DNA from: Pecten maximus
Lineage: Eukaryota
Reading direction: 5' to 3'
NCBI RefSeq assembly: GCF_902652985.1
Contig: NC_047018.1
Coordinates: 13,454,001-13,518,000, forward strand
DNA length: 64,000 bases
Shown here: one piece after another, positions 1 through 64,000 of the stretch
How positions within the stretch are numbered: position 1 is the first letter of the stretch
Layout: each line of letters starts with the position of its first letter
The notes under the pieces: model-generated
What the model was told of the DNA's origin: nothing
The model's database searches: none
What the model saw: the letters and a program-made list of their open reading frames with translations, nothing else
Translations under genes and position numbers: made by a program

Positions 1-1406
1 ACAATTTACATTTTCAACTTCTTCTCCAAAAACACTGAACCAAATTCAATGAAATTTGGCAGGGAGCTTCTATGGCTAAAGTTCAACTAAAATTGTGAAT
101 TATATGGTCCCCATCCCCCAGGGGCCTGAGGGGCGGGGCCAAAAAGGGTCAAATTGACTAAAACTTCAAAAATCTTCTTCTCTACTCTCAGATAAGGTGG
201 AATCAAACACTCTTCATAGATGAAAGGGTCTTAAGGTGCTTTACCAAAATTGTGAATTTCATGACCCTGGGGTCTCACGTTTGCCCCTGGGGAGGGGGTA
301 AACTTTACTATAGTTTATATAGGGAAATCACATTTTTGACTATTATTTGTTGGATTTGTATTGGAATTCATTCTAACTTGTATCAAATTATCAGCATGGG
401 ATGACACTTTGATGGTATGTACATGTTATCCCTAGTTGACCCCCAGGGGCTGATGGGCGGGGCCAAAAAGGGTCAAATTAACTGAAATTTTAAAAATCTT
501 CTACTCTACTCTCAGATATGGTAGAATCAAATACTCTTCATAGATGGAAGGGTCTTAAGGTGCTTTACCAAAATTGTGAATTTCATGACCCTGGGGTCTC
601 ACGTTTGCCCCTGGAGAGGGGGTAAACTTTACTATAGTTTATATAGGGAAATCACATTTTTGACTATTATTTGGTGGATTTGTATAGGAATTCATTCTAA
701 CTTGGTTCAAATTATCAGCATGGGATGACAGTTTGATGGTATGTACATGTTGGCCCTGGTTGACAACCCAGGGGCTGGTGGGCGGGGCCAAAAAGGGTCA
801 AATTGACTGAAATTTCAAAAAATCTTCTTCACTCTCAGATATGGAAGAATCAAATACTCTTCATAGATGGAAGGGTCTTAATGTGCTTTACCAAAATTGT
901 GAATTTCATGACCATGGGGTCTCACGTTTGCCCCTGGGGAGGGGGTAAACTTTACTATAGTTTATATAGGGAAATCACATTTTTGACTATTATTTGTTGA
1001 ATTTTTATTGGAATTCATTCTAACTTCGTTAACGTTATCAGCTTGGGATGACAGTTTGATGGTATGTACATGTTAGCCCTGACTGACCCCCAGGGGCTGA
1101 TGGGTGGGGCCAAAAAGGGTCAAATTAACTGAAATTTTAAAAATCTTCTTCTTACAACCCAAATAAGGTAGAATTAAATACTCTTCACATATTGAAGGGT
1201 CTTAAGGTGCTTTACCATAATTGTGAATTTCCTAGCCCTGGGGTCTCGTGTTTGCCCCATGGGAGAGGATAAACTTTACTATAGTTATAGGGAAACCACA
1301 TTTTTGACTATCATTTGTTTTATTTGTTTTGAAATTCATTCTTTCATTCAAATTTACTGAAATATTTCAAAAATCAGCTGACCGTTAAGGCCCATGGGCC
1401 TCTTGT
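1..1406 (+). mobile_element. Non-autonomous Helentron/HINE-like element (truncated by the window edge) with about 4 internal tandem units of ~324 bp
   Basis: The landmark gtgctttaccaaaattgtgaattt recurs at ~236, ~560, ~883 and ~1207. The element ends in the palindrome ggcccatgggcc followed by tcttgt (1389-1406), a terminus also seen at ~43940. Family assignment is from recall of bivalve HINE/CvA-type elements. Confidence 0.65.
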
Positions 1407-2206
1407 CTGTATGAACATTTTTTTAATACGACAAAGACTGCACTTCCAATCCATGATTGGCACGTCTTCTATGTGTCACCGCAAACACGACTTATCCTAT
1501 AGTACCTTATGAAACTTTTACTCTGGATGAAAAATAAGTCCTATTTCAAGTCCTATGATATGATCCGGTTATCATACTTACCAATCCGATAGAATCATTT
1601 CTTACTTTAAAATTAATGAGGACATATTTATCATGGGGCCCAGCATGTTAACATAAGGCTTATCATGGTGACATTGAAGTGCAATTTATACTGGTGTTTG
1701 GGCATCAATTCATTTTATCGTTTAATGATAGTGGGTCTATTACCTTTTCAAATTTTAAATGATATTATCACTTAGTCCATAACTTATTCGAGAATACATT
1801 GTATTTTATTGAACTTCTTTAATTTCCTCCACATTCAAAACCCGGTTTCACCTCGAAACAATCGCTCCCAAGGCATAATCGTTCTCTTATGCTAATTTGT
1901 AACTGAGTACGACGTTATTTTCTGTTTCAAAAGGCATGCTTGCGCACGATTTTAAATTGTTTTCGTAAGGTACGACAAGGTGGATATGGCGTAAAGTTAA
2001 ACAAGTTTTTTGCGTAAGTTAAGAAGTTTTTGTGAAACGATACCCAGGTATATACGTCTCTGTATAATCCTAAATTTTTTAACACAAGATCGTTCAGAAG
2101 CTTTGCAGTGCTGACTCTTTCAAACGCACAGATGCTCTGATTTGAACAAAGATTCGTCAATGTGACTTACGCAAAATTCGTAAGTTACGAATCTTTGTGA
2201 GACGAT

Positions 2207-5200
2207 AGGCAATGTCTCTACAAGCCCTCTCCCTAGTGACAACAGGCAATGTCTATACAAGCCATCTCCATAGTGACAACAGGCAACGTCTATACAAGCC
2301 CTCTCCCTAGTGACAACAGGCTGTGTCTATATAAGCCCTCTCCCTAGTGACAACAGGCAACGTCTATACAAGCCCTCTCCCTAGTGACAACAGGCTATGT
2401 CTATACAAGCCCTCTCCCTAGTGACAACAGGCATTGTCTATACAAGCCCTCTCCCTAGTGACAACAGGCAATGTCTATACAAACCCTCTCCCTAGTGACA
2501 ACAGGCAATGTCCATACAAGCCCTCTCCCTAGTGACAACAGGCAATGTCCATACAAGCCCTCTCCCTAGTGACAACAGGCAATGTATGTACAAGCCCTCT
2601 CTCTAGTGACAACGGACGTCTATACAAGCCCTCTCCCTAGTGACAACAGGCAACGGGCAATGTCTATACAAGCCCTCTCTGTAGTGAGTAGTGACAACAG
2701 GCAATGAGGGGCCGCGGTGGCCGAGTGGTTAAGGTGTCCCGACACTTTAACACTAGCCCTCCACCTCTGGGTTGCGAGTTCGAAACCTACGTGGGGCAGT
2801 TGCCAGGTACTGACCGTAGGCCGGTGGTTTTTCTCCGGGTACTCCGGCTGGCTGTTAATAGGACGTTAAACAAAAAACAAACAAACCAACAGGCAATGTC
2901 TATACAAGCCCTGTACCTAGTGACAACAGGCAACGGGCAACGTCTATACAAGCCCTCTCCCTAGTGACAACAGGCTATGTCTATACAAGCCCTCTCCCTA
3001 GTGACAACAGTCCATGTCTATACAAGCCCTCTCCCTAGTGACAACAGGCTATGTCTATACAAGCCCTCTCCCTAGTGACAACAGGCTATGTCTATACACG
3101 CCCTCTCCCTAGTGACAACAGGCTATGTCCATACAAACCCTCACCCTGGTGACAACTGACAACATATATACAATCCATCTCCATAGTGACAACAGGCAAT
3201 GTCTATACAAACCCTCTACCTAGTGACAACTGACAACAGGCTATGTCTATACAAGCCCTCTCCCTAGTGACAAAAGGCTGTGTCTATACAAGTCCTCTCC
3301 CTAGTGACAACAGGCTATGTCTATACAAGCCTCTACCTAGTGACAACAGGCAATGTCTATACAAGCCCTCTCCCAAGTGACAACAGGCAATGTCTATATA
3401 AGCCCTCTCCCTAGTGACAACAGGCAATGTCTATACAAGCCCTCTCCCTAATGACAACAGGCAATGTCTCTACAAGCCCTCTCCCTAGTGACAACAGTCC
3501 ATGTCTATACAAGCCCTCTCCCTAGTGACAACAGGCTATGTCTATACAAGCCCTCTCCCTAGTGACAACAGGCTATGTCTATACAAGCCCTCTCCCTAGT
3601 GACAACAGTCCATGTCTATACAACCCCTCTCCCTAGTGACAACAGGCTATGTCTATACAACCCCTCTCCCTAGTGACAACAGGCTATGTCCATACAAACC
3701 CTCTCCCTGGTGACAACTGACAACATATATACAATCCATCTCCATAGTGACAACAGGCAATGTCTATACAAACCCTTTACCTAGTGACAACTGACAACAG
3801 GCTATGTCTATACAAGCCCTCTCCGTAGTGACAACAGGCTGTGTCTATACAAGCCCTCTCCCTAGTGACAACAGGCTATGTCTATACAAGCCTCTACCTA
3901 GTGACAACAGGCAATGTCTATACAAGCCCTCTCCCAAGTGACAACAGGCAATGTCTATATAAGCCCTCTCCCTAGTGACAACAGGCAATGTCTATACAAG
4001 CCCTCTCCCTAATGACAACAGGCAATGTCTCTACAAGCCCTCTCCCTAGTGACAACAGGCTATGTCTATGCAAGCCCTCTCCCTAGTGACAACATGCTAT
4101 GTCTATACAAGCCCTCTCTCTAGTGACAACAGTCCATGTCTATACAAGCCCTCTCCCTAGTGATAACAGGCTATGTCTATACAAGTCCTCTCCCTAGTGA
4201 CAACAGGCTATGTCTATACAAGCCCTCTCCCTAGTGACAACAGTCCATGTCTTTACAAGCCCTCTCCCTAGTGACAACAGGCTATGTCTATACAAGCCCT
4301 CTCCCTAGTGACAACTGGCTATGTCCATACAAACCCTCTCCCTAGTTACAACTGACAACATATATACAAGCCATCTCCATAGTGACAACAGGCAATGTCT
4401 ATACAAGCCCTCTACCTAGTGACAACAGGCTATGTCTATACAAGCCCTCTACCTAGTGACAACAGGCAATGTCTCTACAAGCCCTCTACCTAGTGACAAC
4501 AGGCAATGTCTCTACAAGCCCTCTCCCTAGTGACAACAGGCAATGTCTATATAAGCCCTCTCCCTAGTGACAACGGACAATGTCTATACAAGCCCTCAAC
4601 CTAGTGACAACAGGCAATGTCCATACAAGTCCTCTACCTAGTGACAACAGGAAATGTCCATACAAGCCCTCTACCTAGTGACAACAGGCAATGTCTGTAC
4701 AAGCCCTCTCCCTAATGACAACCGGCTGTGTCTATACAAGCCCTCTCCCTAGTGACAACAGGCAATGTCCATACAAGCCCTCTACCTAGTGACAACAGGA
4801 AATGTCCATACAAGCCCTCTACCTAGTGACAACAGGCAATGTCCATACAAGCCCTCTCCCTAATGACAACAGGCTGTGTCTATACAAGCCCTCTCCCTAG
4901 TGACAACAGGCAATGTCCATACAAGCCCTCTACCTAGTGACAACAGCCAATGTCCATACAAGCCCTCTACCTAGTGACAACAGGCAATGTCTATGCAAGC
5001 CCTCTCCCTAGTGACAACAGGCAACGTCTATACAAGCCCTCTACCTAGTGACAACAGGCAACGTCTATACAAGCCCTCTACCTAGTGACAACAGGCAATG
5101 TCTCTACAAGCCCTCTCCCTAGTGACAACAGGCTATGTCTATACAAGCCCTCTACCTAATGACAACAGGCAATGTCTAAACAAGCCATCTACCTAGTGAC

Positions 5201-5909
5201 AACAGACAATGTCTCTACAAGCCCTCTCCCTAGTGACAACGAGCAATATATATACAAGCCCTCTCCCTAGTGACAACAGGCAATGTCTATATAAGCCCTC
5301 TCCCTAGTGACAACAGGCTATGTCTATACAAGCCCTGTCCCTAGTGACAACGGGCAATGTCTATACAAGAACTCTCCCTAGTGACAACAGGCTATGTCTA
5401 TACAAGAACTCTCCCTAGTGACAACAGGCTATGTCTATACAAGAACTCTCCCTAGTGACAACGGGCAATGTCTATGCAAGCCGTCTCCCTAGGGACAACA
5501 GACAATGTCTATACAAGCCCTCTACCTAGTGACAACAGGCAATGTCTATACAAGCCCTCTACCTAGTGACAACAGGCAATGTCTATACAAGCCCTCTACC
5601 TAGTGACAACGGGCAATGTCTATATAAGCCCTCTCCCTAGTGACAACAGGCTATGTCTATACAAGTCCTCTACCTAGTGACAACAGGCTGTGTCTATACA
5701 AGCCCTCTCCCTAGTGACAACGGGCAATGTCTATATAAGCCCTTTCCCTAGTGACAACAGGCAATGTCTATACAAGCCCTCTCCCTAGTGACAACAGGCT
5801 ATGTCTATACAAGCCCTCTACCTAGTGACAACAGGCTATGTCTATACAAGCCCTCTACCTAGTGACAACAGGCAATGTCCATACAAGCCCTCTACCTAGT
5901 GACAACAGG
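2207..5909. repeat. 37-bp minisatellite (ctatacaagccctctccctagtgacaacaggcaatgt), roughly 95 copies
   Basis: Period read directly (caag at 2221 and 2258). The array is interrupted by a SINE at 2707-2886. Confidence 0.97.
2707..2886 (+). mobile_element. tRNA-derived SINE inserted in the 37-bp array
   Basis: A-box tggccgagtgg (2718-2728), B-box gttcgaaacc (2778-2787), central ttctccgggtactccggct block and an (aaac)n tail. Flanked by the 12-bp direct repeat caacaggcaatg (2695-2706 and 2887-2898). Confidence 0.9.
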
Positions 5910-6818
5910 GATACATTTAAACAATGATAGAATTATAATTTAATCATTAACATCAGAAGTATATTGGATTTGAATTTAAATTTCCATGTATTGAAGTTCA
6001 ATAGATGGCAATTAAAATTCTAATATTTTGTATATGTATACATCTATATCCAAATACACATATACGTGTTCAGAATGTCAGATCAGCATGCATATGCTTC
6101 CTATCAGTAGAAAATATTAATGTTGACAAGTAGGGTACCTGTATCAGCATGTCATGTAATTTAACTTGTGACCTCTCTAAACTAGAATAAATAGTAAAAT
6201 GACTTGTGTTTTGGACGTGTGTCGTATCTATGCGATGCTGTATGGACTGACAGGAACACTTACTATTCCGGAGCTCTCCGAGGTCGATAATATCACTATT
6301 TCACAATATTACAAAACAAAATGTAAAATATACACAAAGTTTTATTACTAAGATCAATAGGTAACATAAATGATATCAACATGATTTGGTAAATACTACA
6401 CTAATTCATAGAATTGTAGATTTTCTATCTAGAAAACACACTTTAAAATGCTGAATTTTATATAATCACAAAAGGGTTGATGTCTTGTGGTTTACACACT
6501 AATAACAGTCGTATCCACTTTACCAGAAAATACATTTGTAATAACCAGCTTACAAATGTAGGTAATTTGGATGGATTATCTTGATCGCTTGCTTGAGTTA
6601 ATAAAGGCGTACCATTTAATTTCAGTTATTATAATATGAACGCTGTTACAAACAGTGGTATACAGATATATATAATATAATAGTTGATAAGATCAACAAT
6701 GCATGTTATAAAATGTGCATGCGAGAATATACAGAGGCATGAAAGTATTCATAATATGTTGATGAAATTTGGTTTGATTGAACAATAATTATATATATAA
6801 TCATAATAAAGTACTTAT

Positions 6819-8594
6819 TCAGAGACGCGAGCTCAATTCGAGAGGGTGATTATCTTGCACAGTAAGACAACTTTTATCATGTCCAACCTCGGTTAATGTT
6901 GTATCTTTTGTATGGGGATTTCTGGACTGAGAAACAGAACTGTTAGATAAAGTAGGGTCTAATATTGTATGACCTCTCGATGAATTAATGCCCCTTTTCT
7001 TGTATGCAATATAGAGTTCGTAAACCCTCTTATTGCATACAAACGAGAGCATGATGAACACGCCTTGTCCAGCGAGCAAAACGATAAATAGATATACAAA
7101 AACATCCTGATTGAAAATTTCAGCAATAAAACCAAACAGCCAGGCCACTCCTGTCAGAGTTGAAAGCTTTACATAAATTAAAAATCGTTTCGAGTGATGG
7201 CGACAGGTTGAGGACCTGGACATATCCGGAAGCTGGCTGACTTTAACTATTACAATACAGAACATTACAATATTTGCTACAACGAGTACCATAACCGGTA
7301 GTGTGAAACTATACAATAGAGCATTCGTGTCGTTAATAAAACATATCCGGATTCCGTAACCAGACCTTCCGTTAGTTACGACGCTGTACACACTTCGACC
7401 CAGGACGAATAATGCGCTGCCGCCGTAACTGTAAACAAGAGATATTACAAAATGGCGTCTTTTTTCTTCCTCTGTCAAAACGTATTGCCTGTCTAAATGA
7501 TTAAATACGCGGAACATATGTATTGAACATACGTTCATGATAAATACACTTGCTAACATTGTCAAATGGATTGTAATTCCAAATACTTCACACAAGAAAC
7601 CGATCTTGACAGCACCGGCTCCAAAGGTAAACAGGACATGAGCGACAGTCAGTGTTGCGCACAAAGCCATTGTGAAAAGTCCAGGAAGTGTCCTTAAAAC
7701 TGGAAACAGAATATACGTTACCATAGTTACGATAAGACATATAACTGACAAACTTGAACACACGAGAGACACTAATACTTTACCTAAATCTTCTTCACGT
7801 GAAACAATGTTATCTGGCAAATGAGATGCAAAAAATGTATCTGCACAAATCAGGACAGACGACATATCGTCAGAGAAGATGCATTTTTCTGGCTGAAAAC
7901 AGGAGTTATGCATATCAAAGCACACCTTGTTAGAGTGACGTGTTACATTATAATCATTCAGAGATATGTTCACATGTGGACATAAAAAGGTTGGTACCAA
8001 CCGTGATACCCACGGTTTGAAAGGACAATAGCTAATTTCATCATAAGTTTCAATATTCATTTTATCTCCATTTGAAGGATCTCTGTATTGTCTGTCTAGC
8101 GGAAATACTATCCTAAATTTGTTGGAACTAGATTCGAACTCATAAAAATTACCGCCAACTACTTCCGGTTTTAAGTCAGTACAAAGCAAAGGTCCTGTAT
8201 TGGTTCCGGATTCAATATGGAGCGCAGATGTATCCAGAAGGTTCTCTGCTACTTCCTTGGGATCGTGGTAATCTTGCACAAAGAGTTCCACGTGAATGAC
8301 TAGATAGTCTGTATTGATTATTGTCTCACTGGAACAGTTGTTACTAGGAAACAGGACAGTTAAACCACAGACATATTTATAATAACCAATAAGTATCAAG
8401 TGCGTTTTCACATATTCCTGGATCAGACGAGGTGTAAGGCGAAGACACAGGTCACAATTCGTATGGTAGGATGGCAATGTATTGAATCTAAGGAACATCT
8501 CGTATCTCTGCGAAGCTACATTGCTGAAGGCATTTTCACACACTCCATTGCTGTATCTGAACGGTGGTGAGCAGGTGATCTCGCGGCAAATGTT
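6819..8594 (-). CDS. GPCR-A coding exon 2: membrane-proximal ectodomain, class-B-type (Methuselah/adhesion-like) 7TM and C-tail
   Basis: Open frame with seven hydrophobic segments and motifs LRTLPG, GYG-x3-CFI, KLSTLTGVAWLFGF and QGVFIMLSFVC. Acceptor ttacag|aac at 8594, phase 0. Stop codon at 6819-6821. Confidence 0.93.
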   Translation of the reverse strand, partial: NICREITCSPPFRYSNGVCENAFSNVASQRYEMFLRFNTLPSYHTNCDLCLRLTPRLIQEYVKTHLILIGYYKYVCGLTVLFPSNNCSSETIINTDYLVIHVELFVQDYHDPKEVAENLLDTSALHIESGTNTGPLLCTDLKPEVVGGNFYEFESSSNKFRIVFPLDRQYRDPSNGDKMNIETYDEISYCPFKPWVSRLVPTFLCPHVNISLNDYNVTRHSNKVCFDMHNSCFQPEKCIFSDDMSSVLICADTFFASHLPDNIVSREEDLGKVLVSLVCSSLSVICLIVTMVTYILFPVLRTLPGLFTMALCATLTVAHVLFTFGAGAVKIGFLCEVFGITIHLTMLASVFIMNVCSIHMFRVFNHLDRQYVLTEEEKRRHFVISLVYSYGGSALFVLGRSVYSVVTNGRSGYGIRICFINDTNALLYSFTLPVMVLVVANIVMFCIVIVKVSQLPDMSRSSTCRHHSKRFLIYVKLSTLTGVAWLFGFIAEIFNQDVFVYLFIVLLAGQGVFIMLSFVCNKRVYELYIAYKKRGINSSRGHTILDPTLSNSSVSQSRNPHTKDTTLTEVGHDKSCLTVQDNHPLELSSRL

Positions 8595-8858
8595 CTGTAA
8601 CATAAATACAATGATGCAATATACGGGTTTGCAACAGTCAGTAGTCAGTTAATATCGGGATATTATACATCTTTAATTCAACTCTGCCTTTTTTACTCGG
8701 TAAAAAAAGGAACTGGTAAAGTCGACGTCCGCACTCCCCCACCCCCCAGCTCATGTATTATGTCTCTTGAGATATCTAAAATGAAATGCATATCCATTCT
8801 ATATAGCCCGTTTTACAAATATTTTCGATTTACAAATATCACCGTCGGTATCAATTAT

Positions 8859-9510
8859 CCGGCCTTTATCGGTATAATATCTCCGGCCTATATCGGTATA
8901 ATATATCCGGCCTGTATTGGTATACTATCTCCGGCCTGTATCGGTATAAGATCTTCGGCCTGTATCGGTATAATATCTCCGGCCTGTATCGGTATAAGAT
9001 CTCCGGCCTGTATCGGTATAATATCTCCGGCCTGTATCGGTATAATATCTCCGGCCTGTATCGGTATAATATCTCCGGCCTGTATTGGTATACTATCTCC
9101 GGCCTGTATCGGTATAATATCTCGGCCTGTATCGGTATAATATCTCCGGCCTGTATCGGTATAATACCTTCGGCCTGTATCGGTATAATATCTCGGCCTG
9201 TATCGGTATACTATCTCCGGCCTGTATCGGTATAATATCTCGGGCTGTATCGGTATAATATCTCCGGCCTGTATCGGTATAATATCTCGGCCTGTATCGG
9301 TATAATATCTCCGGCCTGTATCGGTATAATATCTCCGGCCTGTATCGGTATAATATCTCCGGCCTGTATTGGTATAATATCTCCGGCCTGTATCGGTATA
9401 ATATCTCCGGCCTGTATCGGTATAATATCTCCGGCCTGTATTGGTATACTATCTCCGGCCTGTATCGGTATAATATCTCCGGCCTGTATCGGTATAATAT
9501 CTCATGCCTT
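8859..9510. repeat. 24-bp minisatellite (cggcctgtatcggtataatatctc) in the GPCR-A intron
   Basis: Direct periodicity. It explains the IISPACIG repeats of ORF 8760..9140. Confidence 0.96.
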
Positions 9511-10585
9511 TATCGGAATGATAAAACGGTAAAGCAGGGGGTTAAGAGATGTATACTTCTGCTTTCCCTCGACCATGACTCGACCTGGTCTCGGGAAACC
9601 CGACACTTGCCCCCATACTTTAACTGTTTGATATCCTTTGCTTTGATGAGACGTGATACTTTGCAATAAGAACTGTCTCTATATGATGATTCAGTTCGTT
9701 ATATTGTTAAAACAGCTACAGTGTAGGTATGTATGACAAAATCTATAATATTTGTTCATAGTTTGCCATCTTTTGATCAATTCCAAGTTAGAATCTCTGT
9801 TGTCTTTTAAACTATTGTTAAATCACTTAGGTACACATATTATGTAAAATATTTGTTAAATTTATTATTGTTAATCGACTTTCAGAATGATATGTGTTCA
9901 TTCCTGTTTTATTAGACTAGCTTCTTTGAAATATCCGAAGCATTCCCAATTGATAAAATGAGGGGTTAGCGTGTTAGGTCCCTAGGACCTAGAAGGACGA
10001 ACCTGCTATTCTGTGTGAAATGAACACTTACAATGGAGGAATAGATAACGAAATGATCGCCAACTGTATTACAGATAAAACAAGAAATATCTTTTAAAAA
10101 CATATATGGCATAATTTTAATGCTGGTGTGGCTATAATGTAAAACTGCTGGTGAAATGAATTAACGAACTAATTGTGTTTCAGCACAGATAACAAAATTA
10201 TATCAGCTTGATTCAATAAAGAAAAAAACCTACTTTTTTCTGTTATCAAGTGGGCTTTTATATTGTCTATACCCCGAACTGGAATACAAGTTAATGTGTA
10301 GTATATATACGTACATCAAAATCCAGTTCGGATTCTTCCTACTATAGGAATTACATGGTGGCATTGTTTAAGTTCGGAGATGTTTAGACATCAAAATAAT
10401 GAAAAAATATGAACATTTGAGACCTCGGATAGCATATGTTATAAAAGCTGAAATACCTATCAGACAGCATTATTCATTATTACTGTAGCAGTATTACGTA
10501 CACACTATCGCGGGGGAGAAAACCCAATTTCCATTTAACGATTGCAGAAGAAACAGTAAAACTGCTTATTAAGAAACATACTTAC

Positions 10586-11629
10586 CTTGTAAGTGTCAAA
10601 AAGGAAATTCGGGGCGCATACTTGGGTGGTGTCCTTTGCTTGCACAGTTGAAGAATCCTGTATGAAATTAAACAATGCTGCAAACGATGTTAAACCTAGG
10701 TTAATTCCGCCTCCTCGCCCACCTCCCGCAATTGTATATCCAAATACGCATGAGGGGATTATTGAAGCATTAGTGTTACAAATATAGCAGAAGACGTTCT
10801 TGTAATATGTATCAGCATATTCATAGGTATTTCGATAGTGTCTACACGCCCAGTCTATGTCACGGTTATATTCTGTCCAGAGACCAGTGACGTTACACTC
10901 TGTATACATATAGGTTTCATCTTCACAGGGAAATGGAACGGGAACATCTGGAGGGTGGTAAAATAAATTGCAGCCATCTTCGTTAATAATGAAACTGAAC
11001 AACTCTCTGGCTTGATGTGGAAACACAAACTGACTTCCCCGACAGCTAAAACTTGTTTTCCAATTGATCAAGTCCTTGTCATGTTCCCAGTTACAGTATC
11101 CACAGTACCTGTTACGATAAGTCTCGTTTGTTCTTACAGAGGAAACAGGCAGATAATTTGTCACATCTGTCGGCGTAACGTTTCCACTACGGCACTTTCT
11201 GGCTATGTTCTCATCCACAAACGTTTTCTGACAATCGCCTATCATCAGGTAATGATCCATTGTGTTCAGTCCGTTTTCTTCAAAAGGTTTAAGTTGCGAT
11301 AGAACACAAGAACTTCCTTTTTGATATAGAACATCTAAACTATCCCCTGCTAGTGCTTTGTCTATACAACAACTTCCTGTTATCACACATGTATCCTCAC
11401 AGGAACAGGGTACACAGCAACTTAGAGTGCTTCTATTTTCCTTTACATTTCCTATACTACACAGACGCTGGGAGGTACAGTATAACAGCTGATCCATGAT
11501 CAACATTTGATGGGTTTTATTTAGTATGTGTTCTGTCATGTTGAATGCCCATTGCGTGGTGTCGTTAGAGAGGGCACATGGTTGGACCAATAATGAAATA
11601 AACACCAACATCTTTACAGTTGCTGCCAT
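10586..11629 (-). CDS. GPCR-A coding exon 1: signal peptide and Cys-rich (somatomedin-B-like) ectodomain
   Basis: ATG at 11629, just after acceptor ttttcag|ataaaa. Hydrophobic N-terminus, CCxPCSCxxxCxxxGxCC and two Y[RK]Nx[YF]CxxCN motifs. Donor aag|gtaagt after 10586. 1044 nt, phase 0, in frame with exon 2. Confidence 0.92.
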
Positions 11630-11846
11630 TTTTATCTGAAAATATATATACCCCGTCATCTATTAAAATGTGCACATCAAAAATGAAAATAACAAATGTA
11701 TTCGAAAACTAAATTTCGAAAATCCAATGCTCAATACCGTGTGGTGTCTAAGTTATTAACATTAAGATAGGTACCACTTTAACACACCTGCTATTGTACT
11801 AAACAGTCGTGAAATATTACTCCTGTTAGCGTGCAATAAGTGAAAG

Positions 11847-12697
11847 GTTCGGTATAATTGGTGAAATGTCCCGTATTATTGTTGGAAATCTGGTATATTT
11901 GGTGAAATGTCCGGTAAAATTGGTGAAATATCCGGTATAATTGGTAAAAGTCCGGTATAGCTGGTGAAATATTGGTGAAATATCCGGTATAATTGGTAAA
12001 AGTCCGGTATAGCTGGTGAAATATTGCTGAAATATCCGGTATAATTGGTGAAATGCCCGGTATAGCTGGTGAAATATTGATGAAATATCCGGTATAATTG
12101 GTGAAATGCCCGGTATAGCTGGTGAAATATTGGTGAAATATCCGGTATAATTGGTGAAATGCCCGGTATAGCTGGTGAAATATTGGTGAAATATCCGGTA
12201 TAATTGGTAAAAGTCCGGTATAGCTGGTGAAATATTGATGAAATATCCGGTATAATTGGTGAAATGCCCGGTATAGCTGGTGAAATATTGATGAAATATC
12301 CGGTATAATTGGTGAAATGCCCGGTATAGCTGGTGAAATATTGGTGAAATATCCGGTATAATTGGTAAAAGTCCGGTATAGCTGGTGAAATATTGCTGAA
12401 ATATCCGGTATAATTGGTGAAATGCCCGGTATAGCTGGTGAAATATTGATGAAATATCCGGTATAATTGGTGAAATGCCCGGTATAGCTGGTGAAATATT
12501 GGTGAAATATCCGGTATAATTGGTAAAAGTCCGGTATAGCTGGTGAAATATTGATGAAATATCCGGTATAATTGGTGAAATGCCCGGTATAGCTGGTGAA
12601 ATATTGGTGAAATATCCGGTATAATTGGTAAAAGTCCGGTATAGCTGGTGAAATATTGATGAAATATCCGGTATAATTGGTGAAACGTCAGGTATGA
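11847..12697. repeat. 52/53-bp compound minisatellite (tccggtataattggtgaaatgcccggtatagctggtgaaatattggtgaaata)
   Basis: Period of 53 read between 12141 and 12194, with a 52-bp variant. Built from shorter ggtgaaat subunits. Confidence 0.95.
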
Positions 12698-13195
12698 TTA
12701 TTCTTTCTGCTTTGCACAAAATGATAACATAGTGTAAATATCTGTTTAAATTTTGTTTTTATAAATCTTGAATTAAATGGCAATCAAATAATCTAGATAT
12801 CAATTTTTCTAAAGAAAATCAAACTTCTTAATAAAGATGAATGTGAACTATTAGACAAATTTATACCAAACCACAACGTATAAACCTGACGAAATCGCCC
12901 CTAACTCTGGAGTAGAACATATTAGACCATATTGACATTTGAAAGGTGCATATGACAGTTGTGCAGTGGTAGCCAGAGTTTGACCCCAACATTAAAGCTC
13001 ATCATCATTATAACAATCGTATGAATTAATAACATCACTGGTATAGATTATATACCCCAAAGTGTTGCATGTTAGGGCGAGTATTAATACCAGATGTACA
13101 TTACTGGTATTAATGCCTTCAGGGACTACTTTCTAAAATCGAGATGTCAACAAATTTGATGAACACGGATGACTCGCCTACCAGTGGAAGATTTG

Positions 13196-13656
13196 ACTTA
13201 CCTGTCGAGTGCGTGCAACATATCGATGCGTCGTGTAAAATAAATATTTACTTGAATGCTGACATAATATTGTTATTATTTCTGTACACAGACGATATCA
13301 TTTGTATTTCCGTATTTTACATATTATCTAGAGACCTACCCATCAGACAGGACAAAGCCATTGCTTTCACAAACGTTTGTCACCAGGTAGAGCATGCTCA
13401 GTTTATAGCAATGTAGGATGGCAGCATATTCTGTTTACATAAATCACTTGTCTATGAAGGGTGGGGTTTAAAAAGCCATGCACTTCCATTTTCAATTAAT
13501 CCTGACGGAAAAAATATCAGACATCAGATCTATACATATATTAATTATTGATGGGATTGTTTTAATGATGACGAGGGATTCCGTATATAAGCGGCCAATA
13601 TTATATTAGTTGTCTCATCGACTGAGTTACTAGCGGTGTAGCTAGTGAGCGTAAGT
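13196..13656. promoter_or_regulatory. Candidate bidirectional promoter and non-coding first exons of GPCR-A and GPCR-B
   Basis: Both ATGs lie 6 nt after splice acceptors, implying upstream exons. Minus strand: TATAAA at 13402-13407 and CAG|GTAAGT donor at 13202/13201. Plus strand: TATATAA at 13584-13590 and GTAAGT donor at 13651. Motif evidence only. Confidence 0.4.
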
Positions 13657-13969
13657 TGTAGATGGTGGCTGATCTCTTTACCATATAGTTCTTTGTTGTT
13701 AATAAGAACATGTTTCGTAGACTTTGAACAGTATTGTCAAATGTTTATTCGACACCAATACTGGCTGTTTAACTTCGTGACAATGCCTAATTATGATTGT
13801 TAACATAATTCTCTTTTCGCATTCCTTTCTAGTATTTGATCATACAGTGTCACTATATATTGTATATAATTTTTTAATAATATTTTTATCTAGCCTCAAA
13901 ATATACATGATTTAGCACAATTTTTCATTGAGTTTATGTTGATGGCGTGATTTATATTTTCAGAACAAA

Positions 13970-15019
13970 ATGGCAGCAACTGTAAAGATGTTGGTGTTTA
14001 TTTCATTATTGGTCCAACCTGACAGTATACCATGTGCCCTCTCTAATGACACCACGCAATGGGCATTCAACATGACAGAACACATACAAAATAAAACCCA
14101 TCAGATGTTGATCATGGATCAGCTGTTATACTGTACCTCCCAGCGTCTGTGTAGTATAGGAAATGTAAAGGAAAATATAAGCACTCTAAGTTGCTGCGTA
14201 CCCTGCTCCTGTGAGGATACATGTGTGATAACAGGAAGTTGTTGTATAGACAAAGCACTAGCACAGGACAGTTTAGATGTTCTGTATCAAAAAGGAAGTT
14301 CTTGTGTTTTATCACAACTTAAACCTTTCGAAGAAAACGGACTGAACACAATGGATCTTTACCTGATGATAGGCGATTGTCAGAAAACGTTTGTGGATGA
14401 GAACATCGTCAGAAAGTGCCGAAGTGGAAACGTTACGCCGACAAATGTGACAAACTACCTGCCTGTTTCCTCTGTAAAAACGAACGAGACTTATCGTAAT
14501 AGGTACTGTGGATACTGTAACTGGGAACATGACAAGGACTTGATCAATTGGAAAACAAGTTTTAGCTGTCGGGGAAGTCAGTTTGTGTTTCCACATCAAG
14601 CCAGAGAGCTGTTAAGTTTCATTATTAACGAAGATGGCTGCAATTTATTTTACCACCCTCCAGATGTTCCCGTTCCATTTCCCTGTGAAGATGAAACCTA
14701 TATGTATACAGAGTGTAACGTCACCGGTCTCTGGACAGAATATAACCGTGACATAGACTGGGCGTGTAGACACTATCGAAATACCTATGAATATGATTTT
14801 ACATTTTACAAGAACGCCTTTTGCTATATTTGTAATACGTATGCCTTACCACCACCAATTTGTATTGTCACACCTAGTCAGCCGCCTTCGACAATCTTGA
14901 ATCCCATTTATATAACATCGTTTGCAGCATTGTTCAATTTCATCGATGACACTCCGAAAGTGCAATCCTCGGAAACAGTTCATCTATGTCCGAAAGATCA
15001 TAAATTTGACACGTATAAG
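13970..15019 (+). CDS. GPCR-B coding exon 1: signal peptide and Cys-rich (somatomedin-B-like) ectodomain
   Basis: Acceptor ttttcag|aacaaaATG. Near-identical to GPCR-A exon 1. Donor aag|gtaagg after 15019. 1050 nt, phase 0. Confidence 0.92.
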
Positions 15020-15069
15020 GTAAGGACGTTAGTGCTCTTATCAACAGAACTTTACAACAAATCTTATTC

Positions 15070-15330
15070 ATGGGTGATACTGATAAATTTTGTCAGAGGA
15101 ACACATTGTTTTCTGGGGTTATAATGGTAGATTTTGTCAGAGGAACACCTTGTTTTCTGAGGTGATAATGATAGATTTTGTCGCAGGAACAAATGACATT
15201 CTTGGGTGATATGATGATAGGTTTTGTTGTAAAAGCAAATGTCTTTTTGAGGTGATAATGATAGGTTTTGTCTGATAAACAAATATCTTTCTGGAGTCAT
15301 AATGATAGATTTTGTCTGAGGGACAAATGT
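15070..15330. repeat. Degenerate ~44-bp tandem repeat in the GPCR-B intron
   Basis: Recurring gataatgatagattttgtc...ggaaca units, about 6 copies. Confidence 0.75.
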
Positions 15331-15926
15331 AAATTGTATATTGAATTATTACCTGTACTATACGAATAGACGTTCCTTTTCAACCAGTATTACATTTTAT
15401 ATATGTCACGTTCACCAGACAACTGACAATTGACGTGCATACAGTGCTCACTTGTATCAGTTGGGGAGATAAAGGCCAATTACATCCAATACCTGTAATA
15501 TGAACAACTTCAATTTAGCGTATTGCGGGTACAATCCACTAGGCTATTATATAATGATTATCCTTGACAAGAGAATATCTAAACGGTCAATTTACAAATA
15601 ACTCGTCACTCCCGTCTACTTCTGTTGATTTTGTCAAGGTTTATTTGTAATACACTGCACTTATATTTCAACACTGAATGATATATATAATTAATAGGGC
15701 TAACGTCTAATCCAATTCTCTGTCAATAAAAAATAACATATTTCCTCACACACGTGGTGTAAAAACCGCACGGGTCATTTATATTCCGGGTGTTCACACT
15801 TTTCAATTGAATACGTAAATTATTATAACTAGAAACAGATTAATGCGTACCTATTTCATATATTGTTTATAGAAGCTGATATGTGTGCACTTCTGTACTA
15901 AAGACTATTTTTTAATTATATTACAG

Positions 15927-17699
15927 AATATTTGCCGCGAGATCACCTGCTCACCACCGTTTAGATACAGCAATGGAGTGTGTGAGAATGCCTTCAGCAA
16001 TGTAGCTTCGCAGAGATACGAGATGTTCCTTAGATTCAATACATTGCCATCCTACCATACGAATTGTGACCTGTGTCTTCGCCTTTCACCTCGTCTGATC
16101 CAGGAATATGTGAAAACGCACTTGATACTTATTGGTTATTATAAACATGTCTGTGGTTTAACTGTCCTGTTTCCTAGTAACAACTGTTCTAGTGAAACAA
16201 TAGTCAATACAAGCTATCTAGTCATTCACCTGGAATTCTTTATACAAAATTTCCATGATCCCATTGATGTTGCCAGGCGTTTCCTTAACCCATCTGTATT
16301 TCTGCCTGAATCACTTGAAGGAGTTACTGTTTGTATTGACTTAAAACCAAAAGTACTTGGCGGTAAATTTTATGACTTTGAATATGGTTTCAGCGAATAT
16401 GATTACGTTTATCCACTAGACAGACAATACAGAGATCCTTCAAATGGAGATAAAATGAATATTGAAACTTATGATGAAATTAGCTATTGTCCTTTCAAAC
16501 CGTGGGTATCACGGTTGGTACCAGCCTTTTTATGTCCACATGTGAACATATCTCTGAATGAATATAATGTAACACGTCACTCTAACAAGGTGTGTTTTGA
16601 TATGCATAACTCCTGTTTTCAGCCAGAGGAATGCATCTTCTCTGACGATATGTCATCTGTCTTGATTTGTGCTGATACATTTTTTGCGTCTTATTTGCCA
16701 AATAACATTGTTCCACGTGAAGAAGATTTAGGTAAAGTATTAGTGTCTCTCGTGTGCTCAAGTTTGTCAGTTATATGTCTCATCGTTACTATGGTAACGT
16801 ATATTCTATTTCCAGTTTTAAGGACACTTCCTGGCCTTTTCACAATGGCTTTGTGCGCAACACTGACTGTCGCTCATGTACTGTTTACCTTTGGAGCCGG
16901 TGCTGTCAAGATCGGTTTCTTGTGTGAAGTATTTGGAATTACAATCCATTTGACAATGTTAACAAGTGTATTTCTTATGAACGTATGCTCAGTACATATG
17001 TTCCGCGTATTCAATCATTTAGACAGGCAATATGTTTTGACTGCGGAAGAAAAAAGACGCCATTTTGTGATATCTCTTGTTTATAGTTACGGCGGCAGCG
17101 CATTATTCGTCCTGGGTCGAAGTGTGTACAGCGTCGTAACTAACGGAAGGTCTGGTTACGGAATCCGGATATGTTTTATAAACGACACGAATGCTCTATT
17201 GTATAGTTTCACACTACCGGTTATGGTACTCGTTGTAGCAAATATTGTAATGTTCTGTATTGTAATAGTTAAAGTCAGCCAGCTTCCGGATATGTCCAGG
17301 TCCTCAACCTGTCGCCATCACTCAAAGCGATTTTTGATTTATGTAAAGCTTTCAACTCTGACAGGAGTGGCCTGGCTGTTTGGTTTTATTGCTGAAATTT
17401 CCAATCAGGATGTTTTTGTATATCTTTTTATCGTTTTGCTCGCTGGACAAGGCGTGTTCATCATGCTTTCGTTTGTATGCAATAAGAGGGTTTATGAACT
17501 CTATATTGCATACAAGAAAAGGGGCATTAACCAAACGATTTCGAGAGGTCATACAATGCTAGACACTTCTTTATCCAACAGCTCTGTTTCTCAGTTAAGA
17601 AAACCTCATACCAGAGAACCAACGATATCGACTGAGATTGACACACACTGCCATTCTGTGCGAGATAACATCCCTCTCGAATTCAGCACGAATCTCTGA
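15927..17699 (+). CDS. GPCR-B coding exon 2: ectodomain, class-B-type 7TM and C-tail
   Basis: Acceptor ttacag|aat at 15927. Same 7TM motifs as GPCR-A. Stop TGA at 17697-17699. Confidence 0.93.
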   Translation, partial: NICREITCSPPFRYSNGVCENAFSNVASQRYEMFLRFNTLPSYHTNCDLCLRLSPRLIQEYVKTHLILIGYYKHVCGLTVLFPSNNCSSETIVNTSYLVIHLEFFIQNFHDPIDVARRFLNPSVFLPESLEGVTVCIDLKPKVLGGKFYDFEYGFSEYDYVYPLDRQYRDPSNGDKMNIETYDEISYCPFKPWVSRLVPAFLCPHVNISLNEYNVTRHSNKVCFDMHNSCFQPEECIFSDDMSSVLICADTFFASYLPNNIVPREEDLGKVLVSLVCSSLSVICLIVTMVTYILFPVLRTLPGLFTMALCATLTVAHVLFTFGAGAVKIGFLCEVFGITIHLTMLTSVFLMNVCSVHMFRVFNHLDRQYVLTAEEKRRHFVISLVYSYGGSALFVLGRSVYSVVTNGRSGYGIRICFINDTNALLYSFTLPVMVLVVANIVMFCIVIVKVSQLPDMSRSSTCRHHSKRFLIYVKLSTLTGVAWLFGFIAEISNQDVFVYLFIVLLAGQGVFIMLSFVCNKRVYELYIAYKKRGINQTISRGHTMLDTSLSNSSVSQLRKPHTREPTISTEIDTHCHSVRDNIPLEFSTNL

Positions 17700-18114
17700 C
17701 GACGTTAAGCGTTATTTTGGTACATTTTAAATGTGTGCTATCGCCTTGACGGCACCGGTAACTTAATTATGACGACACCTTTAGTAAAAATATCATTAGT
17801 TAACCAACAAAAGTTGTAACACACCCTGTGACCTTGAATATGATTCAAGGTCTTTTCTTCGCAGACTTTTTCAAGCCTGTCTTAGGAACCTGCCAGTCAA
17901 ATGCCATGACTATCCATCGTATCCATGGTTTCTTTGTTTTTATCGCCAGGGTCATTTTGAGGAGGGGGGTCTGATTGTAATAGTTGGTGATTACTTCACA
18001 GAATAACATACTGGATGCAATTAGGGCAATTAAGGTAGATTGTTTTACCCAAGGACATAACAACGCCATAACCTACTAAGCAATCTTTGCTTAAAAAACC
18101 TATCGGCCAAATAT

Positions 18115-18185
18115 AATGACGGACGACAGACAATCGACGACAGACAACCGACAACAGACAACCGACGACAGACGAACGGACGTGT
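18115..18185. repeat. Imperfect gacg/gaca microsatellite, probably the end of a decayed non-autonomous element
   Basis: gacggacgacagacaatcgacgacagacaaccgac. A similar tract ends the element at 36015-36050. Confidence 0.55.
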
Positions 18186-18820
18186 GTATGAAAGTATTTG
18201 GTTTGTAGTCACGTGATTGTTTCTTGATCTTGACCAGTGACAAACGGAAAGTTGACCTACCACCGACTTTACCCAACACCCCTTCGACCCGCGCCCTTTC
18301 AATTCGCCCGAAATCTCGCCACTAGTCACTCCTGACTGAAACTAGCAACGATTCGGTTGTTTATATACCTCTGGTAACTTTTACTACCAAGGTCATATAT
18401 ACGGAGTTGATGGGGATACTGCCCGCATGGACGATGGTCCGCTCAGGAAGGTAGGTAAGTGTATACATGTATGTTTTAGTTTAGTCCGTTCTATTTTTGC
18501 GTGTGACAATTGTGTTTAACGTGTATTTCTGTGTAACTCCAAAATAAAGAAATTGAAGATAATGGAAGAATTGTCGTTATTTACACCCCGACTTTAACGA
18601 TATTTTTTTCTGATTTTCAAATGTTGTTAATACTGTAGTATTTTCAAATGGAATCATACTTAACATAATATCAACAGATTTTCGTATAAGAAAGTGTATA
18701 AAGTATTCCTTTCGAAATAAAATTGATATTAAAATCCATTTAGTCTTTTTATATTAAACCTATATTTAAGTTACATCAGCTGGGGCTAAACTCAGTGGCA
18801 TAACGGTCTCAACCATCCCT

Positions 18821-19952
18821 GAGTGACAAAAACACAAAGAGTGACACCTTGGTCATTATAAACCCTAGGGTAACAAATACATAACGAGTGACACCTTGGT
18901 CATTATAAACCCTAGGGTGACAAAAACATAACGAGTGACACCTTGGTCATTATAAACCCTAGGGTAACAAAAACATAACGAGTTACACCTTGGTCATTAT
19001 AAACCCTAGGGTGACAAAAACATAACGAGTTACACCTTGGTCATTATCAACACAACGGTGACAAAAACATAACGAGTTACACCTTGGTCATTATAAACCC
19101 TAGGGTGACAAATACATAACGAGTGACACCTTGGTCATTATAAACCCTAGGGTGACAAAAACATAACGAGTTAAACCTTGGTCATTATAAACCCTAGGGT
19201 GACAAAAACATAACGAGTTACACCTTGGTCATTATAAACCCTAGGGTAACAAAAACATAACCAGTTACACCTTGGTCATTATAAACCCTAGGGTGACAAA
19301 AACATAACGAGTTAAACCTTGGTCATTATAAACCCTAGGGTAACAAAAACATAACCAGTTACACCTTGGTCATTATAAACCCTAGGGTGACAAAAACATA
19401 ACGAGTTAAACCTTGGTCATTATAAACCCTAGGGTAACAAAAACATAACGAGTTACACCTTGGTCATTATAAACCCTAGGGTGACAAAAACATTACGAGT
19501 TAAACCTTGGTCATTATAAACCCAAGGGTAACAAAAACACAACGAGTGACACCTTGGTCATTATAAACCCAAGGGTGATAAATACATAACCAGTGACACC
19601 TTGGTCATTATAAACCCAAGGGTGACAAATACACAACCAGTGACACCTTGGTCATTATAAACCCAAGGGTGACAAATACACAACGAGTGACACCTTGGTC
19701 ATTATAAACCCAAGGGTGACAAATACATAACGAGTGACACCTTGGTCATTATAAACCCAAGGTGACAAATACATAACGAGTGACACCTTGGTCATTATAA
19801 ACCCAAGGGTGACAAATACACAACGAGTGACACCTTGGTCATTATAAACCCAAGGGTGACAAATACACAACGAGTGACACCTTAGTCATTACAAACCCAA
19901 GGATATATATATCGAGTGACACCATGGTCATTATAAACCCTAGGGTGACAAA
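18821..19952. repeat. 47-bp minisatellite (gagtgacaccttggtcattataaaccctagggtgacaaaaacataac), about 24 copies
   Basis: Period of 47 (gtgac at 18841 and 18888). Confidence 0.96.
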
Positions 19953-22900
19953 CCTTTAACAAATGACATTATTTTCACCACAAATCCAAGGGTGTGTCTA
20001 CACCAAATAACACAGGGCTGAGTGGACAATTAATATTCTATTCTATATTAAATATTTATGCAATAATAATTGAAACCCGTACCCGACCACGGATGCCATT
20101 AACGTAATGGATTATATAGATACGGGTATATTAATCATCGTTGTGTGTCATATCAAGAACAGTCAGATATTGCTATAAAATCTCGAAACTATTAGCGGGT
20201 CAATAAGCTTTCAGTCGCACGATAATGAATAAAATATTAAATATGGATTGAGTTGTGTCAGTCAGCTTTGTAATGTATTATAATAAATCTGTATATTTCC
20301 AAATCAACTGACTAAGGATGGTCTGATGTTCGAGCACTATAACCTTATAAACGGAGTGATTAATTTGAGTGGAGACAAATTGTATTGGAACGAGCAACTC
20401 ACTACTACACTGACATCAGGTTTACAATGTTAAGCTCATGTTTCTATAATCTTTAATTTCAATTTTATGATAACTGTAAAACCAATAACAATCGCACAGA
20501 GTTTCTGATTACAACGTTGGTAGTAATTACAACATGTACTACTTCACACGTTACGGGTACATTACCACTTCTGTTTTCATTCCGAAATTTTATAATGAAA
20601 TGAAATACAAAATAAAAATCATGATTCAGCGAAATTGAAACAATCAAGTAACGTCATCGATAATGTCAAACATTGTAAAGTACAACTGAAGGCCCCATGG
20701 TTTTTGTTCACAAATACAACTTACAACAGTAATTACAGGGTGAAAATTATTAATCACTGTGTAATCAAGAAAGAGATATCTCAATCATTGGGATAAGAGC
20801 ATTTTGTCTATGATACACGGGTGAAATATTCTTATAGAGTGGGGTTTTCCCCAAAAGAAGAGTAAGGAGATGAATGGAAAGATTTGTACAAGTTTCCGGA
20901 AGGCTCACATTTAGTCTATTGAACCAGGACAGTACACACCGACCTGATGTATATACTCTTGCATTTATTACTATACCAAATGAAACAGCGTATGCCACAT
21001 ACCTAATTGTAAAACGGAAATGTCCAAACTATTTTATCTGATGTTCCCTGAAGGCACGAAGGGAGGACATGGGTATAAATGATAAATGAATATCAGTTCA
21101 TTGCTCCTTTTAGCAATTCGGCTTACTGTCCTTCCTTCATACTTTGACCTTAAAAGCGCTCCAGCTGCAGCCTTGATATAATCACCACTCTCATGGCAGT
21201 GTTATGGTACATATATTTGAATACGTTATAAGCCTGTCTGTATATCATCCGGGTAGAGGAAATGTATGGCATTGAAGTTTGTTTTACTTTTTTTGATCAC
21301 TTTGTAATAAAAAAAAGAAAGAAAATTAATGTAAACACCTATGCAAACATGCTTTGATCATTGTAAATGCATAAACAATAAAAGTATAATAAAAATAGAT
21401 TTCACTGCATACATAAAATTGAACGACCAATCATTCAAGCTGAACTCTCATAAGGGTTAAATTTCTACCAGTAGGAAATAATGTATGGTGGAGTACTGTT
21501 GAAGTAACAAGGCTTTGATCACAAATGAACGCATAGGTGTTTCGATCGTGCACCATAGGTGAGAATCGTAGAGACAAGAGATGCAGAAAACGTAGAAGGC
21601 GATTCGTCAGGTGGGAAGAACGGCGTGTGGCATGTGCCGTTCTCCTGCACGTGCGCAAAGCTCAGTCAAAGTGCAACGCATTATGCATTGTCGTGCGATC
21701 CACTACTGGAAAAATCATTCGCACGATTGATCATCGTGTGATTCATTCTGGCGATCTGAAACTGATTGCATGATCAATCGCGGTCTCTGCCAGTCAGTCG
21801 TAAGATCAGTCGTAGCCTTTCGCAATTGATCGTAGCTATTTCCAACAGGTCGCAGCTTATCGAGTGATTGATAATTCGATCATTCGATCATATATATTGC
21901 CACGTGTACAAACGTGTAACCATGCCGCCGTCATTTTGTCGGCATTGCCATTGAGAAGTCGCAAAGGGCTTGCAATCAGTTGATGAATGTTGTGAATGGC
22001 GCTACCACCAAATATCAGTATAATATCAGTATAATATAGTATAATATCAGTATAATATAAATGAAGTATGCTATAAATGTTCCTAATTCCACGCGTATAA
22101 TATGACGTTATTAACCGCATGGATATCGTCAGACCTCTATGTACAAGTTTTGAAAAGAGCTACATCCTTTTTACCACCAAACATAGATATGGCGTGTTCT
22201 AAAATGTCGATTAGTAGACATATGACAAAATTACCGATCATTTTTGCCTCAAGAAACAACAAATTGTTTTATGTTGACGATAAAGAAAATAAGTATATCG
22301 GCATTTCCTATAAATAACACAAAAGCACTGAATGCATATTTGCTATAATGTTGGGTTTAATATATTAAATATATCTATATAAAAAAAAACGCACCTCAAG
22401 AGATACGAATCAACTCGTGATTCAACATTGAGATTCCGGAAGGAATTTGATGCCGTTCGTTTGCTAATCATGTTTGCCTCTTAACTGTCGATCTTGTAAA
22501 ATGTAAAATTAGATTCCACTTTCATTTTTTTTTTGTCTAGCACATGTATTTTTAACCACTTCTCGTTCTAAGTATTTTGGTTACATAATGAAGATTCTGG
22601 TAACGAACGACAAGAAGAAGCAAAAAAAGTGACTAGGGAGTAAGGCGAGGAAGTACCGGTATAATGATATATCATCTATATAGTGGAGTTAAGGCACCAA
22701 AGGGCTCCCATAACTTCATTGTTAATGTATGAACGCATTACCATGTATTAATCATAATATTGCTTTGATAATATTTTAGTTTCAACTCTCACCAAGGACA
22801 TCATATACGTGATCATATAGCTAGAGTCACCTTATATAGATACATGTACAACGGCGTGTAAAAATATCTGAATCATGTTTGCTGTCCATACTGCTGAATG

Positions 22901-23559
22901 AAGGTAATTATGAAATATTAATTATGGCTTATATTGTATGCATTTGGTATTTATGATATGAGTCTTATTATGGCAGGAGTTATCGTTCTTTGTGTAAGGT
23001 AGATTGAATGAAACTGCGTGTTAAATAAATGAAAATAAATGGTACTTGTTCAACATGATAAAAACCCAAGAACTCAAGAAGTTAATATTTATGGATGTCG
23101 AATGGTGCCAAAGGAAATCTGAAGAATACAATGTACTTGAAATTGCACGTTGTTTGAATATATATTTTAGAACCTAGCTTATTCTAGAAAGATGGAACTT
23201 GAATCTTGGTTTCCAATTTTTTAGATGCCAAAATCGGTTTTTCTCATGGATTCCTAAAACATTATTAAGCAAACCAATGTGACTAATGCATTTTAGTATC
23301 TCACGTTTGGTTTACCTAGATGATAGTATTCGTGCAGTTTTCCTTTCAATAACTACAATTATATACCTTTATAAATGCTAACATGAACAATGGTCTGTTT
23401 TAAATTAGATAGTCAACCAGAAAAGGGACAACACCTATCATTATCTACACCACAATAATATGGTTCCCATTGATGGACCTTGACGTTGGGCTTCGACATG
23501 CTCCTTAAGATTCGTGTAAAACCTTGATATCGTTTCTGTTCAGATTTACCAGAGGTACC

Positions 23560-24564
23560 ATGTCTACTACCACGACAAGTGTGGCTTTTATAATCCTTGG
23601 GGCAACAATTCTTTTACCGACGTCTGTAAACACAACAAACGACTTTCTACAGTACAGCAACAGTGGCCGTTTACCGGACATAGCTCAGTTGTTTGGAGAC
23701 TATTGTCCGGGCATTAGTCTCTGTACAACTAACCAATCAGGAAGCCCAGCTAATGTTAGATGGTGTTGTAATACCTGCAGCTGTTCTCTTAAATGCTTCC
23801 AAGAAGGAAACTGTTGTCCAGATGTACTTCAATATACAAAGGGGACTTTGAAAGAGACCTGTGTTCGACCGCAGTATCTGGCATACGGTGTCACAAATTC
23901 AAGTGCGAGGACGTCTTACTTTTTTATCCATACATGTTTACCAGAGTTCAAAAATAAAAACATTGCTGAAAACTGTGAAATCATTCCCCGAAATCCGAGA
24001 AATTTAGAAGACTTCCTTTCTACCCTGCCCGTCTCGAGGGTGAACTCGAGTCTGTCATATCGAAATATTCACTGTGCTCTGTGTAACGGAGAATCTCGGG
24101 AGGATTTGGTTCCGTGGACGATTGAGTTAGTGTGCGATTCCCGAAACGACGTATTAACCACTTCCTTTGATGAACTGTTGTATGTTTTAAATCGAGACAA
24201 GAAATGTAACCTGTTGTACCGTGCGCCCATTGACATAGGAGTCAGGACTCGTTATTGTAACTGGGGATACATCACAAGTTGTAATCAGACTGGGAATATG
24301 GAGAGCTATGATGAAACCCTAGTCGACATGTGTGGTGCTTTTACTTCGATATATGCAAGCAGGTATCGAAATGTGTTCTGTTATCTGTGTAATAAGAACG
24401 TACAAGGAGGAAACGATTGTCCAGAATACGAACCAATAACTGGCGGCTTTGATATCATGTCGTTCACAGCCATTTTGGATTTTAGGATACTAAGTTCTAC
24501 AGTCCCTTCCCCACCACATGACACCGAGAAGTGTTCATCAAATCAGCAGTACGACAGATACAAG
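23560..24564 (+). CDS. GPCR-C coding exon 1: signal peptide and Cys-rich ectodomain
   Basis: ATG at 23560 after acceptor ctgttcag. CCNTCSCSLKCFQEGNCC, YRNIHCALCN and YRNVFCYLCN motifs. Donor aag|gtatgt after 24564, at the same DxYK position as in A and B. Confidence 0.9.
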
Positions 24565-24872
24565 GTATGTATTGATCGCAGGAAAGCATTTAAGTCTGAG
24601 GAAAAGTCACCCTCTTCAAAATTGTGAATATTAGATTATATACAAGTAAACACATGCGATATGTCTAGCATCACTATCTAGACCTAATGTCTCAAAGTTC
24701 CAAATTACAATATCTGGTCAGCAATAGTTACTACTCTACCCAGAAAGTGACATGTGTTTGTCATTTCCGAGTTTGTGTGTGATTTTTGTTTTCCCAATGT
24801 AAGGTGGCCTTGTATAGAACGCACTAAAATGCACTCTATAATACTAATTATGTCAGATGTTGTTCTTTTCAG

Positions 24873-26573
24873 GACGTCTGTAGAAACATGACGTGTGCTA
24901 CGGGGTCAATATACATGGACGGGGAGTGTAAACGACAATACACCAGTGAGGCTTTCAAGTCTTATGACGTCTATTTCCGGATAACACCGGAACATGATTT
25001 CTGCGTGGCTTCCCTTGACCTGTTTGGTACCGAGCTGAGTATGTCTGTATTCTCAACACTTAATGGCTCCTCCTCTCTCAGGAACAGTATATGTTCGTTC
25101 GCTCCTCTATTCATGCCCGGAAATGAAGACTGCGACGGCAAGAACTTATCATCAGTAACATACGCACTGATCCATGTAGGAATCTACTTGTCTGCCGTTC
25201 ATTCTGTTGACCAGGTATTGACAGAGTTGTCGTTACTGGACAACAGTTTAATCGTTGTCGGTTCCCACAGATTCACAATAACAATCGATTCGAGATATTA
25301 TGGAGAAATAGCGTTTGACTCCCTCATTGACACACGGCGTTATACGGATCCCGATACAAAGAAGATACTCTTGAGGCTGCACTCCAATCGTATCGTGTCC
25401 AACATAGGCCAGTATCCTATACGACACCTGCGCGTGACGGAGTTGATATACTGCAGACGCGTGTTTTTGCCATCCAAAGAGTATAGCGTCACTTTTAATG
25501 AAGGCTCCATCTGTCTGGAAATGATCAGTCTATTTCTGACGAACGGAACATATAAACAAAAGCAGAACGGTCTAGAAATGTGTGCAGATCTTTATTTTGC
25601 GCATGTTCAAAAATTGTCACGTGATAGCCCAAAGACTGAGGTTTGTGACTCTATACATGTTAGTACATGGAATGCGTTGGGTCTTATGTCGTTGATTCCT
25701 GCAACCATGTCGATAATTTCCCTTATTTTGACTATTTTGACGTATGGCTTATTTGAATCTTTGCGAACAACACCCGGTAAAAACAATATGTTCCTATCCA
25801 TAAACATCCTCGTCACTCAGTGTCTGTTTCAGTTTGGGTCGGGACAGAGATCTTTGGGAGTAGGTTGTGTTGTGATCGGTGTCTTGATGCACTACTTCTG
25901 GCTGTCGGCCGTCGTCTGGACGAACATTTGTTCCTTTCACATGTTTAGAGTTTTCTCTAGCTTGAAAGCAAAGACCATGAGTTCACTGAGAGACGAGAAA
26001 AAACACATGGTAACGTACATAATGTATTCAGTGTTGACTCCCTTGGTAGTCGTGGCTGTAAACATCCTTGTTAACTTAGTGACGTCAGACTGGTCAGACA
26101 TCGGTTACGGAGGCTGCGTCTGTTATATTTCATCAAAACATATGATTATTTACACTTTTGCAATTCCTTTATTTGTTATTCTTTTGCTTAACATAATATA
26201 TTTTGTAATTGTGGTAATGGCTATTCGACGATCACAACATTCCAAACTTTCTTCTAACAAAGACAATGTATCGATCTTTGTGTATGTGAAGCTTTCCTGT
26301 GTGACCGGCGCCTCCTGGATATTTGGCTTTCTATACATCTGGAAAAGATATGACGTATTTTGTTACCTTTTCGTTATTCTTACTGCCGGACAGGGGATCT
26401 TCATCTTTTTGTCGTTCATTTGTTCCAAACGAGTTCTGAAAATGTACAGTAAATTAATGAGGTGTCCCAGTTCAAACAGAAACACATCCTCTTCCGGGAC
26501 AAATAAGCCGGTATTATCATACCTGTCGTCACATTCACAGAACAATGTACATCAATGTACAACCAGAATGTAA
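24873..26573 (+). CDS. GPCR-C coding exon 2: ectodomain, class-B-type 7TM and C-tail
   Basis: Acceptor cttttcag|gac gives DVCRNMTC, matching NICREITC in A and B. Motifs LRTTPG, HYFWLS, GYGGCVCYI, KLSCVTGASWIFGF and QGIFIFLSFIC. Stop TAA at 26571-26573. Confidence 0.92.
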   Translation, partial: DVCRNMTCATGSIYMDGECKRQYTSEAFKSYDVYFRITPEHDFCVASLDLFGTELSMSVFSTLNGSSSLRNSICSFAPLFMPGNEDCDGKNLSSVTYALIHVGIYLSAVHSVDQVLTELSLLDNSLIVVGSHRFTITIDSRYYGEIAFDSLIDTRRYTDPDTKKILLRLHSNRIVSNIGQYPIRHLRVTELIYCRRVFLPSKEYSVTFNEGSICLEMISLFLTNGTYKQKQNGLEMCADLYFAHVQKLSRDSPKTEVCDSIHVSTWNALGLMSLIPATMSIISLILTILTYGLFESLRTTPGKNNMFLSINILVTQCLFQFGSGQRSLGVGCVVIGVLMHYFWLSAVVWTNICSFHMFRVFSSLKAKTMSSLRDEKKHMVTYIMYSVLTPLVVVAVNILVNLVTSDWSDIGYGGCVCYISSKHMIIYTFAIPLFVILLLNIIYFVIVVMAIRRSQHSKLSSNKDNVSIFVYVKLSCVTGASWIFGFLYIWKRYDVFCYLFVILTAGQGIFIFLSFICSKRVLKMYSKLMRCPSSNRNTSSSGTNKPVLSYLSSHSQNNVHQCTTRM

Positions 26574-26599
26574 AGATATGAATGGCATATTGATGGGTG

Positions 26600-26830
26600 G
26601 TGGGACGGCACAGTGGTAATGGAACTGCAATTCATTTAAGCGGCCAGGGTTCGATTCCCCCATCGGACATGAAAAGGTATGGGTCACGTTTCCGACCATG
26701 TGAGCTTTCCCTGGGTACTCCGATTTCCTCTCATAGTAAGAACCCTCGCGCGCTTTCGTCAGGGCTAAAGATCGTGATTAATATAAGTTGATATAACTTG
26801 CTTGCAATTGTTGTAGAATATGTAAAGTTA
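26600..26830 (+). mobile_element. Diverged tRNA-derived SINE just after the GPCR-C stop codon
   Basis: A-box-like cggcacagtgg (26606-26616), B-box ggttcgattcc (26648-26658), and a central gggtactccg block shared with the SINE at 2707. Confidence 0.75.
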
Positions 26831-28289
26831 ACTTGTTTTTGGGATAAAATAATTCAATTCCAAGGAATTTCTATTACAATGCAGACAACATGATAAACAC
26901 GAATCATATTACTTGCGTAACGTCCATGTACATGACAATAATTTTATCTTTATTCATCCAGTGATCGGGAACATAATAAAAGTGGTGATGGTTGCGCTCA
27001 AGAAGAAGTGCTGTCCGTCAGAGTACACAAATATAACCTGGGTATAACTTGCAATAAATTGTAAAAAATAAAATCAATGTGCAATCTGATATATTTACCT
27101 AGCGTTTAAACAACACTTTGTTATAAGGTGATGGCTATGCCATAAATAAGGATACGTGTACTTCGATTAATTTCTTTCGTCTGGTTATTTTGGCGGAGAT
27201 ATTTGTGAGCTAGCAATTACAATAATACCTTTACGTTATGTGTAAATGTTCCTCTTATTATTATTTCTTTGCACGGTGTTTATAAAATTACGATGACAAG
27301 TTCTTATATCCATTTAATGCATTTATTTCAGTAGGAATATGATTATAAAATATATACATAAAACACAACAAATAAATACTTACTATTTTCTATGAATGGA
27401 CTTATTAGTCACAACTTGAATAAACTGGAAGTCGACAAAGCATGGTATAAGTGGCATACCACAATCAAGTAAATTAATTAAATATAATTAACGGTTTCCG
27501 GGTGACCAGCTTCCCAATTTTAATGACGCAATCAATGAACATTTAATTTACGGTTTCCGGATGACCAGCTCCCCGCCATTTCAATCAATAATTATTTACA
27601 ATTTCTGGTTGATCACATACCCGCTTATTATGGGTCAAATAAAGGGCAGATCAATTAATGGAGTCTTGGTGCCCATATCCCTTTTAAATAGAATATGAAT
27701 TCAACTTTCAGCTGATCAATATACAGCTGCACAATCAGCAGATCAGTGTTCACATCAATAAATCAATAGTCCATAACATTGTCAATGATTTGTTTTATCA
27801 ATATACTGGATTATAAAACATAATCAAATTTCACTTTTGCCGCAAATCATGCTTCATGTATACTGAAATATACCTGTTAGTTTCACAAACAAACCAACTC
27901 CAATACTGTGGCACATGAAGCTTACACATAAACCAGTCTGTTCTTCAGATATCGGGGGGGATGACGAGGTTCTATACTCGCACAAATTCAAAATGCGTAG
28001 ATCTTGACTGGCACATGCTGTCTGGTCATCCCAATTAACTGAAAGTCAATGCTAGAGAAGCAGCAGCTACATAGCAGATAAAGGGTGGGGGAATAGTGGG
28101 CTTTACGAAAATTCTCTTTGCCGATGGTAAACTTATTAGAATTAAATAGACCATTTTCATATTCAAGTATGCATGCGCCGTAACCTATACTACGACAGGG
28201 ACGCTAAGCGAAATCACGCGTGACTATCCGTTACTTGAATTTGAGGGGGCAAGCGAGAAAGTATGGCGGAGGCCTAGGGTTAACGTGTA

Positions 28290-28500
28290 AGCTAGGAGTA
28301 ACCGTAGATCAAAGAATTCAGTAGTATCGTTCTTTAGATTCCCTCTAAATGCACATCGGAGAAGATTGTGGAAAGTTGCCAGTCAGCGTGACGAAAAATC
28401 TTCAGAATTACTGAGCACACGAAGGTGTGTTCACCATTTTGTCACTGGTAAACCGTCGAAAGACTCGAAACATGTTGACTTTGTGCCTACTCTTAAACTG
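28290..28500 (+). pseudogene. Decayed THAP zinc-finger coding fragment, probably from a DNA transposon
   Basis: Reads SNRRSKNSVVSFFRFPLNAHRRRLWKVA, then FRITEHTKVCS in another frame, then HFVTGKPSKDSKHVDFVPTL. These are the THAP FFRFP, W, CSxHF and VPT motifs. Frameshifted, and the N-terminal cysteines are lost. Confidence 0.75.
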
Positions 28501-28679
28501 CACAAACGTGAGATAAGTGCTAAATGCAGAACATCTTCTACTAGTAAAAAGATCTCAGAATGGACGACTTCAGTTGACGCAGGCTTCTATTTCCATATCA
28601 GTTAGTATTTCACAAATTATAACATATAAACATAATTATATAACAGAATATCAATAACCATAGGTTACATTCTTGAGGT

Positions 28680-29400
28680 TGTTTAAACGTGCATTCATCA
28701 ATGTACATAAAAATTCTTCTGATGATGCCCAGTACGGAATTTGCTTTATTAATGGCGTTTCGTGTATGTATTGGACAGTTCAATCTATCATCTACTGATA
28801 TGCCAAAATATTTTCAAATGAATTATTTTTTAGTGTGAAGTGTTCTCTGTTTTGTCCTTTTAATTTATTTTCCCGGTGCTCAAACATTTTTATGTGGAGG
28901 AGCTTATATTTGACAATTTCTGAAGTGTATCTAAATCAGGCGTAAGATGTACCCTAGAATGGTTGGCTTACTATCATCTGCTCTAAATTTGATATTTCAC
29001 CTGGTGGTTCCTTGGTGAAGACGCTAGTAAAGAAGTGTTTTGTCCTTTTAATTTATTTTCCCGGTGCTCAAACATTTTTATGTGGAGGAGCTTATATTTG
29101 ACAATTTCTGAAGTGTATCTAAATCCGGCGCAAGATGTACCCTAGAATGGTTGGCTTACTATCATCTGCTCTAAATTTGATATTTCACCTGGTGGTTCCT
29201 TGGTGAAGACGCTAGTAAAGATATTAACTAGTACATCTGCCTTCTCCGCATCACTTGAAGCAATTTGTGTTATGTCATCATTGAGTCATTTTACGACTTT
29301 GAGATTCTTGATCTAACTTTCCTTTTTTCGTTTATATATTTCCAAGCCCGTTTAGTCTGATGCTAAACGCTGTTCGCTATAACCTTTTCTATGACTCTCC
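28680..29400 (-). mobile_element. CR1/L2-like LINE ORF2 remnant
   Basis: Minus-strand peptides WKYINEKRKVRSRI, DAEKADVLVNIFTSVFTKE and KYFGISVDDRLNCPIHTRNAINKANSVLGIIRRIF match motifs that flank the RT in these LINEs. Stops and frameshifts are present and the RT core is missing. Confidence 0.75.
28848..29221. repeat. Near-perfect 188-bp tandem duplication
   Basis: 28848-29033 is repeated at 29036-29221 with very few substitutions. Confidence 0.93.
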
Positions 29401-32400
29401 TTACTTTCCTCAGTTCCCATTTCACTTTGTTCCTGTGCCTTGCACATTGTTGATATCTTTCCTGTGTTTCACGTTCAATTCGTCGGATCCATCCTCAATG
29501 TTTCTTATTACCCGGAAACACTCTTGAATAATGACTGTTTTTGTACCTTCTGTTTTTCCTTCCACTAATGCCCATCTCCTTACAAACTTCCCTGAAGACC
29601 CTAATCAATTTGCTGCATGTTTATGCATTTGGTTTGTTTTCAAACATTTAACCAGCCAAAAAATGTTCAATAGATTTCTCCCCTAATTTTCCCTTCACAC
29701 CCAAGTCAATAAAAGTGAAAAATTCTGCATTGATAAACACTTATCAACACAAAAAAGGTTGAAATCTAACGGATGTATTGGTATAAGTCGGGACGCTGAT
29801 TTAACATCCATTTTTCCTAATTATAATTCCCCGTTTCACCGTAAAATTCACATTATATGAGGATAGCCTTTGAATGTTTGAAACAATATTCTGTGAATAA
29901 TCCGTTGCCAGTCAAAGAATCTTGGATGCGTCAAATGTACTTTCAACCATATGTCGATAAATGGGAAGTCGCGGGATAGGAGTAAAAAGTAAGACATACT
30001 TACCGAGAAGTGAGAGATATATCCGCCATGTGTTCTTTAAGTAACGTATGTGACGTAGTTTCCCCATCGTATTGTACTATACTGTACATGATCCTAAATT
30101 TGAAATATACATTAGAACCTGTTTGCTATAGTCTACATGTTGAATAGATGAACTGTTAACAAAGTATTATTGTATTTACAGTTGTTTATACCATTATACC
30201 ATATGTTTATGTGAGCTGGCCCCGTATTAGGTTCATGTACGATGGCTGATAAGTTGTGAGCCTCGTATTGAAGGAGGTACTCAAGGATGTTCTTTTTAAG
30301 TGAGGACTTACCTTCCTACATTGTACATTAGTTATTTAACTTTCTCAAATGGACTATATGATTCTTCAGTGTTCAGAGGTTTGTTTTGTGATTTTCAATT
30401 TAAGTTACATGAGTAGCAGTTGTCAACAAACTTGGTCCCGTCTCTAAGGGCATAGGGTACGTCATGGCCGAACAACTTAGGTGAGCTGCCTAGTCAGACT
30501 CGTGAGGCTTACGAACTTTTTGATGCGGCATCATCGCCCTTGGTATTGATATGAATTCGTCATCCTTTTTGAACCATTGACAGACTGATTACTTGGTTAC
30601 AGACAAAGAGCCATCATCGGCATTGGGAGGAACCGCCAAATGAGTCGAGCCGGTACCGCCGTTTTGTAACTCTCCATCAGCATCCTCGCCAACTTCATGT
30701 GCAAATGAGGAGCTGTCTGAGACTTGTGCGAGATCTCGTGAGACTGTATCAACCAAGATGGCTGCACCTATGTCAAATACTATTCAGGCTCTGTCGGCTT
30801 TTTTTGATGTAGGTACGTCTAATACACTCACCGTGAACATATTCTGCCAAAAAGAAACGTAAAAGGGACTGGAGTCTGCAAAACTCGAGTATTCCTTAGG
30901 AAAGGAAATGATTCTTTGGACTTTAGCGAGAGAAGAAAAGGGAATAGACTTGAATTTCGATTTTGCCGGACGTCAATTGGATTTCTGGTTTGCTTTTGAA
31001 CATTGTCAACTTCACCGATCTGAAATGTTATCAATGTTGTGTTGTATGCATATTGCTACATTTCAAAATTAAACATTTAGATGCATGTTTGTTGATTTTA
31101 TTCAGTTATTGCGCGAATATTCTGTTACTATGTTTAATTGAAAGCATTATTAGGCAAAGTTCACGTATACTCGATATGTAAACAACGGCCATGTGTACAC
31201 AGTTAATGTACCACGCACGTTGTTACAGCCTCGTTCTCAGCATAACAAATCTCGCGATAAAAATAAATGAAAAGAAAATTGAATTGCCATTTATACATGA
31301 CATTGTGTGCAACTGGAATTTTAGGGTATTTTGGAGTATATGGCTTTAAGATCGTTTTATGCCATTACATTCCAAACGTTCTATAGGAAGGATGTGATAC
31401 ATTCACAGGATCATAGTACATCTTTCAGTGAGGGCCTGTTGAATAACGTATGGTGGGTTGTTGTGAAGATATATCAATTAAAAGGACTATGTCATGATAT
31501 ATCACACATATATGATAAGTATGGCGGAACTTTTTCATATATCTTAGTTAACAACAATGATTTTTAACAGCGTCGCATATATAAGTTTGAAGTGTTAACT
31601 ATTTGGTTTGGTTTATTTTCATGATCCTCTACAAATATATGTATATCATATTAAAAAGAATGTTCGTATTTCAAAAAAATAATGTTTGTTCATTTTTCTA
31701 TATGCCATATTATCGATGGATACATTATCTTTAAAAACTCATGTAACCCCTCAGTATGTTGATTTGATAGAATTTACAATTTAAACAAGTAGGCCTATGA
31801 CATAGTAATATGAAGTTTGATAATAATTCTATCAAATCAACTTAATACTTTTAATACTTATCACACGCCCTCCCTTTCCCCAACCCTAGTGACTATTAAC
31901 AAGTCAAAATATATTATGTGTCTGATATATTGCATCAATGTACCCATCGATACTTTCAAAACTGACCACGTGACCACCTGCGTCATCTCATCTAATCCCT
32001 CAACATTAAGTTGATGTAATAGAATTACATGTATATATAATTAAAACTTTTTTTCCGGCTTCAATAGTGCCTAGAAAACAAGCATGATCCGATTATACTC
32101 TGGTGTAAACATTGTAAGGGAGACACCAAAATCAGTGTGAGGGGAGATAACTCTCAGAACTGGCTGCATATTCTAACTGGGTAACACTCAAAAATAGTTT
32201 TCCGTGTAATTTTATAACGTGGATTGCTGGTAATGCTACAATTCGTATTGATTTACAATATACAGCTGACCTTCGGTATGCTCGCCATATCCTTCCACAA
32301 CACATTCAGCTAACGTCCTATAGTGTTCGTCTGTCATAATCCCCCGGAGAGAGATTTTAGTCTAGGACAGTCAACTTTCAGCAAAAATAATAGCACTTAT

Positions 32401-32529
32401 CTTGGTGAATGTTTGTAACAGAGGTTACAACTCTACATGGGGTGCCGCGATTTTCGTTCGATAGAAAAACGTATAACCTCGAGGTCAGGTGTCATAATCC
32501 GTGGGGTTTGGATTCATATAGTATTACAT

Positions 32530-32855
32530 TGTATATAACGCCCTACCAACAGCTGTGGTCATTTAAGGACAGCCTCTCCTGCTTGTTGTTTAACGTCCTA
32601 TCAACAAATATGGTCATTTAAGGACGGCCTCCCTTGTGTATTGTTTAATTTCCTATCCACAAATATGGTCATTTAAGGACGGCCTCCCTTGTGTATTGTT
32701 TAATTTCCTATCCACAAATATGGTCATTTAAGGACGGCCTCCCTTGTGTATTGTTTAATTTCCTATCCACAAATATGGTCATTTAAGGACGGCCTCCCCT
32801 GTGTATTGTTTAATTTCCTATCCACAAATATGGTCATTTAAGGACAGCCTCCCCC
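32530..32855 (-). repeat. 55-bp minisatellite (about 6 copies) resembling a SINE 3' tail
   Basis: Units start at 32586, 32641, 32696, 32751 and 32806. The reverse complement of the 32586 unit contains tgttgataggacgttaaacaa, against tgttaataggacgttaaacaa in the SINE at 2853-2873. Confidence 0.85.
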
Positions 32856-32966
32856 GTGAGCCGAATCAGTGATACTTTTGATCATATCGGTGACCATGTA
32901 AGTAGTTAGCACGGCTACTCACACCGTCGACCGCCAGAATATTCACTATACCTTACACTTGTTTGA

Positions 32967-33258
32967 CACGTGGGGGCACTGGCTTGAAATAATTCGGATT
33001 GACACGAATATTCTTATTTTTATCAAAATCAAAATGCTTTCTGATCAACGAAGCTATTCTTCGGCTGAAAAATAGAAACGATATACCAAAATGGCTGTGC
33101 TCGTGCGCCGGCTTTGTCCGTTATCCGACATCTTGCCAAACACTTTTCCGATTGGTCAGATTTTCCGCATCCATAATCTACGGAACCAATCAGATTACTT
33201 AATTTGATTAATAGATAATTCATGAATACGAGAAATTTTCGGCCAGTGCCCCCACGTG
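32967..33258. mobile_element. MITE of ~290 bp with terminal inverted repeats
   Basis: cacgtgggggcactggc (32967-32983) and gccagtgcccccacgtg (33242-33258) are exact reverse complements. Imperfect symmetry continues inward. Confidence 0.8.
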
Positions 33259-33743
33259 ATCGGAGCTATGCTAAGATCGACAGATCACGTGGGTACCGAC
33301 GATGAGGAACTCACAGACACAGTGAGAGATAACACGTGACTTCGGAAGTAAGTTAATATATTTAATGTTGTTAGTACTGTAAGGCGACGAACTTGTCGGT
33401 ACGTGTTACGTACCTCCACTCTGGCCGTATCCATGAAAAGATACAAGACATGTGTTCATTTTTTCGAGATAATGATTCGTCAGGAGTATTGGAGTATTGT
33501 GCTATATAATAAGAATATAATGGAAAACGTAAAAGAGAAGGATATAGTACATGTTCATATGTATATACATAATGTATCACCAAATTGCCATATGCTCTAC
33601 ACATAAACATATTTCTGTAAATCTATTCATCAGATACACTAACCACGGTTGTATATATATACATATATATATATAACTACCAGGGTATGTTGTGATAAGT
33701 TATGACAGTGATTGACATAGATTGGCATGCCTGGCTGTAAATG

Positions 33744-34576
33744 TTACAAATAAATATGTGTGGTGATCACACCAAACCTAGCACTGTTGGTGGCGCTCTC
33801 TAAGTCCTCGTGCATATGACTTTCGTCTAAGGAGCCAATATTGCGACCGCTTGTTTGGGTGATTTTCTGTCCAAATTTGAATTTATATTTGATATCCATA
33901 CAGAATTCCGGTACATTTGTCTCACATAATTTGTTGGCCTTTTTAACCACTGGGTTTGAGGAAAGGTCGTTTTTATTCAATGCCAGTTGAAATTTGAGTG
34001 GGGATGATATTGGAATTTCTATCATGGTGTACCCACGAGGGTCAAGCACGCATCCGAACAGAGTTGTTTCCTCAAACGAGTCAAGTAGAGTGAAGAGGCC
34101 AGTAAATTTGGTCAGCCGAGGCCGCCTTTTGCCACTGAGAAATCTCACGAGAGCTGGGAACTTGGACGTCTTAATAAGACACTCACTATCAACTGACAAA
34201 CGGCCGTCGCCATTTTGATTGGGTATAACCTCCACGAATTCGCCCGACTGTGACAGAGGAAGAAGCACGTCCAAGTTTTTCTCGTCTCTACACTTGAGGT
34301 ACCTGACCTGTGTTTTAGGTCCGCCACGCAGGCTGTACAGCCGGCCTTCACTCTGTAAGTGTGTGGTACCCAGGTAAACACGATCTACCAGTAACACGTT
34401 ACCGGGGCTGTAGTTGACCTGGTCGTAATCCTGGGACTCGGGGCCAGGTCCTATCACACTGGCTGTGAGTTTAGTGAGTGTGAGGAACGCTGTCACCTGG
34501 TTCTGGACCAAACTCTCAAGCTGCTTATAACAAGTGCTGTCCTTCGCAGTTCGTGAATTCAAACGGAGAAAACGAC
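33744..34576 (-). CDS. CABIT-D coding exon 2 (CABIT-domain, GAREM/THEMIS-like protein)
   Basis: Acceptor ttttcacag|gt at 34576 completes IPADYEG-RF. CABIT-type signature YLKCRDEKNLDVLLPLSQSGEFVE and FPALVRF. Stop at 33744-33746. Confidence 0.85.
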
Positions 34577-34949
34577 CTGTGAAAAACAATAAAGATAACC
34601 ATTAAATGAATTACCTGTCCCACTTATGTGGTATGTCAGTACGGAGTAAGTTTAAATAAACTCCAAATCTACTACAAAATCACTAGTCTTCCAAAATTAT
34701 CTTAATTTCTAATTTAACCGAAAAAAAACTCTTCTTGAAGACCACAGACCCGGTTCGACGACTTTCCTTTGGAGGTGAGACAAAAATTAACTTGAAATAG
34801 AATAAAAGCCAATGCTTCGTACACGCAGTCTGTTTTAGCTTCAGTGCAAAACGTTGGGATATACTAACAAAAGATCCCAGACTGATATTTTTTCCTTTTT
34901 CCATCTTTCACTCTTCCTTCAAAACAGATTTAATAACTTTATATAAGGA

Positions 34950-36070
34950 TATACAACAGGAGCAACCTGTTAAAATCCAAGATGGACATACTCTTCGTCG
35001 TTCATGCTGGAGACCAAGAGGAACCTCAAGTTTGAGAAAGAACAATAATGACCATTCAGTACATTAAGAAATTGTTATAACAACGCAGTTTAAATTGCCA
35101 AAACTAAAGAGGTTACTTGTTGGTCATATTGGTATCAGGTTGGTCCTATACCGAAATATGCTTAACTATGGATCAAGGGGAACCTACAAGTACATATGAA
35201 ATTTGAGAACTGGCAGTAATAAACATCAATTGTCAAAATCCAAGATGGCCGCCTATCAGCCATATTGGATTTTGACAACTTACATATGAAATTTGAGAAA
35301 GATTCCTTTAGTTCTGTACTTTCTGAGAAATAGCGGTTACAAACTTCAATTGTCAAAATCCGAGATGGCTGCCTGTCGGCCACGCTGTTTTCCTATCGGT
35401 CCCAAAATACAATATGCACAACAAGGAACAAAGTTGAACCTACATTTGAATTTGAGAAAGATTCCTTCAGTACTTTCTGAGAAATAGCGGTTACAAACTC
35501 CAATTGTCAAAATCTAATATGGCCGCCTGTCGGCCACGTTGTTTTCCAATCGGATCGGTCCAAAAATGCAATATGGCTGCCTATCGGCCATGTTGTTTTC
35601 CTATCTGTCCTAAAATACAGTATGCAAAACTAAGGACCAAGGGAAACCCACATATGAAAAGTGAAAAATTTATTTCTTTCTGACGAAAAATCATCACAAA
35701 CATCAGATGTCAAAATCCAAGATGGCCGCCTTTCGGCTATGTTGTTTTTCGATTGGTACTGAAATGCAATATGCCAAACTAGGAACCAAAGGAGACCTCA
35801 TATGAAATTTGAGAAAGATTTCTTTGGTATTTGAGAACTAGAGGTTACAAACTTCAATTGTCAAAATCCAAGATGGCCGCCTGTCGGCCATGTTGTTTTC
35901 CAATCGGTCCAAAAATCAAGTATGCACAACTAAGGATCAAGGGAAACCTGCATATCAAATTTAAGAAAGATCCCTTGGGTGCTTTCTGAAAAAATAGCGA
36001 TAACAAGAATTGTTTACGGACGGACTACGGACCGCGGACAACGGACGCAAGGCAATTTGAATAGCCCACC
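34950..36070. mobile_element. Non-autonomous element with ~150-bp internal tandem units (bivalve CvA/HINE type) in the CABIT-D intron
   Basis: Repeated caaaatccaagatggccgcctgtcggccatgttgtttt ... gaaatttgagaaagat units, ending in an acggac microsatellite and atagcccacc. Confidence 0.7.
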
Positions 36071-36701
36071 CATTGGCAAAATGATTATATCATATTATGT
36101 TTGTGTTCGATGATATTTGGTGTTCTTATTGCAGACAGGCGACTAATCAGGTGATTTTTCAGAACCTCTTTTAACCGAAAATGGAGTCTTGGGAAGATAG
36201 TCAACATCTTTTCATATTTTTGCATGCTTTAAAGGGTGTCGTATTATATTTAAAGCCAATAAAATTAATTCTTTTGCTATTAGTAATCTGGACAATAGGT
36301 AATCACATTAAAGAGAAAGAAGAGGTAATAGTGAGGAAATTTCAGGTTTTTTGTTTAAAGGCCACTTTGTCTGCATCAGTAGACAGTGAAAAAATCAGCT
36401 CGTTATTTGTAGTTTGTGTTTGTTTTTACTAAGCACAATTTATCAAAACGGGATCGGTCATGCTTAACTGCACATTGACTTTTACTTTATGTAGGCGCAT
36501 GATAAACAATATTGATATCTCTTATTTTAACTAGACTAATCTCAACATAAATGGAACGGTTGAAACAGGTTTAAAAATAACTTTTTTTTTTCTAAATCTC
36601 AATGGTTTTATGTTAACTATCAAAACTGCCACTGGTATACTGATTATATCGCTGAGAGCACCTGTCTACGTGTTCGATAATCGAAATCATTTTAAACAAA
36701 C

Positions 36702-37032
36702 CTTCGTAATCTGCTGGGATGACGATGGATTCATCCATTTCCGTATAACGTTGTGTTTCAGGGTCCATGATAACATTGCGAGCGAGCAGTTTCCGGATGG
36801 TTCTTTTCTGGTAAAGGTACACTGGCTGGGTGAGGTTTACTGGAAGTGTTGTGTTTTTCTTTGTAAAAATGCACTGTTGGGTACATTTCACGATTTGCGG
36901 GAAAGGGAATTGTTTAACGATTTCTTCCACAGTAAAGGATTGGGTGCTCCATTGCGCCCGACCCCCCTCGGATTTAGCAGACTGCGAGCGGTGGATAGAA
37001 CCGTTATGACTGAGGGATCGTCTTGTAGACAT
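36702..37032 (-). CDS. CABIT-D coding exon 1
   Basis: ATG at 37032. WSTQSFTVEEIVKQFPFPQIVKC...IVIPADYEG. Donor gaag|gtttgt after 36702, phase 1. The joined ORF is 1164 nt. Confidence 0.83.
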
Positions 37033-37584
37033 TGTCACACTACTGGTAAGATTTACTTTCCTGTGATTTCACAACACATTGCTCCTTAGTGCCAAATATG
37101 GCATTCCTGAGTTAGGCCTCCATTTTCTAAACAGTTACATAGCGAGGGACCATTCGTATGCCAGCAAATCCAGAAGTTCATGTTCCTTCTCCAACAGAAC
37201 ACCAATGAAACTATTCACACACAAACAATCGCCATTCACATATATAACTACGTCCTTCCGAATACTATGTGGTATTATCGGCCACTGTCATTCTATTATA
37301 ATCCTAAACTCTAAATAGCGAAACCTGCCAACCTGTTAGACAGGTTTTCCGTCGACCAGTAGCGGGTATATATTGTCGTAGCACTGCCTGGGACCCATTA
37401 AACTAGGTCCCGGAGCGATCTGACTGGTGAGGTATTTTACGAATGAGTAGATAATGAGATTATTTATTTCAGCGACCCGTATTTACACGTGTACCTGTTG
37501 TTAGTACAGATAGCTCCAATTTACACGGGTACCTGTAGTTACATGTGTACCTGTAGTAGGTACAGATCGCCGTGAGTGATCCGT

Positions 37585-38260
37585 AAAGGCTGTCCGAATA
37601 CAGAGACATCATCGTGTCCACCATGTGTTCCGAATGTCATAAAGGCTGTCCGAATACAGAGACATCATCGTGTCCACCATGTGTTCCGAATGTCATAAAG
37701 GCTGTCCGAATACAGAGACAGCATCATGTCCACCATGTATTCCGAATGTCATAAAGGCTGTCCGAATACAGAGACATCATCGTGTCCACCATGTGTTCCG
37801 AATGTCATAAAGGCTGTCCGAATACAGAGACATCATCATGTCCACCATGTGTTCAGAATGTCATAAAGGCTGTCCGAATACAGAGACAGCATCGTGTCCA
37901 TCATGTGTTCCGAATGTCATAAAGGCTGTCCGAATACAGAGACAGCATCGTGTCCATCATGTGTTCCGAATGATATAAAGGCTGTCCGACTAAAGAGACA
38001 TCATCGTGATTTGGTTTGAAAATATTTTATTGTTTAGACACGATTGGATTGGGCATAAGTTTTTAACAACAGACAGACAGACAGACAGACCTAAGAGTAA
38101 GATGAATGTTAGGGTTCATACACGATATACACAATACATATCTTTAAATACGCTTAATTAAAACTACGTCATCGTCTCCACCATGTCTTCTGTATGTTGC
38201 AAAGTCTGCGAATAAAGAGACACCATCGTGTCCACCATATGTTCCGTAAAGGCTGCCCGG
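37585..38260. repeat. 56-bp minisatellite (about 7.5 good copies), interrupted at ~38009-38166 and followed by degenerate copies
   Basis: Unit aaaggctgtccgaatacagagacatcatcgtgtccaccatgtgttccgaatgtcat, period 56 (37641 and 37697). Confidence 0.92.
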
Positions 38261-38885
38261 CTAAAGAGGCGCGGTCGTGTCCCACTTTGTGTTCCGTATG
38301 TAACAAAGATTGACATCCACTCTGATGCACAAGACATACCCTGGCAACTCGTGGACACCGCTAGAGTAAAATTGTCTACGGTACTACGCTTGTACTCGTG
38401 TATTACTCCTACCACGCTCAGTATCCTACTCAGTGATTGATTAACATAACACTTACATTGTAGGTCTGTGTTTGAGAAGAATTATCCGACCATGACGTCC
38501 CAAACAAGTAACGCCATTGTAATTAGCAGCACACCCGAGTTTGCAATGAAAATAGAGTGACAATAGGCAGGGTTAGTACATGTATGTGAAGAATGCGTGA
38601 CATGTATGATAGACATCGGCTGATATTGTACATTGCCGACCCCGAGCTAATCCACACTTTAAATCTAGAAGGGTAAATGTTAGTAGGAAAGCCTCGGATG
38701 ATCTGAACAGAAATGATGTCAGAAACATTACCAGTAATGACTATGTACAGCAAGGTGTTAAAGCGTACAAATGTACAGGTCAAATCTTAGGTGTTTTTGG
38801 TGTGGGAGTCCAATCATGCTGTGGTCATTCCTTAATCCCATTCTTCTGTAGACGTTTGCCATATTGGTAACCAACTGAAGTACCG

Positions 38886-40575
38886 CAACGTCCATAGGCT
38901 TATAACAACGTTCATAGGCTTACAACAACGTTCATAGGCTTACAACAACGTTCATAGGCTCACAACAACGTCCATAGGCTTATAACAACGTCCATAGACT
39001 TACAACAACGTTCATAGACTTACAACATGTATAGGCTAACAACAACGTCCATAGACTTACAACAACGTTCATAGGCTTACAACAACGTTCATAGACTTAC
39101 AACATGTATAGGCTAACAACAACGTTCATAGGCTTACAACAACGTTCATAGACTTACAACATGTATAGGCTAACAACAACGTCCATAGGCTTATAACAAC
39201 GTTCATAGGCTTATAACAACGTCCATAGGCTTATAACAACGTTCATAGGCTTATAACAACGTTCATAGGCTTACAACAACATACTTACAACGTGTATAGG
39301 CTTACAACAACATTCATGGGCTTACAACAATGTTCATAGACTTACAACAACGTTCATAGGCTTACAACAACGTTCATAGACTTACAACATGTATAGGCTA
39401 ACAACAACGTTCATAGGCTTACAACAACGTTCATAGACTTACAACATGTATAGGCTAACAACAACGTCCATAGGCTTATAACAACGTTCATAGGCTTATA
39501 ACAACGTCCATAGGCTTATAACAACGTCCATAGGCTTATAACAACGTTCATAGGCTTACAACAACGTTCATAGGCTTACAACAACGCTCATAGGCTCACA
39601 ACAACGTCCATAGGCTTATAACAACGTCCATAGACTTACAACAACGTTCATAGACTTACAACATGTATAGGCTAACAACAACGTCCATAGACTTACAACA
39701 ACGTTCATAGGCTTACAACAACGTTCATAGACTTACAACATGTATAGGCTAACAACAACGTTCATAGGCTTACAACAACGTTCATAGACTTACAACATGT
39801 ATAGGCTAACAACAACGTCCATAGGCTTATAACAACGTTCATAGGCTTATAACAACGTCCATAGGCCTATAACAACGTGCATAGGCTTATAACAACGTTC
39901 ATAGGCTTATAACAACGTTCATAGGCTTACAACAACATACTTACAACGTGTATAGGCTTACAACAACATTCATGGGCTTACAACAATGTTCATAGACTTA
40001 CAACAACGTTCATAGGTTTACATCAACGTTCATAGACTTACAACATGTATAGGCTAACAACAACGTTCATAGGCTTACAACAACGTTCATAGACTTACAA
40101 CATGTATAGGCTAACAACAACGTCCATAGGCTTATAACAACGTTCATAGGCTTATAACAACGTCCATAGGCTTATAACAACGTCCATAGGCTTATAACAA
40201 CGTTCATAGGCTTATAACAACGTCCATAGGCTTATAACAACGTTCATAGGCTTACAACAACATACTTACAACGTGTATAGGCTTACAACAACATTCATGG
40301 GCTTACAACAATGTTCATAGACTTACAACAACGTTCATAGACTTACAACAACGTTCATAGACTTACAACATGTATAGGCTAACAACAACGTCCATAGGCT
40401 TATAACAACGTTCATAGGCTTATAACAACGTTCATAGGCTTATAACAACGTTCATAGGCTTATAACAACGTCCATAGGCTTATAACAACGTTCATAGGCT
40501 TATAACAACGTCCATAGGCTTATAACAACGTCCATAGGCTTATAACAACGTTCATAGGCTTATAACAACGTTCAT
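38886..40575. repeat. 20-bp minisatellite (aacaacgttcataggcttac) with higher-order blocks
   Basis: Direct periodicity, with shorter variant units. Confidence 0.97.
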
Positions 40576-41442
40576 TAAATACTGTCAATGAACGAAATTA
40601 AAAACTCATTATCAGGATATTTGTTTTCTTAATCTTCACAAAGGTTTTTTGAAATGCCTCGTGTAAAACTAACTAGCTTTACTGGTGTGTTGAATATGTT
40701 ATTCAACATACAATATAGATAAAGTGGGCTGTAAAATTTGCTGTGTTGGATTGATTGAGATTACGACTATGTTTCCGGGATGCCATCATTTATTAACAGA
40801 CGTTAACAATATACCGTTCCATCTTCCCGGTATGACAAGCAGTGGCTGTAAATCATACGAAGTACTGTTAGAATTATACAAGTTATCTCCCTTTGTACCA
40901 GTGATAGAATATGTCGCAGTATTTCTCTCTGGTTCGTCCTCCACCGACTGATAGGTACTCCGCTTCTCCTAAGTGTTGTTCACCGCAATCAAGTACGCGT
41001 GCGTTATTTAAAAAAGGCTTAACAAGAAATATTTTGAATTTTTTGTAAAACTGCTGGTGAACTAGTGCGTTTCAGCACGGGTACCAAATTACATCGGTTT
41101 AAATCATTTTTGGTGATAATATTACAATTTTATTAATGTGTCATTTGAAAATATACATCCACTTATTCAGCTTGCATTCAATCTTAACTTTGTTTCGTTT
41201 TTCACTGCATATTCATTTTTCATTTACCTCTACATTGACCAATCACATACTTCATCTTGACCAGTAACGCCACCTGTCGCGTCATATCCGGGGCCAAAAA
41301 ATAGTATTACGGCTATGCCGAAAAACGAGGCCGTCTGTTCGTGGTGTTGGATTATGTCTGCTTTGATGTTGTTTGTTGCTTTGGTTTTTAATCATGATGA
41401 TGTGATACTTTGGGTGACTGTGATTTATCTATTTTACAACAC

Positions 41443-42465
41443 AGTGTCCTGTGATCTGATGAGGATATCTGTATATATGTCTGTAGTTAAGGTTGTGACC
41501 GTGTCCTGTGATCTGATGGGGATATATGTGTATATGTCTGTAGTTAAGGTTGTGACCGTGTCCTGTGATCTGATGAGGATATCTGTGTATATGTCTGTAG
41601 TTAAGGTTGTGACCGTGTCCTGTGATCTGATGGGGATATCTGTGTATATGTCTGTAGTTAAGGTTGTGACCGTGTCGTGTCCTGTTGTCTGATGAGGATA
41701 TCTGTGTATATGTCTGTAGTTAAGGTTGTGACCGTGTCGTGTCCTGTGGTCTGATGAGGATATCTGTGTATATGTCTGTAGTTAAGGTTGTGACCGTGTC
41801 GTGTCCTGTTGTCTGATGAGGATATCTGTGTATATGTCTGTAGTTAAGGTTGTGACCGTGTCGTGTCCTGTGGTCTGATGAGGATATCTGTGTATATGTC
41901 TGTAGTTAAGGTTGTGTCCGTGTCGTGTCCTGTGATCTGATGAGGATATATGTGTATATGTCTGTAGTTAAGGTTGTGACCGTGTCCTGTGATCTGATGA
42001 GGATGTCTGTGTATATGTCTGTAGTTAAGGTTGTGACCGTGTCGTGTCCTGTGGTCTGATGAGGATATATGTGTATATGTCTGTAGTTAAGGTTGTGACC
42101 GTGTCGTGTCCTGTGGTCTGATGAGGATATCTGTGTATATGTCTGTAGTTAAGGTTGTGTCCGTGTCCTGTGGTCTGATGAGGATGTCTGTGTATATGTC
42201 TGTAGTTAAGGTTGTGACCGTGTCGTGTCCTGTGATCTGATGAGGATATCTGTGTATATGTCTGTAGTTAAGGTTGTGACCGTGTCGTGTCCTGTGGTCT
42301 GATGGGGATATCTGTGTATATGTCTGTAGTTAAGGTTGTGTCCGTGTCGTGTGACCTGATGGGGATATCTGTGTATATGTCTGTAGTTAAGGTTGTGACC
42401 GTGTCGTGTCCTGTGGTCTGATGACGATATCTGTGTATATGTCTGTAGTTAAGGTTGTGTCCGTC
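41443..42465. repeat. 57/62-bp minisatellite, about 17 copies
   Basis: Unit gtgtcctgtgatctgatgaggatatctgtgtatatgtctgtagttaaggttgtgacc, with an optional extra gtgtc. Confidence 0.96.
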
Positions 42466-42810
42466 TGACATCTTTTTACATGCATGTTCGCTATCATGTG
42501 GTGGATTTATGTTCAAATATGCAGTTGATATATGTTGGTCCCATTTTAGGTTAATTTGTAAAGATTTATCACACTTTAAACCCTACGCATCACTGACGAG
42601 GTCTAGAAGACGGAACAGCGATGTGATTCAGTTAGATACATTTTTTGACAAGAGTATTTACATGCAAATCTAAATTTGTATTGAAAGGTGCTAATATCTT
42701 TACACTTGTTTGTAATCTTTCAATAACTATTATTAATGTTGTAATCTCTCGCGATGACAGCTCTCATGATAGAAACCTGATTTGTTAACGATATAACAGT
42801 TAATATTCAG

Positions 42811-43045
42811 GGCCCAGTTGTTCGAAAGATGATTCAGCTAATCATAGTTTAACAACAATTTTAATATCCTGATAATATTATTTCTGGTAAAACTAACTTG
42901 ACAAAATTTTATGAAACTATGTCACTCATTTGTCTCTTCCCACCTGCCTATTTTAAGGAATATACACAGAGGTTTTGAAGTAAAGGCAAACTGAGATTTT
43001 CACTAATCAAGTGATTAAGCTAATTAACTTTTGAGCAACTGGACC
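42811..43045. mobile_element. PIF/Harbinger-like MITE
   Basis: Imperfect TIRs ggcccagttgttcgaaag and cttttgagcaactggacc, flanked on both sides by cag (candidate 3-bp TSD). Confidence 0.72.
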
Positions 43046-43659
43046 CAGATCGCTATCATTTTAACTATTTCAGTGGCTTTATAGATTATCGTACACGAGT
43101 GCCGATCTAGTAAGGGGTCGATTAAGCTGACAACGCAAAAACATTTAAATATTGTGTCTCTCAGGAGCTTAAGTAAAGGGACATAACTCGTATGAGACTA
43201 TCGCATGCTGATATTGGAACTCTCCGATGTAAAAGTTAATAAAGTTGTTATGTGAAATAGTTCTCATATGCGTGTTGAGTTCAGTATGTATCACAGCAAC
43301 CATCGGGTTAAATCTGGTGATATGGACGCCATCCATATTTATGACATGCATGCTAGTTATATTGATATATTTTTCAGTGCATGAGTGGGAAGGAAATGTG
43401 GGTAATTAACGTTACAAATGATATTGGATAAAATATAGGCAGAGCCCTAAACCATCGTATCTGATTGATAAAACAATCCTAATGCACAATATTGTGTTTA
43501 TCATCTTCATTCTTTGTTTATCCTTTCAATGACTACGTTCGCTTGACCTTTTATAATTATCTAGACCGAATAAAACGTATTGGTACATATATGTAGTTGC
43601 ATAAATGTGTTTATATGTGTGAATACAAATGCTATAGACCTATTTTACTGTAAAAAATG

Positions 43660-43959
43660 TTTTCGCTTTAAGGTGTGGGGTCCAATAAGGGAAATTGAGG
43701 TAAATCCTTTTCAACCCCTACTAGTCCTAAACGACTATATAAATGGATTTAAATGAAATTTAGTCTGAAGCATTATTGGGCTAAGAATATCTTATGTTGT
43801 ATGAATGGAGGGTGTGGGTCCCTTGAAGCTAAAGAGAGGGCGCATAATAGGGGAAATGTTACAAGAGAGTAAAAATAAGAATTACAAAAAATGTTTAAAC
43901 CAGAGTTGGAAATGCAGCATAAATCCAGGTGAGCGATGCAGGCCATTCGGGCCTCTTGT
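43660..43959 (+). mobile_element. Fragment of a HINE-like element (terminal part)
   Basis: Ends caggtgagcgatgcaggccattcgggcctcttgt, a hairpin plus tcttgt as at 1389-1406. The left boundary is approximate. Confidence 0.55.
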
Positions 43960-46189
43960 TTTTGATTTGACCTGTAAAATGCTTGAATTAATGAAACCAC
44001 TCCCGAGGATGTATAATGTTCATAGGAAAAATGAATAGTATTTAATATGAAAATATTTACACTTTTACAGATAAAATACTTAGTTTAAACATATTTTATT
44101 GACATATAATAATGACAAAGGGATTAGTCAGCAAGTTTTTCCAACTTGTAGATAAAATACTGTTAACTTTGGAACACTGTAAAATCAGCTTTGTTCCCAA
44201 AAATGCATTAAATCACGCATTGCTTGATTATAATGTGCTGTTGTAGCTTTCCTTTTTACAAAGGGTTTGTACATGTTTAATTTGGGAGATAATCCATCAC
44301 TATTACATTATTCAGATTATTACCCACAATCCATTATGATAGGTAACTAGCAGTAAGACAACGTAATAGCAAAGTGAAACATTACGTTTCCTAGGTAACG
44401 TGAGGTCGGTACATTATAGCATATACAACATTTGAAAACGTTATCGAGATATCATCGAAAAGACAATCCCCACACTATAGATTATTCACATCATTGACTT
44501 CATATCCTTGGCTGTTTACCTCCTGTAGACCGTATGATAACAAGTTGGTATTGACCTCTATGATACTTATGTTTTGTAAGGTCATGAACAGAAGGTGTGA
44601 GCTTGTTATCAGTCAGGGATTGATACCAAAGAGATAGAAATGATATTTTCTTTATATTCATGTGACGAAAGTATAGTTTTTTGATAATGTGTGAACTGTA
44701 TCAACAAGTTTGTTTTCTTAAAGCAGCATCACAATATATTTCTTGAAATATTTCATTCATCAACGATTGCATAGTATAAATAGCCTCTAACAATCAAACT
44801 GAGTAAATGTTGTTACATTGTATTCGTTATGACATTCCATCAACCCAAACTGAGTAAATGTTGTTACATTGTATTCTTTATGACATTCCATCAACCAAAC
44901 TAAGTATTGATGTCAATAATCTACCTATAAGACTGATAAATGTCTCACATTTGTAATTACATATTATATATTATATATGTGTTATCAATATCAACACCTT
45001 TAATAAATGAACAATAGTCTTTTGTCCAGACCTCGCGGGAAAAGCCAGACTGGGAAATGTTGCATTAGTTTATTCGTGGTATCACAGTGTCATTCAGCAT
45101 GTTATCTATAACTTGTGTCTTACTAAGATTTCTAAATCTTCCAACAAACTTTACCTCATTTATCGCAAATATTCCATTCCTCACCGACAGTGCAGGACCT
45201 CACCAGGACCTCACCAGCATTACCAAACTCATCTATGGTGAGCTTTTATTAATCTAAAATTCATCTTTTGATATATTGAACAAGTAACTCTGCTTCTAGA
45301 ATTCTATTTTTTTTTTTAAATTACAGCTGTATATTTATTTCGAATTAACGTTTTATTAATCAAATTTAACAAGTCACCTTCGTGATTGGGCATTTTTAAT
45401 TAATTTTCAAGCCTTTTGGACTATTATCATTTTGCCACAAGCTTTCGACGAATCTTCTCGGACCCACGCCAGTTAAAGTTTGTCAATGTATGCTTTTAAC
45501 ATTTTCTATAAAACATACTATATCATATTATATTGTGAACGTTACATAAGTATGACTTGGTCATTAGTACGTCAGTATTCAGTATTGTGACGTACATACA
45601 TGTACATTTGAATCAAATTCATCAATATTTAAAAAAACAAAAAGCTGAGTCATGGTGAGGTGATGTGAAAATAACATCAGGCAGATAAAAATCCCAGTTT
45701 CATGATGAAACATGGTGATATAACAATAAACACTGATGTCGTGATTATTACGAAACCCGTTTTCTATGAAATTCCCGTTTTTAATAACCTACACTGGTTG
45801 ATTTATGAAAGGCAGTTGAGGATGACATGTTAAACTATCCAAATCGGTGTTCAGATTGCGAAATTAAAATAATGGAGTAAAATATTTCTTTTAACTGTTA
45901 ACAATTCTAGGAATTTCATAAAAAAAAGAAAGACATGTAAATATTTCTATTTGATTACCTTATCCGCCCGGAGTTTTCGGAGCACCCCAGAACCCCGGGG
46001 ATATTACAAATCCTTTGTCCAGAAGGTTTACTGAAACACATCTTTTACGATAATTGACACATAACGGCACGAGGAGGCACTTGCCTGATTAAGATATGTA
46101 TCTAACACCTAAATTCCATTACGGCTTCCAACAAAAAACCGAGAGTTCGCCGGAGGAAGAAATCTCCCACTGCGTGGGATACTTTACTA

Positions 46190-47770
46190 TCCAAGTCTCT
46201 CACTACCTACGATACTTATTTTCTCTCTACGTTTAAGTCTCTCAATGTCCAAGTCTCTCACTGCCTAGGATAAGTTTGTCTCAATGTCCGAGTCTCTCAC
46301 TACCCAGGATAAGTCTCAATGTCTCTCACTACCTAGGATAAGTTTGTCTCCATGTCCGAATCTCTCACTACCTTAGATAAGTTTGTCTCCATGTCCGAAT
46401 CTCTCACTTCCTAAGATACAAATGTAAGTTTGTCTCAATGTCCGAGTCTCTCACTACCCAGGATAAGTTTGTCTCCATGTCCGAATCTCTCACTACCTAG
46501 GATAAGTTTGTCTCCATGTCCGAATCTCTCACTACCTAGGATAAGTTTGTCTCCATGTCCGAATCTCTTACTACCTAGGATAAGTTTGTCTCCATGTCCG
46601 AATATCTCACTACCTAGGATAAGTTTATCTCCATGTCCGAATCTCTCACTACCTAGGATAAGTTTGTCTCCATGTCCGAATCTCTCACTACCTAGGGTAA
46701 GTTTGCCTCCATGTCCGAATCTCTCACTACCTAGGATAAGTTTGTCTCAATGTCCGAGTCTCTCACTACCTAGGGTAAGTTTGTCTCCATGTCCGAGTCT
46801 CTCACTACCTTAGATAAGTTTGTCTCAATGTCCGAGTCTCTCACTACCTAGGATAAGTTTGTCTCCATGTCCGAATCTCTCACTACCCAGGATAAGTTTG
46901 TCTCCATGTCCGAATCTCTCACTACATAGGATAAGTTTGTCTCCATGTCCGAGTCTCTCACTACATTGGATAAGTTTGTCTCAATGTCCGAGTCTCTCAC
47001 TACCCAGGATAAGTGTGTCTCCATGTCCGAATCTCTCACTACCTAGGATAAGTCTCAATGTCTCTAACTACCTAGGATAAGTTTGTCTCCATGTCCGAGT
47101 CTCTCACTACATTGGATAAGTTTGTCTCAATGTCCGAGTCTCTCACTACCTAGGGTAAGTTTGTCTCCATGTCCGAGTCTCTCACTACCTAGGGTAAGTT
47201 TGTTTCCATGTCCGAGTCTCTCACTACCTAGGGTAAGTTTGTCTCAATGTCCGAGTCTCTCACTACCTAGGGTAAGTTTGTCTCCATGTCCGAATCTCTC
47301 ACTACCTATGATAAGTTTGTTTCCATGTCCGAGTCTCTCACTACCTAGGGTAAGTTTGTCTCAATGTCCGAGTCTCTCACTACCTAGGGTAAGTTTGTCT
47401 TCATGTCCGAGTCTCTCACTACCTAGGGTAAGTTTGTCTCCATGTCCGAATCTCTCACTACCTAGGGTAAGTTTGTCTCCATGTCCGAGTCTCTCACTAC
47501 CTAGGGTAAGTTTGTCTCAATGTCCGAGTCATTCACTACCCATGATAAGTTTGTTTCCATGTCCGAGTCTCTCACTACCAAGTCTCAATGTCTCTCACTA
47601 CCTACAAATGTAGGATAGGTTTGTTTCTATGTCCAAGTCTCTCACTACCTAGGATAAGTTTGTCTCCATGTCCGAATCTCTCACTACCTTAGATAAGTTT
47701 GTCTCAATGTCCGAGTCTCTCACTACATAGGATAAGTTTGTCTCCCTGTCCTAGCCTTTCACTACCTACA
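46190..47770. repeat. 39-bp minisatellite (tccgagtctctcactacctaggataagtttgtctccatg), about 40 copies
   Basis: Direct periodicity. It explains the 13-aa SLSLPRISLSPCP ORFs. Confidence 0.97.
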
Positions 47771-49120
47771 ATGCAATACACCAGACAATTGGTGGCATTA
47801 TATTTCATAATAATATAATGTATACATTGATGAATATTTATCAGAAATTTCACATAGTTTTCAGACATAAATACACTGAACAGCACTTTCATTTTGTAAG
47901 AATTAATATACACATGTAATATGGCCTTTTCTGACGTCATCAAATGCTAATGAAATTATGTCGCTTCTTGCGATATCATTACATATTATTAGTCTTGATG
48001 GCATACATGTAGTTTAAACCTTCAATAATAATATGGAATACACCTTTTTACTTTACTAATTTGAGGCGTGTTCATGGATCCCTTTGTGTGTCTTGTTTAC
48101 GACGAATCCCTTGTTTACAATGTCATATGCATGTGTGTAGTGAACGGTGTCGCTATCAAAGTGATGCCCATTTCCACTCTGTCATTATATTTGTTTCGAT
48201 GACTTGGTATAATGGTTATTTATCGCGTTTAGAAATCATATACTACAGGTCCCATTAGAAATATACAATTCATTGCCAGACAATTATCACATGTCGGACG
48301 GAGTTTTCTATACAACTTGCACACAAACTCGAGTTAAAAGGAGACCGTTCACCAATGTGTCCGCCGAAGCATGACCAAAGGGCTGAGACATTTGTAAACA
48401 TGGTGGATACACGTCTTACTGGTAAGGCAAGTATTCTAATTCATTACCGTGTTATCGTCCATTTTTACTGTATATGAATTAGAATTTAAAACCAACACAC
48501 AAACGACACCAGCGACTTCTTCCTGTGATACACAAACTCGTGTATGGTGTTCAGTGACTATCGCACAGAAGTGTTGTGTTACTTTGTCTAATGGACATAT
48601 ACCGAGAACTGTGTTACTTTGTCTAATGGAGACATACGCTGGGAACTGTGTTACTTTGTATAATGGACATATATACCTAGTGGATATATCCTGACATAAT
48701 TCAGTCTGGGAGAGCTGTCCCCTCATTCCATATGTATACTATGTGAGGTTCCAAAACTTTGTTTGTAATAGGAGGTTTTAAAATTCGTAAAAAACAAAAT
48801 CTTGTTTGCTCAGAGTAAACATATTGTGTGTTTCTATATACTAAACCAGTACGTTGACAATATCAGAGTAGAATAATTTGTTAAATGTGACATCGATGTG
48901 CTTGTTCCTGAGCATAAACAGGATAAAATCACAGGTAGTGTCATCATACGTAATGATTACGAAGGAGGTGTGTGTGAGACCAGGAGCTAATGGACACCAT
49001 GAGGAACGAGGAAGAACCTATCCTTTACAGGCATAACAACACTGAACCATAACTATACATGTACAATCTACTAAGAAACACAGCCATGGTCTATTGTTTT
49101 TCCGATACACGCATTAAGCA

Positions 49121-49427
49121 ATGCTCCGGTGGAAAGTAAATGTCGTGAAGAAATCCCACGACCGCGTGACAGCTGATGTGACATGGAGTACACAATCGTT
49201 CACGTTAAAGGGAATCCAGGCAGCATTCAAACTTCCCTGTGTTGTGAAGTGTTGTTACGAGTCCTGTCCCGTGGACTGGGACGATTTTCACTTTGATCTC
49301 TCCCAGCCCTTGTTGCTCCACAGCTTCCGAAAGGTCAAGAAACTCCAGGTCAGATGTATTCAGAAAAATGAGAGTGGTCAGTCGCAGGAATTTGGCCCCG
49401 TTCTGGTCATTCCAGAAGACTACGATG
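49121..49427 (+). CDS. CABIT-E coding exon 1
   Basis: WSTQSFTLKGIQAAFKLPCVVKC...LVIPEDYDG, homologous to CABIT-D exon 1. Donor gatg|gtaagg after 49427, phase 1. Confidence 0.83.
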
Positions 49428-49765
49428 GTAAGGAACCCATACCGGTTGGTAGTATCCAATAATCTGTAATCGAAATCTTGCTCTGACAAGACTAAAAACA
49501 TACATGTAGTACGTAATTAGGATGTCAAATCTGATTGGTTTATTAAACAAGGCGAAATGTTGCATTGCAGTACATTTTATCATGTTACTTGATTTAAATC
49601 TTTCGAATTGTTACATTGTAGTACTTTTGATCTTAGTTGATACAACCATTCGAAACACTTCACTGTGGTAGAGTCGTTGGCATATATAAATGTTTGAACA
49701 GGAATCACTGAGAGCATCGGAAGAGTTTTACATATGAATACATAGTACTAGATAGCACCATATAT

Positions 49766-52700
49766 ACTACATACAGATACACGTACTGTGTAACATACTA
49801 CATACAGGTACACTTAAAATGTACTGTAACATACTACATACAGATACACGTAAGTAAAACGTACTGTAACATACTACATACAGATACATGTACGTATGTG
49901 TACATACTACAGATACAGAGTAAAACGTAATGGTGTAACATACTACATACAGATACACGTAAAAAAAATGTACCGTGTAACATACTACATACAGATACAC
50001 GTACTGTGTAAACATACTCACATACAGATACACGTAAAACGTACGGTGTAACATACTACATACAGATAACACGTAAAACCGTACTGTGTAACATACTACA
50101 TACAGATACACGTACTGTGTAAACATACTACATACAGATAACACGTACTGTGTAACAGACCTACATACAGAGTACACGTAACTGTGTAACATACTACATA
50201 CAGATACACGTAAAATGTAACTGATGTAAACATACTACAATACAGTAAACGTAAAATGAGCCGGTAGACATACTACAGACAGATACACGTAACTGTGTAA
50301 GCATACTACAATACAGATAAACGTAACTGTGTAACATACTACATACAGATACACGTAAACGTACTGTTTAACATACTACATACAGATACACGTACTGTGT
50401 AACATACTACATACAGATATATACGTCAAACGTACTGTATAACATACGACATACAGATACACGTACTGTGTAACATACTACATACAGATACACGTAAAAT
50501 GTAACATACTACATACATATACACATACTGTGTAACATACTACATACAGATACACGTACTGTGTAACATACTACATACAGATACACGTAAAATGTAACAT
50601 ACTACATACATATACACATACTGTGTAACATACTACATACAGATACACGTACTGTGTAACATACTACATACAGATATATACGTCAAACGTACTGTATAAC
50701 ATACTACATACAGATACACGTACTGTATAACATACTACATACAGATACACGTACTGTGTAACATACTACATACAGATACACGTACTGTGTAACATACTAC
50801 ATACAGATACACGTACTGTGTAACATACTACATACAGATACACGTAAAACGTACTGTGTAATATACTACATACAGATACACGTACTGTGTAACATACTAC
50901 ATACAGATACACGTACTGTGTAACATACTACATACAAATACATGTAAAACGTACTGTGTAACATACTACATACAGATACACGTACTGTGTAACATACTAC
51001 ATACAGATACACGTAAAATGTACTGTGTAACATACTACATACAGATACACGTACTGTGTAACATACTACATACAGATACACGTACTGTGTAACATACTAC
51101 ATACAGATACACGTACTGTGTAACATACTACATACAGATACACGTAATGTGTAACATACTACATACATATACACGTACTGTGTAACATACTACATACAGA
51201 TACACGTACTGTGTAACATACTACATACAGATACACGTACTGTGTAACATACTACATACAGATACACGTACTATGTAACATACTACATACAGATACACGT
51301 ACTGTGTAACATACTACATACAGATATATACGTCAAACGTACTGTATAACATACTACATACAGATACACGTACTGTGTAACATACTACATACAGATACAC
51401 GTAATGTGTAACATACTACATACATATACACGTACCGTGTAACATACTACATACAGATACACGTACTGTAACATACTACATACAGATACACGTACTGTGT
51501 AACATACTACATACAGATACACGTACTATGTAACATACTACATACAGATACACGTACTGTGTAACATAGTACATACAGATACACGTAAAATGTACTGTGT
51601 AACATACTACATACAGATACACGTAATGTGTAACATACTACATACAGATACACGTACTGTGTAACATACTACATACAGATACACGTACTGTGTAACATAC
51701 TACATACAGATACACGTAAACGTACTGTGTAACATACTGCATACAGATACACGTACTGTGTAACATACTACATACAGATACACGTAAAATGTACTGTGTA
51801 ACATACTACATACAGATACACGTAATGTGTAACATACTACATACAGATACACGTACTGTGTAACATACTACATACAGATACACGTACTGTGTAACATACT
51901 ACATACAGATACACGTAAACGTACTGTGTAACATACTGCATACAGATACACGTACTGTGTAACATACTACATACAGATACACGTACTGTGTAACATACTA
52001 CATACAGATACACGTAAAACGTACTGTGTAACATACTACATACAGATACACGTAAAACGTACTGTAACATACTACATACAGATACACGTACTGTGTAACA
52101 TACTACATACAGATACACGTACTGTGTAACATACTACATACAGATACACGTAAAACGAACTGTGTAACATACTACATACAGATACACGTAAAATATACTG
52201 TGTAACATACTACATACAGATACACGTACTGTGTAACATACTACATACAGATACACGTAATGTGTAACATACTACATACAGATACACGTAATGTGTAACA
52301 TACTACATACATATACACATACTGTGTAACATACTACATACAGATACACGTACTGTGTAACATACTACATACAGATATATACGTCAAACGTACTGTATAA
52401 CATACGACATACAGATACACGTACTGTGTAACATACTACATACAGATACACGTAAAATGTAACATACTACATACATATACACATACTGTATAACATACTA
52501 CATACAGATACACGTACTGTGTAACATACTACATACAGATACACGTAAAATGTAACATACTACATACATATACACATACTGTGTAACATACTACATACAG
52601 ATACACGTACTGTGTAACATACTACATACAGATATATACGTCAAACGTACTGTATAACATACTACATACAGATACACGTACTGTGTAACATACTACATAC

Positions 52701-55700
52701 AGATACACGTACTGTGTAACATACTACATACAGATACACATACTGTGTAACATACTACATACAGATACACGTACTGTGTAACATACTACATACAGATACA
52801 CGTACTGTGTAACATACTACATACAGATACACGTAATGTGTAACATACTACATACATATACACGTACTGTGTAACATACTACATACAGATACACGTACTG
52901 TGTAACATACTACATACATATACACGTACTGTGTAACATACTACATACAGATACACGTACTGTGTAACATACTACATACATATACACGTACTGTGTAACA
53001 TACTACATACAGATACACGTACTGTGTAACATACTACATACAGATACACGTACTGTGTAACATACTACATACAGATACACGTACTATGTAACATGCTACA
53101 TACAGATACACGTACTGTGTAACATACTACATACAGATATATACGTCAAACGTACTGTATAACATACTACATACAGATACACGTACTGTGTAACATACTA
53201 CATACAGATACACGTAATGTGTAACATACTACATACATATACACGTACTGTGTAACATACTACATACAGATACACGTAATGTACTGTGTAACATACTACA
53301 TACAGATACACCGTACTGTGTTAACTATCTACATACAGATACACGAATGACTGTGTAATATACCTACATACAGATACACGTACTAGTGTAACATACTACA
53401 TCCGATAACCGTAATGTGTAACATACTACATACAGATACTACGTATACTGTGTAACTACTACATACAGATCCACGTACGTGTAACAATAGCTACATACAT
53501 ATACACATACTGTGTAACATACTACATACAGATACACGTCCTGTGTAACATACTACATACAGATACACGTACTAGTGTTAACATACTAACATAGATACAC
53601 GTACTGTGTTAACATACTACATACAGATACCTAAGTGTCTGTGGGTAACTACTACATACAGATACACTATGTACTGTGTAAGCATACTACCATACAGATA
53701 CACGTAAGTACTGTGTAACATACTACATACAGATACCACGTGACTGGTGTACTACTACATACATACAGATACACGTAAAATGTACTGTGTAACATACTAC
53801 ATACAGATACACGTAATGTGTAACATACTACATACAGATACACGTACTGTGTAACATACTACATACAGATACACGTAAACGTACTGTGTAACATACTGCA
53901 TACAGATACACGTACTGTGTAACATACTACATACAGATATATACGTAAAACGTACTGTGTAACATACTACATACAGATACACGTACTGTGTAACATACTA
54001 CATACAGATACACGTAAAATGTACTGTGTAACATACTACATACAGATACACCTACTGTGTAACATACTACATACAGATACACGTACTGTGTAACATACTA
54101 CATACAGATACACGTAAAATGTACTGTGTAACATACTACATACAGATACACCTACTGTGTAACATACTACATACAGATACACGTAAAATGTACTGTGTAA
54201 CATACTACATACAGATACACGTACTGTGTAACATACTACATACAGATACACGTACTGTGTAACATACTACATACAGATACACGTACTGTGTAACATACTA
54301 CATACAGATACACGTAAAACGTACTGTGTAACGTACTACATACAGATACACGTAAATGTACTGTGTAACATACTACATACAGATACACGTACTGTGTAAC
54401 ATACTACATACTGATACACGTACTGTGTAATATACTACATACAGATACACGTAATGTGTAACATACTACATACAGATACACGTACTGTGTAACATACTAC
54501 ATACAGATACACGTAAATGTACTGTGTAACATACTACATACAGATACACGTACTGTGTAACATACTACATACAGATACACGTACTGTGTAACATACTACA
54601 TACAGATACACGTAAAATGTACTGTGTAACATACTACATACAGATACACGTAAAATGTACTGTGTAACATACTACATACAGATACACGTAAAACGTACTT
54701 TAACATACTACATACAGATACACGTACTGTGTAACATACTACATACAGATACACGTAAAATGTACTGTGTAACATACTACATACAGATACACGTAAAACG
54801 TACTTTAACATACTACATACAGATACACGTACTGTGTAACATACTACATACAGATACACGTAAAGTGTACTGTGTAACATACTACATACAGATACACGTA
54901 AAATGTACCGTGTAACATACTACATACAGATACACGTACTGTGTAACATACTACATACAGATACACGTACTGTGTAACATACTACATACAGATACACGTA
55001 AAATGTACCGTGTAACATACTACATACAAATACACGTAAAACGTACTGTGTAACATACTACATACAGATACACGTACTGTGTAACATGCTACATACAGAT
55101 ACACGTAAATGTACCGTGTAACATACTACATACAATACACGTAAAATGTACTGTAACATACTACATACAGATACACGTAAAACGTACTGTGTAACATACT
55201 ACATACAGATACACGTACTGTGTAACATGCTACATACAGATACACGTAAAATGTACCGTGTAACATACTACATACAAATACACGTAAAATGTACTGTAAC
55301 ATACTACATACAGATACACGTAAAACGTACCGTGTAACATACTACATACAGATACACGTACTGTGTAACATGCTACATACAGATACACGTAAAATGTACC
55401 GTGTAACATACTACATACAAATACACGTAAAATGTACTGTAACATACTACATACAGATACACGTAAAATGTTCTGTTTAACATACGACATACAGATACAC
55501 GTAAAATGTACTGTGTAACATACTACATACAGATACACGTACTGTGTAACATACTACATACAGATACACGTAAAACGTACTGTGTAACATACTACATACA
55601 GATACACGTAAAATGTACTGTGTAACATACTACATACAGATACACGTACTGTGTAACATACTACATACAGATACACGTACTGTGTAACATACTACATACA

Positions 55701-55827
55701 GATACACGTACTGTGTAACATACTACATACAGATACACGTAAATGTACTGTAACATACTACATACAGATACACGTAAAATGTACCGTGTAACATACTACA
55801 TACAGATACACGTAAAACGTACTGTGT
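49766..55827. repeat. ~6-kb 31-bp minisatellite (actacatacagatacacgtactgtgtaacat, with ~38-bp variants) in the CABIT-E intron
   Basis: Direct periodicity across the whole interval. Confidence 0.97.
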
Positions 55828-56470
55828 CGCATTCTACATTGTTTTCATTAACATTCTATATAAACGTTTGTCTTTAGTTCAAGCAGCATACAGTATTACG
55901 ATACGACGCCTTTACTTTAAGTAAATATTTGAAAACTGATCCATGCAGGTACAGCTTAATTTTACCGCACTTTAATAAAATGTCTACTAGTTTATGTAAC
56001 ATAATGATAGAAAATGAGGATATATATGTACTCAGATAATGACTTTTACTACACTTTATTTCACTTCGTCATCCTGTAACAGTCGACTCGAGTTTCCTCT
56101 TCATGTATACCACTAACTGATTACAATGAATCTGTCTGACCGAAGTGTGAATTCAATACATCTTTAAAACACTGGCGTTTTATCGGCTACCGTGTGTGTA
56201 TAATGTTACCGAGTTAATTGTTATAGGTAAAGTGTCGGTATGTCTTCTCCACAATGACCAGGGTAGAGAGCAAGGGTGTTCCGCTCTGTTTAGCAACAAC
56301 ATAGAATTAAAAAAGTCATTATATAACTGATAATTTTGTTTACTGAATTTTAAATCTTACCCACAACAACTTCAAGTTAATTGAGTAGCCCCAAGCAAAC
56401 TTACAAGAAAAATAATACTGTAGTGATGTTTTGTATTTTTTTTATTTCATTTACTTCAACTTTGACTGAT

Positions 56471-56556
56471 GCCGGTGTAACGTTGAAAATGGACCCTCCT
56501 TGAAAACTGACCTAGGGTCAATTTTCAACGGGGTCCATTTTAATCGTTACACCGGC
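56471..56556. mobile_element. 86-bp near-perfect palindrome (mini-MITE or hairpin)
   Basis: gccggtgtaacgttgaaaatggaccc pairs with gggtccattttaatcgttacaccggc, and pairing continues almost to the centre. Confidence 0.7.
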
Positions 56557-57417
56557 TATGATATGCATGTAACATATACATAGTGTCCGTTGATTAGAGA
56601 GTTAATGTTTTACCTTCAGCCCCAAGTTATTCAGTGTATATGTAAGTCACAAGTTAAAGTTTTAGTGCAAAATAATGTATGGAGAAAGAATCACTTCTAA
56701 TAACATTTAATACACAATATACAATTTCATCAAAATAAAACATATTCAAGCGGTTCTTCACTTATTTATTTCGAAAAAGAAATACTTAGCGAATTTAGAA
56801 GCTAAATAGCGTTATAAACTGTAGCATTTTCCCAAAACTTTTAAATATATTTAACTCTTAGATCTTGAAATTTGATACAGATAGTAAAAAGTGGAAATCC
56901 TCCTCCACATCAAGGGAGTTACATTGTTTAAAAATTCTTGTTTCTCTTGGAATGTTTATGTATCTTCCTGCTCAATGGCCAGGGAATAAGCCGTAATAAG
57001 AAATATTCTATATTTGACGTGTTCGAAAGGTTCTCACGGACGTCTCGTCATCAATGACACACACCCCGTATAACGCTGCCGAGTCTAAATAATTAAAATA
57101 TCTACCATAACTATTACCAACAAAGTCATGTAAAGTAGTTTTGGGAGTTAAGAGAACACGGGCACGAATCAGAAGTTAAATACATGTATGAATGTTTTAT
57201 TGTTATATATACTAGATAATATTGACTTAAAGATTGAACACAAAACGAATGGAAGGCGTCGTCAGCCAATCGATAGTATTTAAATGGGCTTGTTTCAATG
57301 TAAAGAATCCGTTCGAGTTGTTTCACCTAGCTTACCACCAAGGTATGTCTGGTTATTATATGGGAACGTTTTGTATCTAAATAAGTATTCATTCAGAATG
57401 TATAACCTTCGAACAAG

Positions 57418-57531
57418 TACAATTTTGAAAGAGTTTTGGAATTTTGCGATGTATATAGGGGTAGATACAACAAGGGTTAATACAATTTTGAAAGAGTTTT
57501 GGAATTTTGCGATGTAAATAGGGGTAGATAC
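57418..57531. repeat. 63-bp-period tandem duplication
   Basis: tacaattttgaaagagttttggaattttgcgatgta at 57418 and 57481. Confidence 0.88.
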
Positions 57532-57809
57532 ACCCAGGATTTTCTACCTGATCAGTTTCAATAAACGTTCACAAAATACAACATGACTTGTTCTTTTCCG
57601 AATGTGGGGGTGATTGACCCGTATGTACGAATTTTTGCTAGTGTTTATTACCGGATACACTTTGTTCTTCTTGAAACCATCGGCTATACCTGGCTTGGTC
57701 GTGATTTGTGAATAACTCGTCATACTTACCATTGATACCGCTAGGTATCATCGTTAGGAATAGGATTGTCATTAATCGAATAAGTGTGGTACCTTACATG
57801 TGTTGACAG

Positions 57810-58933
57810 GTTGGTTTTATATCATGAAGTCTGACGATTCACGACCAAAGCTCCACAAGACGGTAGCATCTCTAGCCGGAGAACCAGTTTCCAAGTTCTA
57901 TGTGGCCTCCAGCCTCAGCTACCTCGCTCTTTACGGGGAACCCGGGGATAAGAAACCTCAGACAGTGGACAGTAGACATATGGAGGCAGGGGAAATCCTA
58001 GAAGGCTCACAAACAGCTGGAACTGCAACTCTTAAAAAGGTGCTGAAAGTGAATACCGAAAACGTTCCAGGAGGACAATTTCTCATCTGTACAGATGAAA
58101 AGGATGATAAAATGATACTGCCTTTGTCAAAGAATGGTAAATTTTATAAATTAGCTGACGACACGGAAGAATCCGACGGACTGAGGAAGATAGCGGATAT
58201 AATATCAAAGAGAGACCAGTTTCCTTTCAAAATCAGACATGTCATTGGGGAGCTTCCCGCCTTATCCTCTAGTTATAGAAACGTTTTACAGTGTTTAGAT
58301 GTGATTGAGGAGGAAACGGTACTGGCGTCGACGCTAGACAAAATGACAATGATACCGCTAGAACTGCAGCTTGACTCTCCGTTTAAATTCAAGATGGGAT
58401 TAAATGAGATTCAGTTAAGAAAAACGAATAATTACGCCGAGGCTTTGCATATGTGTGAAACTGATGGGGAGGCTTACGTCAGAGGGATCAAAATAGCCTT
58501 CACTATTACTCCTGAAAGTCCTCTTATGGCTTCTACAACTTCTATCGAAAGTGATGGTAGCATGGTGTCCCTGTCAAAGCTATCAGATTCTTTAGAAAAT
58601 GACACTAAGACTGTGTCACTGCGAAGTGTTGAGGCTTCCGCATCAACACAAGAACGAGCATCATATGCAGAAACTGAGTCATCGTTAGATGATGTCCCGT
58701 CATATTATGACACCGGAAGTGAAATAGAAGAAGAAGATGCTCAGTCGGAGTTCATGTTTGAATGGGCGCCACCGGAAACAGTAAAACGTTTGTCATCCAA
58801 GAAAAAAACAGCTGTAAAGATACCAGTGCCTCCTAAAGTGTTTAACAGTTCGATCAATAAAATTAACAGCCCGAAATCCTCAGTAGAGGAAAATATAAAT
58901 GCTATATGGAATGAACAACCGGATGTAGTATAG
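57810..58933 (+). CDS. CABIT-E coding exon 2: rest of the CABIT domain and a Ser/acidic tail with a proline motif
   Basis: Acceptor ttgacag|gt completes IPEDYDG-WF. Signature FLICTDEKDDKMILPLSKNGKFYK and FPFKIRH. The tail contains KIPVPPK. Stop TAG at 58931-58933. The joined ORF is 1431 nt. Confidence 0.85.
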
Positions 58934-60299
58934 CTGACATGATTTCATCAATGACATCGTTGACTGATGTACTGCAACATTGCGTCTGTAATCTCAGTTA
59001 TTGTGAGTGTTGTCCCATTTTAGCTCATGACATTTCCTTTGAATTGCAATGGACAATGACATGTAAAACCACTAAATCCATGAATCGCTAATAATACTTA
59101 GAAACTGAATCATGTGTCGTTCTAACTTTGTCGAGGAGATCTGCAAGTTTATTTACGATTTCCTATCAGAATTCCTAATGAGTAATCATGTTCAATAACA
59201 GTCATGCACTTATTATCTTTCCCCAAAAAATTAAAGCGATATGTGACTGGACATTGTACCCGACCTCATGAGGACGTTAAAGGAGGTCATCGCCCAAACA
59301 AATTACAATTTTCTAATTTAATGACACAAAGTTCAAATTTCAGATTTTCTGCATCTGTTAAATTTCAAGTAACGCTGGGTTTCGAAAAAAAAACACGTGT
59401 AATTATATCAATATAGATAGAAATCCCTGACCGATCTAAATCGTCGAGGACGAGAAAACATGCAATTGAGGCTCCCAAATAAGGCTGTCCAATCCCAAAG
59501 TTCAGTGCGAAAGCTGGTTTCTGATGTTAAAAATGGCCGAACAAAAACGTGCTTGAAAGATAACCGTAATGGAGTCCACGACAGAACAAGAAAACTGATA
59601 TATGACACAAACAGTATCCCAATATATCTTTGAGAGGAAAGATAAATTTTGGAAATGTTATCAAACAAGAAACAGGCAAGCCTGCATCCTACTTGATACC
59701 GTGTACATACATGGTAAAGGTGGACGAGAGCACTTTTATACGGTATTACGGTATTGTCTTATGATCCGTAAATAAGTTGAATTATGGATATTCGAAAATA
59801 GCGACATTTCCCACTTTAGCTTGCCATCTTCATGTATCATTAACTTTATCTCAATAGGATCTTAATGAATGATGTCTGAATTTCTGTCAAAGCTAAATTA
59901 AACTTTCGGTCTTTGATAAATTGTTTTTGAAATGAAAAGAAAGTCTGATATCAATGTTAAGTATGCTTGAAGTAGATCTATATATATATTAGTCTCGCTT
60001 TCGATATTATCGCGTCTAGGGACTATTTGTCCTGGTCAAGTCTGTCCAGTAAAAACAATGGAAGTACATATAGGAATGGAACTCTGGAGGCAAAATGTAT
60101 TTATGTGTGAAATTTGATATTTTCTTGATATTCTATTTATACGTGGACGATGACCTGCTTTAAATATTATTAATAGCATGTGTATTGACAGACGAGGCGA
60201 GTACATATATAGTATGTGGACAGAGCGCCCTGTCAACAATCACAGACATGCCAAAGTGTAAAATAAATAAATACATAAATTAATATAACAGATTTGGCT

Positions 60300-60885
60300 T
60301 TAAGTGGCAATAAAGATGCTATTTTTCATAAGGCAAAAGAATGACCATTACGGTCAAATCTTCATGAAAATGCAACAAGTCACATAATGGCAAAAACAAC
60401 TGTTTTGTTAATATTTTTTAATATTATGTTCGAGAAAACATGATTAATTCTTCAGGTTAAAAGATTGGTACATGATGGCAAAAGGTTTTTTTCACCTTAA
60501 GGGAAACAAATGTTGTTTTTTATCGCTATTATGTACAATTTATTTCCCTTAGGTCAAAAAACCGTTTGCGATTATGTTCATACAATTGTATTGTCAAAAG
60601 TTGTTTGACCTTAAGGGAAATAAATTCTTGTTTGCCATTATTAACATTTCATTTATCCTTCAGGTAAAAAAAAAATTGACAATATGTACATAATGGCAAA
60701 AGTTTGTTTTTTTAACCTTAAGGTAAATATTAGTTTGCCATTATGTGACTGATCAAATTTATCTACATTGTATACTTTTAAAAGGTAAACAGATATAGAT
60801 AGCATTTGACGTTGAGGTAAAAAATAGATAATGGCAAAAAAATACACTGTACTTGCCATTAAGGTTAAATCATTTCCCCTTAAGT
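60300..60885. repeat. AT-rich degenerate repeat with units in both orientations (foldback-like)
   Basis: taatggcaaaa versus tttgccatta, and ccttaagggaaa versus ttccccttaag, recur in both orientations. Confidence 0.55.
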
Positions 60886-60898
60886 GTATGATTAGTGA

Positions 60899-61118
60899 AC
60901 AGGAGTGCGCAAAACGAGAATAAATCGTTTTATAGCAGTTAGTATTGTTATAAAACTTTGTATAACAATACTAATCCACGATAAGGCCACTACGTGGTTA
61001 CATATTATTGTAAACTTTCATAATTAAGCTATGTATCCATATGATAGTATCTTGTTGCTATAAAACGATTTATTCTAGCCTTACTTATCATTTCTATAAT
61101 GAAAAACCACACTCCTGT
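60899..61118. mobile_element. MITE-like element with nested inverted repeats
   Basis: acaggagtg/cactcctgt at the ends, a 21-bp perfect inverted pair at 60917-60937 and 61056-61076, and an internal hairpin tagtattgttata...tataacaatacta. Confidence 0.68.
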
Positions 61119-61839
61119 CAACAAGTATTTGTGGTCAACAACATAAGGACCATCGACTTAATTAACACCCACTAACATTCCGTGCAATATATATATATGT
61201 ATTTAAGTTTAATATACTTGCTTTGACTCCTTGGCGTGTATGCAATAAATGATATAACTAAATGTCCTTGTTTGATTTATTTGTAAGTTTGAGAACCAGA
61301 ATCTGGAAAGGAAATGTTATATATATATCCAATTATTACATTATTGAATAATGCCGATTTGTAATATATAACTATTCCACCTCCTCTACAAACTGATCTT
61401 GGGAAAGCAAGGTAATCATAATTATCTATCTTTAAGTCACCATGTGGTTTAATCCAGCACTCAGAAAGGCATCTTATATCTTTATTTAATTAGGTTTACA
61501 AAAATCTTTGTCCTCAAGTTTGTCAACGAGTCCTCGACAGACGTTCCATGAAAGTACCGAGAGTTCACCGTCCCCTTTGTGCTATCTAGGAGTATGGTTC
61601 GGAATAGTACCGTGGGGTGTGTTGGGACGTCGAGCCCCTCTCTGTGACAGGTTGTTCATGTATTGAACTTGCGGTTCGCCTTCAGATACTCACGGGTCGC
61701 GTTCGGGTGCTCGCGAGTCTCGTCTTGGTAATCTGAGGGTATTATCCGAGTGAAAATGACGTCTGTTGACTGTCGCCGTTACTGACGGCGTCATTGTATC
61801 CATTCCGAGGCTGTGTTGACTGTCTGTGCCTAATATAAC

Positions 61840-62170
61840 ATATTCCTCGTTTACCATGTATAACCGTCCGTTGATGTAAGGCTTGTCTCTTACTAAGCTG
61901 ACCTCGTCGCCCAACTGTTTGTGCTGTTTTAACACTGGTCTTTTCCTTCTATCCTCTACCACTGACGGAACATGCTCATGTATTTCGGAATTGGATCCCT
62001 TGAGCTTAAAAGGTTTCGTTTTACTTGTTTGCAACAATATTAATGGGACGATTTTTGCCGTGAACACGTCGATCGAAACTGTGTACATTGCCGAACACTA
62101 TCCTGTGGTCTATTCTGAGGTCTTCGAAAACAAAATCACGAAATATGGGTTCTGTATCCTCATTGTAGGC
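61840..62170 (-). mobile_element. Decayed LINE ORF1 fragment (L1/Tx1- or CR1-type RNA-binding region and C-terminal domain)
   Basis: Peptides EDTEPIFRDFVFEDLRI, FDRRVHGKNRPINIVA and LKGSNSEIHEHVPSVVEDRRKR...VSLVRDKPYINGRLY occur across frameshifts. Confidence 0.68.
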
Positions 62171-62735
62171 GTCAGTAAGTCAGTTAGGGATTCATAACTT
62201 CCACCATACTGGTTAGCATTAAAATCACCTTGTAAAATTAGTTCATTTCCTATGATGCTTATAATTATTCAGTGGAAACGTCATTTGGGACGTTGAAGCA
62301 TCACAGACAATTATCTCCTAGTGTCACGTGATTGTCCATCTGCACACGACATCACAGAGCATTCGGCTCAATAGGTACAAAATATTCTCAGAGTAATGGA
62401 CACTCGTGATATTAACAACCAGAGAATGAGAACATTAACAGTTGCGTGTCATCATTGCATAACTTTATACACGATTACTGCTCCAATCCTAAAACTATCT
62501 ATACTGTTGTGAAGTAAACCTTATATGTAATCTAACATTATCCAGCAAGACTTTGGCGTTATTACCAAGAGCACATTGATTATGATTGTATTGGTGACCT
62601 CAAAGGCCTGATGATACGGCAGAGAATCATTGTAGAACATACATGTAAAACCAAACAATGGGTTTCATATATTGAGTATATTTTATTATCAAAAGAATGA
62701 CATAATGATTGTACATAATGGCATGATCACAAATA

Positions 62736-62852
62736 CAAGAACTGACCAGGATCAGAACTTACCACAAGAACTGACCAGGATCACTAGAACTTACCACAAG
62801 AACTGACCAGGATCAGAACTTACCACAAGAACTGACCAGGATCATTAGAACT
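62736..62852. repeat. Short ~29-32-bp tandem repeat (caagaactgaccaggatcagaacttacca), 4 copies
   Basis: Direct periodicity. Confidence 0.88.
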
Positions 62853-64000
62853 AACAAGACTACTTGACCTCGCAACATAAAACCGATATCTCCAGAAGTT
62901 TATAACAAACAATAAATAAACAATGCCCCAATGTATTTGATACAGAATTGGAAAAAAAAGTTATGGTATATAATACTTACTACAAATGATCAAAGATATG
63001 ATCCACCACTTGGTACTAAATAAAAAAAACTGGGATTGGATTTCTAAGTTATTGTTATTTGTAATGTTTGCTGGCTAATTTGCATTATAAGCATACATAT
63101 TTTTAGTAGAAAGCCCTCTGTCAATGTTAAAATATACCATCGGTCATAATATCTAAGAAATTTCTTCTAAGTTACAAGTTTCCATGAAAGAAAAAAATAA
63201 TAATAAAACAAAATAAAAACAAATTCAGCACAAATTCAGCCAAGGATTATATGCAATGACCTGTATAGGATATCTATCATCTAGCTGTACTACAATGCAT
63301 GAAACTGAAAATGCAGGATGCTGGAATAAAGATGGATAGGTTTCCCATTCATATACCACATAAGGTACGTTTAAAATCAACAAATCTTTGTTCATGGCAA
63401 TTTTTAAACTGTATATTCTAAATAATATCACACTCTCATATCCTAAATATGATCGGAAGTTACCTCAAAAGATGGTTTATGGATCTAGAATGTATATGGA
63501 ATCAAATATCTTACAGATTAATGTATCTTTAGTGAAAAGACATCCTCCTGAAATTCTACTACTGAATAGACTTGGACCAGACAACGTACTACAAACATTA
63601 TTTTTGAGTGTTTGTTCATTAAGCATTAAGAAATGTGGCAAGCTGAGTTCCATCTCAATATAACGTAATGGCTTTTTATGAACAGGCTGAAAACTCGAGT
63701 TGAGACATGTACAGTTTTAATTTGCTAGAACACTTCATATTTTTACGATTGAGTATGCCCTATATATTCAAGTTCTTTATTGACTTTGAGTCTTCCGACT
63801 CATCAGTATCCTATACATACATAATATACAAATTTTACATAACATTGACAACAAAATCAACTTGATATACAAAATGTAGATCTATACTGAAGTCCAAATT
63901 GTTTAATACAATGCACACTAAATCGTAAAACACAAAGTCCTCTAGTAAAATCAAGACTCAACTTTCCGAGGGAATTCCAAACCTGTTGAAAATTTTAGGA

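Follow-up and report, generated by a model that had tools for sequence, protein, structure and literature searches.

The window, a stretch of 64,000 nucleotides of Pecten maximus genomic DNA, contains three two-exon class-B2 (7tm_2) receptor genes, designated here A, B and C. Gene A (LOC117325290, protein P0002) is encoded on the minus strand. Its first exon (CDS 10586..11659), defined by an open reading frame and an AAG/GTAAGT donor, matches NCBI P0002 exactly and encodes a signal peptide, a Somatomedin B-like (SMB-like) Cys cluster, a DUF8401 Cys-rich module and the linker that bears the motif described below. The second exon (CDS 6819..8594, acceptor ttacag/AAC; 7tm_2 E=1.7e-14) encodes a juxtamembrane domain (7809-8594), the 7TM (about 6987-7802) and a C-tail followed by the stop codon. 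Gene B (LOC117325291, protein P0001) lies on the plus strand, with exon 1 (CDS 13970..15019) delimited by the reading frame, the donor and the NCBI model. Its exon 2 (CDS 15927..17699, acceptor attacag/AAT; 7tm_2 E=3.6e-15, with adhesion-GPCR 7TM matches) comprises the juxtamembrane domain (15927-16712), the 7TM (about 16719-17534), the C-tail and the stop. Gene C, also on the plus strand, has an exon 1 (CDS 23560..24564) recognized by a signal-peptide-like start in an open frame aligned to A and B, and an exon 2 (CDS 24873..26573, acceptor ttttcag/GAC; 7tm_2 E=3.9e-16) with juxtamembrane domain (24873-25649), 7TM (about 25659-26459), C-tail and stop. The start Met of gene C at 23560 is putative, as the NCBI model P0039 begins only at 24457; full-length orthologs of this gene are P0019, P0165 and P0166. 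Exon 1 ends at position 10586 in A and at 24564 in C, in both cases directly before a GT donor. All splice sites are canonical and the gene models agree with NCBI P0001, P0002 and P0039. The signal for expression consists of a few low-depth contigs from runs that are only presumed to be RNA: the splice joint 24564>24873 of gene C is present in one contig of run X2, and a contig covers 23988-24128 of its exon 1. Searches with the window's own sequence took one exon at a time, and the full-length sequences used were the database proteins P0001, P0002 and P0039 and their relatives.

The 7TM of A, B and C is of the adhesion type (class B2), as judged by both sequence and fold. PF00002 matches all three at E values of 1e-14 to 1e-16, and the closest solved sequences are the adhesion GPCRs ADGRL3 (1.8e-12), L2, G2, E5 and D1. 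The top matches of the AlphaFold2 (AF2) fold are all adhesion GPCRs (Foldseek E about 1e-8; VIA Z 25-28), while class B1 receptors reach Z<=24. The family of A, B and C comprises 506 cluster representatives at E<=1e-30 and 4673 at E<=1e-3. The literature search yielded no paper on this family or mentioning DUF8401. The N-terminal module contains a conserved C-x-C-x3-C-x5-CC-x-D cluster that is SMB-like; in A, B and C, Pfam gave no PF01033 (Somatomedin B) match at E<=1, and 29-65% of the members of related Atlas clusters carry this domain. PF28443.1 is listed in precomputed annotation for P0001-P0005, P0016, P0017 and P0019. This Pfam family is named DUF8401 in the Atlas, where the nearest clusters have DUF8401 with or without Somatomedin_B.

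The first-pass annotation of this DNA had described the receptors as lacking a GPS motif before TM1, which was borne out and extended to the family. The expressions C.C.H[LIMVF][ST] and HL[ST]xF gave zero matches in A, B, C and the 182 family proteins fetched, and an autoproteolytic H-L↓T/S site was found neither ahead of the motif nor ahead of TM1. Pfam searches gave no match to PF01825 or PF16489, either for the three window receptors with a cutoff of E<=1 or for 10 diverse relatives with a cutoff of E<=0.1; 7tm_2 was the one domain detected in the three. The AF2 secondary structure is devoid of the six-helix subdomain A of GAIN. At the level of sequence, A, B, C and the relatives searched are GAIN-less, and the three are members of a large lophotrochozoan (mollusc and annelid) adhesion-type 7TM family without GAIN or GPS. 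In the position next to the membrane, AF2 places an alpha/beta domain of ~260 aa (pLDDT>90) that is joined directly to TM1. A profile of this juxtamembrane domain retrieved no solved relative among PDB sequences. Structural leads from the Atlas pointed to ferredoxin-like folds (Cas6, Rep, a SEA cluster) and to one ADGRG4/GPS cluster, with TM<0.5 in every case. In a wide VIA search with the whole model the results were filled by 7TM matches; with entry 8ikj, which is full-length CD97 in the inactive state, the alignment to the model is confined to the 7TM. It was also considered that the DUF8401 repeat C-N-x-T-G-x-W...A-C...[YF]-[KR]-N-x-F-C-x-x-C-N might be a degenerate GPS with a loop inserted at the cleavage site; this idea was dropped because the region is helical or alpha/beta in AF2 and Pfam GPS gives no match.

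Between the Cys-rich N-terminal module (SMB-like and DUF8401) and the ~260-aa membrane-proximal domain, a short hydrophobic motif sits in the middle of the linker. Translation placed it where it had been annotated: TSFAALFNF in A (10664..10690, minus strand) and in B (14915..14941, plus strand; residues 316-324), and MSFTAILDF in C (24457..24483, plus strand), where it forms residues 1-9 of P0039. With TM1 of B starting near residue 615, the motif lies about 290-295 aa upstream of it, close to the ~300 aa first estimated. As had likewise been noted, the loops preceding the motif are unrelated among A, B and C, and the motif DNA of A and B is identical at 30/31 nt within an otherwise diverged island, which begins just past the CxxCN motif and reaches as far as the splice donor. 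Linker 1 of A (10691..10747, minus strand) is Gly-rich and runs for 19 aa from the last DUF8401 Cys to the motif; its equivalent in B (14864..14914, plus strand; residues 299-315) is Pro-rich, with pLDDT<50 at 302-313, and that of C (24421..24456, plus strand) has 12 aa. Linker 2 of A (10619..10663, minus strand) consists of 15 variable aa that lead up to the juxtamembrane domain's first Cys. In B, linker 2 (14942..14986, plus strand; residues 325-339) has high column entropy and pLDDT<50 at 328-333, and in C it has 16 aa (24484..24531, plus strand) with pLDDT<50 at P0039 residues 13-20. A C298-C340 disulfide closing the loop-motif-loop segment was considered but seems less likely: judged by how many conserved Cys there are, C298 is better assigned to DUF8401, and C340/C353/C358/C369 to a four-Cys hairpin module.

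The family consensus of the motif is x-S-F-[S/T/A]-A-L-[L/F]-[D/N]-F. In a 70-sequence alignment, the column of F318 holds F in 47/64 sequences, that of L321 holds L in 45/64 with I/V in 14 more, position 322 is L/F/I/M in 62/63 and the column of F324 is F in 40/63. The columns on both flanks are gappy and of high entropy. A regex scan agrees in 58 proteins, in all of which linker 2 has at least 11 aa, and paralogs within the same genome carry motif variants such as TFRSIFSV. The homologue alignment accordingly upheld the conservation of the motif and not the assignment of variability to the preceding loop alone. The published core pattern of the Stachel, the tethered agonist of adhesion GPCRs, is [ST]-x-F-[A/S]-x-L-[M/L/F] (PMC13470171). 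Scored by residue class against the published Stachel (7 classes), A and B reach 5/7 and C 3/7. A 5/7 match occurs somewhere in 23% of shuffled ectodomains, and the Stachel match taken on its own does not reach significance. What rises above chance is the family-wide conservation of the motif, with a resemblance to Stachel that is weak by sequence alone.

Two AF2 models were used to place the motif in the receptor, one of full-length B (mean pLDDT 81) and one of C beginning with the motif (mean pLDDT 87). In the B model the motif contains a short helix (318-322) between two stretches of pLDDT<50, is a strand of neither domain and packs on neither; the possibility that it is a buried core strand of the ectodomain, which would have spoken against an agonist, is not what the model depicts. 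Its pLDDT is 60-69 in the models. Docking was read from the first aligned residue pairs and the aligned counts in structural alignments, rather than from contact distances. VIA alignments of B to active-state chains that begin at the Stachel start at residue 316, which pairs with ADGRF1 567, ADGRD1 545, CD97 531, ADGRL3 842 and GPR56 383, and the register is kept where chains start later (546 with 317, 553 with 324). Stachel-less chains and class B1 receptors align to B only from 609-622 (TM1). The C model repeats this register, with residue 1 paired to 545/531/567/842/383, residue 2 to 546 and residue 9 to 553, and Stachel-less chains align only from 301-304. More than 20 active-state adhesion-GPCR structures align from the first motif residue, whose partner is the Stachel P1' residue; one of these partners, ADGRF1 T567, is a GPS residue according to the title of entry 7wu5. 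The motif is predicted in the 7TM pocket at the exact Stachel register in both models, which are not fully independent because their family alignments overlap. The predicted pocket also retains the partners of the Leu at +6. In ADGRL3 the Stachel L+6 is held by the Trp of TM6 and by the aromatic that follows the ECL2 Cys (PMC13470171). Both are kept in the family of A, B and C, with W in TM6 in 67/69 sequences and an aromatic residue at the ECL2 site in 64/66.

These observations suggest that the motif is a built-in tethered ligand for the receptor's own 7TM orthosteric pocket, held in the pose and register of a Stachel with its flanks as flexible tethers; we give this model-based reading a probability of about 0.5. 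The motif would bind in the canonical register with F at +3, L/I at +6 and F/L at +7. It would be carried at the centre of a disordered inter-domain linker of 30-60 residues, whose two variable flanks would let the peptide span the intervening domain and enter the pocket. From the models we infer that the real protein would bind the motif and respond to it as an agonist. As the trigger we favor either control of pocket occupancy by the N-terminal module, when it binds a ligand or is pulled, or constitutive self-activation of the receptor; cleavage would be unnecessary for activation. The two linker-1 types, Gly-rich and Pro-rich, look common to scallop species and not freely hypervariable, and both seem to be retained while the scallop genes are homogenized elsewhere. 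A fuller proposal is put forward more tentatively. It holds that the agonist is GAIN-independent and non-autoproteolytic, ~290 residues from TM1, and that the scallop tethers (Gly-rich flexible, Pro-rich stiff) are kept against gene conversion, tuning how readily events at the N-terminal module (ligand binding, force or proteolysis) load or unload the agonist.

The best-surviving alternative is that the motif serves the structure or the interactions of the ectodomain, for example as a strand or helix on DUF8401 or the juxtamembrane domain, as a dimerization patch or as the place where a partner protein docks, and that its placement in the pocket is an AF2 artefact. AF2 may have tucked a hydrophobic segment that lacks a partner into an unoccupied pocket, and the moderate pLDDT of the motif, its non-significant Stachel similarity and the 290 aa that separate it from TM1 and include a well-folded domain (pLDDT>90) would all fit such an element. 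However, full-length AF2 packs the motif on neither part of the ectodomain, the Stachel register is exact across the more than 20 structures in two paralogs that are about 30% identical, and a core element would not usually be flanked, before and after, by disordered linkers that vary in length; we regard this alternative as rather unlikely. The first-pass annotation had proposed an internal agonist released by cleavage of, or force on, a hypervariable bait loop, so that each paralog would sense a different protease or stimulus; in its protease form, an external enzyme cutting the upstream loop would expose a cryptic ligand. The tethered-ligand part of that proposal gains in silico support from the two AF2 models, the conservation and the adhesion-type 7TM. 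Its release by cleavage fared less well and is judged improbable. Linker 1 is disordered and accessible, a cut within it would release all of the N-terminal module so that the chain would begin at the motif, as it does in the form of C that AF2 docks, and the retention of both loop types could be read as diversification for proteases. Nevertheless, the loops are better read as flexible tethers because linker 2 is as variable as linker 1, both are predicted to be disordered, a basic, furin-like or other conserved cleavage motif was not seen in the loops, and the uncleaved form is also predicted to dock. Least probable of all is what was suspected at first, that the stretch before TM1 (ICADTFFAS in A/B, MCADLYFAH in C) is what remains of the real Stachel, within a degenerate uncleavable GPS, and that the upstream motif is unrelated: the stretch has the position of a canonical Stachel relative to TM1 and conserved Cys (67/68), acidic (50/68) and aromatic (50/68) residues, but the T and F-A of A/B are not conserved in the family (consensus I-C-x-D-[D/T]-[Y/F]-hydrophobic), AF2 makes it a helix that prolongs the last strand and lies outside the pocket, the chains that bear a Stachel align with the upstream motif and not here, and GPS/GAIN matches are absent.

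The reading of the motif as a GAIN-independent internal tethered ligand is probably correct on the evidence of the models. On the current view, an adhesion GPCR depends on its GAIN domain to keep the tethered agonist in place and to present it. If the reading is true, recognition of a Stachel by its pocket would be separable from GAIN, autoproteolysis and the position before TM1. These receptors would then offer a natural system for the control of agonist loading through tether length, stiffness, force or cleavage, and the first functional handle on DUF8401 receptors. Like the DUF8401 (PF28443)/Somatomedin-B proteins of Mollusca and Annelida, the full-length scallop proteins carry PF28443, a domain whose function is unassigned.

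Compared with the Stachel of ADGRL3, ADGRD1, ADGRF1, ADGRG1, ADGRG2 and CD97, the scallop receptors share the 7TM type and the predicted pocket pose and register, and the hydrophobic core of their motif follows the same published pattern. Unlike those adhesion GPCRs, they are without GAIN, GPS and the H-L↓T autoproteolysis site. A Stachel is the last strand before TM1, whereas the scallop peptide is ~290 residues upstream, in a disordered linker and with a folded domain of ~260 aa between, and it stays connected at both ends. No adhesion GPCR is known to carry its agonist so far from TM1, about 290 residues away and beyond a folded domain. In concept, the proposed scallop system resembles the protease-activated receptors (PAR1-4), whose tethered ligand is likewise N-terminal, and the PAR1 ligand SFLLRN bears a superficial likeness to the SF..LL[DN] of the scallop motif. 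However, PARs are class A (7tm_1) and the scallop receptors 7tm_2, with no evident protease site and with docking predicted in the uncleaved state. The relaxin receptors RXFP1/2, which are class A of the LGR type, use a distal LDLa module and its linker as a tethered activator. In both systems (in the scallop receptors by prediction) the activating element is distant from TM1 with a large folded ectodomain between; in RXFP1/2 this activator is a folded module with a linker, whereas in the scallop receptors it would be a short Stachel-like peptide.

The three class-B2 receptor genes of the Pecten maximus window, referred to here as A (LOC117325290), B (LOC117325291) and C, have one common two-exon layout. 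Exons 1 and 2 lie at 11659-10586 and 8594-6819 on the minus strand in gene A, at 13970-15019 and 15927-17699 on the plus strand in gene B, and at about 23560-24564 and at 24873-26573 on the plus strand in gene C. Exon 1 is terminated in all three genes by a phase 0 AAG/GT donor, the acceptors are canonical and the product of exon 2 matches 7tm_2 at E 1e-14 to 1e-16. Window sequences were searched exon by exon and all full-length sequences used were database proteins. For genes B and A the junctions agree with the NCBI proteins, P0001 of 940 aa and P0002 of 949 aa, respectively. In gene C, 308 nt bounded by GT and AG are spliced out of a contig of the public sequencing run X2, exactly at the predicted junction. 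The NCBI protein of gene C, P0039 (602 aa, 'adhesion G protein-coupled receptor L4-like'), starts at window position 24457 with the Met of MSFTAILDF and contains neither a signal peptide nor the DUF8401 module. The gene C frame upstream of this Met is open from 23560 and homologous to full-length orthologs, and 23988-24128 within this upstream part is covered by an X2 contig. P0039 is probably a truncated annotation of gene C; alternatively, an internal start may expose the motif described below. The spliced gene C contig (X2 record 7) matches the window from 24448 on with 9 differences in 115 nt, and the 14 letters preceding 24448 mismatch it in this single low-depth contig, which may represent an allele or close paralog of gene C that differs in the linker directly before the motif.

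Four tandem arrays accompany these genes, located in the intron of A (8845-9523), between the head-to-head starts of A and B (11919-12695), in the intron of B (15072-15329) and downstream of B (18823-19952), with periods of 24, 53/105/158, 44 and 47 nt, respectively. The long 'ORFs' found at 8760-9140 and 11826-12719 merely read through these arrays and were rejected as genes. Mirror ORFs of about 95 aa antisense to exon 1, at 11012-11302 (+) in A and 14312-14599 (-) in B, are likely spurious and conserved only through the sense exons. Two open frames with a CABIT (Pfam) match, at 33747-34589 (-; E 1.3e-10) and 57800-58930 (+; E 2.6e-7), are unrelated to the receptors, and strong strand skew is present at 2001-6000 and 50001-56000 (GC skew -0.25 to -0.31, AT skew +0.2).

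The first-pass annotation had described a hydrophobic, Stachel-like motif behind unrelated loops in three receptors without a GPS. Translation of all three genes verified TSFAALFNF in A (10690-10664) and B (14915-14941) and MSFTAILDF in C (24457-24483), and sequence comparison confirmed that the preceding loops are unrelated. The motif of B comprises residues 316-324 and TM1 begins near residue 615, in keeping with the proposed distance of about 300 aa. No GPS or GAIN model matched A, B, C or any of 10 diverse relatives, and a GPS-like pattern was found in none of 182 family proteins. Weak Atlas leads connect the juxtamembrane domain, which separates the motif from TM1, to ferredoxin-like or SEA-like folds and to one GPS-containing cluster. 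Sequence and predicted secondary structure support the view that these receptors are GAIN-less.

A phmmer search of 1.84 billion representatives with P0001 showed the family to be large, with 4673 matches at E<=1e-3, of which 506 reach E<=1e-30; named family members are from bivalves and gastropods, and Atlas clusters of the family point to Mollusca and Annelida. The 7TM region is of the adhesion type, with ADGRL3 (1.8e-12), ADGRL2, ADGRG2, ADGRE5 and ADGRD1 as the closest solved sequences and adhesion GPCRs likewise as the top fold matches. Precomputed annotation assigned PF28443 (DUF8401, Pfam 38.1) to the full-length proteins, and a literature search found no paper mentioning DUF8401 or PF28443. 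The exon-1 module occurs at dozens of loci in the P. maximus genome, many of which carry a repeated [YF]-[KR]-N-x-x-C-x-x-C-N unit.

Conservation of the motif among homologues was evident in a 70-sequence alignment (numbering of B). Position 317 is S, P or T. Of 64 sequences, 47 retain F318, 29 have A at position 320, and 45 have L at L321, with I or V in a further 14. Position 322 is L, F, I or M in 62/63, position 323 is D or N in 38/63 and F324 is retained in 40/63. The columns flanking the motif on either side contain many gaps and have an entropy of >3 bits. An invariant Cys (C298) lies upstream. Downstream, C340 is followed by a [YF]-D pair, after which three further Cys (C353, C358 and C369) lie where exon 2 begins. 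A regex scan recovered this arrangement in 58 of 182 proteins, with 0-37 aa (median 13) in linker 1 before the motif and 11-33 aa (median 16) in linker 2 after it; farther P. maximus paralogs carry a variant at the equivalent place, e.g. TFRSIFSV. Conserved columns and variable flanks across the family together indicate that the motif is a conserved island mid-way in a variable inter-domain linker, and by the same sequence comparison it reaches beyond A, B and C and is not peculiar to them.

AlphaFold2 (AF2) was applied to full-length B with the family alignment (mean pLDDT 81.3, pTM 0.56) and to P0039, which serves as a natural loop-truncated form of C beginning at the motif (mean pLDDT 87.3, pTM 0.70). 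In the B model, the motif forms a short helix (318-322; block pLDDT 60-67) between residues 302-313 and 328-333 with pLDDT <50, and is neither a strand of the DUF8401 module nor part of the juxtamembrane domain, which consists of small hairpins (344-371), a beta-alpha-beta-beta-alpha unit (379-475), strands to 598 and a helix (599-604). Residues 1-10 of P0039 have a pLDDT of 69, with a helix at 3-6. Motif placement was read from VIA-align alignment ranges, i.e. from first aligned pairs and not from contacts. Alignments to active-state adhesion-GPCR chains that start with the Stachel opened by pairing B residue 316 with the P1' residue of ADGRF1 (567, the GPS residue T567 according to the entry title of 7wu5), ADGRD1 (545), CD97 (531), ADGRL3 (842), GPR56 (383) and ADGRG6 (841), at Z 25-28 over 257-268 aligned residues. 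Later-starting chains hold the register (546 with B 317, 553 with B 324). Residue 1 of P0039 aligned with 545, 531, 567, 842 and 383, residue 2 with 546 and residue 9 with 553, as in B, while Stachel-less chains begin at residues 301-304 of P0039 and, together with class B1 receptors, at residues 609-622 of B. As the full-length and truncated models agree, AF2 is taken to set the motif at the Stachel site (F +3, L/I +6, F/L +7) in two paralogs of about 30% identity. In published work the core of the Stachel reads [F/Y]-[A/G]-[V/I]-L-[M/L/A], with S/T and a polar residue before it, and its L+6 is held by a TM6 Trp and an ECL2 Trp (PMC13470171). Within the family, the TM6 position is W in 67/69 sequences, and an aromatic residue (Y, F or W) follows the invariant ECL2 Cys in 64/66.

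The proposed internal agonist thus gains predicted docking in the Stachel register from two models, but taken by itself its sequence resemblance to the Stachel does not reach significance. Because the motif is modelled with moderate pLDDT, the alignments behind the two models overlap to a large extent, neither contacts nor PAE enter the assignment and the evidence is computational throughout, a probability of about 0.5 is given to the motif being a real tethered ligand of the 7TM pocket.

The further suggestion of a hypervariable bait loop, cut by a protease to expose a cryptic agonist, is not supported. Were linker 1 cut, the N-terminal module would be lost and the chain would then begin at the motif. 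However, linker 2 is equally variable (loop identity 10-43%, tail identity 20-48% among scallop orthologs and paralogs), no conserved cleavage motif was seen in the loops and docking is predicted in the uncleaved full-length B model, which makes protease sensing improbable. Both linkers are predicted to be disordered, and the simplest reading is that the flanks of the motif are tethers.

Between genes A and B, identity is 95% for exon 1 residues 30-289 and 98% for the 7TM region, but drops to 21% for the loop and 40% for the tail (10586-10760 in A vs 14850-15019 in B); within this diverged island 30 of 31 nt at the motif are identical, in line with the first-pass annotation. A Gly-rich type (P0002, Ylistrum P0003, Argopecten P0005) and a Pro-rich type (P0001, Argopecten P0004) both look shared between species. 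Judged from identity tables and not from trees, near-identical genes with island types that seem to be shared in this way suggest gene conversion that spared the linker island; the pattern would also fit selection for two tether types.

In the predicted models, the scallop motif would work like the Stachel of adhesion GPCRs. The scallop receptors differ in being devoid of the defining GAIN/GPS features and in the position of the agonist-like peptide, which is separated from TM1 by about 290 residues that include a folded domain.
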